Assembly: GCA_027001995.1 (NCBI GenBank)
Contig: JALTLO010000023.1
Span: 19,156-83,155, forward strand
Reading direction: 5' to 3'
DNA: 64,000 bases
From: Planctomycetota bacterium
GTDB lineage: Bacteria; Planctomycetota; GCA-002687715; DRQF01
In this document: positions 1 through 64,000 of the stretch, one piece after another
Numbering within the stretch: position 1 is the first letter of the stretch
Layout of the letters: each line of letters begins with the position of its first letter
Program-made: the position numbers and the translations under genes
Notes under the pieces: model-generated
Database searches by the model: none
The model's input: the letters and a program-made list of their open reading frames with translations, nothing else
What the model was told of the DNA's origin: nothing

Positions 1-453
1 GGCACAGCAATTCTCGGATGGCTCGAGACTGAAATTACCGTCGGGATACCGAAGTTTTCCAGCGGCGAGCTCTTGCTCTACGATCAGCTCTTCCAGGAGA
101 TTAACCTCCCCCGGGCTTTCAGGCTGGCCATGATTGGCGAAGTGTTCTACGGGATCAAAGCTCTTGAATCGATCAGCGACTTTTCGACGTTAGGAAGCGT
201 ATCTTATTCTCTTTTCACCTTCGAGATAGATCGTTCGAAGTACTTCGACCTCATCATTCCTTTTGCATTAGACCCGAGCTCTCAAGCCGCCCGGGCTCGT
301 TTGTCGGAGCCAAGCTCCCTGCCAATATTCATAGCGCCCATGGCCACCTCAATTTCGGCCATTCTACCGGCCGTCCTGGCAGATCATGGAGACGCAATGC
401 GGAGCCTTGCTGCTGTCAGAAAAGCCATAGAGCTCGAGACACTTCAGCGCTAA
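1..453 (+). CDS. hypothetical protein, 5'-truncated by the window edge (reading frame is open from nt 1)
   Basis: Frame 1 has no stop from nt 1 to 453. The listed ORF at 73 is only the first Met. No recognisable motifs. Confidence 0.3.
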   Translation, partial: GTAILGWLETEITVGIPKFSSGELLLYDQLFQEINLPRAFRLAMIGEVFYGIKALESISDFSTLGSVSYSLFTFEIDRSKYFDLIIPFALDPSSQAARARLSEPSSLPIFIAPMATSISAILPAVLADHGDAMRSLAAVRKAIELETLQR

Positions 454-505
454 CCCGACGAAAGACGGATTCAGCGGAGCCACAAGTTGTCATCAGACGT
501 GTTGA

Positions 506-1252
506 TTAGCGTATAGGCAGGCGGAGGATGTTCCCAACCTTCAGCTTGACTGAGTCCATGTGACCCGAGGCGAGTTTCTTGCCATCAATGACGACGTGAG
601 CGTGAACGTCGGAAGTGTGATGGGTGAGATCTCCCGCTGAGTTTTCGGCGTAAAAGCCAACGATCTTGCCTTGAGCCAAGACCTCTTCAACGCGGGCTGG
701 TTTCGGACCTTCCGGGTTGGCGATCGGGCATCCACCCCGAATCACATGCAAATGAACATCTGCAAATTCACCTTGGATAAGAAAAGGGAACGGCTTTGAA
801 ACGTCAACACCGACAGCTATGGCATGGGCAAGAATAATGGCATCAAGATCGTCATCTGATTCTTCAGTGATCAGAATCTCTTGCCATGCTTCGACATCAC
901 TTGCCACCATGAGTGTGGCGTAGGCCGTCGAGTTCCTGGTGTGCTCACCAACAATCTCATCAACTTGGGGCGCCCGGGCTATCCACGCTTCGCCGTTGAT
1001 CACCGTGATTTCTCCCTTGAGCCCTTCGAGTGCACCAACCGCAACCATGTTGTCGCTGACACAGATTTCGCTGAGGCACACCCGAGCCTCCGTGTGTCCT
1101 TGGCGAAGGACCTGCTTCATCGACCCCCATTGTTGAATCGTGGTTGGCTTAGGAGCCGCCGGCGTAGAGCAACCTGACAAGAGCATGGTGAGCAAGATGG
1201 CTAAGGAGAATGCAATTCTGAAAGTGGCGCGCATGTGTGATTCCCAATTCAT
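506..1252 (-). CDS. alpha-acetolactate decarboxylase-like lipoprotein
   Basis: 248 aa with an N-terminal signal peptide and a lipobox-like LLSGCS. From memory the collinear similarity to ALDC looks good: the GALEGLKGEITVINGEAWI block versus LGTFNALDGELIVLDGKFYQ in ALDC, and the C-terminal KIVGFYAENSAGDLTHHTSDVHAHVVIDGKKLASGH block versus the metal-binding His cluster of ALDC. Confidence 0.55.
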   Translation of the reverse strand: MNWESHMRATFRIAFSLAILLTMLLSGCSTPAAPKPTTIQQWGSMKQVLRQGHTEARVCLSEICVSDNMVAVGALEGLKGEITVINGEAWIARAPQVDEIVGEHTRNSTAYATLMVASDVEAWQEILITEESDDDLDAIILAHAIAVGVDVSKPFPFLIQGEFADVHLHVIRGGCPIANPEGPKPARVEEVLAQGKIVGFYAENSAGDLTHHTSDVHAHVVIDGKKLASGHMDSVKLKVGNILRLPIR

Positions 1253-1437
1253 ACTGAGTGGATTCGGCTCATGGAAGAGATGCAGGATACTCTAACCACC
1301 CTACCTCCTCAGTTTCCAGATCTGTCTCCATTCCTGTCCCCGCCGGCCACATCCATTGCGACCGTTTCTTCCGCCGTTCTTGCAGATCAAGAGAAATCAA
1401 TGCCAAAAAGCCCTGTCAATTTCGCCATACTTGGTGA

Positions 1438-2211
1438 GTGAAAATATCCTACGGGCAACTGGCTCATCTTGCTATCAAAAGCCCTGGGCCAAGCGGCTCT
1501 ATTGTTTCAAATCGTTTGGATGATCCACCGATGCTCGAAGGGCCAAGGAAGAAAAACCAGGACTCAGATATAGAGTCGGAATTCTACACCGGGCGTGTCA
1601 AGTACACGGACAGCATGGCAGACCATTACCTGAAGAAGTCTGAAGGCCGAAGGGGGCCAGAGAATGCTGTCCTCAAGCGAATCTTGGAGCAATATGGCAT
1701 CGGCGAGACGCTCTTGGATGCCCCCTGCGGCGTCGCGCGCGTGGGAGCCCTCTTAAACGGCAGCGATTTTCGCTACTTTGGCGCTGATTATTCGCGACCC
1801 ATGCTAGAACGAGCTCGAGAACGATTGAAAGCTACAACGCTCCGATACGACTTACTGCATTGCGACCTGGAGCAAGCCCCCTTCGGACCGCGGTCATTTG
1901 ATACCACGCTTTCGCTTCGTTTCCTCCATCACTTGCCTACCAAGACCCGATCATCTGTTCTCCATGGATTGGCCCGTGTCACTGATCGCCTCTTGGTTGT
2001 GACGTTCTTTCACCCTTTTTCTCTGCACTACGTCATGCGGAATTGTCGGTCATTGCTTAACATGGCCAAGGGTGGAGAACCCTCGGGACGTTACTCCCAC
2101 ACGGCCAGATGGCTCGAAGAGCAAGTCAAACCGCAAGGATTTCGGCTGTCTCAGGTTTACCCCACCGGCTTCTTGAAAGAAACACGTTATGCGGTCTTAG
2201 AGCGAATTTGA
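1438..2211 (+). CDS. class I SAM-dependent methyltransferase
   Basis: The motif I-like LLDAPCGVARVG is followed by an acidic post-I residue pattern. Size 257 aa. The start codon is uncertain. Confidence 0.55.
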   Translation: MKISYGQLAHLAIKSPGPSGSIVSNRLDDPPMLEGPRKKNQDSDIESEFYTGRVKYTDSMADHYLKKSEGRRGPENAVLKRILEQYGIGETLLDAPCGVARVGALLNGSDFRYFGADYSRPMLERARERLKATTLRYDLLHCDLEQAPFGPRSFDTTLSLRFLHHLPTKTRSSVLHGLARVTDRLLVVTFFHPFSLHYVMRNCRSLLNMAKGGEPSGRYSHTARWLEEQVKPQGFRLSQVYPTGFLKETRYAVLERI

Positions 2212-2218
2212 TGGAAGG

Positions 2219-4105
2219 GTGAGAGACATTTTCAAATCGTCTAAAAACAAGAACCTCGCCCAGACACTCAGGCTCTTGAGACGAATCAAGGGGCATAGAA
2301 GTAGGCTCATCGTCACGGTGGCTACCATGGTGATTGCCGCCGCTGCGGAGATCGCTCCCATCGGCTTAGCCAAGGCCGCGATTGACATCCTATTCCCCAC
2401 CAATAACGCTGAAGGTTCTGTGGTTCAAGACTGGTGTAGCCAAGTGGGAGCCTACCTTTCTGGAGCCTTCGGTTATGCCTTGGAAGATGTTCGCCATGAG
2501 GCCTTAATCTTTGTCATCTTCGCCTTGGTCATCCTCGGTATTGTTTCGGCGGTTGCGACTTACGCCAACACTTTCAATGGTCGCTACCTATCTGCCCTCA
2601 TCGTTGTTGACTTACGATGTTCTCTGATGGACAAGATCTTAGAGCTTCCGATTTCGTTCTATACCAAACGCAAGATAGGAGATTTGATTTCACGTTTTTC
2701 CACTGATATTCAAATCACCTACAACGCCATACGCATCTTTATCATGATCTTGGTCTTGCAACCTTTGATTTTTGCCCTGTCCCTGAGCGTTGCCTTCGCC
2801 TTAAACTGGAGACTCACTCTTGTCACCTTAGTTCTGGGGCCGTTTGTTGTTTTCCCATTGGCCATGATTGGCGAAAAGGTTCGCAAACGGAGTCGTCGCA
2901 GCTTGGTCTCATTGGGAGAGACCATGGAAGCCATCAATCAAACACTTTCAGGCCTGCGGGTCATCAAGGCGTTTCGTGCAGAAAAGCTCGAGGCCGCGCG
3001 TTACCGAAAAATTAACCAACGATGGCTCGAACGTCAGTCGGCCTTGATTCGGGCCAAGGCCGCGGGACGGGGTGTCATGGATGTTGTTTATGGCATCACC
3101 TTAGCCTTGGTTATGGGCGTCGGAGGCTGGCTTACTATCAACCAAATGTGGGGCTTGGACGGCTCAACATTCATGGCATTTTTGATTGCTCTAGCAACGG
3201 CCTATCGTCCTCTGCGACGGATATCAGTGGCATACAACGATTGGCAAGAGTCCATGGCTGCCGCTGGGCGCGTATTCGAGATCATCGACCAAGAGATCAC
3301 CACCCCAGACCAACAGGGCGCTCTTGATATCGGCCCCATCAAAGAGTCCCTAGCTTTTGATTCGGTCAGCTTCGAATATGCCGACGACAACTCCACCCCC
3401 ACCGAAGTCCTGCACAAGTTGAGCTTCAACATTCCCGGTGGCACGACGGTCGCATTGGTCGGCCCCTCCGGCGCTGGCAAGTCAACCATCGCCGACCTGC
3501 TGTTTCGCTTTCATGAACCTTCTTCCGGCCAAATTCTCATTGACGGCATTCCCAGCCAGAAAATCAAAAGAGAGTGCCTACTCAACCAAATGGCCGTTGT
3601 CAGTCAACGACCATTCCTATTCAATACCACAATTCGTGAGAACATCGCCTATGGTCATGTAGGTGCCAGTGAGAAAGAGATTGAGGCCGCAGCGAAAGCC
3701 GCCAACATCCACGACTTGATCGAAGATTTGCCTGAAGGGTATGAGACCATTGTTGGAGAGCAAGGCGTATCGCTTTCTGGTGGACAATTGCAAAGAGTGA
3801 CCATCGCCCGTGCTATCCTCAAGGATGCGTCCTTGCTCATTCTGGATGAAGCTACCAGTAGTCTGGATACAGAATCGGAGCGCGCAGTCCAAGAAGCCCT
3901 CAAGAATCTCATGAAGGGCCGGACAGTCCTGGTAATTGCCCACCGTCTTTCGACCGTCGTTGACGCCGACAATATCCTGGTCCTCGATCAAGGACAGTTG
4001 GTGGAATCCGGCAACCATGCGGAACTCCTCGCCAAACAAGGGGTCTACTCCCGACTTTACCGCTCGCAAAGCTCTCACGACAAATCCGATTCCCACTCAC
4101 TTTAG
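2219..4105 (+). CDS. ABC transporter, fused permease/ATPase (MsbA/lipid A exporter-like type I exporter)
   Basis: N-terminal half has 6 predicted TM helices. C-terminal half has Walker A GPSGAGKST, ABC signature LSGGQLQRVTIARA, Walker B LLILDEATSSLD and H-loop VIAHRL. Confidence 0.85.
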   Translation: MRDIFKSSKNKNLAQTLRLLRRIKGHRSRLIVTVATMVIAAAAEIAPIGLAKAAIDILFPTNNAEGSVVQDWCSQVGAYLSGAFGYALEDVRHEALIFVIFALVILGIVSAVATYANTFNGRYLSALIVVDLRCSLMDKILELPISFYTKRKIGDLISRFSTDIQITYNAIRIFIMILVLQPLIFALSLSVAFALNWRLTLVTLVLGPFVVFPLAMIGEKVRKRSRRSLVSLGETMEAINQTLSGLRVIKAFRAEKLEAARYRKINQRWLERQSALIRAKAAGRGVMDVVYGITLALVMGVGGWLTINQMWGLDGSTFMAFLIALATAYRPLRRISVAYNDWQESMAAAGRVFEIIDQEITTPDQQGALDIGPIKESLAFDSVSFEYADDNSTPTEVLHKLSFNIPGGTTVALVGPSGAGKSTIADLLFRFHEPSSGQILIDGIPSQKIKRECLLNQMAVVSQRPFLFNTTIRENIAYGHVGASEKEIEAAAKAANIHDLIEDLPEGYETIVGEQGVSLSGGQLQRVTIARAILKDASLLILDEATSSLDTESERAVQEALKNLMKGRTVLVIAHRLSTVVDADNILVLDQGQLVESGNHAELLAKQGVYSRLYRSQSSHDKSDSHSL

Positions 4106-4246
4106 CCGAAGTTGCCAACCCGAATTTTCACGGTCTCGCCAGCCAGCGGTGCCAACCTTAACGTCGCGCACGTGAACCCTACGTTCGGCACCTTCTCAGG
4201 GAATCATCCTCACATCCAACAGCCACGGCTCAAAGACTGAGGCGGC

Positions 4247-5965
4247 CTAATCCCCTTCAAGCCCAAGGGCTGGAGAGTTCCGATAGATTCTCACTTTATG
4301 ACGACCAAGAGCCTGATTGCCGATTTTTTGCCACCGGGAGAACCGAGCCTCGCCTATCCGTTCCAAATCCCTTTGCCGCAAAAGAAGCAAACAAGGATCT
4401 CCCTTCAGAAGCTTGCCCAAACTCACTTCATCCTCAGCAACGCATTCCAAATTCTGACCAACTTCGAAATGGAAATAGCCTTCGGTGGATTCACGTTTGG
4501 CGTAACTCGCCACAGCCACAAGGCGAGTGCCATCTCCGAGGTTCGATCGGATCACAGCCAAGAGCCTATCATCGCCAGAACAGGCATCCACAACGGGAAC
4601 ACCGACGACCGACCAGGAAGCAAAGGTAAGAACAATAGCAAGGATCATCGTTCCGAACGCCAACTTAAATCGGCTCCTAAGAACGGCCCCAGCGGAAAGG
4701 ACGGCAAACAAGACAACAACAAGTCCGCAGACTCTTGGTGTCAAACCCCGTTCACCGAGGACCGCGAAGAAACGCGCCCAAGCCGGATTAGAGAACTGAT
4801 GAGCGAGGAAGTTGGGAAAAACGAAGGACAGCCCCATCACGAGCAACAGAGCGATCATGGCGACAATGCCAATGTTGGCCATAGAGGATCGCCGCTCTCC
4901 CCGTCTAAATACATGGCCCAGGAACTCGGACATGCAAATAGAAAATGGAGCAACAAGAGGAATCAAATAACGGCTGCGATAGGTCGTCCCCGTGTAAAGG
5001 ACTAAGACAATCCCGAAACACCATGCCACCACAAATCTGAGATTCTCCTTGTTTCCGGCGAAGGCTTCATTCTTCCGCCGCCACAGAGAGCCCAAAAGCG
5101 CTGGTGCCAAGAAACTCCAAGGAGCCAGAAGAACGAACAGAATAATCGGATAGTAAAAGATAGTGTGCTTTGGTTTATTCGTCGGGTCAAATAGATGCAT
5201 GACACCCGCATCATAGAGCAACGATTTTGCCCATCCATTCCCAGCCTGAATCCATGCAGGTATGAACCACAACGCCGCGACCAAGAGGGCTCCAGGAATC
5301 CCCCAAAGAATCCCAGACCTCTTCATTGAGGACCAACTTCTCTCCATCGCAGCCAGAAGAAGAAAGGTCACCACAACAAAAGCGAGGATCCCCGGGCCTT
5401 TCAGCATGAGGCCAAAAACGAAACTCAATATCAAACAACACATCGCCCTTATTCGGGCAGGCCCCGGCGCTAACCTCAGCAAGCGATGGGAGAAGTAAAG
5501 GGCCCAAGTCACACTGGCGGCGAACAAGGTATCCAAATGACAAAACCGTGACGACCAAAAGTTGATCCAACATGTTGTGGCCAAGAGCGCCGCCATGAGC
5601 GCCTTTTTCTTGTCGAGGAGCTCATGACCCATAACCCAGGTTCCAAGAACAAGGAGTAGGCCACCCAAAGCTGATGGCAGGCGGACAAAAAAGAGCCTGG
5701 AGGAAGAATCATGGGCCATGGAGAGGCTGGCGGCTCCCAGCCAAAAAAAGAGTGCCGGCTTCTGATCATAAGGACGCAAATTATAAGTCGGAACGAGCCA
5801 AGTTTCTTGCTGCTGCATTTCGGCACAGATGGAGGCATAGCGAGGTTCAACTGGGTTCCACAGGGCCCGTTTTCCTAACCCGAAGAAGAGAGCAGGTATC
5901 GCCACCACGACGATCAGAAACAGAGTCCGGAACTTGGCCAATTGTTTTGATCCTCGAATCCACAT
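4247..5965 (-). CDS. GT-C fold glycosyltransferase, ArnT/PMT_2 (GT83/GT39-like) family, polytopic membrane protein
   Basis: Contains the N-terminal family signature EPRYASICAEM...ETWLVPTYNLRPYDQKPALFFWL (compare DEARYAEIAREM...DWLVP...Y.EKPPL.YW of ArnT). About 11 hydrophobic segments precede a C-terminal soluble domain. Confidence 0.75.
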   Translation of the reverse strand: MWIRGSKQLAKFRTLFLIVVVAIPALFFGLGKRALWNPVEPRYASICAEMQQQETWLVPTYNLRPYDQKPALFFWLGAASLSMAHDSSSRLFFVRLPSALGGLLLVLGTWVMGHELLDKKKALMAALLATTCWINFWSSRFCHLDTLFAASVTWALYFSHRLLRLAPGPARIRAMCCLILSFVFGLMLKGPGILAFVVVTFLLLAAMERSWSSMKRSGILWGIPGALLVAALWFIPAWIQAGNGWAKSLLYDAGVMHLFDPTNKPKHTIFYYPIILFVLLAPWSFLAPALLGSLWRRKNEAFAGNKENLRFVVAWCFGIVLVLYTGTTYRSRYLIPLVAPFSICMSEFLGHVFRRGERRSSMANIGIVAMIALLLVMGLSFVFPNFLAHQFSNPAWARFFAVLGERGLTPRVCGLVVVLFAVLSAGAVLRSRFKLAFGTMILAIVLTFASWSVVGVPVVDACSGDDRLLAVIRSNLGDGTRLVAVASYAKRESTEGYFHFEVGQNLECVAEDEVSLGKLLKGDPCLLLLRQRDLERIGEARFSRWQKIGNQALGRHKVRIYRNSPALGLEGD

Positions 5966-6232
5966 TTATTCATGACCTTGTGGCCCCCAAACTGGCGGGC
6001 TCGTTATAGCGGTTTCTGAACTCTTGGGGAAGGCAGGTGGCTCTCCTGAGCCGGGGTCGATCTAACCAGGGCAACCCACATCCATATGCCTCTCAAACTA
6101 GACATGCTGGAGGGCCGGCCTCCCTGGTCAAGCGGTCTTATTCCCGACCTTGGCTCCTCCAGTGAATCGTTCCCCAGATTTGTGGCTCAGGTCCGAGGCA
6201 TTCTCGGTCGATAATTACCCAAGTGAATTGGA

Positions 6233-7330
6233 ATGAGACGGAGAGTTGGACAGATGGCCACCACCCAAGATATTTCGAACGCAAACATCGCAGCAGCAGG
6301 GGTTTGTGAAGATCAACCGACTGAAAGAATCTTTGACTATGTCTTAGACCACTGTCGGCACGGTGACATCAACGCCTACTTGGAAGACCAAATAGGCCCT
6401 GAATTTGGTGCCTATCGCCATCGCTGGCGACAGGCTCACAATTTGGAGATTGAGACTGACTTTCCCATGCACATCAGCATCGAGAGCCAGCTCAAATGCA
6501 ACTATCGCTGCACTATGTGCACCTATTCCGACCCAGAAGCCATCGCCAAACAACACTATGACGACGTCCTTTCAGAAGAGCTCTATGATCAAATCATTGA
6601 AGAAGCCGGTGAGCATGGCTGCCCATCGATCAATCTCAACGTGCTCAACGAGCCTCTTCTCGACAAAGAAACACCCCGACGGATCAAGAAAGCCAAAGAC
6701 GCCGGCTTCCTCGACATTCGGATGAACACAAACGCCAGTCTCCTCACTGAAACGATGGCAGAAGCTATTATTGATGCAGGCTTGACACGACTCTACGTGG
6801 GCCTCGACGGGGCGACAGCTGAAACCTACGAAAAGGTGCGCATCGGTGGGAATTTCGAGAAAGTCGTCAAGAACGTGGAGCGGTTCTTGGAGATCCGCAA
6901 CGCCAAAGGGCTCACGCTTCCCATCTTACGGGTGTCATTCGTTCGCATGAACATCAACGAGCATGAGATCCCCGCCTTCATGGAATTCTGGCAAGAAAAG
7001 GCGGATATGGTGACGATTCAAGAGTACCAGCCTCCGACTCCAGAAGATGCCTTCATTGGCCAACATGCGGCGTCGAAGCGAGTACCTGACGATTACACCT
7101 GTCCTCAACCATTCGAGCGCGTGACCATCAAGGGGAACGGCAACCTAACCCCCTGCTGCGCTCAATACAGCTACAAATTGACAATTGGTAATGTGAAAGA
7201 GAACGGCATCCACTCCCTTTGGAATTCGCCCAAACTGAAAAACCTAAGGCGCCACATGAAAGAGGGCACTTGGGACCAACTCCCGGTATGCAAAAGCTGC
7301 CTTGAGTCATCTTACTTATTCTCCAAGTAG
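6233..7330 (+). CDS. radical SAM enzyme with C-terminal SPASM/twitch auxiliary Fe-S domain
   Basis: CNYRCTMC (CxxxCxxC) lies about 90 aa in. The C-terminal Cys cluster is CPQPF...TPCCAQYSY...LPVCKSCL. An N-terminal extension of about 85 aa precedes the core; its length is compatible with an RRE domain but this was not verified. Confidence 0.75.
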   Translation: MRRRVGQMATTQDISNANIAAAGVCEDQPTERIFDYVLDHCRHGDINAYLEDQIGPEFGAYRHRWRQAHNLEIETDFPMHISIESQLKCNYRCTMCTYSDPEAIAKQHYDDVLSEELYDQIIEEAGEHGCPSINLNVLNEPLLDKETPRRIKKAKDAGFLDIRMNTNASLLTETMAEAIIDAGLTRLYVGLDGATAETYEKVRIGGNFEKVVKNVERFLEIRNAKGLTLPILRVSFVRMNINEHEIPAFMEFWQEKADMVTIQEYQPPTPEDAFIGQHAASKRVPDDYTCPQPFERVTIKGNGNLTPCCAQYSYKLTIGNVKENGIHSLWNSPKLKNLRRHMKEGTWDQLPVCKSCLESSYLFSK

Positions 7331-7348
7331 ACCAGGAGATGCGGCAGA

Positions 7349-7537
7349 ATGAAAACGACAAAGAACAAGAAACGCCCCTTTCTTGGCATCCATTTCGAAT
7401 GCTGCTCCGTCTATGCCCGGATCTACAAAACGGCGAAAGGCGATGCTTACGCTGGTTATTGCCCCAAGTGCCGACGTCCGATTCGACTTCGCGTCGGCGA
7501 AGGAGGAAGCGGACAACGTTTCTTTCGGGCGCGCTGA
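7349..7537 (+). CDS. small zinc-ribbon protein (FmdB-family-like); alternatively a candidate RiPP precursor
   Basis: 62 aa ORF beginning 18 nt after the rSAM stop codon. CC...CPKC with ...CPKCRRPIRLRVGEGG resembles the FmdB-family C-terminal CPKCGxxVxRLxGxG. Strongly basic. Confidence 0.4.
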   Translation: MKTTKNKKRPFLGIHFECCSVYARIYKTAKGDAYAGYCPKCRRPIRLRVGEGGSGQRFFRAR

Positions 7538-7849
7538 TCGAGCCCTCTTGCGGGTCATGAGAGACCCACCCCAAGACTTCCACGGTATCAACAAACTGAC
7601 CCCATCTTTGCTCTATGAAGCTCCCCAAAAGAGCTCCACTCCCGAGCCCAACTGACCCCCGAAACCAAGATCGCTCCCCCTTCCTTGGGAGCCTGCAACC
7701 GAGAAAAAAAGCTGCTGTTGTCTTAAGCAACGGGGTGTCGCAATTCACCACAACAGTCTGAAGAAACCGGTGCTGCGGATCGCAACACCACACCCCATAA
7801 AGTACTTGTTTCGAACCAGTTATGGCTATTCGCGAAATTCTTTCCGCTT

Positions 7850-7865
7850 TGGCACGGCCCTTGTA
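7850..7865 (+). promoter_or_regulatory. candidate sigma-54 (-24/-12) promoter TGGCACggcccTTGTA upstream of the flagellar export operon
   Basis: Matches TGGCAC-N5-TTGC except that the -12 GC is GT. Spacing is correct. It lies immediately 5' of fliO, which would then start at the second Met (nt 7913). Confidence 0.3.
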
Positions 7866-7870
7866 ATTGG

Positions 7871-8545
7871 ATGATTGGGCGCAAGGACCCGCTTCGATTA
7901 GGAACCACAAGCATGACAGCGAAAAACTTTCTGACTGACGGGAAAATAAGGGGTGATCGATCCCTTTGGCTCCTGGGTGCGGCGGCCCTGGCGGTCTGTG
8001 CCTTTCTGGCGGCCGGGCTCATTGTCGACAAAGACGAAACCCGGGCCCCAGAGTTAGCAACAGCCCAACCTGTTGACGGTCAGGTTTCGTTGAAAGAAGG
8101 TGCCACCGAAGACGCTGACCCCAAGGTAGCCAAACAAGGGGGATGGCGAAGCAAGCGAACGGCAAAGATGCCAAAGGGCCCGGGTGTTGGCTCCATCTGG
8201 AAAACCATGGGTGGCCTCGTTGTGGTGCTGGTGTTGGTTTTCGCCCTGGCTATCTTTTGTTCAAGGCTTCTCAAAAAGGTCCGCATGCGGCCTCAAGGGG
8301 ACAAGGTCTTAGAACTCATTGATGTCATTCCTTTAGGCCCCAAGAAACAAGTCTTCGTCCTAAGTGCCTATGGCCGCAAACTCATTGTTGGCGCGACCGC
8401 CGATTCCATGAACGTCTTGTCTGAATTTGCTGCGGACGAAATCGAAGCAGGTGAAGCCATCGTCCCAGAGTCCTTCTCAGAGAAGCTCACTAAGAACATG
8501 GCCCGACATACTCGCCCCCTTTCAACCATGGAATTGGAGGCATGA
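7871..8545 (+). CDS. fliO: flagellar biosynthesis protein FliO
   Basis: Sits immediately upstream of fliP with a 4-nt overlap. Has a single TM and a C-terminal LELIDVIPLGPKKQVFVLSAYGRKLIVGATADSMNVLSEF that resembles the FliO conserved C-terminus. The true start may be at 7913. Confidence 0.5.
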   Translation: MIGRKDPLRLGTTSMTAKNFLTDGKIRGDRSLWLLGAAALAVCAFLAAGLIVDKDETRAPELATAQPVDGQVSLKEGATEDADPKVAKQGGWRSKRTAKMPKGPGVGSIWKTMGGLVVVLVLVFALAIFCSRLLKKVRMRPQGDKVLELIDVIPLGPKKQVFVLSAYGRKLIVGATADSMNVLSEFAADEIEAGEAIVPESFSEKLTKNMARHTRPLSTMELEA

Positions 8546-9339
8546 TGCTTAAACAACACCTGCTCCTGGCTCTCTTTGCTTGTTTCTTCATCGGCGGCTT
8601 TCCCACTTTAGCCGAAGCGCAGATAACCGATGACCCAGCAGAAATCGCAAGCCCAGAAGATGAAGCGGCCAGTGCTGAGAGTTCTTCTCCTCTAGATGAT
8701 TTCGAAATGGGTACATCGATGAAAATCGTTCTTGTGCTCACGGCGTTGGCGGCGTTGCCAAGCATCTTAATGACCGTCACGGCATTCACGCGCATCATCA
8801 TCGTCTTGTCCTTCGTGAGAAAAGCGCTTTCAATTCAAGACATGCCACCCAATCAAATCGTCATCGGCATGGCTTTGTTTCTGTCGATTGCTGTCATGCA
8901 ACCGGTCTTCGAAGAGATCTACACTAAGTCCGTGTCACCCTACATGGACAACGAAATCGAATTGGGGGATGCGGCGACAAAGGCCCACGATGTCATGCAC
9001 GGATTTCTCATTCGCCATGCGAAGGAAGATGAAATTCAACTATTCTTAGATGTCACCAAGGCCGAAGTGCCTGAGACAATCCAGGATGTGCCTATCACTG
9101 TCTTAATTCCAGCCTTCACCCTGAGTGAGCTGAAGGTTGCTTTCAAGATGGGATTTCTTGTCTACATCCCCTTCCTCATTGTAGACATGGTGGTAGCCAG
9201 TCTCCTCTTAGCGATGGGCATGATGATGCTGCCCCCGGTTATCATCTCAACACCCTTCAAAATTCTCCTTTTCATTATGGTCGATGGCTGGTCTTTGGTC
9301 ATCGGATCCCTCATGGAAAGCTTCCAGGTTGTGGCATAG
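8542..9339 (+). CDS. fliP: flagellar type III export apparatus protein FliP
   Basis: Signal peptide followed by TAFTRIIIVLSFVRKALSIQ and other FliP core motifs. 265 aa. Confidence 0.9.
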   Translation: MMLKQHLLLALFACFFIGGFPTLAEAQITDDPAEIASPEDEAASAESSSPLDDFEMGTSMKIVLVLTALAALPSILMTVTAFTRIIIVLSFVRKALSIQDMPPNQIVIGMALFLSIAVMQPVFEEIYTKSVSPYMDNEIELGDAATKAHDVMHGFLIRHAKEDEIQLFLDVTKAEVPETIQDVPITVLIPAFTLSELKVAFKMGFLVYIPFLIVDMVVASLLLAMGMMMLPPVIISTPFKILLFIMVDGWSLVIGSLMESFQVVA

Positions 9340-9354
9340 AGAGGTCGCATTGTC

Positions 9355-9624
9355 ATGGATGAAAGTTACGTCGTTCTTATTGCCAGAGAAGCCTTTATCA
9401 CCGCGATCTCCGTCGCTGGGCCTGCCATGTTGGTGGGTATGGGTATCGGTATTCTCATGGCGATTTTTCAGGCCATCACCAGTGTTCAAGAACAAACATT
9501 GACGATGATTCCGAAGATCATCGCTGTAGGGCTCACCATTGTTTTCATGATGCCCTACATTCTCAGAACCTTGGGCACATTCACAACCGACGTCTTTCGG
9601 GCGATGGTTGATGCAGCTCTGTGA
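9355..9624 (+). CDS. fliQ: flagellar export apparatus protein FliQ
   Basis: 89 aa, two TM helices, typical FliQ sequence (..AISVAGPAMLVGMGIGILMAIFQAITSVQEQTL..). Confidence 0.85.
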   Translation: MDESYVVLIAREAFITAISVAGPAMLVGMGIGILMAIFQAITSVQEQTLTMIPKIIAVGLTIVFMMPYILRTLGTFTTDVFRAMVDAAL

Positions 9625-9635
9625 AAGGATGAATC

Positions 9636-10403
9636 TTGGAGTTCTTTGAAGAGAATGTGAGATTCATTGTTCTGCACTGGGTTCGTTGCCTTGCGCTCAT
9701 AGGACCACTGCCGATTTTCGGTCAAGGTGGTACGTCCAGAATGTCGCGGGTTGGGTTGGGGGTTGCTCTTGGAACGGTTCTGGCCTTCCTTTCAGACATC
9801 GATTCTTTTGTCGACCCCGGCCCAACCCTGTTTTTGGTGGTCATCGTCATGAAGGAGGCCATGCTCGGTCTCGTCCTCGGTTACATCGTGTTGATTTCGT
9901 TTTCGACGTTGCGCGTTTGTGGCCACATCATTGGCGAAGGCATGGGATTCAATATGGCAAGTATTCAAGATCCGATCACGGGGGTGAGCTCTCAGTTGAT
10001 CGCTCACCTTTTTGAGTCTGTAGGCATGATGCTGTTCTTCATCACCAAGGGTCATCATGTCCTCATCAAGGCCTTAGCTGCTTCCTTCGCCATCTACCCC
10101 GTCGGCCACTTTGAACTCGATAGGGAGTTAGTGGGAGCCGTCGTGTTGTTCTCATCTGGTTTATTCGCTTCCGCCTTGCAAGTAGCGGCGCCAGTCTTTG
10201 TCGCTCTTTTCGCCATCGCGGTGGCCTTAGCCATTGTTGCTCGCGTGGCACCTCAACTGCAGGTTATGCAATTTGCCTTTCCCGCAAAGATCTTGACTGG
10301 ATTGGTGTTGCTTGTGTCAACGTTTCATGTTTTCGCCCCCTCGATGCAAATGGTATTCGACGATTTGGAGGTCTTCTTGTTCGAGATGTTCGAACAACGG
10401 TAA
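9636..10403 (+). CDS. fliR: flagellar export apparatus protein FliR
   Basis: 255 aa polytopic membrane protein in the canonical position between fliQ and flhB. Confidence 0.8.
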   Translation: MEFFEENVRFIVLHWVRCLALIGPLPIFGQGGTSRMSRVGLGVALGTVLAFLSDIDSFVDPGPTLFLVVIVMKEAMLGLVLGYIVLISFSTLRVCGHIIGEGMGFNMASIQDPITGVSSQLIAHLFESVGMMLFFITKGHHVLIKALAASFAIYPVGHFELDRELVGAVVLFSSGLFASALQVAAPVFVALFAIAVALAIVARVAPQLQVMQFAFPAKILTGLVLLVSTFHVFAPSMQMVFDDLEVFLFEMFEQR

Positions 10404-10412
10404 TGCTGATTC

Positions 10413-11489
10413 ATGGCTGATAGTGCACAAGAAAAAACCGAACAGGCAACCCCGAAGAAGTCCAATGATGCGGCTAAGAAGGGGCAGATTGCCTACTCCA
10501 AGGAGATCACAGGTGCAGTGCTCTTCCTCTTCGGTATTGTCACCATTCGTGGCATTGGCGACACCATTTTCGCCGCTCTTTCGGGTCGTTTGGTTACGAA
10601 TTTCCAATTGCCATTAAATGCCTTTTCAGAGCAAGACCCAAACGACTATCTCGCATCCATGGCAACGGAGGTCTTGTCAATTGTCGGGCCTGTCTTTGCC
10701 GTTGCATTCGCCATCACCTGGGTTCCTGGTCTACTGCAAACGAAACTTCAGTTAAGTGCCAGTAAGCTCAAACCCGAAATCGGGAAACTTAACCCAATCA
10801 AAGGCGTGAAGAAGCTCTTTTCACTCAACAGCGTCGTCAGCACGATTCAGAACCTAGTCAAGATGTCCCTAGTAGGCATCGTGGTGTGGGTGACCATCGC
10901 TGGGGCAATGCCCAAGATCCTTCGGCTCTCCGGCGCTCCTTTGGGAGAGGTGGTTGATGTTATTCTCGATCTCATGTTCTTAATGGGATTCCGCGTTGCA
11001 GGAGGCCTAGTTGCCGTTGGCATCATCGATACTTTCTATCGCATTTGGAAGCACAAGAAAGACCTCATGATGTCGAAAGAAGATGTCAAAGAAGAGCGCA
11101 AGAGTTCAGAAGGCGACCCCAAGATCAAGGCGAAGATCAAGTCAATTCAACTGGGATTGGCATTGCAACGAATGCAACAGGATGTGCAAACCGCTGATGT
11201 TGTTGTTCGGAATCCGACCCACTTCGCCGTAGCTTTGAAGTACGACCGAGAGGCAGGGACATCACCTCAAGTGGTGGCCAAGGGACGTGGCCACATGGCT
11301 CTCCGGATCATTGCCATCGCAGAAGAAGCCGGAGTTGAAGTGGTGGAGAACCGGCCCTTAGCCAGGGAACTTTACCGCAGCGTCGAACTCGGCGAGCAGA
11401 TTCCAGAGAGGCTGTTCAAAGCAGTCGCTGCGGTTCTCGCCTTCGTCTTCAAGAAGAAACAAAAACGAACACATACGCAGGTCGTCTAG
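10413..11489 (+). CDS. flhB: flagellar export apparatus switch protein FlhB
   Basis: 358 aa with 4 N-terminal TM helices and the autocleavage-site motif NPTHFAVAL in the C-terminal domain. Confidence 0.85.
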   Translation: MADSAQEKTEQATPKKSNDAAKKGQIAYSKEITGAVLFLFGIVTIRGIGDTIFAALSGRLVTNFQLPLNAFSEQDPNDYLASMATEVLSIVGPVFAVAFAITWVPGLLQTKLQLSASKLKPEIGKLNPIKGVKKLFSLNSVVSTIQNLVKMSLVGIVVWVTIAGAMPKILRLSGAPLGEVVDVILDLMFLMGFRVAGGLVAVGIIDTFYRIWKHKKDLMMSKEDVKEERKSSEGDPKIKAKIKSIQLGLALQRMQQDVQTADVVVRNPTHFAVALKYDREAGTSPQVVAKGRGHMALRIIAIAEEAGVEVVENRPLARELYRSVELGEQIPERLFKAVAAVLAFVFKKKQKRTHTQVV

Positions 11490-11518
11490 ACCCTGCAATC
11501 ACCGATGGATATTGACAC

Positions 11519-13615
11519 ATGGCAGACTTAAATAAGAAGAAGGACGGGCTGAAGAGCGAAGTGGCATTGGGTCTTGGCGTAATGGCCATGATCTTTGTCT
11601 TGATCGTACCTCTACCTCCCATCGTTCTGGACGTGTTCATCGCCATGAACATTGCCTTCGCCACCCTTCTTTTGTTGATCACTCTGAGTGCTCAAGAATC
11701 TCTTGAGCTTTCCAGCTACCCGACTCTTCTGTTGCTGACGACTCTATTCCGATTGTCATTGAACGTCGCGTCGACTCGACTGATTCTTCTGAAGGGGCAA
11801 GCGGGAAATGTGATTCAAGCGTTCGGGGACTTCGTTGTTGGGGGCAACCTTGTCGTCGGCGTGGTGATTTTCTCGATTCTGGTGATCATCCAGTTTGTTG
11901 TCATCACCAAAGGTTCCAACCGAATTGGCGAGGTTGCTGCGCGTTTCACCTTGGATGCCATGCCAGGTAAACAAATGGCGATTGATGCCGATATGAATTC
12001 TGGACTGATTGACGAAGCAGAAGCACGGGTTCGTCGGGAGAAGATTTCGGAGGAGGCTGAATTCTATGGTGCCATGGATGGTGCCGGTAAGTTTGTTCGA
12101 GGAGACGCAGTAGCTGGCCTCATCATTACTTTCATCAACGTGCTCGGTGGCGTCATCATTGGTTATGCCGACAATATGCCCATTGTAGACGCCCTAAAGA
12201 AGTATAGCATCCTAACAATTGGTGACGGTTTGGTGAGTCAAACACCTGCCCTTATCATCGCCATTGCCGCCGGTATCTTGGTAACGAAAACATCAAGCAA
12301 AAGGCAGATGGCCGATGAATTCGGTATCCAGCTTTTCAGCAACGACCGTGCATTGGGCATCTGCGCCTTTGTTCTATTCATCATGGCCTTGGTGCCTGGA
12401 TTTCCGAAGCTTCCATTCTTTGCCATCTCTGTTGGCATGCTGATGGCGCGCAGGCGTATCATCAAGAGACGCGAAGAGGAGGCAGCGGAGCCAAGTGAAG
12501 CAGATTTGGCCTCGGAAGCTGATGAAGATGGGCCAGAATTAACCGCTGAAACCTTAGGTCGCCTTCTCCATGTCGATCGCATGGGGATTGAGATCGGTTA
12601 TCGATTGATCCAAATTGTCGATGCTGACAAAAAGGGTGGTTTGCTCGATCACATCGGCATGGTGCGCAAGCAGTTCGCCAAAGAGCTGGGCATTATCATT
12701 CCGCCAATTCGGCTGCGGGACAACTTATCCATGGATGCCAATGGTTATCGCATTCTCTTGAACGGCCAAGAAGTTGCCCAAGGGATGCTCTATCCCAATC
12801 ACCACCTAGCCATGAACCCAGGGACGGTCACTGAAGAAATTGACGGCGTTCGTGGTCTCGACCCAACTTTTGGAATGCCGGCAGTCTGGGTTCGTGACGA
12901 ACAAAAAACCGAAGCGGAGATGCTGGGCTACACGGTGGTTGACGCCATCAGTGTGATGGTCACCCATTTGACGGAGACGATTCGCGCCAATGCCTCAGAA
13001 GTATTGACCCGAGAAGATGTTCAGTCTTTAGTGGACCGCATTAAAGAAGATGCCCCGACTGTCGTTGGTGAGTTGGTGCCTGACGTTCTTGGGCTCGGAG
13101 AGATTCAAGGCGTACTACAAAACCTTCTCGGTGAACGTGTGCCGATTCGCAATTTGCCAGTGATTCTTGAGGTCCTAGCGGATCACGGGAAAAAAATTAA
13201 GGATGTCGAGCAACTGACGGAGTTTGTCCGTCAACGTTTGGGGCGAGTGCTCTGCGAAATGCACGGTGACAAGGAAGGCACAATTGCTTGCATCGTCGTC
13301 GACCCGCATCTGGAGGGGGCCATCGAGCAAGAGCTTGTTGGTCAAACCACCGGCGCCATGTCAGCTGGGTCTCTCCAGAAGATTCAGGAGAGCGCCTCCG
13401 AATGCTATGGCGCAGCGATGCAAGAAGGCAAAGAGGCCGTCATTCTCACCCGCGCCACCACCAGGCGCTACATTGCCGATATGCTGACCGGCCTCAAACC
13501 CCGCATTCCCGTGCTTTCCTTCAACGAGATCACGGCGGCCAAACGAGTCGAGCCAGTTGGTCAAATTTCAATAACACCCAGTGAGGAGAAAACACCTCTT
13601 GAGTTGAGTGCATGA
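11519..13615 (+). CDS. flhA: flagellar export apparatus protein FlhA
   Basis: 698 aa with an N-terminal 8-TM domain containing the FHIPEP-type motifs (GDGLVSQTPALIIAIAAGILVTK) and a large cytoplasmic C-terminal domain. Confidence 0.9.
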   Translation: MADLNKKKDGLKSEVALGLGVMAMIFVLIVPLPPIVLDVFIAMNIAFATLLLLITLSAQESLELSSYPTLLLLTTLFRLSLNVASTRLILLKGQAGNVIQAFGDFVVGGNLVVGVVIFSILVIIQFVVITKGSNRIGEVAARFTLDAMPGKQMAIDADMNSGLIDEAEARVRREKISEEAEFYGAMDGAGKFVRGDAVAGLIITFINVLGGVIIGYADNMPIVDALKKYSILTIGDGLVSQTPALIIAIAAGILVTKTSSKRQMADEFGIQLFSNDRALGICAFVLFIMALVPGFPKLPFFAISVGMLMARRRIIKRREEEAAEPSEADLASEADEDGPELTAETLGRLLHVDRMGIEIGYRLIQIVDADKKGGLLDHIGMVRKQFAKELGIIIPPIRLRDNLSMDANGYRILLNGQEVAQGMLYPNHHLAMNPGTVTEEIDGVRGLDPTFGMPAVWVRDEQKTEAEMLGYTVVDAISVMVTHLTETIRANASEVLTREDVQSLVDRIKEDAPTVVGELVPDVLGLGEIQGVLQNLLGERVPIRNLPVILEVLADHGKKIKDVEQLTEFVRQRLGRVLCEMHGDKEGTIACIVVDPHLEGAIEQELVGQTTGAMSAGSLQKIQESASECYGAAMQEGKEAVILTRATTRRYIADMLTGLKPRIPVLSFNEITAAKRVEPVGQISITPSEEKTPLELSA

Positions 13616-13630
13616 AAATGCCGATAGATT

Positions 13631-14017
13631 ATGCAGAGAGAACCCCTTTTGCACAGGGAAACGAGAGTGAGTGAACAGTTAGAACAACCCGAAGCCGATC
13701 AAATCGACAGTGAAACAGCCCAGGAAGAAGTGGTTGAGGAGACAAAAGAGACCTCTCCACCCAAGATTTCTGGAGCCCACGCTATTGGCAAACTTGCCGG
13801 GGCAAGCGTCGCTATTCCCACCGCGGCCATTGTTTTTTGCGTGGCTGCTATGGCTGGTGTCCCGGCATCCACAGCAATCACCCGCAGTGTATTCACCGCC
13901 ATCGGAATGTGGATCTTCGTCGGCCTCGCCTTTCGCTTCCTTTTCACCTTTGTCATTTACGACTGGCGCAAGAAGATGTCGCCCTCCCCGGCTGCCAATG
14001 AAGGAGCCAGCGAATGA
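13631..14017 (+). CDS. hypothetical small membrane protein with an acidic N-terminus and two C-terminal TM helices, in the flagellar operon
   Basis: 128 aa. Start is 16 nt after the flhA stop. Its stop overlaps the fliA start (ATGA). No recognisable family. Confidence 0.4.
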   Translation: MQREPLLHRETRVSEQLEQPEADQIDSETAQEEVVEETKETSPPKISGAHAIGKLAGASVAIPTAAIVFCVAAMAGVPASTAITRSVFTAIGMWIFVGLAFRFLFTFVIYDWRKKMSPSPAANEGASE

Positions 14018-14772
14018 GTGATGCCGTGCAAGCCTATTCTCGTCGTGCCCTCTCAGATGAAGACCGCAATACACTGGTGGAAGACTACCTACCCTTGGTA
14101 CGTCACGTCTTAGGGCGGTTGCCTTTGACCTTGCCTGCATTCATGGACCAAGAGGACCTCTTCGAAGTGGGCGTTCTTGGTCTTATGAACGCCGTCAGAA
14201 CCTATGACAGTTCCAAGGGTGCGAAACTCAAGACTCATGCCTATGTGAACATCCGTGGGGCGATCTTGGATGAGCTTCGAAAATACGACATCGTCCCTCG
14301 ATCACGCCGCGACCGCATCAAGTTCTTCAAGAAGACCGAAGAAGAATTAGAAGATCAATTGGGTCGCCCAGCCACACCGGAAGAAATCGCTGCATCCATG
14401 GGTCTCAAGGTCGAGCAAGTCGACGAAATCTTAGTCAACATGCAAGGGGCATCGCTTTTGTCCTTAGATGAAGGAGTTGGAGGAGAAGACGGCGTGCGTT
14501 TATCGGACGCCATTGCCTGCCCCGGCTCGCCCAATCCTTCCGACGCGGCGGAATCGGCGGAGCTGAAAGGCAAGATCGCCGACCTCATCCACCAACTACC
14601 GGAGAACGAAAGGCGCGTGATTGTTCTCTATTACGCCGAAGGCCTACTACTCAAGGAAATCGGCGCCGTGCTCGACGTTTCCGAAAGTCGAGTCAGTCAA
14701 ATACACAGCCGGGCGATTTATCGCATGAACAAAGCCCTAACTGCCCGTCCCAAGGCGGAGAGTTCCTTATGA
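14014..14772 (+). CDS. fliA: RNA polymerase sigma factor FliA (sigma-28)
   Basis: Region 2 YLPLVRHVLGRL.../LGLMNAVRTYD and region 4 VIVLYYAEGLLLKEIGAVLDVSESRVSQIHSRAI closely parallel enteric FliA. Confidence 0.85.
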   Translation: MSDAVQAYSRRALSDEDRNTLVEDYLPLVRHVLGRLPLTLPAFMDQEDLFEVGVLGLMNAVRTYDSSKGAKLKTHAYVNIRGAILDELRKYDIVPRSRRDRIKFFKKTEEELEDQLGRPATPEEIAASMGLKVEQVDEILVNMQGASLLSLDEGVGGEDGVRLSDAIACPGSPNPSDAAESAELKGKIADLIHQLPENERRVIVLYYAEGLLLKEIGAVLDVSESRVSQIHSRAIYRMNKALTARPKAESSL

Positions 14773-15005
14773 ATCGTCGCATTTCCAACATTATCAAAGC
14801 CGCCAACTTGAGCCCGACCTTGGGAGCATCCGTCAGCAGTGCCGCTGGCGTTCCCCCAGCCAAGACAGCCCATGCGCCCCAGGACACAGCCACGATCAAC
14901 TTGCATCGCAACGGCGACCTCATTGAAGCCATTGAGGTCACTTGCAGCTGCGGGCGCACCACCTTCATTGAATGTGTTTACGAAGACCAGGAGCCCACAT
15001 CATGA
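14769..15005 (+). CDS. hypothetical 78-aa Cys-containing protein translationally coupled to fliA
   Basis: Its ATG overlaps the fliA TGA (ATGA). Contains C-x-C-x7-C (EVTCSCGRTTFIEC). No family recognised. Confidence 0.4.
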   Translation: MNRRISNIIKAANLSPTLGASVSSAAGVPPAKTAHAPQDTATINLHRNGDLIEAIEVTCSCGRTTFIECVYEDQEPTS

Positions 15006-15487
15006 ACCGTCCAAGTTCATCATTGAGAGTACTGATCGCCACCTTGAGCGTCTTCTTTTTGGGGGCCTGCCAAACGGTCCACAAAGATTTGGAGGCAGAG
15101 ATGATCGGAAACAGCAAGCCGAGACGAGAAACCAGCAAGCCTGTGGATTCCGCCATACAAGTTCCTGATCTGGACGAGAGGAAGGAAGACACCCAGTTTC
15201 TCAGCCAAATCGACCGTCTGGAGAAGAGAGTTTTTGACCTAACCCAGAAGCTCAAGGAAGCCGAAGCGGAACGGAAATCCGCCATAGAATTGCGCAATGC
15301 GGCTCAGCAAAATGAATCTGTCTTGGCCAATCAGATCGACGACTTTCAGACATCTCTCGAGAGCGCTCTTGATCGGGAGAGGAAACTAAAAGAACGCCTT
15401 CTCCGATCAGAGTTGGAATCTGTTCGTTACCAACAGACCATCGCCGACATGAAAATCCGCGAACTGACGAGAGGAGACAGCAATTGA
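15002..15487 (+). CDS. hypothetical coiled-coil lipoprotein
   Basis: ATGA overlap with the preceding ORF. Signal peptide plus lipobox FFLGAC. The remainder is predicted coiled coil (heptad-rich, E/K/R/L). Confidence 0.45.
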   Translation: MNRPSSSLRVLIATLSVFFLGACQTVHKDLEAEMIGNSKPRRETSKPVDSAIQVPDLDERKEDTQFLSQIDRLEKRVFDLTQKLKEAEAERKSAIELRNAAQQNESVLANQIDDFQTSLESALDRERKLKERLLRSELESVRYQQTIADMKIRELTRGDSN

Positions 15488-16161
15488 AAGTCTTAGCTCT
15501 TGTTATTCTGCTTTCCTTGTCATTGACTGCTTGTGCATTCTTGGAAAGAGGAACGCCACCTCCAGAGCCTGGAGCCTTTCCGTTCTATGCGGAAAAAGAC
15601 GCTTCGAAAGGTATTCGCCGGGTGGTCATGATGCCACTGCGAGTCGAAAACCCAGGCCATGCATCCATGGGGAATTTGGAACGCAGCCTGCAGAGAGCCA
15701 TGTCTAAAGAACACTTGTTTGAGCTTGTTCCCGTCTCCAATAGTGATCTCGCCGACACAGATTTCGATTCAACAAGGACAAAGGGGACCTTCAGAACAGA
15801 AGACTTAATTACTCTGAGCCAGCGATTCGGTGCCGAAGGTGTTATTCATGGCATCGTGACCCAATACCAAGTCTATCCTCAGGTTGTTTTAGGGCTCCGG
15901 CTCACCCTATTGGATTGCCGAACCGGGCGAGTCCCTTGGGCCACTGACATTGTTCTCGATGCTTCTTCGCGCATCATCAAACAAGACGTGCAAAACTATT
16001 ATGACACGACAAAATGGGAAGAAGGCTCCCTCCTTGACCATGAGAAAGTACTGATTTCTCCTCGATTGTTCGGAGACTACGCCTCCATGCGCATCGCGAG
16101 CACTTTAGCCAGCGCCATGCGTGCCGGCCCTGCATCAATATCAAGGTCCGTAAAGAACTAA
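15484..16161 (+). CDS. hypothetical lipoprotein, possibly a flagellum-associated outer-membrane lipoprotein (FlgP/LpoB/CsgG-like size and layout)
   Basis: TTG start overlapping the preceding stop (TTGA). Signal peptide plus lipobox SLTAC. 225 aa. Family assignment is not secure. Confidence 0.4.
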   Translation: MKVLALVILLSLSLTACAFLERGTPPPEPGAFPFYAEKDASKGIRRVVMMPLRVENPGHASMGNLERSLQRAMSKEHLFELVPVSNSDLADTDFDSTRTKGTFRTEDLITLSQRFGAEGVIHGIVTQYQVYPQVVLGLRLTLLDCRTGRVPWATDIVLDASSRIIKQDVQNYYDTTKWEEGSLLDHEKVLISPRLFGDYASMRIASTLASAMRAGPASISRSVKN

Positions 16162-16310
16162 GAGGAAAAGACTTAGGACTTTCGCTTCGAGCCGTATTCT
16201 GGGCCAAAAAGAACGATGGCTTGGAGTGGGCAAAATCCTTGATCCGGCCCATCTCCCCCCCTATCATCGCGAAATCGCTTCATGTGATTCTTGTGTTCCC
16301 TCGGTGAGTT

Positions 16311-17975
16311 TTGAATAAACCTCCCAGGTCAACGATTCGAATGCAAGAGGATGGAGCATCAGCCTCAATTCCAGGCAGGCTCGCGAGGATAAAGAGTATG
16401 TTCGGACACGGATTCGCGGTTTTTACCGATAGCCTTCTTAAAGGCGCAGTAGCAGTTCCTGAAGATGCCGGGTGGTTCAAACCCCTGGTTTTAGGTCTCT
16501 ATGCCGCCACATTGTTTCTTTTGTGGCTCTTTGGTGTCCACCGCTACTTCATCATGTGGTTCTACTCTTCCAACAAGAAGAACGTACCCACCCCAAAACG
16601 AGTCTTTGCGGACGAAGAATTGCCCCCAGTCACTGTTCAGCTTGCCATCTTTAATGAGATGTACGTGGCCGAGCGCATCATCGATGCGGTCTGCAAGATG
16701 GACTACCCTAAGCACTTACTGCAAGTCCAAGTCTTAGACGACTCCACCGATGAGACCGTAAACATCAGTCGCAGGACCGCAGCTCTCTGGGCAGAAAAAG
16801 GCTTCGATATTGAGGTCATCCACCGCATCGACCGCAGTGGCTATAAGGCTGGTGCATTGGAAAACGGACTCAAGACGGCGAAGGGTGAGATTATCTGCAT
16901 GTTTGACGCAGACTTCATTCCCACCGTTGACTTTCTGAGAAAACAGGTCCACTTCTATTCCGATCCCAATGTGGGCTTTGTCCAAGCTCGCTGGGCCCAC
17001 ATCAACGAAAATCACTCTTTGTTGACCAAGCTGCAAGCCTTGTACCTAAACGGCCACTTCGTCTTGGAGCACACGGGACGTCAACGTTCTGGCCGCTTCT
17101 TTAGCTTCTCGGGCACTGCCGGCACTTGGCGCCGCGCATGTATCGAGAACGCTGGGGGCTGGTCTCATCGCACATTGGTCGAAGACTTAGATCTCTCATA
17201 TCGGGCCCAATTAGGGGGATGGCAAGGTGTCTACCTGGTAGACCAAGGAGTACCCGCTGAGCTTCCTGTTGACATGAACGGCTACAAGAGCCAGCAACAT
17301 CGTTGGGCTAAAGGCTTCATTCAGGCCATGATGCACATGCTGATTCCTATCTGGAAGAGCAAGCAACCTCTCAAGGTGAAGATCGAGTGCACCTTCCATT
17401 TGACCAACAACTTGACCTATTTATTCATGATCGCTCTGAGCGTCTTGATGTTCCCGGCTCTTCACTACCGCTGTCAAATTCTCTCTGGCATCTGGGCCAC
17501 CATCTTTGACGTCAGCCTCTTCGTCGGCGCCACTGCCAGCATCCTGAGCTTCTATGCCTATGCGGAACGGCAGATCGACGAGAAGTGGTACAAGAAAGTC
17601 ATCTACATGCCCCTTCTCATGGGACTGGGCATCGGCATGGCATTGAATCAGGCAAAAGCCGTTATCGAAGCCCTCCGGGGTCAGGAAAGCCCTTTTGTTC
17701 GCACCCCGAAGTATCAGGTCAATGCCGGAGAAAAAGGGGCTGCTTGGAAGAAGAAACGCTACTCCGCCTCAAAGAGCATGCTGCCAGCCCTGGAGCTTGC
17801 TTTCGCCCTTTACTTCACTGGCGTGACGGCATACGCGGCGGTCCACAACCTGTGGCTGGCTGTTCCTTTCTTGGGACTCTTTGCCTGGGGTTATGGTTAC
17901 GTCGGATGGAAATCCATCGAATTGCAAAAGCGAACAGCCCCCAAAGCGTCCCCAACACCAGCAATCGCTGACTAA
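16311..17975 (+). CDS. family 2 glycosyltransferase, processive cellulose-synthase-like (CESA/NodC/HAS type), membrane-embedded
   Basis: Has the D, DxD (FDADF) and Q(Q/R)xRW (QQHRWAKG) signature plus DDSTDET. TM helices flank the catalytic domain. There is no C-terminal PilZ domain. The true start is probably an internal Met (16341 or later). Confidence 0.75.
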   Translation: MNKPPRSTIRMQEDGASASIPGRLARIKSMFGHGFAVFTDSLLKGAVAVPEDAGWFKPLVLGLYAATLFLLWLFGVHRYFIMWFYSSNKKNVPTPKRVFADEELPPVTVQLAIFNEMYVAERIIDAVCKMDYPKHLLQVQVLDDSTDETVNISRRTAALWAEKGFDIEVIHRIDRSGYKAGALENGLKTAKGEIICMFDADFIPTVDFLRKQVHFYSDPNVGFVQARWAHINENHSLLTKLQALYLNGHFVLEHTGRQRSGRFFSFSGTAGTWRRACIENAGGWSHRTLVEDLDLSYRAQLGGWQGVYLVDQGVPAELPVDMNGYKSQQHRWAKGFIQAMMHMLIPIWKSKQPLKVKIECTFHLTNNLTYLFMIALSVLMFPALHYRCQILSGIWATIFDVSLFVGATASILSFYAYAERQIDEKWYKKVIYMPLLMGLGIGMALNQAKAVIEALRGQESPFVRTPKYQVNAGEKGAAWKKKRYSASKSMLPALELAFALYFTGVTAYAAVHNLWLAVPFLGLFAWGYGYVGWKSIELQKRTAPKASPTPAIAD

Positions 17976-17999
17976 GACGAAGCCACCCAAAATCGAAAA

Positions 18000-18040
18000 G
18001 GGCCCCGACCACCTCACCGTGGTTGGGGCCCTATTCATTT
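18000..18040 (+). terminator. rho-independent terminator after the GT2 gene
   Basis: 13-bp GC-rich stem gggccccgaccac/gtggttggggccc with a 6-nt loop, followed by tattcatttc. Confidence 0.5.
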
Positions 18041-18220
18041 CAACCATAAGTCTTTGCGCCAAACACGCACAGGGCCATGATCGTAGGGGATTTCTTGTTG
18101 ATCCAGTGGGACTTCAGCTCTACCCATTTCCGCTTTGACAAGGTTAATACTTCGCAGGTAGACTATCTTCGTTGATGCGCGTGCGCACAACTTTCGGGGT
18201 AGGCGTTCATTTTAATCCCA

Positions 18221-20284
18221 ATGGCAGTGCCTATAGGAAGAGGCACTGAGAGGCGCAATCAAAATCTCAAGACGAACGGGGCTTACCCACCTGGTGTTCC
18301 CACCATGAACCTTTCCGCACTCTTGTCTTTGAGGGAAAAGGGCATCGACTTGAACAAGGTAGTTAGATTCGACATCACTTTACTTCTTTGCCTTTTGATA
18401 GGGGCCATGATTTTCTTCATGCCACTATTGGGTGGTGGCTTTGTTGCTGACGACTTCACGATTTTGCGCTTTGTCACTTATGGCGACCCAGCCCATGCAG
18501 ATACTGATCCGAAAGATTCAACTGCCGTATTGCGCTATTTCTTCGAGCCGACGAACCAGGAAACCCATGTCTATCGGCCGTTAGTGCTCCTATCCTTTCG
18601 TTTGAGCTACCAGCAATTCGGAACCAGCTCTTCTGGGTTCTTGATGACCAACCTACTGATTCATTTACTCAACGCCGTGATTGTGGCTCGTTTGCTACGA
18701 TTCCTCCCTCCAAACTCTCGAGCCATTTGGTTAGCGGCTATTGCCGTGTTCTTGTTTCATCCTTTGCAGGTGCAAGTTGTAACTTGGTCTGCAGCACGAT
18801 CAGACAGCCTCTCATTCTTCTTCGGATCACTGGCTCTTTTGCTCAAATTCTCACATCCCAAGCGCGCCCTTCTCCCGGCACTCCTCATACTTCTCGCTTT
18901 ACTTTGCAAGGAGTCCGCCATCGTTTGGGCAGCGGCGCTGATTTTTTTCGAAATTCCCACGAGAACCGGCGACAAGACAGATCGCTCTTGGGACATCGGT
19001 GCCAGGGGCAGGCGCCTCCTGCCACTCGCATCTGTTGTCAGCATCTATTTCATTTTGCGCTCGCAAGCGTTGAACTCCCTTGATACCCCGGCACTCTACA
19101 ATGGACTAGAACTGTCCGAACATCTGTCGCAAAAATCACTCAAGGGCATAGGGAAGTCCCTACTCTTTATTTTCTGCCCTGTCGTACACGAGGTCATCCC
19201 CAACAGCGCTGTCAATGCCCTTATTCACTTGACTCAACTCATCGCAAACATCACTCTCTTCCTAATCGGCGGTCGCGAACTCATGAGACGCGGGCTACGG
19301 GAAGCCCTCCTTTGGAGTGTACTACTCTTTTCAGCACTCCTCTCCTTGATAGTCGGAAACCCGTGCCCAGACTTCTTGCTTTCTCGGGCCTTCTATACCT
19401 CTATGCTTCTTGTCGCATGCCTCATAACTTTGGCCTACGGGGCCAAACCCCGAACAACGATGTTCCTGTCGCTGGCTTTGATCGCCACGTTCTTGCCAAG
19501 TTCCATCGTAATCAGGGACTGTTGGGTCAGAAATGGTGCCGAGGTGAAGGGCTATCAAGAGTCTTTGGATAACATCTTGGACGACTTGCCAACAACAAAT
19601 GTCAACAGGATCGTTGTACTCAATCCCATTGGGCCAGTTTCTTCAAGAGGCGGATTCGTGTTGGGCCAACCGCCTCCTACGGCATTCATGAGGCCATTTA
19701 TGAAGATGGACCTTTCATTCGTTTCTCTTGGACGGCAAGGCTCAGACAAAACGTACCCAGCAAGAGAGTTCGCCGCTGCATTTCCTCGCTCCGGTGAGAA
19801 ATCTATCGTGGTTCGCCTACGCTTAGACAGAGAGAAAAATGCGAATTTCTTCGAACTCGTACACGCCGATACCATCGTTGGCAAAGAACAATGGAAGGTT
19901 GAGCCGGTCGAACCCGGCTGGAATCAAGTGACTGTGATTAACATAGACCACGCAGAATTAGAAACTTTTGAATTCACAGTTCGGCACCAAGAAGAAGAGG
20001 GGCTTCGTTTCGTCGTCGCAATTCTCGATGGGTCTGGTCTCCTTTTCGAACTACCAGGGATCGTTGGAGAGATTCGCGTCGACGGTGACACTCAAACAAC
20101 ATCTTTGCAGGTGCCACCGATTCCTAAGAAGTACTTTGAGGGCATTCCCCCAGCCATTTCTCTTGGGTGGAGTGTAGAAGTTTCAAGGAAAGACGGAACA
20201 ATCATCGGAAGGAGCCCCACAAGTCCGATTCAAGTGAGGTTCGTGACTGAGGAATCCAAGGCAAAAGCAAATTCTGCCAAATGA
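18221..20284 (+). CDS. GT-C-like polytopic membrane protein of the TMTC/DUF1736 type (PMT_2-related) with a non-TPR C-terminal soluble domain
   Basis: N-terminal about 400 aa has more than 10 TM segments with the DUF1736-like motif LFHPLQVQVVTWSAARSDSL (compare HP..vE.V.W...R.D.L) and an early YRPL segment. A C-terminal domain of about 270 aa has no TPR repeats. Confidence 0.5.
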   Translation: MAVPIGRGTERRNQNLKTNGAYPPGVPTMNLSALLSLREKGIDLNKVVRFDITLLLCLLIGAMIFFMPLLGGGFVADDFTILRFVTYGDPAHADTDPKDSTAVLRYFFEPTNQETHVYRPLVLLSFRLSYQQFGTSSSGFLMTNLLIHLLNAVIVARLLRFLPPNSRAIWLAAIAVFLFHPLQVQVVTWSAARSDSLSFFFGSLALLLKFSHPKRALLPALLILLALLCKESAIVWAAALIFFEIPTRTGDKTDRSWDIGARGRRLLPLASVVSIYFILRSQALNSLDTPALYNGLELSEHLSQKSLKGIGKSLLFIFCPVVHEVIPNSAVNALIHLTQLIANITLFLIGGRELMRRGLREALLWSVLLFSALLSLIVGNPCPDFLLSRAFYTSMLLVACLITLAYGAKPRTTMFLSLALIATFLPSSIVIRDCWVRNGAEVKGYQESLDNILDDLPTTNVNRIVVLNPIGPVSSRGGFVLGQPPPTAFMRPFMKMDLSFVSLGRQGSDKTYPAREFAAAFPRSGEKSIVVRLRLDREKNANFFELVHADTIVGKEQWKVEPVEPGWNQVTVINIDHAELETFEFTVRHQEEEGLRFVVAILDGSGLLFELPGIVGEIRVDGDTQTTSLQVPPIPKKYFEGIPPAISLGWSVEVSRKDGTIIGRSPTSPIQVRFVTEESKAKANSAK

Positions 20285-20532
20285 AACATCTGCTCGCTGA
20301 ACCAAGCACCCCCCTGCCACCCCTTTGATCGCGAGAGCATTGCTGTCCATGGCTAGCACCGCAACGCCTCAATCGCTCCCTGCGGTCAGATCGCGGGAGG
20401 ACTTGCACCTTCAAGTCGGCAGTCATGCCGGGCACACTGAAAGAACGGATGGCTCGTGAAAGCCATCCGTAGTCACTTCAACATTTTTTGGCACAAGTGC
20501 CGGTCGGATGTTTCGTTGGCCTATCTTCGGCT

Positions 20533-20841
20533 TTAGCCGAGGAGTCCGCCTCCTTCTGTTAGGAAGCCTTCAGCCGCTTTCGTTGCACTCTCATGACTAT
20601 CCAACTGCCCACTTTCGAGCAGTTCTTTACCTCTTTGGATGGCTTTTGTGTCAACCTCAGGGGATTTGATGATCGTTTCGATATGTGCACGTACCCGTCC
20701 AAGTTGACTGGAATTCTCAAAGAGATCCTGCTTTCCAGCTGACTTGTTCGCCTTAGCTGAGGCACTTCCGCGACGGGAAGGATCCGAGCGCTCTTGTTGG
20801 GCTGCTCGGCTGATTTCCGCGCTGACATCTTTGATGTCCAT
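20533..20841 (-). CDS. flgM: anti-sigma-28 factor FlgM
   Basis: 102 aa. C-terminal LGRVRAHIETIIKSPEVDTKAIQRGKELLES parallels FlgM [30 protein letters not shown]. The disordered S/A/K-rich N-terminus is typical. Confidence 0.6.
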   Translation of the reverse strand: MDIKDVSAEISRAAQQERSDPSRRGSASAKANKSAGKQDLFENSSQLGRVRAHIETIIKSPEVDTKAIQRGKELLESGQLDSHESATKAAEGFLTEGGGLLG

Positions 20842-21168
20842 TGGAAGCTCCTTAAAAACCTGGACTTACGTCCGATACCTGGGTTTCCGACAAACCCTTC
20901 CATTCCATTTCCTTTGTTCTCTTAGGCAGAATCTGAAAGTCCTTAACCAAGAAAAGGAAAAAAACATGGGGCAATATAGGCAGAGGAAAGTGATTTTACT
21001 GTGCAGATGAGGCCATTCCGGTTTCAATAGGGCCTATCACCCAGCCTGAGTCGTGAACAAAGGGTCCGATGGCAAGAACATGATGTGTTCTTTGGCAAAG
21101 CCCCCAAATTGAACGACCAGCCCATTGCCAGTCAAGATGAACTCGAATTGCAGCAGGATGGAGAAGTT

Positions 21169-22179
21169 ATGTCTCGTATTTCGCTCATGGCCATGATCCT
21201 CATTGCCAGCATTGCATTGCTCGCCGCCCCCGCATCGGCCCAGCTCTTAAATCCCAGTTTCGACGCGAACGCTATTGGTACCCCTCAAGACTATGTCTTC
21301 AATGCCAATGGCGGTGGGTCCTTCATCTCATCGTTTGATCTTTCCATGCCCACCAACGGGACCCGCTTTGCGGTCATGACCGGTGGTAACAATGGCCCAG
21401 CAACTCCCCACTCGAATCCAGGCGGGGTTGGCACGGATGCCAGTGGCGCCGTCACCTTAAGTCAGACATTTTTCTTCGCTAGCCCGACGGACACCAACAT
21501 TGAGTTCGATTGCATCCTCTTGGGCAACGACATGGGTAATGCTGATTTCCTTGAGGTGAGCATCTCTGCCGGAGGCCAATCTTTGAATCTGGTTCACCTG
21601 GACACCATTGCTGATGTTGGACCTGGAGGTGCAAGCACCGTAACCGGCCTCATGACGTCCCCACTCACACATGTGTCTGTTGATGTGGGCGCTGCCTTCG
21701 TCGGAGCCAACATTGCCACGCCATTCACATTGACCATCCATTTGGGCAATTCCGGAGACAATTTGATTGCCCCACGAGGTCACATCGACAACTTCACCTT
21801 CTCCCCCGGAACTCCATTCGCCACCAACTCAGTGGGCTTTATCCCCATGGGTGGCTTCGTTCGCTTGAGCATTCGGACGGCTTTGCCATTCACGGAATAC
21901 TACACCTTGGTCAGCCATGACACCGCAGGGCCTAAGGGTATGGGGGCCTTTGGTGGTCTCTACTTGGACAATCAAACTATCGGCATTCTCACCTTGCCAG
22001 TGGGAACTCCCGGCCTCCACGACATCACCAATGCAGCCGGAGAGTTTGATGCCAATGTTTTCCTTGGCATTGCTCCAATTGGTTTTGTCTTTGACTACAT
22101 GCTGGCAGCTTTCTTGCCGGGAGGGATCGAAATTACCCCTGTGAAGCGAGGTGCTTGGGGTCAACAAGAAGACTTCTAA
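21169..22179 (+). CDS. hypothetical secreted protein
   Basis: Signal peptide MSRISLMAMILIASIALLAAPASAQ followed by a Gly/Thr/Asn-rich beta-type sequence. No family recognised. The listed ORF start at 21085 is probably upstream of the real start. Confidence 0.45.
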   Translation: MSRISLMAMILIASIALLAAPASAQLLNPSFDANAIGTPQDYVFNANGGGSFISSFDLSMPTNGTRFAVMTGGNNGPATPHSNPGGVGTDASGAVTLSQTFFFASPTDTNIEFDCILLGNDMGNADFLEVSISAGGQSLNLVHLDTIADVGPGGASTVTGLMTSPLTHVSVDVGAAFVGANIATPFTLTIHLGNSGDNLIAPRGHIDNFTFSPGTPFATNSVGFIPMGGFVRLSIRTALPFTEYYTLVSHDTAGPKGMGAFGGLYLDNQTIGILTLPVGTPGLHDITNAAGEFDANVFLGIAPIGFVFDYMLAAFLPGGIEITPVKRGAWGQQEDF

Positions 22180-22332
22180 GCCGATAGGATTCAGACTTGA
22201 AGCCCTCAGAATGGACCCGATGCTGGGCTCTGGACGGTCATCATCCATGACCTAAGGTTGTTCGTCTCAGGTGCATAACGTGCACAACCTCAAGAATGAG
22301 GCAGGCTAAGAGCCGATAGATGACGCAAGAAA

Positions 22333-22361
22333 GGGAGATGGCCAACCATCTCCCTTTTTTT
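22333..22361 (+). terminator. rho-independent terminator (gggagatgg-ccaa-ccatctccc followed by TTTTTTT)
   Basis: Perfect 9-bp stem, 4-nt loop and 7-T tract downstream of the 21169..22179 gene. Confidence 0.75.
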
Positions 22362-22464
22362 CGTAGATCATCAACAGGGCGGGCCAACGCGCCCAAGACA
22401 GATTCTTTGGCAATGGGCTGGAGCATGAAGAAGGGAGACTGATCAAAGATCAGTCTCCCTTAAG

Positions 22465-22550
22465 TGCCGCGAGCGAGATTCGAACTCGCACTCAGTTTAA
22501 CCTGAACTAGGCCCTCAACCTAGCGCGTCTGCCAGTTCCGCCACCGCGGC
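22465..22550 (-). tRNA. tRNA-Leu (anticodon GAG), type II with long variable arm, CCA not encoded
   Basis: The reverse complement reads GCCGCGG-TG-GCGGAACTGGCAGACGC-G-CTAGG-TTGAGGG-CCTAG-(long variable arm)-GCGAG-TTCGAAT-CTCGC-TCGCGGC-A. It has a 7-bp acceptor stem, a GTTCGAATC T-arm, and an anticodon loop TTGAGGG giving GAG. A palindrome at 22433..22459 immediately downstream on the minus strand could terminate it. Confidence 0.8.
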
Positions 22551-22615
22551 ATTGGTGATGCGAAGGGGATTATATGGTGACGAAGATGTCCTTCCAGACC
22601 AAAATGTCGTCTTCT

Positions 22616-24667
22616 TCAGTAATTTTCCTCTGCTGCCAAGGTCATGTGGATCCGAAACTCCGGCCCCTCCTGCCCCACATCAATGAAAAAGTAGGAAAAG
22701 ACATCGCGAAATTGGTTGAGATTGCGATCGATTTCTCGCCGGATGGTGGCAGGATTGCGTTCTTTCTGCGTCTCCCGAAGCCACTCCTTGTATTTCAGCT
22801 CAACCCATTCCTCTTGGGGGAAATTAGGTCGAGTTTGTCGCCAACGTGACTCTAAGCGCTGCCTCTGGGCAAACTTCTCGATCTCTTCGATTTTGCTGCG
22901 ATCCTCAACCCAGGCGGTTTTCGCTTGGTCCATGTGAGAATAGAGACGCTGCACGTCAATGAACATCAAATCCTTCGTCCCAGCGGTCATATGCTCCAAT
23001 TGGTATTCGATTTGGTTCAAAAGGGGCATCCCCGGACTCGTCTTTTCACCCACGGCGATCGCTTCTTGGAACAAGCGGACCCAATTGGTGACCACCAAAT
23101 AGTCGTCAATTATGGCGAATCCTGGATCATTATTTTCTGCGTCCTCCAAGAAGCTCTTCTTACTGACCCGCCAATAGTCAAAAGGTCCAGAGTCAAAGTA
23201 ATCGAATGGCTGCTTTAGGCCATCATCGATTTCTTGGATAAAAGCCCGGACGGCACTGTGATCGGCTATACGCAAAATGCAAGCAAAGCCAGATCCACCT
23301 CCTCCAGATCCTTCGGAGCGGATTTTTTTGAAGAACAAAAGCCCCATGCCTGGGTCGAAGAGGGTTCTCAGCTTGTCCACCAGAGGTTTGACGAACTCAG
23401 GGACGATGGAGCCGGGCTGTTTGTAGCGCTTAAAGCTCTCCAACTCCGCCAATCCCGCGAACAGTAACTCCCGCTGGTCTTGATCAACCATGGCTCTCTG
23501 ACCAAGAGCAAAAGAAAGGACGTCGGCGGGATGATTCCCCATGGCAGCGTAGCCAAAGACATGATGAGGCATGATGCTAAGAATACGATCGACTTGCTGG
23601 AAGACCTCATCTTCATCCAAGACATCACAGTCGCTAAAAACGTCTCCCCGAGAGCGAGGCTCGGCGGCAACGGCAAAGCGAAGGTCAGCTTGATCAGCAA
23701 AATCAAGCTGAACATAGGCATCCGAGCCCGAGAACATGGGAAACGCCTGCTCAAAAGAACGGGCAATAGCCCCGCCCCACATAGGAATCAAGATGTTCTT
23801 GTGTAAGCCCACTTTCTCCAGCAAGTATGATTTTCGCGCCATGACGTTCAAGGCGCTGCTCGACTTCGAGCTCCAAACCCAACGTGGGTCCATGCGTCTT
23901 TCCGGAATGACCGGCAAGCCAACAGTGCGGGCCTTCTTTACCAGACGAGACAATGCCGGGATGTTGCTGCCAACTAAGAGGACCTTTTCGACTCGAGCAA
24001 GCCCCAACTCTTGCTCACCCCCGTTGCCGTCGGGAAACACCAAGCGGACGCCCCAACCGAAATGCTCGATCTCCGAAACACCCAGGTCATCTTCGACGAA
24101 ACCACACAAGGACGGGGTGATGAGAGCGTTTGCGGCGATCAACGCCATGTCAGAGTGAGGTTGAATGGCCGCCACCATGGTGAAAGGATCACCTGCTTTC
24201 TTCGGTGCATACCCGGACACCACAATTTGATGCCCCGACAAGTCTCCAAGAGCACTGAGATCAAAAGGCAGCTCAGCGTCAATATCACGAAGAAAAGCAA
24301 AAGCCTCTCGCATCTTGGGGATAAGCTCGGTCTCAGCAACCAAGTCGCTTGCTAAGAACTGAGAGAAATTCTTGCTGCGATTGAGATGACTAATGAAGGG
24401 GCGATCCTCGATCCCCTTAATCAGCGTCGGCACGTCATTGGAATAGATGACCAAGTCTGCATCTTCGGTAACGAAAACCAAAAGGTCATCATATTCTTCG
24501 GCAAATGGATCATAGAGATTCGACTTGATCCAAATCAAAGCCATGGCGAGCAATAGGCCAAGAATAACGGCGATAATGACGCGCTTTCTGGATGCTCCGA
24601 ACTTTTCTAATAGGTCATTCATATTCGTTTGAGATTTTCTTTTCTGCACCAACCGAGCCGAAGACAC
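22616..24667 (-). CDS. hypothetical membrane-anchored protein (single N-terminal TM, large extracytoplasmic domain)
   Basis: 683 aa. TM at about residues 30-50. No recognisable catalytic motifs. Confidence 0.45.
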   Translation of the reverse strand: MSSARLVQKRKSQTNMNDLLEKFGASRKRVIIAVILGLLLAMALIWIKSNLYDPFAEEYDDLLVFVTEDADLVIYSNDVPTLIKGIEDRPFISHLNRSKNFSQFLASDLVAETELIPKMREAFAFLRDIDAELPFDLSALGDLSGHQIVVSGYAPKKAGDPFTMVAAIQPHSDMALIAANALITPSLCGFVEDDLGVSEIEHFGWGVRLVFPDGNGGEQELGLARVEKVLLVGSNIPALSRLVKKARTVGLPVIPERRMDPRWVWSSKSSSALNVMARKSYLLEKVGLHKNILIPMWGGAIARSFEQAFPMFSGSDAYVQLDFADQADLRFAVAAEPRSRGDVFSDCDVLDEDEVFQQVDRILSIMPHHVFGYAAMGNHPADVLSFALGQRAMVDQDQRELLFAGLAELESFKRYKQPGSIVPEFVKPLVDKLRTLFDPGMGLLFFKKIRSEGSGGGGSGFACILRIADHSAVRAFIQEIDDGLKQPFDYFDSGPFDYWRVSKKSFLEDAENNDPGFAIIDDYLVVTNWVRLFQEAIAVGEKTSPGMPLLNQIEYQLEHMTAGTKDLMFIDVQRLYSHMDQAKTAWVEDRSKIEEIEKFAQRQRLESRWRQTRPNFPQEEWVELKYKEWLRETQKERNPATIRREIDRNLNQFRDVFSYFFIDVGQEGPEFRIHMTLAAEENY

Positions 24668-24922
24668 CCCCTACGATATCATGCCAATGGGCCCGGCACT
24701 GCCCTGATACTGGGTTATTCGTCCGACGTTCGAAAAAGAACATACCCTGCCAACACGATTCACTTGGGGAAGTCTCCAGCACGGATGGCCTGCCTTCTCC
24801 TAGGGTTTCGTAGGTCCAGGTCTGGATCTTCGACGAAATGCCTGGGCAGCAATTGCGATTCACGGGCATTTCAACAGAAAAGGAATGGACAGCTTCAAGA
24901 TAAGAGTAGGGCTTAGCGGGGT

Positions 24923-25576
24923 TCAACGGGCTCCCGCATAGCGTTCTTGCAAGGCCTTAATCTCAACCATAACCCGCTCGCTCAGCAACTTAGAAGCTTC
25001 CTTGCGATCCGCGTCCTTCTTGGCTTCAGGTTCAATGGGCTCACCAAAGACCACCATGATGCGGCCGCATCGAGGAAAACCCGCCCGCCTCGGCAGAACA
25101 TCATAGGCGCCTAAAATGGCGACAGGGATAACAGGAACTCGGGCCCTTTGCATCAAAGACCCCACCCCAGCCATCCCTTCTTGGAGGACACCATCACTGG
25201 CGATGTGACCTTCAGGAAAAATGCCTACCAAGCCCCCTCGTTTCACAGCCTTCAAACAGTCTTTCATCGCCCCCACGGCTTTCGCCGAACTTGACAGGGG
25301 AATGACACGCCAGAACCGATAGAACCAACAGAACATGGGGTGATGGTAAAGAGTGCCGTCCATCATGAATGAGACATGACGAGGCACCAAGAGTTGAACA
25401 AGCATAGGGTCGAGGAAGCTCGTGTGATTGGGAGCCAAGATATATGGCCCCTCTAACTTGGGAACGTTGACCGCCCGCAAGCCAAAGAACACACCCAAGA
25501 ACAGACGTACAACAGCGCACATGGCACGTTGAACTTTCCATGTGCCTGCGCTCACAACGCCGATAGCTGTCACCAA
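24923..25576 (-). CDS. plsC: 1-acyl-sn-glycerol-3-phosphate acyltransferase
   Basis: HX4D acyltransferase motif (APNHTSFLDPML), a downstream FPEG motif (GIFPEGH), and an N-terminal hydrophobic anchor. 217 aa. Confidence 0.75.
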   Translation of the reverse strand: MVTAIGVVSAGTWKVQRAMCAVVRLFLGVFFGLRAVNVPKLEGPYILAPNHTSFLDPMLVQLLVPRHVSFMMDGTLYHHPMFCWFYRFWRVIPLSSSAKAVGAMKDCLKAVKRGGLVGIFPEGHIASDGVLQEGMAGVGSLMQRARVPVIPVAILGAYDVLPRRAGFPRCGRIMVVFGEPIEPEAKKDADRKEASKLLSERVMVEIKALQERYAGAR

Positions 25577-25594
25577 TTGACCTCGAGCTCGGGC

Positions 25595-26734
25595 TTAGTG
25601 GCCCAAACCCTTATCTTGACGTGCTAATTGCCCACCGCGAGAGAAACGGTATTGAATTGCCGCTACCTCGCGATTCTTGCGGAAACGGTACTTCAGCACC
25701 TTGGCTTCATCCGTATCGATTTCTGCCGCAAGTTGCTTGCAACAACGAGCGAAACGCCAAAATGCCCAACCAACGACTTCGTCCATTCCCTCTTGCCCAT
25801 CAAAAAGAGCAAAGGTTTTGGAGTACTCATACATGGCGTCTTTGAACTTGCCAGCAGCAAAGGCGCAATCCCCAAGGCCATTGGCGGCCCCAGCGAAGAG
25901 AAGGCTTTGAGTCTCGTAATTGGCTTTCTTGAAGAGTTCTTGGAACAAACTTTCTGCCGCTCCCACCTTCTTCTGGGCCAGAAGGATGTTACCTCGAAGC
26001 ACTTCGCATTGAAGACGTTGCGTCTCGCCTTTTGCCTTGGTGGAAACCGCCGCCTGGGCATTGGCGGCTTCGCTCATCTTGCCTGCACCTAAGAGCGCTT
26101 TGGCGGTACCGATGCCGGCCAGCACACGATACTCATTGCCGAAGCCGAGCTTGCTAGCCTTGGCATCCAAAGCAGCAAAAGCAGCTATGGCCTTATCGAA
26201 TTGACCGAAATCGTAGAGGTCTTGAGCCTCCCGCAGAATAACCTTGGGCAAGAAGTGGGTCTTGGGTGCCATCTTCAAGAGCGCTGCTTTATAGCCATCC
26301 GCCTCTTTCATGCGACCCAAGAAGCGAGACAGGCGCCAAGCATGATAGAGAGATGGCTCTTGGCACCATTGCTCTTTCTTCCGCAGCTTCTTGCCGTCCA
26401 TGGTCTTGCCAGCGATGATGTCGTCCAAAAGTGGCATGGCGCTGCGATAATTGCCTTCGGCAATCATGTCCCTGGCTGTGGAGAAGATCTCAGGTTGATT
26501 CTTATAAGACACGCTGATGAGAGAATCTGTGGGGATTGTACGCTTAGTCTTGCCCTTGAACTTGATGTCTCGGTAGGTCCATTCGGAGATCAGAGCCGAC
26601 TTAGCGACTTTTTCCGCACCCCGGGTGTTGATGTAAGTAATACTAGCTCGCTGTGCGTGAGCCATAACACTGAGAATCAGGGCGAGAAGAAGGCAGAAGC
26701 TCGTGCGTTTGATTGCGATCATGGTAATGCGCAT
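25595..26734 (-). CDS. secreted TPR-repeat protein
   Basis: Signal peptide followed by multiple Ala/Leu-rich 34-residue-type repeats. No catalytic motif. Confidence 0.45.
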   Translation of the reverse strand: MRITMIAIKRTSFCLLLALILSVMAHAQRASITYINTRGAEKVAKSALISEWTYRDIKFKGKTKRTIPTDSLISVSYKNQPEIFSTARDMIAEGNYRSAMPLLDDIIAGKTMDGKKLRKKEQWCQEPSLYHAWRLSRFLGRMKEADGYKAALLKMAPKTHFLPKVILREAQDLYDFGQFDKAIAAFAALDAKASKLGFGNEYRVLAGIGTAKALLGAGKMSEAANAQAAVSTKAKGETQRLQCEVLRGNILLAQKKVGAAESLFQELFKKANYETQSLLFAGAANGLGDCAFAAGKFKDAMYEYSKTFALFDGQEGMDEVVGWAFWRFARCCKQLAAEIDTDEAKVLKYRFRKNREVAAIQYRFSRGGQLARQDKGLGH

Positions 26735-27107
26735 GTCCTAATGATCTCCAGTGGGCTCGAACACCCATTTCCGAGGGGAAAGCTCCGTTCGAACGAAGCG
26801 ATCTCGATTCAAGGGATTTTCCCGGACTGTTCAGACCGGGAGGGAGGATAAGTTATGAATGAGTCCCCGGAGTGTCAAGCCACCTCCTGAGACCGAATCT
26901 TCACCACCGAGGGCTGTCATTTCTCAAATCAGCCCTCCATAGGACTGCTTGTTGACAGTTCGCCGATCCAAAGAGCATAAATCCCAAAGAATCACCACTT
27001 TGAGCCAGGAAAACACCGCCCAATCGGCTTTCTCCAACGGGAAGAGTCCCCAGAAGATCAAAGAAAGTCAGAAATAGGACCCCCATCAGGGCACAAAACA
27101 AAAGCCC

Positions 27108-27150
27108 AAAAAAAGTGATAGCGTCGAAGGCTTACGCCTCGACGCTATCC
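27108..27150 (-). terminator. rho-independent terminator downstream of gyrA (minus strand)
   Basis: Imperfect 14-bp stem gatagcgtcga(a)ggc/gcctcgacgctatc with loop ttac. On the minus strand it is followed by TTTTTTT (plus-strand aaaaaaa at 27108..27114). Confidence 0.5.
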
Positions 27151-27305
27151 ACGAGCCCTGTAGCACCTTTTTCCCACCTCTATAGGCAGAGAAAGGAGGA
27201 AAAACGGCGCAAATTCTCGCAGTTTTTCGAAATATCCTCTGGCTTCCGCCGATTGCATCTCCTCAACCTCTTGTTGAGAAATTACTTAAGAACGAAGGAG
27301 CTTTC

Positions 27306-29852
27306 TTAATCTTCTGATGTTTTCTCCGGCGATGAATCCTTTGGAGTTGATTCTTCGCTGTTTTCAGCCAAATCTTCGGCTACATCATCGTCCGTTGCGA
27401 TGACCGCGCAGGCAACAAGGCGGTCTTCCCCCTTCATGCGCATCACGCGAACACCTTGAGTCGCTCGACCCACAGTGGAGATAGACTCCACCTTGGTACG
27501 CACAATCATGCCACCCTCGGAGATAAGCATGATGCCATCATCATCGGCCACCGACAGCACACTAACCACACTGCCATTGCGTTCGCTGGTCTTGATGTTT
27601 CGTACGCCGCTTCCCCCGCGACTTTGAATGCGATATTCACCAAAAGGTGTCTTCTTGCCGTAGCCACGTTCACAAAGAGTGAGCAAAGTTCGGCCTTCTT
27701 CGACTTTGACCATGCCCACGACCCGATCACCTTCGGATTTAAACTTGATACCCCGGACACCCCGAGCAGTTCGGCCCATAGGACGAGCATCTTGCTCATT
27801 GAACCGAATCGACTGTCCGTGGGCTGTGGCGATGATCACCTCGTCATTACCGTCCGTGATGACGGCCCGAACCAATCGGTCACCTTCGTTGAGGCTACAG
27901 GCAATAATGCCAGCAGTCCGCACGTTGGAGAACGCCGAAAGGGCTGTCTTTTTGATGTTGCCCTGCTCAGTCACCAGCATGAGATAGCGATCATCGTCAA
28001 ATTCCCGCACTGGAATCATCGAGGTGATGTTCTCGTCTTCATCCAGTTGAAGGAGATTCACCAGACTGCGACCGCGGCTTGTGCGCGACACTTCAGGAAT
28101 GTGATAGACCTTCAACCAATGCAACTTGCCCTTATCTGTGAAGAACAAGAAGTAGTCCTTAGTCATGGCCACAATGACGCGCTCAAGGAAGTCACCATCT
28201 TTCAGGTCAGCCCCTGCAACGCCGGTGCCGCCACGCCCCTGACTCTTATAGACATGGGGTGGTGTACGTTTGACGTAACCACTGTGGCTAACTGTGACGA
28301 CGGCTTCTTCATCCGCAATGAGCGATTCGTCAGCGATTTCCGTATCAATCATCTCGATCCGGGTGCGACGCTCATCACCATACTTGGCTTTGATCTGCTC
28401 CAGATCATCAATGATCATTCGATGGACAATAGTGATATCGCCAAGGATCTCTCGATAGTAGCGTATCTCTTCCAAGAGGTTCTGATATTCCTCTTCAAGC
28501 TTTGTGACTTCCAAGCCCGTCAAACGTGACAAACGCATGGCCAAAATAGCGTCAGCTTGGCGCTTCGAAAGCTCGAATCGGGCCATTAAGGCATCCCGAG
28601 CCGAATCTGGGCTGTCTGATTCTTTGATGATCTTGACAACTTCATCGATGTTTTGGACTGCGATTCGCAATCCTTCAACGATATGGCAACGATCTTGAGC
28701 CTTCCTCAACAAGAATCGCGTTCGCCGGTGAATCACGTCAACACGATGGTCTCGGTAAGCTACAAAGAACTCTTTCAGTTGGAAGGTCTTGGGGCGGCCC
28801 TTGTCCAGCGCCAACATGATAATCGAGAAAGACGATTGAAGAGGTGTGTGCTTATAAAGCTGATTCACGATCAAGTCAGCGTTCTCACCCTTCTTGATGT
28901 CCAAAACCAAACGCATACCTGCACGGCGATCCGTCTCGTCGTTCGCTCGCACCACACCCTTGATCACACCATCTGCCATCAAGTCCTTGAGGCGCTCAAA
29001 GATCGAATTCGGGTTAACCTGGTAGGGCAGCTCGCTAATCACGATACTTTGACGATCCCCACCTCGGTCTTCAATCTCCACTGTTCCACGAACAGTCACT
29101 TGACCTCGGCCAGTCTTATAAGCTTTCAGAATGCCATTGCGGCCGCAAATAACACCCCCGGTAGGAAAGTCTGGGCCCTGACAGATGGACATAAGCTCCA
29201 GAAGTTCGATTTCTGGATTGTTGATGGTGGCAATGATGGCGTCGGCCACCTCAGTCAAGTTGTGAGGCGGAATGCTCGTGGCCATACCAACAGCAATCCC
29301 CTGAGAACCATTACACAGGAGGTTGGGGAATCGTCCGGGAAGCACAGTGGGCTCTAAGCGGGTATCGTCGTAATTCGGAACGAACTCCACGGTGTCCCGA
29401 TTCAGATCATCGAGCAACTCGGCGGCAGGAGCCCGCATGCGCGCTTCTGTGTAACGCATGGCAGCGGGAGGTGAACCATCCACGTAGCCAAAGTTCCCCT
29501 GGGGGTCGATCAACTGATAGCGCATGTTGAAGGCCTGAGCCAAACGCACCAACGTCGGATAGGCCGCCTGGTCACCATGGGGATGGTAGTTACCCGTGGT
29601 GTCACCAATGATCTTAGCGCACTTTCTGAATTTGGACCGTGGACCCAAATTGAGATCGTTCATCGCCACCAAGATGCGGCGCTGAGAAGGTTTCAAGCCG
29701 TCTCGTACATCCGGCAAAGCGCGCTGAATAATCACGCTCATGGCGTACGAGAGATAAGACTCCTTCATCTCCTCTTCGAGCTCTTGCTCGCGGACATTTC
29801 CACGGAGATCAGGGATATCCTGCTTGTTTGGCCTAGGGGTTTTGCTTGCCAT
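27306..29852 (-). CDS. gyrA: DNA gyrase subunit A
   Basis: N-terminal YAMSVIIQRALPDVRDGLKPSQRRIL with the active-site Tyr region. The C-terminal beta-pinwheel repeats include a GyrA-box-like QGRGGTG. 848 aa. Confidence 0.95.
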   Translation of the reverse strand: MASKTPRPNKQDIPDLRGNVREQELEEEMKESYLSYAMSVIIQRALPDVRDGLKPSQRRILVAMNDLNLGPRSKFRKCAKIIGDTTGNYHPHGDQAAYPTLVRLAQAFNMRYQLIDPQGNFGYVDGSPPAAMRYTEARMRAPAAELLDDLNRDTVEFVPNYDDTRLEPTVLPGRFPNLLCNGSQGIAVGMATSIPPHNLTEVADAIIATINNPEIELLELMSICQGPDFPTGGVICGRNGILKAYKTGRGQVTVRGTVEIEDRGGDRQSIVISELPYQVNPNSIFERLKDLMADGVIKGVVRANDETDRRAGMRLVLDIKKGENADLIVNQLYKHTPLQSSFSIIMLALDKGRPKTFQLKEFFVAYRDHRVDVIHRRTRFLLRKAQDRCHIVEGLRIAVQNIDEVVKIIKESDSPDSARDALMARFELSKRQADAILAMRLSRLTGLEVTKLEEEYQNLLEEIRYYREILGDITIVHRMIIDDLEQIKAKYGDERRTRIEMIDTEIADESLIADEEAVVTVSHSGYVKRTPPHVYKSQGRGGTGVAGADLKDGDFLERVIVAMTKDYFLFFTDKGKLHWLKVYHIPEVSRTSRGRSLVNLLQLDEDENITSMIPVREFDDDRYLMLVTEQGNIKKTALSAFSNVRTAGIIACSLNEGDRLVRAVITDGNDEVIIATAHGQSIRFNEQDARPMGRTARGVRGIKFKSEGDRVVGMVKVEEGRTLLTLCERGYGKKTPFGEYRIQSRGGSGVRNIKTSERNGSVVSVLSVADDDGIMLISEGGMIVRTKVESISTVGRATQGVRVMRMKGEDRLVACAVIATDDDVAEDLAENSEESTPKDSSPEKTSED

Positions 29853-30021
29853 GGGGAGGGCCGCTCTTCTTGCGTTCTAAACTACTGTGATTGCAAGCTT
29901 TATGTAGCTCGACTAAGGGGGCCGCGCGACCCTCTTTTCATCAAGGATATTGTAACCAATTCCGCCTATCCTTCAACCCGGCCCAAGTGGCCGCAAATCG
30001 TTGAAAAATCGAGGCTTAGAG

Positions 30022-31971
30022 TCACTTCCTGGGGTTCGTGTTCGGCCGCAGTAAGTTCTTTAATTGACCCAGTGCTGCTCGTTTCCAACCGGCTTGCAAC
30101 TTCTCAACCTCGAGGGCCGCGGAATCAACGGAGTCACCCGCCGATAGGGAACGATCCAAAGAGCGAAGGAAGTCCATTTCCGGCCCTTCTCCCCTGGGCA
30201 AATCTTGAGGAAAAACCGCTGGAGGCAATGCCCCCAATCGTCGAGCCATGATCTCAATGGCGGTTAAGAGCTGAATGTCCCGTTTCTCGTCCTCGATTTG
30301 CGGATCTCCAGGGGCCAAAGCCTCCACCTCATCAAGCTCCACTTCTGCCCGCCTCCGCTCTCGCTGCAACCGAGGCCAGTCTCCTGTGGCTGCGGCCAAG
30401 TAAGCGCTCAAGATTGACGTGTTGTAGGTAAAAATGGGCGTCGTATAGTCATCCCGGTGACGCCTCATCTCCTTAACCATCAAGCCAGCCTCGGAGAAGT
30501 CCTCCTCTTTCAAGGCTTGGATGGCTCGTGTTTGCCACAAAGTGGCATGAATCATGTATCCCGGGTCGACAATACCCCCATCCAACTCATCTTTGAATTC
30601 GACCATCAGGGCCGCCGCCCGGTCCCCATCATCCGTGGATGCCGCCTCCATCGCACCGGCCCGCAGCGCTCCCACCTGAAACTCATAAGGCAAGGTGTTG
30701 AGCCACATGAAGAGCGGCACCACCAAAAACACAACGATGATCGTTTTCACTCGGCGCATGCGAGCCCGAAACATTTGTGCCAGAGCAGGCTCCTTAAAGT
30801 ACAGACCCAGGAAGTGAATTCGATTCTCGATACTGGGATGAACCAGACCTCCGTCCTTGAGGCGTTTGGGGTAAAGGCGTCCCAGAGTCTCCAAAGAACG
30901 TTTAATGGGTCCTTCGTCTCCCAGGGTTTCACCTGCAAAAGTATCAGCTTCCGACTCAAATGCTTTCGCCACCGGCGAAAAGATAAAAAAGATGAAAAAG
31001 GGATAGAGAAAAATGAGGGCCCACGATGATTCTGCCAATGGATCTGGATCGATAGACACATGCATGAACAAGGATAGCCCCAAAAACATGGCCATATTGA
31101 GCAGGATATGCCCGCGCTTAGAATGCCCCATTTCGTGGGCAAACACCCCAGCCAAATCCTCTTCACTTAGCCTCGTCAAAATAGCATCCGTCAGAAAGAC
31201 GTAACGAAGCCGACCCAAGACACCAACAAACATGGCGTTGACCACCCGGTTGTGAGTTTGAGCCACCCGAATATCAAGAAAACGAAAATTGCCACGTTTA
31301 GCGATTTCTTCAAACCGCGTGCGCATAGGCCCCGGGGGCATCGATTGACTGCCAAGGGCCAGCCTCACCAAGAACGGCGAAAAGGTCACAATTAAAACCG
31401 TGAATCCCAAGGAGATCAGCAACTCAAGACTGGGGTAGGCAGCCATCAAAAAACGAGTTTCACCGTGGGTGGCCAACCAGGTCGTGATACTAAAAATCAA
31501 ACAAGGCAACAGAGGAACAATGAAAACGCGGTAGTTAAATTTGAAATAGGATGCCAACGGCCAGGGCTGGATTCGTTGGCCCTCGTCAACGCGCCAGCGG
31601 TGATAAAGTGCCGAGGCATGCATGGCAAACCAAGGAAGAATGAGCCCAACAGCAGGCAAGAAAAACATGTCTCCCAAGCCCAAGTCAACTTGAATAATAC
31701 GGTTCCATCCGTAGTGCAGAATGGCGTAAAATGCCAACTGGTGAATGAATACGACGGTCCAGGGGCTTGGGCCGATCTTGCGCACTGGGCCATCTATGGA
31801 TGCTCTTTCCCAGGCCAAGCGCTTGTTAGCCATGCGGCGATGAAAAACTTCGAGAGCCAAGAGTAAGCCGATAGGAACCAAGAACGGAGGCTCGTACACC
31901 TCTCCGTCTTGGGGGCCATAACTGGCAACTTGAAGAGCCGCCATGAGAAATCCTGCGATCCCTGCGATCAT
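30022..31971 (-). CDS. M48-family (HtpX/Ste24-like) membrane zinc metalloprotease with an extended C-terminal soluble domain
   Basis: HEMGHSKRGH (HExxH) lies within a polytopic membrane region with a downstream E. 649 aa. Confidence 0.65.
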   Translation of the reverse strand: MIAGIAGFLMAALQVASYGPQDGEVYEPPFLVPIGLLLALEVFHRRMANKRLAWERASIDGPVRKIGPSPWTVVFIHQLAFYAILHYGWNRIIQVDLGLGDMFFLPAVGLILPWFAMHASALYHRWRVDEGQRIQPWPLASYFKFNYRVFIVPLLPCLIFSITTWLATHGETRFLMAAYPSLELLISLGFTVLIVTFSPFLVRLALGSQSMPPGPMRTRFEEIAKRGNFRFLDIRVAQTHNRVVNAMFVGVLGRLRYVFLTDAILTRLSEEDLAGVFAHEMGHSKRGHILLNMAMFLGLSLFMHVSIDPDPLAESSWALIFLYPFFIFFIFSPVAKAFESEADTFAGETLGDEGPIKRSLETLGRLYPKRLKDGGLVHPSIENRIHFLGLYFKEPALAQMFRARMRRVKTIIVVFLVVPLFMWLNTLPYEFQVGALRAGAMEAASTDDGDRAAALMVEFKDELDGGIVDPGYMIHATLWQTRAIQALKEEDFSEAGLMVKEMRRHRDDYTTPIFTYNTSILSAYLAAATGDWPRLQRERRRAEVELDEVEALAPGDPQIEDEKRDIQLLTAIEIMARRLGALPPAVFPQDLPRGEGPEMDFLRSLDRSLSAGDSVDSAALEVEKLQAGWKRAALGQLKNLLRPNTNPRK

Positions 31972-32855
31972 CCTAAAACCTTCTTCGTTGTGACGAAATG
32001 CAACTTCGCAACTTGTTCCAAAACACCTTCACCTTTAACCTTCACCAATCTCTTGGCTGTGGCATCTACATTGCCTCCTGCACCCTTCGGCAAGGTCAAA
32101 TCAAACTCCCGACCCAGAAAAAACAGACTACGGTGAAATGCTTCGCTGGCTAAGATCGAGGCCGCTCCCACTGCCGGAATAGACTCGGCTTTTGTTCTGA
32201 GGACAAGCTCCGCAGCCCGGCCTTTTTCTTTTAGCCCCCGGCGAAACGGGGCCTCGTTGCAAAACTTGTCAACGACAATTGTCTTGGCATCCGTCTTCTC
32301 CAAGACACACTCCAAGGCTGTGCCATGAGCCCACGCCAAGAGTGTGTTCAGATTGCCAAACTTGCGGTAGAGTTGATTGTATTTTACCGGCCCAATGACC
32401 ACCACTTCGTGGGGCAAGTGCTCTTTGATCAGTTTCGATGTTTTCTCAATATGGCTGCGAGAAAGCTTCTTGCTATCCCCCAACTTTGCTGCTTCCATGA
32501 CACTGGCATACTCGGGACCATAAGCCACAGCAGCCACCACCAGGGGGCCGAAATAATCTCCCTTTCCAGATTCATCGGAGCCAACAACCGTACTAGAAAA
32601 TTCGAGAATCGCTTCTTCTTGCGCTTTCTGTTTGGGGGCCTGGCCTTCATGGTCGGCAAGGTAGTGGGCGACAAACATGTCCGTGCCTTTCCCTTGAACA
32701 ACGCACTTGCCAGAATTGTAGAGGGTAACAGAAACCCCCTCCCCTTTGGCCCCAAAGCGAGCGTAGTCCACCGCCCGAAATTCGAAATCGCCACCATGAA
32801 CCGCCTGCTCCAAGCTGTCCATTTCGGAACTGGTCAATTTTGCAACAAACGTCAT
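31968..32855 (-). CDS. rnhC: ribonuclease HIII
   Basis: 295 aa. An N-terminal non-catalytic domain precedes the RNase HII/HIII catalytic core with VVGSDESGKGDYFGPLVVAAV. The size fits HIII rather than HII. Confidence 0.65.
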   Translation of the reverse strand: MTFVAKLTSSEMDSLEQAVHGGDFEFRAVDYARFGAKGEGVSVTLYNSGKCVVQGKGTDMFVAHYLADHEGQAPKQKAQEEAILEFSSTVVGSDESGKGDYFGPLVVAAVAYGPEYASVMEAAKLGDSKKLSRSHIEKTSKLIKEHLPHEVVVIGPVKYNQLYRKFGNLNTLLAWAHGTALECVLEKTDAKTIVVDKFCNEAPFRRGLKEKGRAAELVLRTKAESIPAVGAASILASEAFHRSLFFLGREFDLTLPKGAGGNVDATAKRLVKVKGEGVLEQVAKLHFVTTKKVLG

Positions 32856-33115
32856 GTCTCGAGTCCAAAACCCTACTTGGCACGCATACCCGTCAATCCT
32901 GAGGCTACCTCGTGGTTTCTGAGGCTATTAAAGACGAAAAAGAACCACAGGAGGCCAATCAGAGTAACAACCCCTCTGGCTGATGCCGCATCCAACTGAT
33001 TCATTTGGGAGAATGCCAGAGTTTTCATGGCGGAACACCGCCCTTCGTGGTCATTCTTTCGGGAAGAACACAATTTACTCCATATATATCCTTGCCCCAT
33101 GATTGACGATTTAGT

Positions 33116-33514
33116 TTGATCAACAGAGGGGATTTCTGGAGACTCACGGGCATGAGAATCAACGATACCAGCAACGACGTGGAGATCCTGGTCGAAATGG
33201 GCAAAAGGATGCGCAATCAACGCCTCCTATTAGGTCTAACTCAGGCTGGACTTGCCGTTTCTGCCGGTGTCTCCAAGCGCACCATTGAGCGCTTAGAAAG
33301 TGGAGCCTCTGTCCAAGTCTCAAGTCTTATTCGTTTATTCCGTAGCTTGGGCCTCACCAAACACTTAGATCAGACTGTGCCGGAAATTGATGAAGACCGG
33401 AAAGAGCTCAAGAATCGCCAAGGTGTGGTCAGACGGCGGGCAACATCAAGGACCCATCGCCAGCCTCCAGTTGATCTATCCGAAGGAGAGCAAGATCAGA
33501 ATTCCCCAGGTTAG
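33116..33514 (+). CDS. XRE-family helix-turn-helix transcriptional regulator
   Basis: LLLGLTQAGLAVSAGVSKRTIERLESG is a canonical Cro/C1-type HTH. The start codon is uncertain (Met at 33116, 33152 or 33197). Confidence 0.6.
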   Translation: MINRGDFWRLTGMRINDTSNDVEILVEMGKRMRNQRLLLGLTQAGLAVSAGVSKRTIERLESGASVQVSSLIRLFRSLGLTKHLDQTVPEIDEDRKELKNRQGVVRRRATSRTHRQPPVDLSEGEQDQNSPG

Positions 33515-33525
33515 ACGAGAAGGCT

Positions 33526-34542
33526 GTGCCACAACATAATAGGAGACCCAGGGGCAAGAATCCCAAGGCCATGGGCTGTTGGGGGCTATTCCTATTGCTG
33601 TCTTGTTTCTTGACAAACATCTGTGTTGCTCAAGAAGAACTAACTGGGAAGGGCATTGTGGTTACTTTTCCCAAGGGCATGGAGGGAGCAGCTCAGCGGG
33701 TGCTGCGAACCTACAACAACCTGAAACGAGACTGCGAGGTTAAGCTGGGCTACCGTTACAATAGGGATGTCGAGGTTTTCCTGTGCCGCGACCACGATTC
33801 TTTCAATAGGCGGATCGTCGCTTTAGGAGGGCGGAAGAAGCCCCAACACATCGCCGCGGTGGCTTTCTCCCTTGCAGATGTCATTGTCCTGAAGTCAGCG
33901 GCGTGGATCAAAGCCCAACCAGGTGAATTCAAAACCATATTTCAGCACGAGATTTCTCATTGCCTCTTGGGATATATACGTCGGCGACACCGAGGCATGG
34001 ATCTCCCACGGTGGTTCGACGAAGGGATCGCACAATGGGTGAGCGAAGGCTTGTTCCATGGGAAAAGTGTGCAACTTCACCAAGCCCTCCGGGCCGATGC
34101 ATGGATTCCTTTTGACCAACTAAACCAGAGGTTTCCTGAGCAGGAAGGGGCATCGGCCTTAGCATACGCCCAGAGTGAAAGCATGGTCCGCTTCATTGCT
34201 GAATACAACGATCCCAACCTGAAGAAAGCCAACATTCATGGCATTCTCCTTCGACTCGTGGAGCGGGATTCTTTTGACAAGGCCCTCTTCGCCGTAACCG
34301 GCCTACATCTGAGTGGGCTGGAATCTGCGTGGAGCCGACAAGAGCGATCATCGGCCCCCTTCCCGCTCACACTCTTTCCTGATGCCATTTTCGCCATCAC
34401 CATTGTGGTCTTGGCCCTCTTAGCTTTTGCCAACTATCGAGGCCGTCGAAACCGAAGATTGGTCCAAATGGACGAAGAAGAATCTCAATGGGCCCATGGG
34501 AATCCTCAGGAAACCGAAGAAGAACGGGATGATATGGGATAA
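33526..34542 (+). CDS. predicted secreted/membrane-anchored HExxH zinc metallopeptidase-like protein
   Basis: Signal peptide (MGCWGLFLLLSCFL), then HEISHCLLGY (HExxH) with a downstream Glu (FDEGIAQW), and a C-terminal TM (AIFAITIVVLALLAF). Family not identified. Confidence 0.45.
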   Translation: MPQHNRRPRGKNPKAMGCWGLFLLLSCFLTNICVAQEELTGKGIVVTFPKGMEGAAQRVLRTYNNLKRDCEVKLGYRYNRDVEVFLCRDHDSFNRRIVALGGRKKPQHIAAVAFSLADVIVLKSAAWIKAQPGEFKTIFQHEISHCLLGYIRRRHRGMDLPRWFDEGIAQWVSEGLFHGKSVQLHQALRADAWIPFDQLNQRFPEQEGASALAYAQSESMVRFIAEYNDPNLKKANIHGILLRLVERDSFDKALFAVTGLHLSGLESAWSRQERSSAPFPLTLFPDAIFAITIVVLALLAFANYRGRRNRRLVQMDEEESQWAHGNPQETEEERDDMG

Positions 34543-34665
34543 AATCCCCATTTTGACCCAAAATCTGCCCTCGGATATCACAACCACCCAAAAACAAGGT
34601 GATATCTGGGTTGAATCACCCACCGGAACATACACAACTCGCGCGGCTCGCTAAGGGAGAACATC

Positions 34666-36396
34666 TTGGCTATGATGTCCGCGCGTACCCATCGCGCCCA
34701 GTCCAACGTGAGAAAAAGAATGAATAGAAGAATCGCAAGCACCATTTTCTTGGTTGTCTTCGTGCTTTGCCTGAGTCACATGACCAAGGCACAAGTGACC
34801 ACGGCTGTGACCATCAATGGAGCAGCACCGGGAGACCTACTCGGAGACTCTGTCGGTTGTGCTGGAGATGTCAATGGCGATGGGTTCGACGACATCATCG
34901 TTGGAAGCCCCCGAAACGACGCAAACGGCACAAACGCCGGGCAGATTCAAGTGGTATCAGGCTTCGACAACACCATTCTATTCACCATCAATGGGCCAGC
35001 AGCCAATGACAATTTTGGCAAAGCCGTCGCTGGCGCTGGTGATGTAAACGGAGACGGATTCGCCGACTTCGTAGTCGGTGCCCCCTTTCATGACACAGGA
35101 GGCGCCAATTCCGGAAGGCTCTTTGTCTACTCGGGAGTCGATGGCAGCCAGCTCTACTTCTTCTCCGGCGACAACTTCAACGATCAGATGGGGGCCAGTG
35201 TAAGTGGAGCAGGTGATGTGAATGGGGATGGCTTTGACGACATCATTGCAGGAGCCCCGGGAGACGACAATAACGGGACGAGCTCCGGGTCGTCACGGGT
35301 TTTCTCCGGGGCAGACGGCTCCATCCTCTACACCTTCGACGGTGACACCGCCCACGACACCATGGGATTCTCGGTGGGCCAAGCCGGTGACACCAACGGA
35401 GATGGTTTTGACGATGTCATCGTCGGCATCTGGTCGGACGACGACAACGGCACCAATTCAGGAAGTGCTCGGATCTTCTCCGGGGCGGATGGCTCCATCC
35501 TACTGATGATCAATGGTGACAACATCGGCGATGAATTGGGACGATCTGTTGCTGGGGCTGGCGATGTGAATCGCGACGGCTTTGATGATGTCATCGTCGG
35601 AGCTCCCAACGATGACAACTTGGGCAACAATTCAGGCAGTGCCCGGGTGATTTCTGGTGCCGATGGCGCTGTTCTTTACGTCTTCAACGGAACCTCCTCT
35701 GTCGACCTCTTCGGGACCAGCGTTGGGGGGGCTGGGGACTTCAATGGAGACGGTTATGCCGATCTCGTGGTTGGAATGCCCTTGGAAGACAATGGTGCAG
35801 CCAACACTGGCACAGTTCAGGTATTCTCTGGGGCCGACGGATCCATCCTTGCCCAAGTCGATGGATCTAACAGCGGCGACTTCTTAGGAGCTGCCACTGC
35901 CAGCGCAGGAGACTTCAATGGCGATGGGTTCGGCGACATTGTGATTGGCAACTCTCTCAATGACAGCAATGGTGCCGACTCTGGACAAGCGCGGGTTTTT
36001 CTGTCCCCAACCCTCCCTGTCCTCAACTACGTCACCCAAAGCAGCGAGATTCATGGTCTGAGAATGGAATGGTTCCCCACTGGAGGAAACAACCAAGCCC
36101 TCTCGGGCAACCTTCTTATTAGCCAAGGAACCCCTGGTGGCCTTGGTGAATTGGGAATTAGCCTAGCGCCCGCAGATATCGTCTTGTTCGGTTTTCTTCC
36201 TCTTTTGATCGCCATTGACTCCACCAACGTCATCTCCGATCAGTTCTTCGGATTCGATGCCAACGGTGAATTGACTTTGGCCAATCTAACGAGACAAAGT
36301 CCCTTCTTGGCTGGCACACTCATTTACATTCAGAGCTACGAGATCAGCCCGATCTTCAAGAGCTCCAACGGCCTTCGATCACTGTTGACTATGTAG
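34666..36396 (+). CDS. FG-GAP (integrin-alpha beta-propeller) repeat protein, secreted
   Basis: Signal peptide plus seven tandem ~57-aa repeats, each with the calcium-binding loop GDVNGDGFDDIIVGAP. Confidence 0.8.
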   Translation: MAMMSARTHRAQSNVRKRMNRRIASTIFLVVFVLCLSHMTKAQVTTAVTINGAAPGDLLGDSVGCAGDVNGDGFDDIIVGSPRNDANGTNAGQIQVVSGFDNTILFTINGPAANDNFGKAVAGAGDVNGDGFADFVVGAPFHDTGGANSGRLFVYSGVDGSQLYFFSGDNFNDQMGASVSGAGDVNGDGFDDIIAGAPGDDNNGTSSGSSRVFSGADGSILYTFDGDTAHDTMGFSVGQAGDTNGDGFDDVIVGIWSDDDNGTNSGSARIFSGADGSILLMINGDNIGDELGRSVAGAGDVNRDGFDDVIVGAPNDDNLGNNSGSARVISGADGAVLYVFNGTSSVDLFGTSVGGAGDFNGDGYADLVVGMPLEDNGAANTGTVQVFSGADGSILAQVDGSNSGDFLGAATASAGDFNGDGFGDIVIGNSLNDSNGADSGQARVFLSPTLPVLNYVTQSSEIHGLRMEWFPTGGNNQALSGNLLISQGTPGGLGELGISLAPADIVLFGFLPLLIAIDSTNVISDQFFGFDANGELTLANLTRQSPFLAGTLIYIQSYEISPIFKSSNGLRSLLTM

Positions 36397-36435
36397 GGCG
36401 ACACCGAAAGAACTTGGCAGCCTTCAGGATAAAAC

Positions 36436-36472
36436 AGAGACCCCGTGTTCATATGTTGAACACGGGGTCTCT
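36436..36472. repeat. perfect 16-bp-arm inverted repeat (agagaccccgtgttca-tatgt-tgaacacggggtctct)
   Basis: Seen directly in the sequence 40 nt downstream of the FG-GAP gene stop. It has no adjacent T-tract, so it is not a textbook intrinsic terminator. Confidence 0.6.
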
Positions 36473-36900
36473 TAGCTCAGCAACCTGGCCTCTCGCTCTC
36501 TCAACCAGAGTCGAGCCGAGGCAAATGGGTTTTTGGGTCCGTCGATTCGGCCCGGCGCGAGGAGGCCGAATCGGGGACCACTCAAAGAAACGGCTTCAGC
36601 TAGAGTCCGGGGTCAGAGAAAGCAAAAAGATGCGAACTTCCGGCAGCTGTCACGAGGAAGGAAAGTGCCCTCCCCATGGACTAAAGTTGGTTTGGTGCTG
36701 CATTTAGCTAGATCAAGAAATGAGACCCCAGATCTCCTTCTGTCTCGGAAAATTCCTGATTCCTTCAGACATAGGAATTCAACGAGTGCTGCACCCACAG
36801 TTGAGCCTCTGAGTTTGCCCAAACGCAAACAAAGAAGGCCACGTCCAAGAGGTGGAATGGGTGGTGGTGATAGGGGCTTTGACCCCCGGGGGAGCGTTCC

Positions 36901-39900
36901 TTGGCGGAACCAAGACGATTTTTGTTCACGGGGGGCGGCACCGGCGGACATGTGGTCCCAAACGTGGCCGTTGTACGTGCCATCAAAGACAAAGAAACGG
37001 AAAGCCAGTTTCTTTACCTGGGAACGAACCGAGGCCCTGAACGAGAAATCGTTGAGAAAGCCAAGGTCACATTCAAAGGAATTGAAGCCCGACCCTTTGC
37101 CTCTCCTCGCAACCCCCGGGTGTTTATTCGTTTCCTTTGGGCTCTTGCCTGGGGGTTCTTGCAATCCATTTTTCATATCATTCGTTTTCGCCCCCATGTT
37201 GTCATTGCCACCGGTGGTTACGTCTCCGTCCCACCTGTGCTAGCCGCTGCGATTCTCCGACGCCCAATTTTCCTACACGAACAAAACGCCCGTCCTGGCA
37301 AAGCCAACATTTTCTTAGCCCGCTTTGCCACCAGTATTGGAGTTAGTTTCGAAGAGACTCTACCTTGGTTTCCGGCGACAAAGACCATTCTCACTGGCTA
37401 CCCTGTACGCCAAAGAATTGCCGCTGGCAATGGGGCCAATGCCCGAGAACGATTGCGCATTGCCAAGGACGCCAAGGTTGCCTTTGTTTTGGGTGGGTCC
37501 ATGGGGGCTCGGTCCATCAATCGGGCCACCGTCGAAGGACTCTCTCGGCTCTTGGATGACGACAACATCACTATCATTCACAGCACTGGCTTGACGGCGA
37601 CCGGCTACTACCACGCATGGAATGACACCAACGACAAACTCAACTCCGTGCCTGTGGCAGAAGACAATCGTAGCCGCTATATCTTGCGCCGCTACTTTGA
37701 TCAGATCGAAGACGCTTATGCCGCCAGCGACTTGGTCGTAGCACGAGCTGGTGCTGGGGTCCTGATGGAATTAGCCACCCTTGGCAAACCCGCCCTTCTC
37801 ATTCCGAAGAGTGATGGCGTCGACAACCATCAACTCGTCAACGCCCTCACCATGAAGAATCATGGTTCGGCGGAAGTCATGTTTGAAGAAATCTACGAGT
37901 CAAAGGAAGGGCCTATCACCCGGGTTCACGGGGACCAGTTAGCGCGCAAAGTTAACGAGTTACTCTACGACCCCGAACGTCTCAGTGCCATGTCGCGCTC
38001 AGCCCAGAACTTTGTCATTCCCAATGCCGGTATTGAGAACGCCAAGCTTGCCATCAACTTGGCCCACAAGAAACGACACTTGGTAAACACGACATCTCAA
38101 GTCTTGGTGGGCGAGTTAACGAATACCGACGGCAAGAAAGAAGAGCTTTTCTTCCCGGTGACCACCCTGGGTCATTCTGCAAGCAGCGACATTCACTTGG
38201 CCAATAAAGGACGCCGAGACCGTGCCCTGATTAGAAGAAGTGGCAACTCACGAAGGAACACCACCTACTCCATTATCCCCCGCAAAGGGCGCATAGCCGT
38301 GGATGACAAAGTGATTGATGAGATCACAACTCTCCAGGCGGGACAAACACTCAAAGTAGGCGACAACGTCTTCACCTTTAACGCCCGCATCGAATCACGA
38401 GAACAGAGCCCCCGCAGTGGCCGCGTCTTAGCAAGCGTCTTGGTGACTGGATTTGGCACTCTCTTATCACGAGTTTTCGGTTTGGGCCGGGAAGTCGTTC
38501 TGGCTTCGACGTTCGGAGCTGGTCGTGTGATGGATATTGTGGTGGCCTGCCTCACAGCCTCCAATTTATTTCGCCGAATCTTCGCTGAAAACGCTGTGGA
38601 TAGCGCCTTCTTGCCCACCTTTGTCATGCTTTACCGAGGGGGCAAAAAAAAGGAAGCGATTCGTCTCTTCCGAACCGTTCTGACAACATCCACTGGCATC
38701 ACTGTGGCTCTCGTTATCCTAGCAGCAGTGACTGTTCCATGGTGGCTACCAGTGATTGTTCCCGGATTCGCCGCCAAAGGGTTCTTGCCAGATGCCATCA
38801 AGCTAACCCGAATTATGCTGCCGTACCTAACGCTCATCACTGTTGCCAGTGTTCTTGGCGCAGTGCTAAAAGCATTTGGTCGATTCGCTGCTCCAGCTTA
38901 TGCCTCAGTCATGTACTCGATTGGCATCATGTGCGGTGCCTTCCTTTATCAAACCATGGGCATTGCTGGCATGGGTATTGGCCTCCTCTTGGGTGGTTTG
39001 GGCCAAGTCTTGATGCACCTGCCACCTTTGCTGTCAAAGAGTTTTCGCCGTCGTACGGGTTTGGAGTTTGCTCCGGCTTTGGCCGTCAATGAACCCGGCA
39101 TGCGCAAGGTGCGTTCAACGGCGCCAAAGATCGTCGCCGATGTCACGATCACCAAGGTGGGCTCCGTCGTTGATTTAGCCATTGTTTCGACCTTGGCGAC
39201 AGGCTCTGTCTCGGCCCTCTATTTTGGTTTGCTTTTGTTCCAGCTGCCTTTTGCTTTGATTTCCCAATCAATCAACACGGTGGCACTCAAAGAATACGCC
39301 GAGAGTTTTGCTTCTCGTGATCAAGACGCTTGCCGTCGTATCGTGACCACCGGCATCAACTGGAATTTGTTTCTCCTCCTGCCCACGACGGCATTCCTCA
39401 TCATTTTGGCCCACCCAACCGTCAACCTCTTACTCAACTACGGTGTCTTCCGTGTGCAAGACACCAAGTCGGTGTCCATGGCTCTTTCTTGCTATGCCAT
39501 TGGTTTGGTGGGCTGGGGCCTGCAAGGTTTGATGGGTCGTTTCTATGCCGCCCGCCTCGAGTTGGGTCAAGCAGTCATCATCAACATGTGTGCTATCGCC
39601 CTCAATATCGTGCTGTCGGTCGGCTTGGTGTTCTTGGGCTTTGGTATTGCTGGAGTTGCCATCGGCACTTCGATCTCCTTCTTGGCCAATGGTGCTTTCC
39701 GGGTTTGGCACATGCGCAAGAATATGCGGGCCAGCGGAGGTGGATTTGAGTTTGCCGACATTCTGCCTTCCGCCCAAAGAGCCACATTGGCCACGTTGGG
39801 CGCAGCGGCCATTTGCTTCTTGACCTTGCAAACCGTCCAAGGTTTCGATGCCCTCCCCACCCTACTCTCAAGGTTCTTGGTGTTTTCCATACCCGCCATT

Positions 39901-40800
39901 GTGGGGACCTTTTCCTATCTCATTTTGGCTTGGGCCATTCGCTCACCAGAGATGGACGACGTCATTGCCAGAATTCGGCGACAGATTCCTCAATCGCCAC
40001 CACCGGAACAGACAGAAGTACCACTCAATGTTTATTGTCTTCGCCCCCAGGAACTACTCGATGTAGCAATCAAAAACCCCAAGAGTGTCAGGGACGCAAA
40101 CCTCACCGGTCGCGTGAGGGGTTTCTTGGGTCGAGAAAACTGGAAACAACGAAACATCGGCGTCAAGTTGGTTGGCTTGCTAAAAATTCGCTCGCTGAAG
40201 TATAGCTTGGTGAATATCGTGCGATCGAGGAAACCAGCTCCCCTCATACACCGCCTTTTGCGGGGCGACTTTGAACACCCCGGCTTCGTGCGCAGAAACG
40301 CCGTACACAGTTTGCGCCAACTGGAGTCATTGGATTCCGATGTAGAACAGGCCTTGGTAGATGGTCTGAGTGATCCCTACTTCGAAGTCAGGACCGCTTC
40401 TTGCCAAGCCATTGCCTCTTACTCGAAAGAACTCAGCCCTGCGGTACGACGCTTATGCCAATGGCGTCTCAAACAGCTGGTGGCTGAGAAGAACTTCGAA
40501 GTCGCTCGAATGGCGGTTAAAGCTCTCGGCTCCGTGAGTTTGACGGCATCCGTTACCGAAACCCTTAAGACACTCCACTACCACGCCAATTGGCAAGTGC
40601 GCCATGCGGTGGTGCGGGCTTACTACGATCTTTACAAGAGGGGCATCGTGGAGGATCGCGAGTTCTTGACACAACAACTCGATGACATTCTCATCACCTG
40701 TGATTCGTTCACCCCAACATTTGAACTGAAAGAGTCAGTGCGCGACGCCCGTTCCCGCTTGATGAATGAAAACGACCGCGACACGGAGGAAACCAAGTGA
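36901..40800 (+). CDS. murG-murJ: multidomain fusion: MurG (UDP-GlcNAc:lipid I GlcNAc transferase), FHA domain, MurJ (lipid II flippase) and C-terminal HEAT/ARM repeats
   Basis: Single uninterrupted 1299-codon frame with a TTG start. Residues 1-390 are a full MurG (TGGGTGGHVVPN, TGGYVSVPPVLAA, HEQNARPG, GGSMGARSIN, ARAGAG). Residues ~400-490 form an FHA-like domain (TLGHSASSDIHL...GRIAVDDKVI...GDNVFTF). Residues ~500-1040 are a full MurJ (LSRVFGLGREVVLASTFGAGRVMD...LFRRIFAENAVDSAFLPTFV plus 14 TM segments). Residues ~1050-1299 are HEAT repeats (DPYFEVRTASCQAIA, NWQVRHAVVRAY). The stop overlaps the mraY start by 4 nt. Confidence 0.8.
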   Translation: MAEPRRFLFTGGGTGGHVVPNVAVVRAIKDKETESQFLYLGTNRGPEREIVEKAKVTFKGIEARPFASPRNPRVFIRFLWALAWGFLQSIFHIIRFRPHVVIATGGYVSVPPVLAAAILRRPIFLHEQNARPGKANIFLARFATSIGVSFEETLPWFPATKTILTGYPVRQRIAAGNGANARERLRIAKDAKVAFVLGGSMGARSINRATVEGLSRLLDDDNITIIHSTGLTATGYYHAWNDTNDKLNSVPVAEDNRSRYILRRYFDQIEDAYAASDLVVARAGAGVLMELATLGKPALLIPKSDGVDNHQLVNALTMKNHGSAEVMFEEIYESKEGPITRVHGDQLARKVNELLYDPERLSAMSRSAQNFVIPNAGIENAKLAINLAHKKRHLVNTTSQVLVGELTNTDGKKEELFFPVTTLGHSASSDIHLANKGRRDRALIRRSGNSRRNTTYSIIPRKGRIAVDDKVIDEITTLQAGQTLKVGDNVFTFNARIESREQSPRSGRVLASVLVTGFGTLLSRVFGLGREVVLASTFGAGRVMDIVVACLTASNLFRRIFAENAVDSAFLPTFVMLYRGGKKKEAIRLFRTVLTTSTGITVALVILAAVTVPWWLPVIVPGFAAKGFLPDAIKLTRIMLPYLTLITVASVLGAVLKAFGRFAAPAYASVMYSIGIMCGAFLYQTMGIAGMGIGLLLGGLGQVLMHLPPLLSKSFRRRTGLEFAPALAVNEPGMRKVRSTAPKIVADVTITKVGSVVDLAIVSTLATGSVSALYFGLLLFQLPFALISQSINTVALKEYAESFASRDQDACRRIVTTGINWNLFLLLPTTAFLIILAHPTVNLLLNYGVFRVQDTKSVSMALSCYAIGLVGWGLQGLMGRFYAARLELGQAVIINMCAIALNIVLSVGLVFLGFGIAGVAIGTSISFLANGAFRVWHMRKNMRASGGGFEFADILPSAQRATLATLGAAAICFLTLQTVQGFDALPTLLSRFLVFSIPAIVGTFSYLILAWAIRSPEMDDVIARIRRQIPQSPPPEQTEVPLNVYCLRPQELLDVAIKNPKSVRDANLTGRVRGFLGRENWKQRNIGVKLVGLLKIRSLKYSLVNIVRSRKPAPLIHRLLRGDFEHPGFVRRNAVHSLRQLESLDSDVEQALVDGLSDPYFEVRTASCQAIASYSKELSPAVRRLCQWRLKQLVAEKNFEVARMAVKALGSVSLTASVTETLKTLHYHANWQVRHAVVRAYYDLYKRGIVEDREFLTQQLDDILITCDSFTPTFELKESVRDARSRLMNENDRDTEETK

Positions 40801-41900
40801 TTCCCTGGATCTACGACCTCTTGGTTTCTCCTATGGGCCTGTGGCACATCGGAGGAATCCCAGTACTCTTGTCTTCTGTTGGAGCTTTCATTCTTTCTTT
40901 CTTGTTTGTCTTCTTAGCTGGGAGAAGCACGGCCGCATTCCTCTACCGTAAAGGCATTCGCGATCGTGTGCGCAACTACGACGCTTTCTTCGCCAAAAGC
41001 AAAACAGGCACCCCCACCATGGGAGGCGTCTTGATTGTCGGAGCCATTGCCGTAAGTGGCTTTATGTTTTGCGACCTCACCAGTGGCACCACGGGTTTAC
41101 TCATGCTAACTGTGCTCTGGTTTGGTGGCATTGGTGCCGTTGATGATCTTCTGAAAGTCCGCCATGGCTCCAGCGACGGTGGGCTCTCTCGAGGCGTTAA
41201 GATCTTCCTGCAAATTGGATTCGCAATCTTCTTTGCTGGGGTCTTGGTGTCGAAAGGTTGTTCGCCGTTTCCACCTGAGATTCGTACCACTCTCTTATTC
41301 CCCTTCCCCAGTGGAGCCATGATCGACTTGGGGCTTTTTTATCCCATTTTTGTCGCCTTCGTTGTTGTTGCAGTAGCCAATGCCATCAACTTTGCTGATG
41401 GGCTTGATGGCTTAGCTGTCTTGCCCAGCGGTTTGACAGCCGCAGTTTTTGCTTTCTTCGCTTATCTTTCTTGGAATGCCACATCGGCCAAAGTGTTTGA
41501 ATTCACCGCTACCGAGAACATCGTAGATGTGGTGGTTTTTGCTTCTGGAATCGTCGGGGCCTGTTTCGGATTTCTTTGGTTCAACGGCTATCCGGCTCAA
41601 ATGTTTATGGGCGATACCGGCTCCCAGGCATTGGGTGGAACTTTGGCGGCTGTAGCCATTCTTTCGAAGCAAGAATTGCTTTTCTTGGTGGCGGGAGGCA
41701 TCTTTGTCTTCGAGGCCTTTTCAGTTTTCCTCCAAGACTACATTGGCATTCGGCTCGTCGGGCGACGATTTTTCTTTCGGGCGCCCGCCCATCATAGCTT
41801 CCAGCACCAAGGTGTAGCGGAAACAAAGGTGGTGCTCCGCTTTTGGATTGTGTCTCTCCTGTGCGCCGTGCTCAGCGTAGCAACCCTTAAATTGCGATAG
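40797..41900 (+). CDS. mraY: phospho-N-acetylmuramoyl-pentapeptide transferase
   Basis: GTG start overlapping the upstream stop. Polytopic protein with NAINFADGLDGLA, the DDxxK-like AVDDLLK, and a C-terminal HH motif (APAHHSFQ). 367 aa. Confidence 0.9.
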   Translation: MIPWIYDLLVSPMGLWHIGGIPVLLSSVGAFILSFLFVFLAGRSTAAFLYRKGIRDRVRNYDAFFAKSKTGTPTMGGVLIVGAIAVSGFMFCDLTSGTTGLLMLTVLWFGGIGAVDDLLKVRHGSSDGGLSRGVKIFLQIGFAIFFAGVLVSKGCSPFPPEIRTTLLFPFPSGAMIDLGLFYPIFVAFVVVAVANAINFADGLDGLAVLPSGLTAAVFAFFAYLSWNATSAKVFEFTATENIVDVVVFASGIVGACFGFLWFNGYPAQMFMGDTGSQALGGTLAAVAILSKQELLFLVAGGIFVFEAFSVFLQDYIGIRLVGRRFFFRAPAHHSFQHQGVAETKVVLRFWIVSLLCAVLSVATLKLR

Positions 41901-41925
41901 TCTTCGGCTTCCCAAGCAGACAATA

Positions 41926-42717
41926 ATGATAGATAGAGATGCCCCAGTTGCACAAACGGCGCTTGGGGGGCAAGATGATGCTATGCGAGTTAGTTTTACC
42001 GGACATGATACCGAACAGATTCAGCTTCTAGCCAAGCATGTAGGCTTGGATGTCGTAGAGGTTGAGGCGGAACCAGAAGTCATCATTACCTATGGCGGCG
42101 ACGGCACGCTTATTGGCACTGAAACCAATTACCCCGGTATCCCCAAGTTGCCCATGCGCGACCGGAAGAGTTGCGCCAAATGTCCAATTCACGAGGACGA
42201 AGCCGTCCTCAGGCGACTCTCAGAAGGTGCCCTGGAGAAGTCAGCTCTCAAGAAACTCTCAGCCACAACTCAGGGCAAAACCATCCTAGGTGTCAATGAT
42301 ATCCTCCTGCGAAATAGCGATTTGCGCAGTGCTGTCAGGTTTCAAGTCTACATCAACGACGAACCCGCCACGGACGAAATGATTGGGGATGGCATGGTGG
42401 TGGCCACCCCATTTGGCAGCTCCGCTTACTTCCGCAGCATCACCCACACCACCTTCCGGGGTGGCATTGGCCTGGCGTTCAGCAATTGCACGGAATTCCT
42501 TAACCACATGGTCCTCTTGCCGGACGATGTGGTCAGTATCAATATTATTCGTGGGCCCGCTCACCTCACGGCAGACAATACACCTAAAGTCTTAGAGGTT
42601 GCCTCGGGGGACACAATCGTTGTCAAGCGGGCGGATGAGGAAGCAGTGATATTGGGGTTAGATGGACTACGATGCCCTCTTTGCCAGTATGTGAGAGCAC
42701 CTCGGCGGCGATTCTAA
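41926..42717 (+). CDS. nadK: NAD(+) kinase
   Basis: GGDGT motif (ITYGGDGTLIG), NDILL, and the substrate-binding GDGMVVATPFGSSAYFRS (compare [22 protein letters not shown]). 263 aa. Confidence 0.7.
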   Translation: MIDRDAPVAQTALGGQDDAMRVSFTGHDTEQIQLLAKHVGLDVVEVEAEPEVIITYGGDGTLIGTETNYPGIPKLPMRDRKSCAKCPIHEDEAVLRRLSEGALEKSALKKLSATTQGKTILGVNDILLRNSDLRSAVRFQVYINDEPATDEMIGDGMVVATPFGSSAYFRSITHTTFRGGIGLAFSNCTEFLNHMVLLPDDVVSINIIRGPAHLTADNTPKVLEVASGDTIVVKRADEEAVILGLDGLRCPLCQYVRAPRRRF

Positions 42718-42789
42718 TAGCCAGTCAGTGTTGAGGCTGCCTAAGCGGCCCACGGTGAAGATAAACTTCACCATGGGCCCTCTGAGGAC

Positions 42790-43182
42790 CTAGCTGGGAA
42801 CCCGGTTAACCCGGTGTTCGCTTTCTGCCAATAATTTTCGTGCCTCTTCATCCACAGGGGCCGTGGTGAGGACCCAACCCTTGATGGGCTTGGCTGGAAT
42901 CTCCTCAAAGAGCGCTTCGAGAACCAATTTGAACTTTTCAGCCTCTTTGACTGAGAATTTCGCCTTGCGTTCGAGAGGCCACAAACACCACGTTGCGGTG
43001 CGTGCCTTGGCAACGATGAGCTCATTATTGCCTTTGGCACCGAAATCCGCCGGCACCATCTCTTTGATTTCTGAGAATCGGGGCAACCGGACAACATCAC
43101 CTTCAATTTCGATAGGTGAGCCTTCTTTGAGTCGGCGGATGAGCTCTCGGCTATCTAAAAAACGCTTCACAAGGATCTCCAA
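42790..43182 (-). CDS. hypothetical protein
   Basis: 130 aa with coding-like composition and no motifs. The alternative frame 42768..43106 is judged spurious. Confidence 0.3.
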   Translation of the reverse strand: MEILVKRFLDSRELIRRLKEGSPIEIEGDVVRLPRFSEIKEMVPADFGAKGNNELIVAKARTATWCLWPLERKAKFSVKEAEKFKLVLEALFEEIPAKPIKGWVLTTAPVDEEARKLLAESEHRVNRVPS

Positions 43183-43232
43183 AAGGGTCTTCTATGGCCC
43201 TAATAAGCACAAATAGCCGTGTTTTGTCAAGC

Positions 43233-44378
43233 TCAGGCCACAGAACCGAGGGCTTGTTCAAGATCAGCGATAAGATCTTCGATATTCTCGACACCAACTG
43301 AGAGGCGAACAAAATTGTCAGTGATTCCTAAGGCTGCTCGAACGTCCTCAGGGACGGAAGCATGGGTCATAATTGCCGGGTGTTCCAGGAGGGATTCCAC
43401 TCCTCCCAGGCTCTCTGCCAAGAAGAAGAGCTTGGTGGAAGCGCAGAATTTTTTGGCTGCGGCTAAGTCACCGGCCAAACGAACAGACACCATGCCGCCA
43501 AAGCCATGACCTTGCTTTTTTTGGATTTCATGGCCGTCGTGGTTGGCCAAACCAGGATAGATAACTTCCTCAACGGCTTTGTGATTGCTGAGATATTCAG
43601 CAACCGCCATGGCATTCTCATTGTGGCGCTGCATGCGCAAACCAAGAGTTTTGAGGCCACGAAGGGTGAGCCAGGCGTCAAAGGGGCCCATCACTGCACC
43701 CATGGCGTTTTGGGCAAACTTCAGTTTCTCGCTGACTTCAGGGTGGCTGGTGCAGACAACCCCTCCCACCACATCGGAATGCCCCCCGAGATACTTTGTA
43801 CTGCTGTGCATCACCAAGTCCGCCCCCAAATCCAGAGGACGCTGGTTGTAAGGACTCATAAAAGTATTGTCCACACCCAGCAAGACACCCTTGTCTTGGC
43901 AAATTGCAGATATGGCCTGGATATCGCTGATCTTGAGCATCGGGTTGGTCGGTGTTTCCAACCAAACCAACTTTGTTTCCCCATTGACCGCATTGGCCAC
44001 CGCATCCAAGTCCGTGGTGTCGACATAGCTGTAATTCAGGCCGAAATCCCGAAAAACCTGTTCGAAGACACGGAAGGTGCCCCCATAGAGATCATCCCCG
44101 GCTACAATATGGTCCCCCACCTTAAACATCGTCATGATGGTGGAGATTGCCGCCATTCCTGAACCAAAAGCATAGGCATCGTTGGCATTCTCAAGAGATG
44201 CAATGCAGGCCTGATAGGCATCTCGAGTGGGATTGCTGGTGCGGGTGTACTCATGACCCTTGTGCTTGCCAACCTCTGGTTGAGCATAGGTGCTCGTTTG
44301 GAAAATCGGCACAACCACGGCACCTGTCGTCTCTTCTGGCTCTTGGCCAACATGGATGGATTTTGTATTGAAGTGCAT
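43233..44378 (-). CDS. PLP-dependent trans-sulfuration enzyme of the cystathionine gamma-synthase/beta-lyase / methionine gamma-lyase family
   Basis: N-terminal TKSIHVGQEPEETTGAVVVPIFQTSTY, the PLP-lysine motif HSSTKYLGGHSDVVGG, and a C-terminal FVRLSVGVE. 381 aa. Confidence 0.8.
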   Translation of the reverse strand: MHFNTKSIHVGQEPEETTGAVVVPIFQTSTYAQPEVGKHKGHEYTRTSNPTRDAYQACIASLENANDAYAFGSGMAAISTIMTMFKVGDHIVAGDDLYGGTFRVFEQVFRDFGLNYSYVDTTDLDAVANAVNGETKLVWLETPTNPMLKISDIQAISAICQDKGVLLGVDNTFMSPYNQRPLDLGADLVMHSSTKYLGGHSDVVGGVVCTSHPEVSEKLKFAQNAMGAVMGPFDAWLTLRGLKTLGLRMQRHNENAMAVAEYLSNHKAVEEVIYPGLANHDGHEIQKKQGHGFGGMVSVRLAGDLAAAKKFCASTKLFFLAESLGGVESLLEHPAIMTHASVPEDVRAALGITDNFVRLSVGVENIEDLIADLEQALGSVA

Positions 44379-44586
44379 AAAGGGTCCTTTCAGGTTGGAC
44401 CATTCTATGGTCCAGCTCTGAGCCTCCCAAGATGGGATTTAGCTGCCCTTTCCCCTCATCATTCACGATGGCCCAGCAGTCCCTGTCTGGAAAATGGGTT
44501 TGTCGCCCAGGATCAGAATACGGGATGGGTTGCGTGGAGAGGACGAGAGCTTTATCTTGGATCTACACAAAGGGGACTAATGAGAT

Positions 44587-45687
44587 ATGACCGAAGAACG
44601 ATTCCAATATGATGACTGTGGTGTGGACACCAATCGAGCCCAGGACGCCCTTGGCTTGCTCTCTGGGTCCATCAATCAGACTCTCAAACTTCGAGATGGA
44701 ATGAGTTTCGGCAAGCCCGCCATTGGGTTGGGTTACTATGCCAACGTTTGCCAACTCCCCGGAGGGCAGGGTTTGGCAATCTCAACGGACGGTGTGGGCA
44801 CAAAAATCATCGTGGCTGAGTTGGCTGGACGCTACGACACAGTCCCCATCGATATGATCGCAATGAATGTCAACGATCTTCTCTGTGTCGGGGCGGAACC
44901 TTTTGCCCTGGTTGATTACCTCGCTGTTGGAGAAATTGATCCAGCAGTCTTCAATGAAATTGGCATGGGGCTTTTGGAAGGCGCAAAACTCAGCAACGTG
45001 ACAATTCCAGGAGGGGAAATTGCTCAAGTAAAAGAACTCATTCGCGGCCATGGCGATAGTTCCGGGTTGGACATCGTTGGCACCGCTGTGGGCTTGGTGG
45101 ATTGGGACAAGATCAACCTAGGGCAAGACGTAGAAGCTGACGATGTGGTCGTTGCCTTGGGAGCAAGCGGCCTTCACTCAAACGGATTCTCTTTGGCACG
45201 AAGCGTGTTAGTGGACCGGGCTGGCCTTAAACTTGACGAGGTGGTGCCGGAATTGGGATGCACCTTGGCAGATGAGCTACTAAAACCGACTCATATCTAC
45301 GTGAAACCAATCCTTGCCATGAGGGATGCTGGCCTACCACTCCATGCACTACTTCACATCACCGGCGATGGTTTTTGCAATATGAATAGGATCCGCGCTG
45401 ATGTTGGTTTTGACTTAGACAACCTTCCAGAGCCAGGTCCCATCTACAAGTTGATCCAAGCCAAGGGCCAAATAAGCGAGGCGGAAATGTACTCGGTCTT
45501 TAACATGGGTGTTGGTTTCTGTGTTGTAACCCCAAAGGCTGCTGCCGATGAGATCATGGCTGTGGCGGCCTCTCATGGTTTCACTGCCCAAGTTATTGGT
45601 CGGGCCACTGCTGAGCACCCCAACATCGTGAGGCTCTGTGAGCAAGGCCTTGTCGGTGGCAAGGATAGGCTTTCGCCGGAAGCTTAG
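44587..45687 (+). CDS. purM: phosphoribosylformylglycinamidine cyclo-ligase (AIR synthetase) or close AIR-synthase-related paralog
   Basis: N-terminal YDDCGVDTNRAQDAL and ISTDGVGTKIIVAE (compare PurM TDGVGTKL). PurM/HypE/SelD fold. 366 aa. Confidence 0.65.
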   Translation: MTEERFQYDDCGVDTNRAQDALGLLSGSINQTLKLRDGMSFGKPAIGLGYYANVCQLPGGQGLAISTDGVGTKIIVAELAGRYDTVPIDMIAMNVNDLLCVGAEPFALVDYLAVGEIDPAVFNEIGMGLLEGAKLSNVTIPGGEIAQVKELIRGHGDSSGLDIVGTAVGLVDWDKINLGQDVEADDVVVALGASGLHSNGFSLARSVLVDRAGLKLDEVVPELGCTLADELLKPTHIYVKPILAMRDAGLPLHALLHITGDGFCNMNRIRADVGFDLDNLPEPGPIYKLIQAKGQISEAEMYSVFNMGVGFCVVTPKAAADEIMAVAASHGFTAQVIGRATAEHPNIVRLCEQGLVGGKDRLSPEA

Positions 45688-45702
45688 GAGGCTCGGGGCG
45701 AA

Positions 45703-46389
45703 ATGACCTCACCTGTGCCAAACTCCAAAAAATTGCTCCCGTGGTGCTCTCAGGCCCTGGGGCTATGTTTCATGTTGGTTTTAGGGGCATGCACAGGAAT
45801 TCCATCTGGCCCAATCGACCTCAACAATAGCTCCTATGAAAGCCCAAGATTCAAAGTCGATCATCCTGCCTGGGGCTCCCTTGCGGTTCGTTTTGTGCGG
45901 GATTCTCGTCCAGGTTGGGAGCTTGGGTTTCACAACTACCTCAAGGAGAGTTACTATTCTGACGAACTCTTTGACCTGCCCGTTCCCGTGGTTCTCAAGC
46001 GCATTATCTTGCGAGAAGCTCAAGCTGTTGGCTCCTTCACCCCAAGCCAAGAGAAACTCGAGAGCAAGTATTTGGCAGAACTCACCCTTCGACACTTCTA
46101 CATTCGCACCGATCGAAACCTCTTAGACCTCATCCCCATTCTGCCAACGACAAAAGTCAGCGCCGTCGTGGACTTCGACATCAAACTCATCGACCAAGAT
46201 GGACGGCTCTTTCTGCAGAAGAATTATAGCTCAACAGATCCGTTGCGAGCCAAGAAGCTTGGGGAACTCTCCGGCCCTGGGGTAGATCAATTGTTAACAA
46301 TCATGACCGCCTTGATCGCCGAGCTGGTGCAAGACATGGACCAAGCGGTTCCCAAGTTTTGGGCCGAGCTTGGCCTCCCAGTCCAATAA
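45703..46389 (+). CDS. hypothetical lipoprotein
   Basis: Signal peptide with lipobox LGACTG. 228 aa. Confidence 0.4.
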   Translation: MTSPVPNSKKLLPWCSQALGLCFMLVLGACTGIPSGPIDLNNSSYESPRFKVDHPAWGSLAVRFVRDSRPGWELGFHNYLKESYYSDELFDLPVPVVLKRIILREAQAVGSFTPSQEKLESKYLAELTLRHFYIRTDRNLLDLIPILPTTKVSAVVDFDIKLIDQDGRLFLQKNYSSTDPLRAKKLGELSGPGVDQLLTIMTALIAELVQDMDQAVPKFWAELGLPVQ

Positions 46390-46408
46390 TTTCGCTAAGC
46401 GTAATCGA

Positions 46409-47017
46409 TTAGCCACCGAAACCCATGGCCCACTGTTTCTCGCTGACGAATCCTCGCCAACTCTGACATCGTTGACCTTTCCTTGTGGTGATACAGGGAG
46501 ACCAATCTGGTTGGGTTGGTCGGCGAAGCAAACGCAGCCCACACTCCGACAAAGCTTTGTCACCCTTGGCGTTGTTGCACCGGCGACAAGCAATGACACA
46601 GTTCTCCCAGGTGTTCTTCCCGCCAACAGAGCGAGGCACGACATGGTCAATCGTCATTTCGCTGTGGTGAACGTGGCGCCCACAGTATTGACACAAGTTT
46701 CCATCCCGTCGATGAACATTACGTCGACTGAAAGGGACCTTGTTGCCAGGAATCTTATTGTAAGCCATCAAGACAATGACCTCGGGCAATCGAATAATAA
46801 GATTAGGCGTTCGAATGGCACCCCCTTCAGGCAATGGACTTAGGGTGCACCAAGATTCAAAGTCGTGGACTTGATACGTATCAGGTTGAATGAGGCGGGC
46901 GGAGTCCTTGATGACCAAGTTGAGTGCATGGCGAACCGTCGTTGTGCTGATGGGAACCCATGACTTATTAAGAACTAAAGTCGGGGCCGTTAACCCCCAC
47001 CCAAGAGACTGGCCCAT
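46409..47017 (-). CDS. HNH endonuclease family protein
   Basis: CQYCG...H(H)..TIDHVVPRSVGGKNTWENCVIACRRCNNAKGDK is a complete HNH/His-Me finger with two CxxC pairs. 202 aa, stand-alone. Confidence 0.7.
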   Translation of the reverse strand: MGQSLGWGLTAPTLVLNKSWVPISTTTVRHALNLVIKDSARLIQPDTYQVHDFESWCTLSPLPEGGAIRTPNLIIRLPEVIVLMAYNKIPGNKVPFSRRNVHRRDGNLCQYCGRHVHHSEMTIDHVVPRSVGGKNTWENCVIACRRCNNAKGDKALSECGLRLLRRPTQPDWSPCITTRKGQRCQSWRGFVSEKQWAMGFGG

Positions 47018-47216
47018 TTGGGATCTCCTCTGTGCGTGAAACTTAATTCAGATAATTATAGGGCCTCTAGGGCCCAAAACACTGCAGAATTCTTCTCCAG
47101 CCACCGGAAAAGGCCTAGTTTTTGAGGATTAGATTGCCAAGAAGAGCCCCCCATAGAAGTTATAGTTGAGCCGAACTCGGTCTCTCTTCTTGAGATCGTC
47201 ATAACGGAAATAATCC

Positions 47217-47741
47217 ATGATGAACCCACAATCTCGCATTCGTAAACTCTTCATTGGCGCAGCCTTAGGTGTCAGCTGCATATTCTCACAAGGGTGCAGA
47301 AGCGTAGAAGAAACCCGCAACCCATTGAGTGATACCCTCGTGGGAATGGGTGCAACCGCCCCTGTTGAAGTAAAGAACACCTCTGAGGAGTTGTCACGGA
47401 TTCAATTCGATGATATCCCGGTGCCTCCCGGATTCTTCTTCAGGAACCATCGCAATGAAAGCTATAGCTTTGTCGATGGTGACTTACGGCTGGGCCGTTT
47501 TGTCTATTGGGGCCGCAGTTTTGCTGCACCGTCCCGTCGTCAATACCTGGAATTGCTGGCCAAGGATCCGTACAACTGGACTCCTGTTTCTGGTTTCTCT
47601 GAAAACGAAACAGGCCCATGGATATTCGAAAAGAATGGTGAACGTTGTGTTGTCACGAGTCGACGCTTCTTTCATGACGCCAGGAATGGCAATGTGATCA
47701 CCGTTTCCGTTGGAAAGCACGTGAAATATGACGACAAATAA
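47217..47741 (+). CDS. hypothetical lipoprotein
   Basis: Signal peptide plus SQGC lipobox. 174 aa. Overlaps the next gene by 14 nt. Confidence 0.4.
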   Translation: MMNPQSRIRKLFIGAALGVSCIFSQGCRSVEETRNPLSDTLVGMGATAPVEVKNTSEELSRIQFDDIPVPPGFFFRNHRNESYSFVDGDLRLGRFVYWGRSFAAPSRRQYLELLAKDPYNWTPVSGFSENETGPWIFEKNGERCVVTSRRFFHDARNGNVITVSVGKHVKYDDK

Positions 47742-49113
47742 CGACGCAGACGCCAAGAACGCCCCCTGGTGGGAACGCCTGACAGATTCTTCTACAGACG
47801 CTGATTCTGGCCGTCGCACCATGAAGCTTCTCATGATCCTCGCTGTTGTGATCCTGATTGGCGTGAGCGTCTGGAACTTCATGAAGAGTTCCGACGCAAG
47901 CGCAGAGAATCAAAGAGCTGAGATTCTTGAAGAAGGGCTCCTTCTTCTGCCGGATCGCCCTGACATGAACTATGGCAGCATTCCCGACATCACCTCTATC
48001 ATGATGGGGCAACGAGCCACCGTGTCTTCGGCCTTCCTACGAAGCCGTCCTGGACTTGTCGGACGTGATTCCGTTGCCGGAAATCGCCAGGACCCAGAAG
48101 CTGCCAAGGCCTACAAAGAAGCTGTTGAGGTCGCTATTCAAGACCTCAAGGACAAAAAGTCCGAATTTCCAGAAGGTCCATGGGAAGCCCGCTATCTTCA
48201 CACATTGCAGCAGCTCCACTTTTTTGCTGCTCTCAATAGCAGCAAGCAAGAAGACCGTCTCTCGCATCTCAATGCGCAGATCGCTATTTTAGACGACCTG
48301 AAGAGCCGATACGGCAAGGAGGGCCTATTCTCCCTCAAGCCTATCCCTGCAGAGCCAGAAAAGACCGTGTTGGACTTCTACTATGATGCCGGCACCGCTG
48401 AGCTCGCATTCTGGAAAGCCAACAACGTCGACGGCGCCCTCAAACCAGATCAAAACCTGAAAATCGTGATTGAGCTGGAGAACGGCAAGGTTCTCGAATT
48501 AGAGACTTTCAGCCAGATAGCCCCCGTAACTTTGGCCAACTTCCTAAACTTGGCGAAACAGGGCATGTTTGACGGAACCGCATTTTTCAAGGTTGACGCA
48601 GACGCTGGAACCTTCGTCGGGGGAAGCCCTTACAGCCGTCTCTACCCAGATCGCAAGTTCATCTGGGGCTTAGAAAGCCCGGGCTATGTCTTGCCAATGG
48701 AGACCTCGGCCCTGTTGCCAACAGACCGGGGTGCGGTTTCCGTGGTGCGTACGGGAATTCCGGGTCATGGCCTATTCTTCAAAATTCATACCGTTGACGC
48801 GGATGTTTCGAGCTCTGTAGAAACAGTGTTTGCCAAAGTCACCAAGGGACTGGATGGCTTGGCGGAATGGCTCACAACAGAAGTTCATGATGAAGCCGGT
48901 CTGACCAACGACAAGTTGCCTCGGGTTCGCCTTGGCATCAAGAAGATCACCGTGACTGGCACCATGGATCATCCTTCGGATGACAGCTGGAAACCAAAGC
49001 TGCTCGAGATGAATCCGGGGCCAGAAACAGCCGCCGAAAAAGCTTTCATGGAGAAGCTCAAGGCTGTTAAAGAAAACAAAGACAAAGATGATTCGACAGA
49101 GAGCGGGAAGTAA
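47728..49113 (+). CDS. membrane-anchored cyclophilin-type peptidyl-prolyl isomerase domain protein
   Basis: N-terminal TM, a ~250-aa linker, then a cyclophilin-like core (VTLANFLNLAKQGMFDGTAFFKV...FVGGSPY...GLFFKIHTV). 461 aa. Confidence 0.55.
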   Translation: MTTNNDADAKNAPWWERLTDSSTDADSGRRTMKLLMILAVVILIGVSVWNFMKSSDASAENQRAEILEEGLLLLPDRPDMNYGSIPDITSIMMGQRATVSSAFLRSRPGLVGRDSVAGNRQDPEAAKAYKEAVEVAIQDLKDKKSEFPEGPWEARYLHTLQQLHFFAALNSSKQEDRLSHLNAQIAILDDLKSRYGKEGLFSLKPIPAEPEKTVLDFYYDAGTAELAFWKANNVDGALKPDQNLKIVIELENGKVLELETFSQIAPVTLANFLNLAKQGMFDGTAFFKVDADAGTFVGGSPYSRLYPDRKFIWGLESPGYVLPMETSALLPTDRGAVSVVRTGIPGHGLFFKIHTVDADVSSSVETVFAKVTKGLDGLAEWLTTEVHDEAGLTNDKLPRVRLGIKKITVTGTMDHPSDDSWKPKLLEMNPGPETAAEKAFMEKLKAVKENKDKDDSTESGK

Positions 49114-49218
49114 CAGCCCACACTCCAAGATAAATCTTCAATCGGTTTCACAGAAAAAGCCAACCCCCAGAGGTTGGCTTTTTCTATGGTTCGCGCTAAA
49201 GACTTTCACAACAACAAC

Positions 49219-50136
49219 TTACAGACCTTCGCCACCATCCATTTCCAAGGTTGGTCGTTGGGCCTGTGCGCCTTCCTCGATGCAAGACAAGATCCTATTG
49301 AGGGAAGACGTGTCATAGTACTCGATAACAATACGGCCCTTCTTGCCTTTTCCGGAGAGTGCCACCTTGGTTCCAAGGGCCTCTCGCAAACGACTGACCA
49401 CGGCCGTGAGATGGGGGTCCCTTCCTCCCCCACTAGGCAAGGCTCCCCCTTCTTTCGTTCCACTTGAAAGCCGAGACAACCGCTCGAGATCTCGAACCGT
49501 CAACGCCCCTTTTGCGGCCTCCTTCGCCGCTGAAAGCTGGCGCTTAGGGTCGGTGAAAGCCAACAAAGCTTTTGCTTGGCCCATAGACAAGAGCCGAGCC
49601 GATGTCATCTCTTGAATCTCCCCAGGCAAATCTAAAAGTCGAACAAAGTTCGCTACGGTGGAACGTTTTTGGCTCAGCCTCTTAGCGGCTTCCCCTTGGG
49701 TTAAACTAAACTCACGGATCAGCTTGCTGTAAGCCTTGGCTTTTTCGATTGGATCCAGATCTTCCCGTTGGATGTTTTCGATCAGAGCCAACTCGAGCAT
49801 CTCTTGATCGTTCACATCATGAATCGTGGCAGGAATCGTCTCCAGTCCCAGTTCGCTGGACGCCCGCCAGCGACGTTCGCCAGAAATGAGCTCATAGCCA
49901 TCCTCTACCTTGCGAACCGCAACTGGTTGAATGATCCCATGGAGCCGAATGCTCTCGATCAAGTCATTGAGGGCTTCTAGGTCAAAGATCCGGCGGGGCT
50001 GATGTACATTCGGGCGAATGGAAGCCACTGGGACAACCCCAATCGGCTCTGGACTTGTCTCTGTGGATTCTTCCTTCTCAGGAGTCGTTCGCTTGATGAG
50101 AAAATCGAGTCCTCTACCAAGTTTTCTTTCTACCAT
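49219..50136 (-). CDS. parB: chromosome partitioning protein ParB (Spo0J)
   Basis: ParB-box II GERRWRA and the HTH-region motif LALIENIQREDLDPIEKA. 305 aa. Confidence 0.85.
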   Translation of the reverse strand: MVERKLGRGLDFLIKRTTPEKEESTETSPEPIGVVPVASIRPNVHQPRRIFDLEALNDLIESIRLHGIIQPVAVRKVEDGYELISGERRWRASSELGLETIPATIHDVNDQEMLELALIENIQREDLDPIEKAKAYSKLIREFSLTQGEAAKRLSQKRSTVANFVRLLDLPGEIQEMTSARLLSMGQAKALLAFTDPKRQLSAAKEAAKGALTVRDLERLSRLSSGTKEGGALPSGGGRDPHLTAVVSRLREALGTKVALSGKGKKGRIVIEYYDTSSLNRILSCIEEGAQAQRPTLEMDGGEGL

Positions 50137-50881
50137 GTGTCATAACTTCCTTTGCAAATTGAACATAGGCCCGAGCAGCCCTCGATTCTAGTGAATACTG
50201 AAGCAGTGTTTGCTTTGCTGATTGGCTTTCACGCACTTTTTCGTCCCTGGGGATAACCGTGGGAGAAAACAATTCTGGGTACTCAAAATCCAAATCCCGC
50301 CTAACATCAGCAGATAAGCTGTTGCGATCACGAAAACGTGTCATCAAAATTCGAATAGAGACATCTTTGTCAGCCAACGGCTCTCGGACATCTCGAATAA
50401 ATGTGAGAATCTCAGCGGTGGACTCTTTGGCGAACAACTCCGCCTCCACAGGAATAACGACGGTGTCTGCTACACACAGAGCCGCAGTGGTCCAAGAATT
50501 GAGGGCTGAGGGGCAATCAATGACGCACCAAGGATACTGAAACCTGAGCTCCCTCAAGGCCGCCTGGAGGTGAATGTGGGCATCTGGGGCCAAAATGACG
50601 TTTTCGGTTCCGATATCAGAAGGAATCAGGTCCAACCCCGCAACAACAGAGCGCACAAGGAGACCAATGGAGCTTACCTGCTCCTCTCCAGCCAAGACTC
50701 GCTCTAAGACCCCTGTTTGGGGCCGCGCTACCGACAACTGGCTGGACACATCGCCTTTGTCGTCAAAATCCAGCAAAAGGGCCCCTTGGCCACCCAAAGC
50801 GAAGGCTTGGGCAATATTGAGGGCTGTGGTTGTTTTTCCAACCCCTTCTCTTGGACTGACAATTGTGACGATGCGACTCAT
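50114..50881 (-). CDS. parA: chromosome partitioning ATPase ParA (Soj)
   Basis: Deviant Walker A (SPREGVGKTTTALNIA). 255 aa. Overlaps parB by 23 nt. Confidence 0.85.
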   Translation of the reverse strand: MSRIVTIVSPREGVGKTTTALNIAQAFALGGQGALLLDFDDKGDVSSQLSVARPQTGVLERVLAGEEQVSSIGLLVRSVVAGLDLIPSDIGTENVILAPDAHIHLQAALRELRFQYPWCVIDCPSALNSWTTAALCVADTVVIPVEAELFAKESTAEILTFIRDVREPLADKDVSIRILMTRFRDRNSLSADVRRDLDFEYPELFSPTVIPRDEKVRESQSAKQTLLQYSLESRAARAYVQFAKEVMTHGRKKTW

Positions 50882-50957
50882 ATGCGGTTCTTCGATATTG
50901 GTTTACGGGCAGATCCTACTCAATCCCAAGGACGATCCCCCAGATTCACAGAAAAGG

Positions 50958-50973
50958 TGTTCCACGTGGAACA
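50958..50973. promoter_or_regulatory. parS: parS-like centromere site 1 (TGTTCCACGTGGAACA)
   Basis: Perfect 16-bp palindrome that matches the parS consensus TGTTTCACGTGAAACA at 14 of 16 positions, with a symmetric change. Lies 77 nt upstream of parA. Confidence 0.7.
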
Positions 50974-50995
50974 ATCGGACAGGCAGCATCTTCTT

Positions 50996-51011
50996 TGTTC
51001 CACGTGGAACA
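50996..51011. promoter_or_regulatory. parS: parS-like centromere site 2 (TGTTCCACGTGGAACA)
   Basis: Identical second copy 22 nt downstream of site 1. Confidence 0.7.
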
Positions 51012-51075
51012 ATCTCCCAGATCCGACCTAACAACAAACCCAGGCCGTGTTTCCATAGATTAACCATAGCAGTCC

Positions 51076-51891
51076 TTGACACTCCCCACCCTTGTGACCT
51101 ATGACTTTTCTGTGAACCCCTCAATAGGAGCTATCATGATGGTCTGGAACATTATCCAAACAGCGCTACGGACCATGTGGCGATCGAAAAAGGCCGTCGT
51201 TCTATGTGGAACCGTCACCTTCATCTCCACCGTGGCAGCGGTGATGCCCCTTCGCCTGTCCACCGAGTCAAATCCTTGGTCCAACTCGTTCTTGGCCCTA
51301 CAACTCTTGATGTTTCTGGGATTTGCCCTCACCATCACCCTACCGAACCACAGCTCAACGGGCTTTCTATGGAATCAACGCCGTATTGGGCCCATCAATC
51401 TATCCAGCGAACGACTGCTTTTGTCCCAGCTCACAGGGGAAATCATAGGCGCCGCCCTCATTTGGGCCATCGTTGTGGTCCTCCAGTCCTATTTCATGAC
51501 AACCCTCACAGAAACGAATGCTTTCAGGGACTTTCTATTTCATTCCGCCATCATGCTCGTCGCAGGCATCACCCTCTTGGCATGGGCTCAGGCCATAGGC
51601 AGTCTCTTGCCCATCCCCGCAGCCATGTTGGTTGTGATCTGTATTGTTGTACTCAACCACTTCCTTCTGGACATTCAAGCCAACCCGGGCAACATCTACC
51701 TCACGAGCCTCAGCCTGGGGATCGAGCTCATTGCCAACCAAGACAACCACCAGGTGGATTGGCCTTATGTCGCCATGATCCTCGTTCTCATGGGAAGTTC
51801 TATTGGTATCGCTAACCTTTTGTCCGCTTGGATCTTAGAGGGTTATCGGGGCTCTTTGTGTTTCCTTGACCAAGGGAAGAGAAGGTCTTAG
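51076..51891 (+). CDS. hypothetical polytopic membrane protein
   Basis: 271 aa with at least 6 hydrophobic segments. The start is probably an internal Met (51136). Confidence 0.4.
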   Translation: MTLPTLVTYDFSVNPSIGAIMMVWNIIQTALRTMWRSKKAVVLCGTVTFISTVAAVMPLRLSTESNPWSNSFLALQLLMFLGFALTITLPNHSSTGFLWNQRRIGPINLSSERLLLSQLTGEIIGAALIWAIVVVLQSYFMTTLTETNAFRDFLFHSAIMLVAGITLLAWAQAIGSLLPIPAAMLVVICIVVLNHFLLDIQANPGNIYLTSLSLGIELIANQDNHQVDWPYVAMILVLMGSSIGIANLLSAWILEGYRGSLCFLDQGKRRS

Positions 51892-52726
51892 AATCCCCCT
51901 TGATCTTGGTCGTTTGACAAAAACAACTGTCGCAAGATCAATTACGAAGAGAATCGGAATCCTGTCTTCGCGGACATCGGTTTCATGGGAAGGGCATTCG
52001 TTGCGCTACGGCATTTTAGGTGACATACACGGAAACCTGGAAGCCCTCGAGACCGTTGTTTCTGGGCTCAAGAAAGAGGGGGTCGACCACTTTATAAGTG
52101 TAGGCGACATCGTGGGTTATGGCGCCAACCCCAGAGAATGCATCCAAATCGTTCAAGACTTAAATGCCACCGTTGTGGCTGGAAACCACGACTGGGCTGC
52201 CATCGGCAAACTAGACGCAACATTCTTCAATGTCTATGCCAAACAGGCCGTCGACTGGACATCCTCTGTCCTGTCAAAAGCAGACACGGATTGGCTCAAG
52301 GCGTTGCCACTTATCCAAGTTGTCGACAATGAAATCACCGTGGGACATGCCACGATCGCAGACCCAGACCAATTCAACTACATCCAAACTTATTACGATG
52401 CTGCCCGATCGATCAACGAAATGAAGACCCATGTGGCTGTTCTGGGCCATTCACATGTGCCTTTGGCCTTTCTCATGAACGAATCTTTGCGATTATCGGT
52501 CTCTACAAAGATTGATCTTTCTAAAACCAAAAAAGCTTTGATCAACGTGGGGAGCATAGGCCAGCCCCGAGACGAAAACGCCAAAGCTGCCTACGGGCTC
52601 TACGACTCGGACACTCAGACCTATCGACTGAAGCGGGCCAGATATGACATACGCACAACCTGCAAGAAGATCATCGATGCTGGTTTGCCCCAGATCTTGG
52701 CAGAGCGGCTCAAATACGGCCGATAG
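51866..52726 (+). CDS. calcineurin-like metallophosphoesterase (Ser/Thr phosphatase or ApaH-like)
   Basis: GDIHGN, GDIVGYG and GNHD motifs. The start is uncertain. Confidence 0.7.
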   Translation: MTKGREGLRIPLDLGRLTKTTVARSITKRIGILSSRTSVSWEGHSLRYGILGDIHGNLEALETVVSGLKKEGVDHFISVGDIVGYGANPRECIQIVQDLNATVVAGNHDWAAIGKLDATFFNVYAKQAVDWTSSVLSKADTDWLKALPLIQVVDNEITVGHATIADPDQFNYIQTYYDAARSINEMKTHVAVLGHSHVPLAFLMNESLRLSVSTKIDLSKTKKALINVGSIGQPRDENAKAAYGLYDSDTQTYRLKRARYDIRTTCKKIIDAGLPQILAERLKYGR

Positions 52727-52741
52727 ATCGGCAAAGAGAAG

Positions 52742-53272
52742 TTACTGGTCTAAGGGGATAATTTCGCCTCGAGCGGTTTGACCATCAATCTCTAAGATTC
52801 CGACGCTTGCGGGAACCTTACCATCTCGGCGCGATGCGCTACCCGGACTAAACCACAAACGATCCTGGACTGATGCGTTAAATGGTTCGCCGGCGTGACC
52901 ATAAATTAAGACTTTCGGCTCATGCTCAATGAGCAATTGGGTTATCTCGGCGTTGGGCCGGCTTGGAGTGCCAACATCATAGCTCACTAGCAATGGGAGG
53001 CCCCAGTCTCCTCGAAAGAGTGATTTTCCCAAGGGATAATCCGCTGGGTCATCTGTGTCACCCAAGACCCCGGTGATGGGGGAGAGGTTGGACAACTCCT
53101 CCAAGATTCCTTGCCCGCCAATTCCACCGCAATGAAGGATGTAGTCCATACCCTGAAAAATGTGGGGGATCCGTGGGTGGATCTCCCCAAAAGTGTCTGC
53201 TAATACACCGATCCACATACTGTTCTTCACTACTTGCGTTTCCCAATTCTTGACAAGAGGCCTTGGTGCCAA
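52742..53272 (-). CDS. YfcE/MJ0936-type metallophosphoesterase
   Basis: 176 aa. Collinear with YfcE (LIYGHAG versus VLVYGHTH; FSPGSAS versus FNPGSVS; DYILHCGGIGG). Confidence 0.65.
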   Translation of the reverse strand: MAPRPLVKNWETQVVKNSMWIGVLADTFGEIHPRIPHIFQGMDYILHCGGIGGQGILEELSNLSPITGVLGDTDDPADYPLGKSLFRGDWGLPLLVSYDVGTPSRPNAEITQLLIEHEPKVLIYGHAGEPFNASVQDRLWFSPGSASRRDGKVPASVGILEIDGQTARGEIIPLDQ

Positions 53273-53478
53273 GCGTTCAGTAGGTTCCGATAACGATCAT
53301 CCCATACGCTTAAGTAAGCAAGTCCACTTGGAGCGCCCACCAATTCAGAGGAGAATAACGAGGCACCCAAGACAAATCGAGAGATAGAAGAGGGCAAGAA
53401 TGATAAATAGGGGAGAAAACCAAGGGTAAGAACCTAACTCACACCCACACAGGGGTTTCGAAGACACCATCCCGTACT

Positions 53479-54810
53479 CTAAGAACGAAGATAGTCCAAT
53501 TCATCAGGCAAATTATCTAAACCATCTTCGCCCAAGCGATTCTCAAACAGCATCTCGATGTGCTTCACGGGCAGATGGTCGCCAACGAAGCCCACAACCC
53601 TTTCGCCTAGATGGCGACCTGCAAGCAAGATAACCTGCATTATTGAACCCGCATAACACTTGTCGCTGCCAAAACCGATTGTCACAGGAACGTTGTGGTG
53701 AGCAACGATTTTCGCAATCAAAGACGCTGGCCGGGCATGAAGAATAACCCCATCAGGCAAAGGCAGCTCAACGGAAATCGAAGTGGTGAATTCACTCAAG
53801 AGTGATTCCGCAGCTGGAACCCCAGCCTCCATGAACTGGTAAACGAAATAGAGAGCAAAATTCAAAATACGATCCAAGACCATCGACTTGTCGATGAGCT
53901 CTGGAACCGCCGATTTTGACACTTCGCTTCGAAGATCGTCCTCATGGCGTTCATAGAAGTGAACCAAGCTCACTAAAACTTTTGTCAAATGCAAAGACAT
54001 CGACAGGGCGTGGCGAAAATCTCTCAGGACGTCATTGTTTATTTCGATGGGTGTATTCGAAATAAAGGTGTCGTAACGAGACTGGATGTTTTGGAGTTTT
54101 GCCTCCAAAAAACGAGCTTGTTCTTCGTTGCATACCCGCGAAACAAACTTACGCATCTCGTGGACATCGTCAAAGCGTTGGCAAGGAGCTCGTTCGTTCA
54201 TGGTCTTGTGGGCCGCCAGAAAGAGCGATGCTTCTGTGGCAACCATGGCACCCACATCCTCGTGATCATCAGCGCCCAAAGTGTGTGGCAATCGCTGTCG
54301 GGTGCCGTCCGGCGATAATACCTGAAGAGGTGTCTCGTCGACTGCTGACAAATCGCAACAAAGAGCCGCTTCCTTGTGAATGCTTGACAAAAGGCCACGG
54401 ACACATGTGTCGGCAAAACGCTGGGTTGATTCAACCTCGCGCCGAAACGCTTCGTCTTTCTCCGGACTTCCCAAAAAACCAGCGGCGCGGGTGTGCAGCG
54501 ATAAGATCTTGAGCCCTTGCCCAACAGAACTGAAGGCCCGCAATGAAGACACGAGCTCCAACATTCCAGCAAACGTCTCATTGAAACGGGCACCATGATC
54601 ATCCAACAAGTCTTCTACGATGGTTGATTGCTCAAGGATCGTGCTGTGCACCTTGCGGGACAGCCGTGATTTCTGATTCTGGACGGCGAGACAATCAATG
54701 TGAACGAGCACCCGAATCCGTTCGGTTAACATCACGGAGAATTCCTCTTCAGAACAAAATTGTCTGGAGAGGGTGGCAGGCTCTGGTTGTTCCTCAGATT
54801 CAGAATTCAT
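53479..54810 (-). CDS. hypothetical two-domain protein with a C-terminal HPr-like phosphocarrier domain
   Basis: The last ~85 aa read GVILHARPASLIAKIVAHHNVPVTIGFGSDKCYAGSIMQVILLAGRHLGERVVGFVGD, which parallels HPr GLHTRPAAQFVKEA...KSASAKSLFKLQTLGL..G..V, including the phospho-His position. The N-terminal ~350 aa are helical with no known family. Confidence 0.5.
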   Translation of the reverse strand: MNSESEEQPEPATLSRQFCSEEEFSVMLTERIRVLVHIDCLAVQNQKSRLSRKVHSTILEQSTIVEDLLDDHGARFNETFAGMLELVSSLRAFSSVGQGLKILSLHTRAAGFLGSPEKDEAFRREVESTQRFADTCVRGLLSSIHKEAALCCDLSAVDETPLQVLSPDGTRQRLPHTLGADDHEDVGAMVATEASLFLAAHKTMNERAPCQRFDDVHEMRKFVSRVCNEEQARFLEAKLQNIQSRYDTFISNTPIEINNDVLRDFRHALSMSLHLTKVLVSLVHFYERHEDDLRSEVSKSAVPELIDKSMVLDRILNFALYFVYQFMEAGVPAAESLLSEFTTSISVELPLPDGVILHARPASLIAKIVAHHNVPVTIGFGSDKCYAGSIMQVILLAGRHLGERVVGFVGDHLPVKHIEMLFENRLGEDGLDNLPDELDYLRS

Positions 54811-55054
54811 CTAATTGACAGACTGCTCTCGCATGGGCGTATTCTTGTGTGACATCAATAACAAGAGACTATGAGCGAAGTTACGGCAGTTGTCAAGACT
54901 ACACCTTACCTTGCAGGTGCGACAAAACAACGCTAACATGTGCTGCAATATGGTCTTCCGACAGGTCTTAGATTCGTAGCAAAACGAAATCAAACGGAGA
55001 TCACCAGATGATGCCAACCCAAATAGCGCACAATGCGGACATCAAAAAGAGCCT

Positions 55055-56296
55055 ATGAGCAACCAAGTCCGATGTTTGATTTCCGTCCTTCTCCCTCTCA
55101 TAGACTTCGCATCTTGTAGTGTCGGCCTCATCTATTTTGGGGACTTCTCACCCATTTTGGCCTTCATCTTGGCCCTAATTTTCTGTGGCGCCAGCCACCT
55201 TTTGTGTTTGACCGATCCACTCTGTTCTCCGAGACCATCCACCGCCTTATTGGCTATCGGGGCGCTTTGTTCCCTTGGTTTCATAGGGACTCTTGGATTG
55301 GAAAGAACCCACAACCTCTTCGCCTGGGCCATGGTTGGCACTTTCATGTGGTTGGGGCGATTCATCTTGAAGGTTCTTTGCCAAATCCAGGCACAACCTG
55401 TTGCAATCCGGGGCGCAGGCCCAAGATCTCGCTTGGTCGCCTTGGCAATACAGAGGCAACCTTATGGTACTTATCGACTTAAGGCATTGTTAAGCAATCG
55501 CGCTCGCACTGCGGGTCTTCCTGCTCCCTGCTTTCTTAAGAACGCCGAATTGCCCAAGAATTGGCTCATTGTCGACCCCTTGTCCAACCCAGACCTCCGG
55601 GAGTTCTATGATCGTCGTCGTGACTGGGAAGAAAGTGATTGGTGCCTAAGGGCCCCAGAGGGCCCAGGGGATGGGGTTTCAGCTCGATTGAAACGACTAT
55701 TCGACCTCGCTATTGCTACACTTGTACTCATACCCGTGGCTTGTGTCGTGTTGCTTGTCGCTTTGATCATGACCCTCTGTGGCCAAAGGCCTCCGTTTTA
55801 TTCTCAAACGCGGCTCACCCGAGGGTCTAAGTCATTCTCAATTCTAAAACTCCGCACCATGCCCATCGACGCAGAACCCCACAACCAAGCCGTCTGGCCT
55901 CAACGCCACGATACCCGGGTTACTCCTGCTGGTCGTATCTTGCGTCAACTTTGGTTGGACGAATTGCCCCAACTTTGGAATGTGCTCAAAGGCGATCTGT
56001 CTTGGGTGGGGCCCAGGCCCGAGAGGCCAGAATTCTCTCAAGTATTTAGTAAAAGTATTCCGAAATATGCTTTGCGACATCGTGCCATGGCTGGGGTCAC
56101 CGGTCTAGCTCAAACCCGAGGCTTCGTCGGCAATACCAGCCTTCGAAAACGACTCATGTGCGATTTGGAATACATCCGAACCTGGTCACCTTGGCTCGAT
56201 TTGCAGGTCCTCATGAGGACCGTTTGCCAAGTTTTTGTGAGACGCCGACAACCAGTGTTTGATTTCACGCCTGAAGATGGGGAGCGGATTCCCTAG
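55055..56296 (+). CDS. polyprenyl-phosphate sugar phosphotransferase (bacterial sugar transferase, WbaP/WcaJ-like)
   Basis: N-terminal TM helices precede the C-terminal catalytic domain with KLRTMPIDAE and RILRQLWLDELPQLWNVLKGDLSWVGPRPERPEF. Confidence 0.8.
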   Translation: MSNQVRCLISVLLPLIDFASCSVGLIYFGDFSPILAFILALIFCGASHLLCLTDPLCSPRPSTALLAIGALCSLGFIGTLGLERTHNLFAWAMVGTFMWLGRFILKVLCQIQAQPVAIRGAGPRSRLVALAIQRQPYGTYRLKALLSNRARTAGLPAPCFLKNAELPKNWLIVDPLSNPDLREFYDRRRDWEESDWCLRAPEGPGDGVSARLKRLFDLAIATLVLIPVACVVLLVALIMTLCGQRPPFYSQTRLTRGSKSFSILKLRTMPIDAEPHNQAVWPQRHDTRVTPAGRILRQLWLDELPQLWNVLKGDLSWVGPRPERPEFSQVFSKSIPKYALRHRAMAGVTGLAQTRGFVGNTSLRKRLMCDLEYIRTWSPWLDLQVLMRTVCQVFVRRRQPVFDFTPEDGERIP

Positions 56297-56359
56297 CATC
56301 TTGAACGGTGTGAAAGGGAGATTCGTGCTATTTCAGCTCCAAGCTCAATAGAAACCTAC

Positions 56360-57136
56360 TTGTCTGACATCAATTCAATCCCTCTGCTCACCGCGAAGGA
56401 AGAAATTGAATTGGGACAAAAGATCCAAAACGGTGACCCTGCTGCGCGCCAACACATGATTCAAGCGAATCTGCGACTGGTGGTTTCCGTAGCCAAATCT
56501 TATGCTAGTCGAGGACTTCCATTATCGGACCTTATTGAAGAAGGGAATATGGGCCTGATTCGGGCAGTGGAAAAATTCGATCCCGGAGAAGGGTGTCGAT
56601 TTAGCACTTATGCCACTTGGTGGATCAAACAAGCTATTCGCAAATCCCTTTCCAACACCGCGCGGACCATTCGTTTGCCTTCCTATATGGTCGAGTTGGT
56701 GACCAGATGGAAAAGCCTGTCTTTGGAAATGTCAGCTCAGCTTGGAAGACAAGCAACAACAGATGAAATCGCCCAGGCACTCGAATTAGCGCCAAGAGAA
56801 CTTAAGTCTGTCAAACAAGCTCTCCAAACATCCATCGCAATGGATCAAAGAGTCTCGATAGAGAGAAGCGACTCAAGAGCAGGCCATATTCCTGATCACA
56901 GTCTCACCACCCCGGAAGATCACACCTTTTTGGCAAACGACATTGAAATCCTGACCCAACACCTCCATGACCTCAGTGAAGCGGAAAGCACAATTCTCAA
57001 ATTGCGTTACGGGTTAGACGGGCAAGACCCGATGACACTCAAGGAAATTGGGCACATTGTGGGCATGACGCGAGAGCGCGTTCGCCAAGTTGAGCTGTCC
57101 TGTCTTAAAAGGCTCAGCAACATTCTTAACAAATAG
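56360..57136 (+). CDS. sigma-70 family RNA polymerase sigma factor (group 3-size, 258 aa)
   Basis: Region 2 LIEEGNMGLIRAVEKFDP...YATWWIKQAIRKSL and region 4 LKEIGHIVGMTRERVRQVELSCLKRL. Confidence 0.8.
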   Translation: MSDINSIPLLTAKEEIELGQKIQNGDPAARQHMIQANLRLVVSVAKSYASRGLPLSDLIEEGNMGLIRAVEKFDPGEGCRFSTYATWWIKQAIRKSLSNTARTIRLPSYMVELVTRWKSLSLEMSAQLGRQATTDEIAQALELAPRELKSVKQALQTSIAMDQRVSIERSDSRAGHIPDHSLTTPEDHTFLANDIEILTQHLHDLSEAESTILKLRYGLDGQDPMTLKEIGHIVGMTRERVRQVELSCLKRLSNILNK

Positions 57137-57660
57137 TCTCACAACTACACCGCGAACCTAAGCTCCTTCTTTATCGTCACTTAGAGCCGATCGCTTTATC
57201 TTTTGCCATAGTTATCCACAGGTTTCGCCCTAAATTCATACTCGCCGGTGCTTCGCCACCCGTAGAGGTGCCAAACATCGAAAGGCCCACCACATCTTGT
57301 GCATCTTCAACGAAACATCTGTCGTTAAACCTTGTGAGTAAGGTGTGAGAAGAGTTCCGTTTTTCCCCAAGAGATCAGTCAACACGCCTCGTATTCCCCA
57401 ACAAGAAAGAAGAACTCGAGGCGCAAAACACACGAGTACCCACCAAGCCCACCCTCGATTTGCAAATCCAACAAAATACCTAACTCACGGTGAAATCGAT
57501 ACTTCCTGAAAGAAATCCCATCGTTTTCCCCAAAACAACAGTGCCTTATGATGATTAAGATGACTTTCTAGAATAAGAACTAGATTCTTCTTAAGCAGAA
57601 ACTCTCAACTCGGTCAAATCACGTGGTTGTGATGACCAAAGAAATCAGCAACAGTTCTTC

Positions 57661-58251
57661 ATGGAATGGGACAATAAAACACTCATCATCGACAATTTTG
57701 ATTCCTTCACCTGGAACCTTGTCCATCTCTTAGAAAAAATAGGAGATGAGCCCATCGTTGTGAGAGCAGACGATCCTGATCTCTACGTCTTGTCAGAGGT
57801 GCTTCCAAGGCGCCTTATACTCTCTCCTGGACCCGGATGTCCTGCTAACGCTCACGCCAACCACAACGCAATCAAAGTGGCCTACAAGACAGTTCCCATT
57901 TTAGGGGTTTGTTTGGGACATCAATCCATCGCTCAATTCTTCGGACATACCGTCAAACGAGCCCCTACTCCAATCCACGGAAAGACATCATCGATCACAC
58001 ACCTCAATACGGATCTTTTCATGGGAATCCCATCACCCTTCATTGCTATGCGCTACCACTCTTTGGCCATTGACGCTCAGAATAAAACAAGTCCGCTCTA
58101 CGTTACAGCCTGGTGCCATATCCAAGACCAAATCATCCCCATGGCAATCAAACACCGCACACGCCCCATTGCCGGTGTTCAATTTCATCCCGAATCATTC
58201 CTGACCGAAAACGGCCGAGCAATTTTGGAGAACTTTCTCTCATGGATCTAA
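57661..58251 (+). CDS. class I glutamine amidotransferase, anthranilate/aminodeoxychorismate synthase component II
   Basis: LIIDNFDSFTWNLV, catalytic GVCLGHQ, and His-Glu at the C-terminus (QFHPES). 196 aa. Confidence 0.8.
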   Translation: MEWDNKTLIIDNFDSFTWNLVHLLEKIGDEPIVVRADDPDLYVLSEVLPRRLILSPGPGCPANAHANHNAIKVAYKTVPILGVCLGHQSIAQFFGHTVKRAPTPIHGKTSSITHLNTDLFMGIPSPFIAMRYHSLAIDAQNKTSPLYVTAWCHIQDQIIPMAIKHRTRPIAGVQFHPESFLTENGRAILENFLSWI

Positions 58252-59141
58252 ATCACGAGACCTTTCATCAACGTCTCACAAAAGCCTGCAAACAAAAGAA
58301 CTCGTATCTCTGTGTCGGAATCGATCCACGACCTGAATATCTTCCTGTAAAATGGCAAAACAAAGGCGCAACTCCTGAAACCTTGGCACAATCTTACCTT
58401 GAATTCTCCTGCATGATCATCGACCGCATTCACCACAAGATTCCTATCATCAAACCCCAAAGCGCCTTTTTCGAAGCTCTTGGATATCATGGTGTGCGTG
58501 TTCTGGAGGAACTATCTGCTTATGCACAAGAAAAAGGGCTCTTAGTTATTGGAGACCTCAAAAGAGGAGACATCGGTTCAACTGCAGCGGCTTATGCTCA
58601 AGCCGCTTTCAAACTCAATAGCAACCATAAACCACTGTTCGATGCTGTCACTGTTAACCCATACATGGGACTTGACGGTGTTCAGCCCTTTATTGCTCAA
58701 GCCAAAAAAACAAACTCCGCAATTTTTGTACTATGCAAAACGAGCAATCCCTCATCCCAAGATCTCCAAGACCTAAAGACCCATGATGATCAACCCATAT
58801 ACTCAAGAATCGCCGACCTCATTCATGAATGGAGCAATAACCAAGAAGGTCTCGTAGGCGCTGTTGTCGGGGCTACTCATCCAAAACAACTACCAGAACT
58901 CAGAAACCGAATGCCTTTGGCGTGGCTTCTTATTCCAGGAGTCGGAGCACAAGGTGGGACCTATGAAGATGCGGCAAATGGTTTTCGAAAAAACAATGGA
59001 ATGGCTCTCGTCAGTGCTTCTCGATCCATTACCTTTCCGTGGCTATCCAGTACACCTTCTGCTCCAGATAATTGGCTAGAGCAAATAGAAATGGCCGTTG
59101 ATTCCGCTAACCACCAACTCAACCATGCGCTTGACAACTGA
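58242..59141 (+). CDS. pyrF: orotidine 5'-phosphate decarboxylase, type 2
   Basis: YLCVGIDPRP, GDLKRGDIGST, and a length of about 300 aa typical of type-2 PyrF. The start was chosen at the internal Met overlapping the trpG/pabA stop. Confidence 0.7.
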   Translation: MDLNHETFHQRLTKACKQKNSYLCVGIDPRPEYLPVKWQNKGATPETLAQSYLEFSCMIIDRIHHKIPIIKPQSAFFEALGYHGVRVLEELSAYAQEKGLLVIGDLKRGDIGSTAAAYAQAAFKLNSNHKPLFDAVTVNPYMGLDGVQPFIAQAKKTNSAIFVLCKTSNPSSQDLQDLKTHDDQPIYSRIADLIHEWSNNQEGLVGAVVGATHPKQLPELRNRMPLAWLLIPGVGAQGGTYEDAANGFRKNNGMALVSASRSITFPWLSSTPSAPDNWLEQIEMAVDSANHQLNHALDN

Positions 59142-59143
59142 AA

Positions 59144-59887
59144 ATGAATAGCAATAAAGAATGGTATAAATCCGCATTTGATGCGGAATACAGCCAAATC
59201 TATTCTCATCGAACGGATCAATCTGCATGCAAAGAAATCCATTGGATCATGAACCAAATTGACAAAAGTCGTCAAACTTTTGTTCTTGATCTTTGTTGTG
59301 GCAACGGAAGACACACCACTGAACTTAACAATCACAATCTCGATGTTATTGGTTTCGACTTATCTGCTCCATTACTTCAACAAGCAAATCGTCGGACGAC
59401 CAAGACAACTGAAAAATACGTTCGGGGAGATATGAGGCAACTTCCGTTTCCGAGCAATCGGTTTTCTCTTATTGTTTCCCTATTTACTTCTTTTGGTTAC
59501 TTCTCGACCGATGCGGAAAACCTTGCCGTTCTTCAAGAAATTCAAAGAACCCTCTCATCTCAAGGCCAGGTCTTTCTTGACTTTCTTAATGCCCCCTGGG
59601 TTATCTCCCATTTGATTCCAAGAAGCCGCGAAATAAAAGATGGCATTCATTTGTTGCAAGAAAGATCAATCACCTCTGACGGCAAACGAGTTGAAAAAAA
59701 GGTTACTTACTGTCATCCGGGAAAACCCAAGAAAACCTATTATGAGTCAGTACGACTTTTCACCATCGAAGAACTAAGAGAACTATTTGATCGAGCAAAT
59801 CTAAGAATCACCGGCACATATGGTTCACTCTATGGTGATGACTACACTCATCAAAGCTCAAGGGTTGTCCTGAAAGCTCAAAAATAA
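59144..59887 (+). CDS. class I SAM-dependent methyltransferase
   Basis: Motif I VLDLCCGNGRHT and post-I IGFDLS. 247 aa. Confidence 0.6.
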   Translation: MNSNKEWYKSAFDAEYSQIYSHRTDQSACKEIHWIMNQIDKSRQTFVLDLCCGNGRHTTELNNHNLDVIGFDLSAPLLQQANRRTTKTTEKYVRGDMRQLPFPSNRFSLIVSLFTSFGYFSTDAENLAVLQEIQRTLSSQGQVFLDFLNAPWVISHLIPRSREIKDGIHLLQERSITSDGKRVEKKVTYCHPGKPKKTYYESVRLFTIEELRELFDRANLRITGTYGSLYGDDYTHQSSRVVLKAQK

Positions 59888-59891
59888 ACTG

Positions 59892-61424
59892 ATGAAATTA
59901 AGCCGTATTATTCAAAACGCTCTCGCTGAACATCCATCGGCGGTGCATGCTTTATCTGGGCCTATCACCCTTGAGCATCTCATTAATTCCGCACGATCTC
60001 TCTGTCCTAAACAGAACAAGACTATTGCCCAAACTCTCAGACAAAACCTTCCTCAAGACCTTCTTGCTTCCGACCACGCGCTTTCAAACTCACTCCAAAA
60101 ATTAACTAACGGTGCGGTTGTTGTCTGTGCTGGGCAACAACCATCTCTTTGCGGAGGAACGTTTCTATCTCTTTACAAAGCAGCAACCGCGGTTGTCCTA
60201 AGCACCCACCTCAACGATCATGGCATCAACGCAATTCCACTATTCTGGAATGCTTCCGAAGACCACGACTTTACTGAAGCTAATCAACTCTACCTACCAC
60301 CCAACAAACAAGAAACTGAGACCCAGCTATGTGCTCTTGAGTCACGTTATAATGAACAATCATTATCCAGGACATTCATCACAAAAGATGACCACAATTA
60401 CATCAAGACTCTTGTCGCCCGTTATCATCAAGATGAAAAATACATACCCGAAATAGATCAAGCATTCGGAACATGGGCAACCAGGCTCATGTTGTTATTC
60501 ACCAAAAACACTGGTCTTCTCGTTTGTGAACCTGAATGGTTCTCTGATCAACTTATTCCGTTTCGGCAACAACTTACGAGCAAGTTACCTGAGCTAATAA
60601 AGAGCCTTGTAAGCCAAACAAATAACTTAAGTCAAAACGGTTATCCCACACCGATCAAGTTTGATCCAACTCAAGAAAGCATGCTCTTTTCAGCTATTGG
60701 TGATCAAAGAACAAAACTCAAGAAAACGACTTCTGGCCATTTTGCGATAGGAGATGCACGATGGAATCTCAATGAGCTTCAAGACCAACTGTGCAAACAT
60801 CCTTCTGAATTCACATCAAGCGCCATATCTCGTCCTTTAGCTCAGCAATTTCTTTTTCCTGTTGTTACGCAAATATCCGGGCCTACAGAATCAGCATACC
60901 TGGCTCAGCTCAGAGAACTTTATCCTCTTATGGACGTTTCAAATCCTATTATCTGGCCACGAGCCACTTGTCTTATTTTGCGCGAAGAAGAACAGCAGTT
61001 GTCAACTTTCCTGAATATCCCTGTCTCTGGACTTCTTAAGGAAGAACTTCCTCACAGGATTCAGTTGTCAGAGAATGACAATGAACTTATTGACCAAATA
61101 GATAAATCACTTCGTGCAAGTTTGACTGCTTTGGATAAGCATAAACACAAAGATTCAAGAACAGAATTTATTCGATTTCGTACAGACGTCTATTCTCAGT
61201 GGCGAGATGTACGGAAACGAACAATCAAAATTCAAAAACAAGAACTTAAACCAAAATCCAAATCACTCCACCGCCTTAAGCAGCTCGTTCAACCTCGGGG
61301 AATTTCCCAAGAACGCGCTTTTGGACCTTTTAGTTTTGGACTTCCAGTCAATGCTGATCTGTTTCATTTGCTGTGCGAAAGAATCGATCCCTTTCAATTT
61401 CAACGCCAACTCATTCAGCTTTAA
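59892..61424 (+). CDS. bshC: bacillithiol biosynthesis cysteine-adding enzyme BshC (YllA family)
   Basis: 510 aa with the family GQQ motif VVCAGQQPSLCGGTFLSLYKAATAV (compare vvTGQQPGLFTGPLYTIYK). It is directly followed by bshB and bshA. Confidence 0.6.
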   Translation: MKLSRIIQNALAEHPSAVHALSGPITLEHLINSARSLCPKQNKTIAQTLRQNLPQDLLASDHALSNSLQKLTNGAVVVCAGQQPSLCGGTFLSLYKAATAVVLSTHLNDHGINAIPLFWNASEDHDFTEANQLYLPPNKQETETQLCALESRYNEQSLSRTFITKDDHNYIKTLVARYHQDEKYIPEIDQAFGTWATRLMLLFTKNTGLLVCEPEWFSDQLIPFRQQLTSKLPELIKSLVSQTNNLSQNGYPTPIKFDPTQESMLFSAIGDQRTKLKKTTSGHFAIGDARWNLNELQDQLCKHPSEFTSSAISRPLAQQFLFPVVTQISGPTESAYLAQLRELYPLMDVSNPIIWPRATCLILREEEQQLSTFLNIPVSGLLKEELPHRIQLSENDNELIDQIDKSLRASLTALDKHKHKDSRTEFIRFRTDVYSQWRDVRKRTIKIQKQELKPKSKSLHRLKQLVQPRGISQERAFGPFSFGLPVNADLFHLLCERIDPFQFQRQLIQL

Positions 61425-61435
61425 GAGAACACTTC

Positions 61436-62176
61436 ATGTTAACTCCTCAACCTTGCCATCTTCTTGCGATTGGCGCACATCCTGATGATGTCGAATTGAA
61501 CGCCGGTGGAACAATTCTCAAAGCAAGATCCCAAGGATTAGCAGTTGCTATTTGTCATCTCACGGATGGTGAGATGGGTACCAGGGGAAGCCCTGAAATT
61601 CGAATCCAAGAAGCAAAATTGGCAGCAAAGAGATTATATGTTGATCACCTTTCTTTTCTTCATCTCGAAGATGGATATGTAACAACCAACAAAGAATCAA
61701 AAATGAGTGTTGTACGGATGATTCGTACTTATCAACCTCAAATCATTCTGGCTCCATTTTGGCAAGACTTACATCCTGACCATGCAGCAACTGGGGACAT
61801 AGTGAAGAAAGCCAATTTTCTTGCTGGCTTAGAACGCATTGAAACAGACCAATCTCCATGGCGTGCTCGGTCAATCTTCTATTACATGTCACATACACCC
61901 ATGAATGTTTCTATTGTCGTTGATATTTCCGAGGAACTTCAAGCAAAGAAAGAAGCCGCTCTGGCCTATAAATCACAGTTCCATCAAGAAGCATCAACAG
62001 AACGACAGACTTTCATCTCGAGCGAAAATTTCTGGCAGTGGTGGGAGGGTCGAGCTTCCTATTGGGGGCACCATGTTGGTGCCAAGTATGGTGAACCATT
62101 CTATATTGATGGTCCAATTCCATTCAAGAATCCCTTCAACCTTTTCTCCGGTTTCGGCAAATACAAAAACCAATGA
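61436..62176 (+). CDS. bshB: N-acetyl-alpha-D-glucosaminyl L-malate deacetylase (LmbE/PIG-L family)
   Basis: HLLAIGAHPDDVELNAGGTI, with HPDH further on. Collinear with B. subtilis BshB1 over its whole length. Confidence 0.8.
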   Translation: MLTPQPCHLLAIGAHPDDVELNAGGTILKARSQGLAVAICHLTDGEMGTRGSPEIRIQEAKLAAKRLYVDHLSFLHLEDGYVTTNKESKMSVVRMIRTYQPQIILAPFWQDLHPDHAATGDIVKKANFLAGLERIETDQSPWRARSIFYYMSHTPMNVSIVVDISEELQAKKEAALAYKSQFHQEASTERQTFISSENFWQWWEGRASYWGHHVGAKYGEPFYIDGPIPFKNPFNLFSGFGKYKNQ

Positions 62177-63348
62177 ATAGTCCATTACTCAGAATCGGTA
62201 TCGCCTGCTATCCAACGTATGGTGGGAGTGGAGCCTTAGCAACAGAACTTGGAATTGCACTCGCTGATAGAGGACATGAAATCCATTTTCTCTCTTATGA
62301 GTCCCCTTTCCGACTTAAAGAATTTCATAGTAACATCATCTATCACCAAGTCGGTGTTCAAGATTATCCATTATTTAAGTATCCACCCTATGCTTTGGCG
62401 CTCGCTACAACGATGGCAGAGGTATGTGAACTTCATGATCTAGAAGTTCTTCATGTTCATTATGCAATTCCACATCTTGTCAGTGCAAATTTGGCAAAAC
62501 AGATGTTGATTGATCAAGACGTTAAAGTGATATCCACACTTCATGGCACCGATATTACCGTTGTAGGAAACGATCCCTCATATCGTCGTGTGGTTCAATT
62601 CTCTTTGGAAGAAGCAGACGGTGTCACGGCGGTTTCTCAATATCTTAAGAACGAAACTTATCGAAGTGTGGGAACAACTTGTGAGATCCGTGTGATCCCG
62701 AACTTTGTTGACTTAAATCGCTTCTCGGCATCTGTTTGCCCTGAAGCTGCAAAACTCTGTTGTGATGATGAAGTCATTCTCATCCACGTTTCTAATTTTC
62801 GTCCGGTCAAGCGTGTCAATGATCTAGTTCACGTCATGGTGGAGCTTAAGAATAACGGGGTTTCCGCTCGACTCATTATGGTGGGAGATGGGCCAGATAA
62901 AGCAGCAGCCGAATTATTAGCTCGGCAATTGAAAGTAGCAGAGCAAATCAATTTTCTTGGCCTTCAAGACAGTGTGGAACAGATTATTCCTTGCGCTGAT
63001 ATCTTTCTCTTGCCTTCAGAATTTGAATCGTTTGGCCTATCAGCATTGGAAGCGATGGCTTGTGGCGTGCCGGTTATCGCAACAAATTCAGGAGGGCTCC
63101 CGGAAGTTATTCAAGATGGCGTTTCAGGAAAATTGGTTTCTATTGGTGACATACAAGGCTTTGCGCTTGCAATTCAAGAATTAGTTACCGATCCAGATGC
63201 ATTAAAACGAATGGGTAAAAATGCAAGACATGAAGCCGTGAATCGATTTTCAATTCAAGATGTTGTTCCAGCTTATCTGGACTATTATTATGAATTACTT
63301 TCAGACGAAGATGATATGTTTTGCGATCAAAATGTTGAAGCGACATAA
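62173..63348 (+). CDS. bshA: N-acetyl-alpha-D-glucosaminyl L-malate synthase (GT4)
   Basis: Near-identical motif order to B. subtilis BshA: RIGIACYPTYGGSGALATELGIALADRGHEIHF, TLHGTDITV, HVSNFRPVKRV, LEAMACGVPVIATNSGGLPEVI. Confidence 0.85.
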   Translation: MNSPLLRIGIACYPTYGGSGALATELGIALADRGHEIHFLSYESPFRLKEFHSNIIYHQVGVQDYPLFKYPPYALALATTMAEVCELHDLEVLHVHYAIPHLVSANLAKQMLIDQDVKVISTLHGTDITVVGNDPSYRRVVQFSLEEADGVTAVSQYLKNETYRSVGTTCEIRVIPNFVDLNRFSASVCPEAAKLCCDDEVILIHVSNFRPVKRVNDLVHVMVELKNNGVSARLIMVGDGPDKAAAELLARQLKVAEQINFLGLQDSVEQIIPCADIFLLPSEFESFGLSALEAMACGVPVIATNSGGLPEVIQDGVSGKLVSIGDIQGFALAIQELVTDPDALKRMGKNARHEAVNRFSIQDVVPAYLDYYYELLSDEDDMFCDQNVEAT

Positions 63349-63989
63349 CCCATCAATAAATTTCTGGTCAATGTATTCAAATCGCTTTCAGATGATTCCA
63401 ATTGATATTTCTTGCCCACAGATTCGATCATCTGACTAGAAGATTCAACGAAGGCATCAAAGACACCTTCTCCTGTTTGGGCATTGGTAGCAAAGTACTT
63501 TGTATCACCATTGATAAGGGCACGCGTCATTTCTTCGATGCTCATAGCGTTATCCAAATCACGTTTATTGAATTGAATAACGAGGGGCATCTTTTCGATA
63601 TCAAGCCCATTGGACTCTAAATTCTGAGCTAAATTCGACAGACTATTTTGATTCTCCTCAATACGAGAAGCATTCGAATCTGCAACGAAAACAACAGCAT
63701 CAGCTCCCATAAGGACGTACTTGCGCGTCAGGTTGTATTTGACTTGGCCAGGAACAGTGAATCCTTGAATCTTGACTTTGTAGCCGCCGAGAACACCCAA
63801 GTCGATCGGCAAAAAATCGAAGAAAAGAGTTCTCTCTTCATCTGTTTTTAGAGACACCATCTTCACGCGATTTTCAGGATCCAAAACGCTATGAACATGA
63901 TTCAGGCTGGTTGTCTTGCCCCCTAAACCCGGTCCGTAGTAAACGATTTTCGTGTTAATCGTCTTATCTCTGGTGTTGACAATGCTCAT
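63327..63989 (-). CDS. mglA: Ras-like small GTPase MglA
   Basis: Collinear with Myxococcus MglA: KIVYYGPGLGGKTTSL, TLFFDFLP, YTVPGQVKYNLTRK, FVADS, QFNKRDL. 220 aa. The partner mglB is expected just beyond the window end. Confidence 0.8.
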   Translation of the reverse strand: MSIVNTRDKTINTKIVYYGPGLGGKTTSLNHVHSVLDPENRVKMVSLKTDEERTLFFDFLPIDLGVLGGYKVKIQGFTVPGQVKYNLTRKYVLMGADAVVFVADSNASRIEENQNSLSNLAQNLESNGLDIEKMPLVIQFNKRDLDNAMSIEEMTRALINGDTKYFATNAQTGEGVFDAFVESSSQMIESVGKKYQLESSESDLNTLTRNLLMGYVASTF

Positions 63990-64000
63990 AATCTTCGCTT

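Follow-up and report, generated by a model that had tools for sequence, protein, structure and literature searches.

The gene for sigma-28 (fliA) in this planctomycete sits in a chain of small overlapping genes downstream of flhA, which raises the question of whether its neighbours belong to the flagellar system and, if so, what kind of components they might be. A sequence-only reading of the locus had proposed that sigma-28 is produced in stoichiometric amounts with four uncharacterised small proteins, two of them lipoproteins, and that these are new flagellar accessory or regulatory parts. We examined the locus within a 64,000-nt stretch of contig JALTLO010000023.1 (Planctomycetota bacterium, GCA_027001995.1), referred to as the window, and compared it with related loci. 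The features are collected in Table 1.

Table 1. Features of the fliA locus, in window coordinates
Feature	Position	Strand	Basis
fliO	7871-8545	+	Pfam FliO
fliP	8542-9339	+	tblastn orthology to loci annotated FliP
fliQ	9355-9624	+	tblastn orthology to loci annotated with Bac_export families (Bac_export_1/2/3)
fliR	9636-10403	+	tblastn orthology to loci annotated with Bac_export families (Bac_export_1/2/3)
flhB	10413-11489	+	tblastn orthology to loci annotated with Bac_export families (Bac_export_1/2/3)
flhA	11519-13615	+	FHIPEP, 834 bits; tblastn orthology
Conserved box GCATGAAAATGCCGATAG, proposed internal FliA-dependent module promoter	13610-13627	+	conservation
Gene 1, FlgV-like 2-TM inner-membrane protein	13667-14017 (alternative start ATG 13631)	+	hydropathy, position
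fliA, 252 aa, FliA/WhiG-family sigma-28	14014-14772	+	TIGR02479, Sigma70 regions
orfB, 78 aa	14769-15005	+	homologue alignment, AF2 model
lipoC, 161-aa lipoprotein	15002-15487	+	lipobox LGAC, Cys23; coiled coil
lipoD, 225-aa lipoprotein, TTG start	15484-16161	+	lipobox LTAC, Cys17
Processive GT2 glycosyltransferase	16311-17975	+	Pfam Glyco_tranf_2_3
Probable flgM (anti-sigma-28), 102 aa	20533-20841	-	TIGR03824, promoter

A conserved sigma-28 module in the flagellar superoperon

Direct reading of the sequence gave five same-strand genes 3′ of fliOPQR-flhBA, namely gene 1 (orf128 in the sequence-only reading), fliA, orfB (orf78), lipoC and lipoD, and bore out the tight start/stop overlaps around fliA. 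The junctions read ATGA, ATGA, ATGA and TTGA in order: the gene 1 stop codon (TGA, 14015-14017) overlaps the fliA ATG at 14014, the fliA stop overlaps the orfB ATG at 14769, the orfB stop overlaps the lipoC ATG at 15002, and the lipoC stop overlaps the lipoD TTG at 15484. Each of the fliA, orfB, lipoC and lipoD starts has its own AGGAG-type Shine-Dalgarno (SD) sequence 7-9 nt upstream. Overlaps of 4 or 8 nt are present at 14 of the 16 internal junctions in four orthologous loci, and because they are conserved across orthologous loci they are more than a product of chance. Such overlaps make coupling possible and do not imply stoichiometry, so the stoichiometric co-production of sigma-28 with its partners was an assumption. 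The genes that precede the module, fliOPQR-flhBA (7871-13615, plus strand), form the flagellar export-gate operon.

The five-gene order, the orientation and most of the overlaps are common to 10 Planctomycetota lineages (the window, L001, L003, L005, L007, L011, L015, L018, L019 and L020), among which FlhA identity falls to 55-56%. The module lies directly 3′ of flhA in the window, L005, L007, L011, L015, L018 and L020, and FlhG is interposed in L019, giving the order flhA-flhG-gene 1-fliA. In L001 and L003 there is no flhA upstream, and the module is detached yet intact as a unit; L001 carries its fliOPQR-flhBA genes on the same contig/chromosome, of 4 Mb, at a distance of 62 kb, and no FlhA from the L003 genome (GCA_020639295.1) was recognisable among the best 120 matches. 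The neighbourhoods in L019 and L020 contain fliK, flgD, flgE, flgFG, flgA, fliM/N and flagellins. The FlgV-like gene 1, fliA, orfB, lipoC and lipoD are thus a conserved sigma-28 module of the planctomycete flagellar superoperon.

This comparison of fliA neighbourhoods, which the sequence-only reading had called for, found the partners conserved outside this genome and linked to flagellar genes, with no sign, in the loci compared, of a non-flagellar spread or of homology to unrelated housekeeping families. The lipoboxes LGAC (lipoC) and LTAC (lipoD) agree with the two predicted lipoproteins. The families suggested for the partners fared less well, since FlgP, FlgO, FlgT, CsgG and FliZ were unmatched as families and LpoB matched at threshold only. 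The description of all the partners as new flagellar parts holds in that they are conserved and flagellar-linked in 10 lineages, but not for gene 1, which fits the known FlgV. We therefore regard gene 1 as known in kind, and orfB, lipoC and lipoD as new candidate flagellar accessory components, whose function is read from genomic context alone.

Gene 1 resembles FlgV

The sequence-only reading counted the interval between flhA and gene 1 as a 16-nt coupling gap; the distance from the flhA stop (13615) to ATG 13631 is 15 nt, and this ATG is probably not the start. GTG 13667, giving a 116-aa product that begins MSEQ, is favoured because the N-termini of the orthologues begin MSE, because AGGGA lies 7 nt upstream of it and ATG 13631 lacks an SD sequence, and because an in-frame TAG in L005 blocks the longer N-terminus. 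With this start the gap is 51 nt and contains a conserved promoter-like box, and coupling of gene 1 to flhA is therefore improbable.

The two peaks in hydropathy are centred near residues 68 and 99, and the loop, PAST, has four residues. Among nine orthologues, G57, G76 and R85 (in the motif T-R-S) are invariant, and the residue after R85 is S in six, A in two and G in one. R85 lies at the start of the second transmembrane segment (TM2) rather than mid-helix, and a second arginine, R102, is present in seven of the nine. The C-terminal tails are 15-25 aa long and not conserved, and where a long polar region occurs, it is at the N-terminus. Gene 1 is directly upstream of fliA in all 10 lineages (3′ of FlhG in L019), that is, in the FlgV-type position, with the flhA/flhF/flhG sub-module on one side and the gene for sigma-28 on the other. 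It had no match in Pfam or NCBIfam, neither of which has an FlgV model, as a single sequence or over aligned orthologues. Its profile returned only artefacts from the PDB, from which FlgV sequence is absent: de-novo repeat proteins matching the Ala/Gly-rich TM region.

The FlgV family, described 2014-2024, is reported to form a basal-body ring and to have homologues in the PVC clade (PMC11607428); Type-1 is represented by Borrelia burgdorferi BB0268 and Type-2 by FlgV of C. jejuni and H. pylori (PMC11607428, PMC10655999). Compared by published description, architecture and position, gene 1 fits FlgV Type-1 (PMC11607428) and is hence probably not the uncharacterised protein first supposed. Both are small inner-membrane proteins whose two TMs form a tight hairpin, both have a conserved arginine (R-S) at or in TM2, and both are encoded where the flhA/flhF/flhG sub-module meets the sigma-28 sub-module. 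The TMs of Borrelia FlgV are at 13-35 and 40-57 (PMC11607428). Gene 1 differs in having its variable polar region at the N-terminus and a short C-terminal tail; the acidic residue at the Type-1 site was found in L018 only. The genes 3′ of sigma-28 are also different, being orfB, lipoC and lipoD here instead of the FapA, YjfB and TM+HTH genes reported from other phyla.

Sigma-28, a candidate internal promoter and a probable FlgM

The fliA product scores 234.7 bits against TIGR02479 FliA_WhiG (cut-off 189.6), has Sigma70 regions 2, 3 and 4 all above the Pfam cut-off, and is 61-86% identical to FliA of the orthologous loci. Its context is that of FliA: it lies 3′ of flhA, a candidate promoter of the TAAA-N15-GCCGATAA type precedes the flgM candidate, and a GCCGATA(A/G) box precedes the operon of fliA itself. 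In the fla/che operon of B. subtilis, sigD comes at the far end, after the export-gate genes, and is followed by swrB, which encodes a small, single-pass membrane accessory protein needed for flagellar assembly; sigD is expressed both by read-through and from a promoter inside the operon. The planctomycete locus likewise has its sigma-28 gene 3′ of the export-gate operon with a small gene next, and we take SwrB to be unrelated to orfB, lipoC and lipoD.

A box of the form GCATGAAAATGCCGATA(A/G) precedes gene 1 by 24-46 nt in the window, L001, L003, L005, L007 and L015. The window copy contains the sigma-28 -10 core GCCGATA(A/G), overlaps the flhA stop codon and is the single occurrence in the window with up to three mismatches allowed (0.11 expected). 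The -35 is poor (TGAG/TCAG at N16). Neither L001 nor L003 has flhA upstream of the module, yet both retain the box. This suggests that the module has an internal, autoregulated promoter and that gene 1 begins at the later start, although the box could be some other regulatory site.

A probable flgM is located 4.4 kb downstream of the module. TIGR03824 FlgM_jcvi was the sole family match in six of six orthologues (best E 3e-4), with the window copy at 21.1 bits, below the cut-off of 40.75; Pfam FlgM gave E 0.06-0.1 in two of four orthologues, and no FlgM was matched in the PDB. A sigma-28-type candidate promoter, TTAA-N15-GCCTAAGA, precedes it at 20920-20946 (minus strand). Its -10 box, GCC(G/T)A(T/A/G)A(A/G), resembles GCCGATAA and occupies the same place in all six loci, and the -35-like tetramer 15 nt upstream reads T(C/A/T)A(A/T) in five loci; L001 has AAAA. 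Other candidates were rejected. Two further GCCGATAG sites, at 22180 and 22312, and a TCAA-N15-GCCGATAG match at 22161-22187 resemble sigma-28 promoters, but they lack conservation in L005, L001, L003 and L015 and lie in a region with a tRNA-Leu, and all were treated as chance. A 90-aa ORF 3′ of lipoD in L021 resembles FlgM by eye and has no HMM support.

The small CxCG protein orfB

We found 43 homologues of orfB, all of 66-97 aa and none of them named. The N-terminus is disordered with a conserved I-I/L-K motif, and the C-terminal part is a three-stranded beta-meander carrying C-x-C-G, for which AF2 gave a pLDDT of 92-94 (residues 41-70). Across the homologues C59, C61 and G62 are invariant and K10 is at least 90% conserved. 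No credible family was found in Pfam or NCBIfam with the single sequence or over aligned orthologues, and Foldseek with the model returned nothing below E 0.3. The one profile match in the PDB, the CxC knuckle of L31 (E 0.2), is an artefact, and comparisons with YjfB, FlbD, FlgM and ZAS anti-sigma factors gave no matches to any. The idea that orfB is a sigma-28 modulator is weakened by the nearby probable FlgM, because of which orfB need not be an anti-sigma factor. It may be a small cytoplasmic partner that possibly binds FliA or the export gate.

The lipoproteins lipoC and lipoD

The longest ORF of lipoC begins at 14972, and the start at 15002 yields a signal peptide with its lipobox. The protein has a coiled-coil region of about 100 aa; in nine orthologues Cys23, P55 and L134 are invariant and the heptad-rich region is conserved. 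No credible Pfam or NCBIfam family was found for the single sequence or over aligned orthologues, and the profile gave only generic coiled-coil and Lpp matches in the PDB (E at least 0.001). Identity with Braun lipoprotein (Lpp, E 0.014-0.024) was rejected: the lipobox and coiled coil are present, but the C-termini are unconserved and end in Lys in three of nine orthologues.

LipoD belongs to a large unnamed family, with 991 representative clusters at E≤1e-3 and 571 at E≤1e-10 in a profile search. Its predicted fold (AF2 pLDDT 71, moderate) is PelC/LpoB/GNA1162/FlgT-N-like with a family-specific helical C-terminus. The top Foldseek matches are PelC, GNA1162, CT253 and FlgT, with PelC at rank 1 (E 3.7e-7, TM 0.60 normalised to the target) and FlgT at E 2.8e-6, and the family profile matches PelC (5T10/5T11, E 2.2e-6) and LpoB (E 1.2e-3) in the PDB. 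LipoD and PelC thus share an alpha/beta core and lipoprotein nature, whereas lipoD is about 60 aa longer than PelC (5T10, 5T11, 9H80) and has a flagellar context instead of a pel operon. LpoB, the PBP1b activator, is likewise a lipoprotein, and lipoD scores marginally above the Pfam gathering cut-off (PF13036, 22.9 against 22.3 bits) and below that of NCBIfam TIGR02722 (29.8 against 110.55), with 11 of 70 family members matching LpoB; lipoD shows no clear sign, however, of the long disordered linker that typifies LpoB, and the context is unrelated to PBPs. The fold class also includes non-ring proteins (LpoB, TolB-N and GNA1162).

The Vibrio H-ring proteins FlgO, FlgP and FlgT and the Campylobacter basal-disk FlgP are, like lipoD, periplasmic or outer-membrane-associated, encoded in flagellar loci and include a lipoprotein, FlgP. 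In contrast to FlgO, FlgP (LPP20) and FlgT, lipoD is encoded in the fliA operon and not beside flgA-flgM or flgT, has an additional helical stretch of about 60 aa at its C-terminus, and shows no family-level sequence match: the window protein had no FlgO, LPP20 or FlgT HMM match at E≤1, and Pfam FlgO matched two of 70 family members weakly. FlgH, an L-ring lipoprotein of similar size, was rejected as well (no FlgH match at E≤1; the lipoD model is alpha/beta).

All 11 contexts of the lipoD family that we examined are flagellar. In a distant clade (L021, L022, L023 and L025, four lineages out of about 1000 clusters) the order is fliD-lipoD-orf90-fliS, with a 4-nt overlap between fliD and the homologue of lipoD. 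PelC is an outer-membrane lipoprotein of Pel exopolysaccharide secretion that forms a 12-mer ring under a porin, and a ring around the flagellar rod or LP-ring is therefore a plausible analogy. From fold class and context, lipoD would have a ring-forming role. We found no planctomycete flagellar motor structure in the literature and know of none.

A model of the module and its alternatives

Taken together, we consider it probable that the locus is a sigma-28 module with its own promoter, a FlgV-like gene 1, and lipoD and lipoC as a basal-body accessory. The module would be transcribed both by read-through from the export-gate operon and from its FliA-dependent promoter, which would exert positive feedback on fliA, checked by the nearby FlgM. 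The gene 1 product may form an inner-membrane 2-TM ring at the MS/C-ring junction that modulates filament assembly. LipoD and lipoC would act in the periplasm as a membrane-anchored accessory to the basal body, with lipoD most likely forming an oligomeric ring or disk of PelC-like subunits. This would encircle the rod/LP-ring region beneath the outer membrane, by analogy with the FlgO/FlgP/FlgT H-rings, and lipoC would work with it as a coiled-coil spacer or tether. More tentatively, as a proposal that may well prove wrong, lipoD and lipoC could constitute an unseen PelC-like motor ring or disk shared by Planctomycetota and the fliD-fliS clade, belonging to a new and widespread family, with orfB as a partner of sigma-28 or the export gate.

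The three genes after fliA might instead regulate sigma-28, with orfB as a zinc-binding anti-sigma factor or co-factor translated 1:1 with FliA, and the lipoproteins as an envelope sensor of outer-membrane or hook-basal-body status. OrfB is the next conserved gene after fliA in every case and usually coupled to it, and an invariant CxCG with a disordered N-terminal IIK peptide is a layout of small binding partners. We nevertheless think this unlikely: a probable FlgM with its own sigma-28-type promoter is conserved nearby, orfB carries no ZAS or FlgM signal and only two invariant cysteines (the L019 clade has lost the third), members of the lipoD family are also encoded apart from fliA, in the fliD-fliS operon, and nothing connects a 78-aa protein of the cytoplasm with lipoproteins of the periplasm. 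That the small ORFs are lineage-specific filler, with overlaps that are an accident of compact operons, is very improbable. Four-nucleotide overlaps are common in bacterial operons, and gene 1 (orfA), orfB and lipoC match no curated family, but conservation already contradicts this explanation, as gene 1, orfB, lipoC and lipoD are intact ORFs with invariant residues down to the most distant orthologues (19-26% identity), and their order is kept in 10 lineages.

The gene that follows lipoD points to a different role, in which lipoC and lipoD work as a pair in the envelope or in exopolysaccharide export, as a PelC-like funnel for the glycosyltransferase, and are merely co-regulated with sigma-28, for example in a swarmer-to-sessile switch, without being part of the flagellum. 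PelC is both the best profile and the best fold match of lipoD, and a processive GT2 (PgaC/CelA-like in NCBIfam, below cut-off) lies 3′ of lipoD in six near-clade lineages (the window, L001, L003, L005, L007 and L015); in the window no terminator was found between the two genes, and a strong hairpin terminator follows GT2 (17999-18032). Against this, lipoD and GT2 are separated by 149-270 nt with a sigma-70-like site, and other genes take the place of GT2 beside the module in L018 (a PAS kinase), L019 (HEAT, then fliK/flgD/flgE) and L020 (a Ser/Thr kinase). Neither the window nor any locus examined contains other pel genes, and the distant lipoD homologue lies between fliD and fliS with no glycosyltransferase near. 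We thus judge an export pair quite unlikely. GT2, which is missing from the module in L018, L019, L020 and L021, is probably not part of its core.

Implications

In non-model flagellar motors, lineage-specific periplasmic rings set torque, sheath formation and assembly, and to our knowledge the genes for most of these rings have yet to be named. If the lipoproteins were not flagellar, the finding would be that of an ordinary compact operon. As the flagellar accessory we favour, the module provides a candidate set across the sampled Planctomycetota: a mini-protein with a CxCG motif, a lipoprotein with a coiled coil, and a family of PelC-fold lipoproteins that comprises about 1000 clusters. The set is linked to FlgV, itself described only recently, and to autoregulation of sigma-28. 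The module would bear on what surrounds the planctomycete basal body, on the recruitment of PelC-like rings to flagella, and on positive feedback in fliA expression.

A conserved five-gene module containing fliA

Five further genes follow flhA in the window, namely gene 1, fliA, orfB, lipoC and lipoD (listed in the table below). The fliA product is a FliA/WhiG sigma factor (TIGR02479, 234.7 bits versus a cut-off of 189.6) with regions 2, 3, and 4 present. Direct reading of the sequence confirmed the start/stop overlaps described in the sequence-only reading as exact: the TGA of gene 1 overlaps the fliA ATG (14014), that of fliA the orfB ATG (14769), that of orfB the lipoC ATG (15002), and that of lipoC the lipoD TTG (15484), with an AGGAG-like Shine-Dalgarno sequence 7–9 nt 5′ of each start. 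From these starts, lipoC and lipoD encode signal peptides with terminal lipoboxes LGAC and LTAC, respectively. The overlaps make translational coupling within the module plausible, but they are no proof of the co-production at fixed stoichiometry that had been deduced from them.

Close homologues of lipoD number only 10, all in Planctomycetota MAGs, and their contigs show the identical five-gene order, with overlaps of 4 or 8 nt mostly retained. The partners of fliA are therefore conserved outside this genome, the order being kept in ten Planctomycetota lineages, a set comprising these contigs and further ones reached through relatives of FlhA and more remote lipoD homologues. The genes fliOPQR-flhBA precede the module in the window and in the related loci L005, L007, L011, L015, L018, and L020, the last flanked by fliM/fliN on the 5′ side and by two flagellin genes on the 3′ side. 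In L019, FlhG is inserted behind flhA and one additional acidic ORF behind fliA, and the module runs on into fliK, flgD, flgE, flgF, flgG, and flgA. In L001 and L003 the module is detached and stands alone, preceded by a divergently oriented beta-lactamase gene and by a beta-helix protein gene, respectively. As the 4-Mb contig of L001 carries fliM, fliN, and fliOPQR-flhBA ~62 kb from the module, this organism is flagellated and the module has moved as a block. A GT2 synthase gene lies 3′ of lipoD in the nearer lineages only, and unrelated genes take its place in L018, L019, and L020, suggesting that it lies outside the core. The module is thus conserved, compact, co-oriented, and tied to flagellar loci.

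Features of the window, in order of position
Feature	Position	Strand	Remarks
Radical-SAM/SPASM enzyme	6233-7330	+
62-aa Cys-rich zinc-ribbon-like ORF	7349-7537	+	just 5′ of fliO
fliO	7871-8545	+
fliP, fliQ, fliR, flhB	between fliO and flhA, in that order	+
flhA	11519-13615	+
Sigma-28-type box	13610-13627		5′ of gene 1
gene 1	13667-14017	+	FlgV-like
fliA	14014-14772	+
orfB	14769-15005	+
lipoC	15002-15487	+
lipoD	15484-16161	+	225 aa
GT2 gene	16311-17975	+	processive glycosyltransferase
Polytopic membrane protein	18221-20284	+	687 aa
Probable flgM	20533-20841	-	102 aa; conserved in six loci; FlgM model match below cut-off
Sigma-28-type site	20920-20946	-	TTAA-N15-GCCTAAGA, promoter-like, before flgM candidate
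GCCGATAG sites	22180 and 22312	+	just upstream of tRNA-Leu
tRNA-Leu(GAG)	22464-22550	-	between two convergent genes; conserved in L001, L003, L005, L015
gyrA	27306-29852	-
MurG-MurJ fusion ORF	36901-40800	+	1299 aa
GT4-family gene	40797-41900		MraY/WecA-like
parB and parA	49219-50881	-
Sugar transferase	55055-56296
Second sigma-70-family factor	56360-57136		regions 1.2, 2, 3, 4

Sigma-28-type sites before gene 1 and a probable flgM

The box GCATGAAAATGCCGATA(A/G) 5′ of gene 1 is conserved in the window, L007, and L005, and occurs minus 1 nt in L015, while L018 retains CCGATAA. It is also kept in L001 and L003, where it is not explicable as the 3′ end of flhA, since no flhA lies upstream. In sigma-28 promoters, the canonical -10 element is GCCGATAA. 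Even at 3 mismatches the box is single in the window (0.11 chance matches expected), and its -35 element is weak (TGAG/TCAG at N16). From this promoter-like sequence, fliA appears to be autoregulated via a putative FliA-dependent internal promoter, in addition to read-through from flhA. If transcription begins a few bases past 13627, ATG 13631, 15 nt from flhA, is excluded as the start of gene 1. The orthologues start with MSE..., aligned to GTG 13667, which has AGGGA 7 nt 5′ of it, and an in-frame TAG in L005 stops any N-terminal extension. Together with the position of the box, this suggests that gene 1 probably encodes 116 aa and lies 51 nt from flhA.

The 102-aa minus-strand ORF is a probable FlgM, as all six orthologues match TIGR03824 (FlgM) and no other family, with a best E of 3e-4, below the curated cut-off. 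The -10 box recurs as GCC(G/T)A(T/A/G)A(A/G) upstream in 6/6 loci having this ORF, with a -35-like tetramer 15 nt further upstream (T(C/A/T)A(A/T) in 5/6, AAAA in L001), and the 5′ leader is strongly conserved (gaagggtttgtcggaaaccc...ggacgtaagtcc...aaggagcttcc). Both members of the regulator pair FliA/FlgM thus seem to be encoded at this locus, with a sigma-28-type promoter in front of each. Between GT2 and flgM, the window alone has the polytopic membrane protein, which weakly matches AZOBR_p60025 (glycopolymer formation); L001, L003, L005, and L007 do not have it at that position.

Gene 1 resembles FlgV; orfB, lipoC, and lipoD appear undescribed

The gene 1 protein has two hydrophobic segments separated by a 4-residue loop, and three positions are invariant among nine orthologues, including R85 of the T-R-S motif that opens the second segment. 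Zamba-Campero et al. 2024 (PMC11607428) describe FlgV as having two TM segments, the second of which (TM2) contains a conserved Arg ('RS'), and homologues from the PVC clade are reported there. Gene 1 agrees with this published description in architecture, Arg, and gene position, and on these grounds it is quite likely to be FlgV. It would then add a member to a family already described rather than be the new kind of protein first supposed. The logic of the sigma-28 promoters, too, is of the textbook kind.

The 43 homologues of orfB are all unnamed and 66-97 aa long. C59, C61, and G62 are invariant within V-T-C-x-C-G-R, conservation of K10, in an I-I/L-K motif, is at least 90%, and a third Cys is absent from one clade. 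By AF2, the N-terminal half is predicted to be disordered, and a three-stranded beta-meander is predicted with confidence. Searches for fold and family matches of orfB found none; as there is no signal peptide, the protein is presumed cytoplasmic. In lipoC, a VPDLD-x-R motif is conserved and the coiled coil spans ~100 residues. Its matches are generic, including Lpp at E ~0.02, from which it differs in that a C-terminal Lys is not conserved among its orthologues.

Searching with a lipoD profile built from the ten close homologues gave 991 representative clusters at E ≤ 1e-3, of which 571 remain at E ≤ 1e-10. Among the best 150, most have lengths of 200-260 aa and nearly all match over their full length. 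In the HMM comparison with known families that the sequence-only reading had proposed, curated libraries scarcely recognise the lipoD family: Pfam LpoB gives a threshold score for the window protein and matches 11/70 family members, and the CsgG, GNA1162, LptE, and FlgO models each match a handful. The AF2 model (pLDDT 71) has an alpha/beta core and two C-terminal helices specific to the family, with Foldseek matches in the order PelC, GNA1162, Chlamydia CT253, FlgT, LpoB, CsgG, TolB-N, and HpaA. As the family profile also matches PelC (E 2.2e-6) and LpoB (E 1.2e-3), we place lipoD in the TolB-N/LpoB/PelC superfamily, closest to PelC and outside any named family. As far as curated libraries and searchable literature show, orfB, lipoC, and lipoD are undescribed.

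All lipoD contexts examined are flagellar, comprising the ten sigma-28 modules and one distantly related clade (26% identity, pairwise E 4e-19). The homologue of this clade in L021 has a 4-nt overlap with fliD, and a 90-aa ORF, fliS, and a 121-aa ORF come after it; in L022 the order from fliD to the 121-aa ORF is the same, and the contigs of L023 and L025, which start inside lipoD, retain the downstream part. This fliD-fliS context breaks the link of lipoD to fliA specifically and strengthens that to the flagellum. The 90-aa ORF of L021 resembles FlgM by eye, but was rejected as such, being without HMM support. A response-regulator/HD-domain gene lies behind the 121-aa ORF in L021 (segment 8244-11773), L022, L023, and L025, and L021 also has cheR/cheB/MCP genes.

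Other features of the window

The radical-SAM/SPASM enzyme and the 62-aa ORF could be a peptide-maturation pair, apparently unrelated to the flagellar genes. The two GCCGATAG sites near tRNA-Leu are not conserved; next to this tRNA gene, L001 (~14590-14790) has a 27-nt hairpin-forming unit, aaaaaagaccagcttgcgttggtcttc, repeated in tandem about seven times, an array absent from the window and the other loci. In the 1299-aa ORF, the GT28 N and C domains of MurG are joined to the lipid II flippase MurJ and to HEAT repeats at the C-terminus; the GT4-family gene comes next. G+C drops from ~0.52 to 0.42-0.48 after 57136 up to 64000, which may mark 55055-64000 as a glycan or surface island that was acquired. 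Over the whole window the cumulative GC skew declines steadily, with no reversal.

Possible roles of the module

The module would be transcribed in two ways, by read-through from the export-gate operon and from the FliA-dependent internal promoter, with FlgM opposing. Gene 1 would act as FlgV at the MS/C-ring, orfB would act in the cytoplasm, and lipoD with lipoC would form an accessory of the basal body, anchored in a membrane and located in the periplasm. The most economical guess is that this accessory is a ring, because PelC, the closest relative of lipoD, assembles into a ring of 12 subunits and FlgT of the Vibrio H-ring shares the fold class. The resemblance to PelC also lends some support to a function of lipoD in exopolysaccharide export with the GT2 synthase, which adjoins lipoD in six lineages and before which no terminator was found; against this, GT2 is lost in four other lineages and the distant lipoD clade sits between fliD and fliS.

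A purely regulatory role, with orfB as an anti-sigma factor, is weakened, as is the earlier idea of a sigma-28 modulator, since an FlgM candidate is already present and lipoD occurs without fliA. That the small ORFs are non-functional filler is excluded by their conservation. Of the new flagellar accessory components originally proposed, gene 1 is probably of a described kind, but orfB, lipoC, and lipoD appear undescribed and are flagellum-linked. Their assignment as lineage-specific flagellar accessory proteins is a well-supported lead, and lipoD represents a sizeable family named by no library.

What the first reader, a model, noticed from the sequence alone, without database searches (positions are those of the whole stretch)
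36901..41900. Single 1299-aa polypeptide fusing MurG, an FHA domain, MurJ and a HEAT-repeat tail, translationally coupled to mraY
MurG makes lipid II on the cytoplasmic face and MurJ flips it across the membrane. These are normally separate proteins from separate genes. Here one uninterrupted 3.9-kb frame encodes a complete MurG, an FHA (phospho-Thr-binding) domain, a complete 14-TM MurJ and a C-terminal HEAT/ARM domain of about 250 aa, and its stop overlaps the mraY start. The topology is self-consistent: MurG, FHA and the MurJ N-terminus are cytoplasmic, and the MurJ C-terminus is cytoplasmic, so the HEAT domain is too. The FHA domain suggests regulation of lipid II synthesis and flipping by Ser/Thr kinase signalling. 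The HEAT tail suggests scaffolding of other divisome or elongasome components. Synthesis and export of lipid II would then sit in one regulated machine. I am not aware of such a fusion being described.
Basis: partly seen in the sequence, partly recalled or inferred. Interest (0 to 1): 0.85.

Follow-up and report, generated by a model that had tools for sequence, protein, structure and literature searches.

The report
Fused lipid II synthase and flippase
One 1299-residue protein in an uncultured planctomycete joins the enzyme that completes the cell-wall precursor lipid II (MurG) to the transporter that flips it across the membrane (MurJ); hundreds of uncultured bacteria carry related fusions built around a shared HEAT-repeat module that always sits just before mraY, which argues that these membrane steps work as one physical unit.

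Summary
ORF 36901-40800 (+) encodes 1299 aa with four domains: MurG (GT28), an FHA-fold domain, a full-length MurJ and a HEAT solenoid of about 250 aa. Its TGA stop overlaps the GTG start of a canonical mraY. It is not a frameshift artefact: three assemblies are identical, a sister strain has 40 substitutions and no indel, and more than 120 protein clusters at 30-79% identity share the architecture.

The interpretation needs two corrections.

1. The FHA fold is real, but none of 52 homologues keeps the phosphothreonine-pocket Arg or Asn. Kinase control is therefore unsupported.
2. The HEAT domain is not a MurJ tail. It occurs alone, as MurG-HEAT (the commonest form, many phyla) and as MurJ-MurG-HEAT. 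mraY follows it in 107 of 111 loci.

In the window type, FHA+MurJ fills the MurG-HEAT linker. MurJ therefore joined MurG-HEAT at least twice, independently.

Best reading: a HEAT-organised MraY-MurG(-MurJ) unit that makes lipid II and hands it to the flippase. I found no paper describing it, and databases label these proteins simply MurJ, MurG or glycosyltransferase. It is a new variant of a known kind (peptidoglycan enzyme chimeras).

The parts
36436..36472 (.). 16-bp palindromic hairpin after the upstream FG-GAP gene. It is terminator-like and marks the upstream boundary of the operon.
36890..36894 (+). Shine-Dalgarno-like GGGAG, 6 nt before the TTG start of the fusion gene
   Evidence: read directly from the sequence
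36901..40800 (+). Fusion gene encoding 1299 aa: MurG-FHA-MurJ-HEAT
36901..38070 (+). MurG (GT28) domain, aa 1 to about 390. The GGTGGH, HEQN, GGSxG, RAGAG..E and HQ..NA motifs are present and nearly invariant in 52 homologues.
38089..38406 (+). FHA-fold domain, aa 397 to about 502, with a degenerate phosphothreonine pocket (G424-H425, R438, K462)
38425..39966 (+). MurJ (MOP flippase) domain, aa 509-1022. It aligns with E. coli MurJ along its whole length. Equivalents of R18, R24, D39 and R52 are kept; the R270 equivalent is Leu778.
40045..40797 (+). HEAT/ARM alpha-solenoid, aa about 1049-1299, with a conserved C-terminal T(S/C)xxFxPxFxLK motif
40785..40790 (+). GGAGGA Shine-Dalgarno sequence inside the end of the fusion gene, 6 nt before the mraY GTG
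   Evidence: read directly from the sequence
40797..41900 (+). mraY, 367 aa. Its GTG start overlaps the fusion stop (GTGA). It is a canonical MraY.

Best explanation
The locus is a two-gene operon, murG-FHA-murJ-HEAT followed by mraY. It encodes all three membrane steps of peptidoglycan precursor supply: lipid I synthesis (MraY), lipid II synthesis (MurG) and lipid II flipping (MurJ).

Shown:
- The fusion is real, conserved and under purifying selection.
- Its MurG, MurJ and MraY parts keep the sequence signatures of the working enzymes.
- The HEAT module is the invariant element. It is always encoded directly before mraY and is usually fused to MurG.
- MurJ was added to MurG-HEAT in two different ways.

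Inferred:
- The HEAT solenoid is a cytoplasmic adaptor that holds MurG next to MraY.
- In the window type, FHA+MurJ was inserted into the MurG-HEAT linker. MurG then hangs from the cytoplasmic start of TM1 through a compact FHA spacer with short linkers, and HEAT follows TM14.
- TM1 flanks the membrane portal, and TM13-14 form the lipid-tail groove that opens into it. Newly made lipid II would therefore be released where MurJ takes up its substrate.
- The FHA domain acts as a phospho-independent spacer or docking module rather than as a kinase sensor.
For: Reality and conservation.

Enzyme signatures:
- MurG motifs are invariant in 52 homologues, and the domain aligns with MurG crystal-structure sequences.
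- MurJ passes the equivalog cut-off and aligns over its full length with E. coli MurJ. R18, R24, D39 and R52 equivalents are kept in 45-51 of 52 homologues.
- MraY passes its equivalog cut-off and aligns end to end with solved MraY at 1e-61.

Linkage to mraY:
- The fusion-mraY pair is conserved in Planctomycetota, Aminicenantes and Lernaella, while all other neighbours differ.
- mraY follows the HEAT ORF in 107 of 111 GTDB loci.

Architectures:
- MurG-HEAT, MurJ-MurG-HEAT, MurG-FHA-MurJ-HEAT and stand-alone HEAT before mraY are all confirmed by Pfam.
- A MurG-HEAT protein matches window aa 6-393 and 1071-1281, so FHA+MurJ occupies its 55-aa linker.
- In a MurG tree, the MurJ-MurG-HEAT type is nested inside Syntrophobacterales MurG-HEAT, and the window type forms a separate clade.
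- L014 carries murG-HEAT, mraY and murJ as neighbours.

FHA: the fold is confirmed but the pocket is degenerate.

Portal geometry: PMC9973255.
Against: - There is no experimental or structural evidence for any contact between HEAT and MraY, or between MurG and the portal. I could not model complexes.
- The equivalent of the essential E. coli MurJ R270 is Leu in the window and is never Arg in 52 type-a homologues, so the flippase site differs from the models. S. aureus MurJ shows that a triad residue can be supplied from another position in the sequence.
- MurG scores slightly under the NCBIfam equivalog cut-off (233 against 250).
- The MraY HHH motif reads HHS.
- I could not check whether these genomes also carry separate murG, murJ or mraY genes, so this may be a second, specialised set.
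- In mycobacteria, precursor synthesis and wall assembly are laterally separated (PMC7864634), so coupling is not universal.
Confidence: 0.55

Rival explanations
1. Co-expression only. The fusion and the overlap with mraY fix a 1:1 stoichiometry and co-localisation of MurG, MurJ and MraY. There is no direct substrate hand-off, and the FHA and HEAT domains are inert linkers or stabilisers.
For: Other Mur chimeras join enzymes that do not catalyse consecutive steps, and are explained by stability or expression balance (PMC10214165). No interface evidence was obtained here.
Against: Two independent MurJ captures both place MurG next to a MurJ terminus. The FHA domain (E415, F418, D430, G463, L478) and the HEAT domain (13 invariant columns) are conserved well beyond what a linker needs. 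The linkers flanking the FHA domain are short.
Confidence: 0.25
2. A specialised paralogous system. The operon is a second MraY/MurG/MurJ set that serves a particular process or a modified precursor, alongside housekeeping genes elsewhere in the genome.
For: The HEAT-associated MurG forms a distinct, long-branched clade with an insertion in the C-domain relative to solved MurG, and it scores under the equivalog cut-off. The MurJ domain lacks the R270 equivalent. The operon lies outside any dcw cluster: no Mur ligase, SEDS or PBP gene appeared among the roughly 50 window ORFs for which Pfam domains were obtained.
Against: MraY and MurJ pass their equivalog thresholds. All catalytic motifs of MurG are invariant. 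The module occurs once per locus across many phyla, with no second copy in any fetched flank.
Confidence: 0.15
3. Kinase-regulated machine. The FHA domain binds a phosphothreonine on a partner or on the protein itself and switches lipid II synthesis or flipping, as FhaA does with MviN in mycobacteria.
For: The FHA fold is confirmed. There is a precedent for FHA binding to the MurJ homologue MviN (PDB 3oun; PMC11898655).
Against: The pocket residues are not conserved: 0 of 52 Arg, 7 of 52 Ser and 0 of 52 Asn at the canonical columns. No kinase or phosphatase gene was seen among the window ORFs scanned. 12 of 47 members match best to the phospho-independent YscD-type FHA family.
Confidence: 0.05

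Closest known systems
Natural Mur chimeras (MurE-MurF, MurC-Ddl, MurC-MurB, MurG-MurC, MurD-FtsW, MraY-MurG; PMC10214165)
   Same: Peptidoglycan-pathway enzymes encoded as one polypeptide. They are taken as evidence for multi-enzyme complexes and balanced expression.
   Different: None of the listed chimeras contains MurJ, an FHA domain or a HEAT domain. That survey excluded unidentified species, which is where all carriers found here sit.
Mycobacterial MviN (MurJ with a pseudokinase domain) regulated by the FHA protein FhaA (PMC11898655; PDB 3oun)
   Same: A MurJ flippase functionally tied to an FHA domain on the cytoplasmic side, and a long multi-domain MurJ.
   Different: In mycobacteria the FHA domain acts in trans and binds a phosphothreonine. 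Here it is in cis, lies N-terminal to TM1, and lacks the pocket residues. There is no pseudokinase domain.
Degenerate cytoplasmic FHA domains that precede a transmembrane segment (T3SS YscD, Pfam Yop-YscD_cpl; T7SS EssC/YukB)
   Same: An FHA fold directly before a membrane span. 12 of 47 family members match Yop-YscD_cpl, and YukB gives a weak hit.
   Different: These belong to unrelated secretion machines. Similarity is at the fold or clan level only. That these domains act without phosphothreonine is from my own knowledge.
Canonical separate MurG, MurJ and MraY (E. coli, T. africanus, A. aeolicus)
   Same: Each part aligns over its full length with the solved proteins, and the key motifs are kept.
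   Different: MurG and MurJ are covalently joined. The MurG has a C-domain insertion and an appended HEAT partner. The MurJ lacks the TM8 arginine. The gene order murG then mraY lies outside a dcw cluster.

Membership tests
MurG (GT28 UDP-GlcNAc:lipid I transferase) | Two Rossmann-like GT-B halves (Pfam Glyco_transf_28 plus Glyco_tran_28_C) | tested here: met
   4e-34 and 3e-24, both above the Pfam cut-offs. Aligns with PDB MurG sequences 3s2u, 7d1i and 1f0k.
MurG (GT28 UDP-GlcNAc:lipid I transferase) | G-loop GGTGGH, HEQN, GGSxG, and the donor-binding E and HQ motifs | tested here: met
   All are present in the window and 50-52 of 52 conserved in homologues. The list of motifs is from my own knowledge of MurG structures.
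MurG (GT28 UDP-GlcNAc:lipid I transferase) | NCBIfam equivalog score (TIGR01133) | tested here: not met
   233 bits against a cut-off of 250, a narrow miss. The domain carries an insertion relative to solved MurG.
MurJ (MOP-superfamily lipid II flippase) | Full-length match to the MurJ models (14-TM core) | tested here: met
   Pfam 5e-79. TIGR01695 gives 269 bits against a cut-off of 236, model positions 2-505 of 506. Aligns with E. coli MurJ along its length.
MurJ (MOP-superfamily lipid II flippase) | Essential cavity arginines R18, R24 and R270 (E. coli numbering; PMC9973255) | tested here: inconclusive
   R18 and R24 equivalents (R524, R530) are kept. The R270 equivalent is L778, and 0 of 52 homologues have Arg there. 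S. aureus MurJ supplies one triad residue from a different sequence position.
MurJ (MOP-superfamily lipid II flippase) | Lipid II flipping activity | not testable with these tools
   Needs complementation or an in vitro flipping assay.
FHA domain | Beta-sandwich FHA fold | tested here: met
   The model has pLDDT 91.9 and its top 50 Foldseek hits are all FHA domains. The family profile hits EmbR at 6e-7 and Ki-67 at 1.5e-5.
FHA domain | Phosphothreonine-binding residues (Arg of GR, Ser of SxxH, Asn of NG) | tested here: not met
   0 of 52 Arg, 7 of 52 Ser and 0 of 52 Asn at the aligned columns. The window has H425, R438 and K462.
FHA domain | Pfam FHA (PF00498) match on the window sequence | tested here: not met
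   No FHA-clan hit on the isolated linker at E up to 10 or up to 1. 2 of 47 relatives hit FHA and 12 of 47 hit Yop-YscD_cpl.
HEAT/ARM alpha-solenoid | Tandem helical-hairpin repeats | tested here: met
   HEAT_2 at 3e-12 and HEAT at 5.5e-8 on the isolated tail. The model has pLDDT 91 with 15 helices. Best Foldseek matches are alphaRep, PP2A-A and designed ARM proteins.
MraY (phospho-MurNAc-pentapeptide translocase) | Equivalog score and end-to-end match to solved MraY | tested here: met
   TIGR00445 gives 261 bits against a cut-off of 192. PDB MraY sequences match at 1e-58 to 1e-61. The HHH motif reads HHS.

The most novel reading that the evidence does not exclude
A previously undescribed HEAT-repeat adaptor assembles MraY and MurG, and in some lineages MurJ, into one lipid II synthesis-and-export complex across a large part of the bacterial tree: Acidobacteriota, Desulfobacterota, Myxococcota, Gemmatimonadota, Planctomycetota, Chrysiogenota, Latescibacterota and others. 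The two independent covalent captures of MurJ are natural evidence that lipid II passes directly from MurG into the MurJ portal.
Probability: 0.35. Interest if true: 0.8.

Novelty: new variant of a known kind. Interest (0 to 1): 0.68.

Why it matters
- **Open question.** How lipid II reaches its flippase, and whether MraY, MurG and MurJ form a physical complex, is unresolved. The identity and necessity of the flippase is still debated; a 2025 paper reports that B. subtilis MurJ and Amj are not essential for growth (title and abstract listed).
- **Comparative evidence.** Two independent natural fusions of MurJ to MurG support the view that MurJ handles the MurG product directly.
- **Structural opportunity.** The fusions offer a single-chain protein of about 145 kDa, large enough for cryo-EM without fiducials, in which the hand-off geometry could be seen.
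- **New component.** The HEAT module tied to mraY is a candidate new part of the membrane stage of cell-wall synthesis in many poorly studied phyla.

Tried and rejected
- **Frameshift or assembly artefact.** Rejected.
- **Pfam FHA on the window linker alone.** It found nothing, so I needed a family profile and a structure model instead.
- **The search for related loci with the HEAT alignment.** It failed because no stretch was conserved enough. I replaced it with a hand-made degenerate DNA pattern.
- **Foldseek against afdb50.** The library was unavailable.
- **Search for cultured carriers.** All named hits for the three architectures are MAGs. A Desulfosoma sp. MAG (L053) is the nearest to a cultured genus.
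- **RNA elements.** Rfam found only one tRNA in the window and nothing in the 500-nt leader. The promoter scan was uninformative.
- **A compensating conserved basic residue in the MurJ domain.** No clear candidate emerged.
- **Specific function for the HEAT domain from fold matches.** Only generic solenoids were returned.
- **Second murG, murJ or mraY copy.** I could not test for one in the same genome, because only 10 kb on either side of a hit can be fetched.
Full report
**1. What is in the sequence**

The window holds an uninterrupted ORF at 36901..40800 on the + strand, 1299 aa with a TTG start. GGGAG lies 6 nt upstream of the start. The N-terminus already contains the MurG G-loop at residues 10-17, so the start cannot lie much further downstream.

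The TGA stop (40798-40800) overlaps GTG 40797, the start of a 367-aa ORF that ends at 41900. GGAGGA at 40785-40790 sits 6 nt before that GTG. One public gene caller starts this gene at ATG 40833 instead, but that codon has no Shine-Dalgarno sequence. I therefore accept the overlapping start. Translational coupling is an inference from this arrangement.

A 16-bp palindromic hairpin at 36436-36472 separates the operon from the upstream FG-GAP gene.

**2. Domains**

- Pfam finds Glyco_transf_28 (aa 7-147), Glyco_tran_28_C (194-368), MurJ (534-975, 5e-79) and HEAT_2/HEAT (1151-1261).
- The NCBIfam MurJ equivalog covers aa 509-1022, almost its whole model, and scores above its cut-off. The MurG equivalog falls just short, at 233 against 250 bits.
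- The downstream gene passes the mraY equivalog and aligns end to end with solved MraY proteins at 1e-61.
- The MurG part aligns with crystal-structure MurG sequences, and the MurJ part aligns with E. coli MurJ along its length.

The 130-residue stretch between MurG and MurJ gives no Pfam hit on its own. A 47-sequence alignment of this stretch from homologues (A2) does hit FHA domains of known structure: EmbR at 6e-7, Ki-67 at 1.5e-5 and KIF1B at 1.5e-4. 12 of its 47 members match the FHA-clan family Yop-YscD_cpl. An AlphaFold model has pLDDT 91.9 and is all-beta, and its 50 best Foldseek matches in the PDB are all FHA domains. The FHA fold is therefore real.

The C-terminal 274 residues model as a 15-helix solenoid with pLDDT 91. 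Its closest structures are alphaRep, PP2A-A and designed armadillo proteins.

**3. Not an artefact**

The 5 kb covering both genes is identical in three public assemblies. A sister strain (P0121) differs by 40 substitutions spread over all domains, with no indel and the same length.

More than 120 protein clusters of 1250-1350 aa share the same domain set at 30-79% identity. They are labelled Planctomycetota, Aminicenantes/Acidobacteriota, Candidatus Lernaella or simply bacterium. In a 52-sequence alignment the MurG catalytic motifs are invariant or nearly so.

**4. The FHA domain is not a phosphothreonine reader**

I mapped the family onto EmbR, whose pocket residues I recall as R312, S326 and N348. 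The printed alignment fits that numbering. Across the 52 homologues:

- The Arg column holds N, T, S, H or D, and never Arg.
- The Ser column holds Ser in 7 of 52.
- The Asn column holds R or K, and never Asn.

The conserved positions are instead E415, F418, D430, G463 and L478. No Ser/Thr kinase or PP2C gene appeared among the roughly 50 window ORFs for which Pfam domains were obtained. The kinase-signalling idea is therefore unsupported.

The nearest functional analogues are FHA domains that sit directly before a transmembrane segment, as in YscD and EssC. That these act without phosphothreonine is from my own knowledge. The domain is flanked by short linkers: MurG ends near aa 390, the FHA domain spans 397-502, and TM1 starts near 508.

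**5. The HEAT module is the conserved core, not a MurJ tail**

I scanned one genome per GTDB species with a degenerate DNA pattern for two HEAT-tail motifs. I classified the loci with tblastn of the window's domains plus a stop-to-stop ORF check:

| ORF type | Loci |
|---|---|
| MurG-HEAT, about 670-800 aa | 50 |
| Window type, MurG-(FHA)-MurJ-HEAT | 34 |
| 5'-truncated MurJ-HEAT | 10 |
| MurJ-MurG-HEAT, about 1200 aa | 6 |
| HEAT only (mostly truncated) | 19 |

The remaining locus (L060) had no detectable HEAT hit in the tblastn step.

- MurG-HEAT occurs in Syntrophobacterales, Myxococcota, Gemmatimonadota, Thermoanaerobaculia, Vicinamibacterales, Holophagales, Latescibacterota, Calditrichota, Zixibacteria and Eisenbacteria.
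- The window type occurs in Planctomycetota, Aminicenantes, Chrysiogenales and others.
- Pfam confirms all three fused architectures.
- In L063 (CSSED10-310) and L045 (Fermentibacteraceae) a stand-alone HEAT protein sits directly before mraY with no murG nearby.
- mraY follows the HEAT ORF on the same strand in 107 of 111 loci with an intact 3' end.
- In Planctomycetota, Aminicenantes and Lernaella loci the fusion-mraY pair, 1-3 nt apart, is the only conserved neighbourhood.
- L014 has murG-HEAT, mraY and murJ in a row.

A 697-aa MurG-HEAT protein aligns to window aa 6-393 (39% identity, 1e-71) and 1071-1281 (39%, 8e-31). Its 55-aa linker corresponds to the 678 residues that hold FHA+MurJ in the window.

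In a neighbour-joining tree of MurG domains, the MurJ-MurG-HEAT proteins nest inside Syntrophobacterales MurG-HEAT. The window type forms its own clade, with one outlier. This is a rough tree with a single outgroup. The two different domain orders alone already show at least two independent MurJ fusions.

Family size:
- 706 MurG-HEAT clusters at E<=1e-30.
- About 48 MurJ-MurG-HEAT clusters.
- 317 representatives at 50% identity reach E<=1e-30 with the HEAT profile. Among the 150 best listed, some are giant generic HEAT-repeat proteins, and the single-stretch matches fall into length classes that fit the four architectures.

**6. How it most likely works**

Established knowledge: MraY makes lipid I, MurG adds GlcNAc to give lipid II on the cytoplasmic face, and MurJ flips it. 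In MurJ, TMs 1, 2, 7 and 8 enclose the cavity. [quoted passage not shown]

In the window type MurG hangs from the start of TM1 and HEAT follows TM14. In the other fusion MurG follows TM14. Both designs therefore tether MurG to a helix next to the portal or groove.

I infer three things:
- The fusion releases lipid II where MurJ takes it up.
- HEAT, the ancestral partner, holds MurG to MraY.
- The FHA domain is a rigid, phospho-independent spacer or docking piece.

None of these contacts has been shown.

**7. Caveats**

- The essential E. coli R270 aligns to Leu778, and none of the 52 type-a proteins has Arg there. The MurJ-MurG-HEAT type keeps it. S. aureus MurJ builds the cationic triad from a different sequence position, so this may be compensated, but I found no clear candidate.
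- MurG narrowly misses its equivalog cut-off and carries an insertion.
- The MraY HHH motif reads HHS.
- I could not test whether the carriers also have separate murG, murJ or mraY genes. No other peptidoglycan gene (Mur ligase, SEDS, PBP) appeared among the window ORFs scanned.
- In cultured Planctopirus limnophila, murG and murJ are separate genes.
- In mycobacteria, precursor synthesis and wall assembly are laterally partitioned.

**8. Comparison with what is known, and novelty**

Peptidoglycan enzyme chimeras are a known kind. The survey in PMC10214165 lists MurE-MurF, MurC-Ddl, MurC-MurB, MurG-MurC, MurD-FtsW and MraY-MurG, but nothing with MurJ, and it excluded unidentified species. An FHA-MurJ link exists in trans, and dependent on phosphorylation, in mycobacteria (FhaA and MviN).

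Six full-text searches found no description of a MurG-MurJ fusion or of a HEAT domain tied to MurG or MraY. Databases carry these proteins under generic names.

I rate this as a new variant of a known kind, with interest 0.68. The parts are familiar. The covalent synthase-flippase link, its independent recurrence and the HEAT-mraY module are not, and they make the MurG-to-MurJ hand-off directly testable.

Noticed in passing
L010, L024, L036, L069, L090, L109 (for example L024:596-4192:-): A second fusion in the opposite order, MurJ-MurG-HEAT of about 1200 aa without an FHA domain, in Syntrophobacteria/Desulfobacterota and some Acidobacteriota MAGs. It forms about 48 protein clusters and keeps the MurJ R270 equivalent.
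   Followed up: yes
L063:1930-2736 and L045:6893-7759: A stand-alone HEAT protein of 268-288 aa directly before mraY with no murG nearby. This suggests that the HEAT-MraY link is the most basic one.
   Followed up: partly
window 34666-36396; L063:118-1914: An FG-GAP repeat protein lies directly upstream of the HEAT-containing gene both in the window and in a distant phylum (CSSED10-310). It is absent at that position in L004. This may be coincidence.
   Followed up: no
window 39232-39234 (Leu778 of the fusion): The MurJ TM8 arginine that is essential in E. coli (R270) and T. africanus (R255) is Leu here, and is never Arg in 52 homologues of this architecture.
   Followed up: partly
window 41788-41796 (MraY aa 331-333): The conserved MraY HHH motif reads HHS in this protein.
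   Followed up: no
window 58000-64000: GC content drops from about 0.52 to 0.42-0.44. The region holds a bacillithiol-type gene set: BshC at 59892-61424, a PIG-L deacetylase at 61373-62176 and a GT1/GT4 glycosyltransferase at 62173-63348. It also holds an OMP decarboxylase-family gene and a methyltransferase.
   Followed up: no
window 7871-14772: Flagellar export genes (fliO, fliP, fliR, flhB, flhA) followed by a sigma-70-family factor, in a planctomycete-affiliated MAG.
   Followed up: no
window 18221-20284, 21085-22179, 22616-24667(-): Three large ORFs (687, 364 and 683 aa) have no Pfam match at E<=1e-5. A tRNA lies at 22465-22550 on the minus strand.
   Followed up: no
window 41926-42717; L004:15157-15891: A short NAD-kinase-like gene follows mraY in the two planctomycete loci but not in the Aminicenantes or Lernaella loci.
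   Followed up: no
L011 and L015 (Myxococcota): The MraY downstream of MurG-HEAT matches in two pieces about 270 nt apart. This suggests an insertion of about 90 aa in a loop.
   Followed up: no
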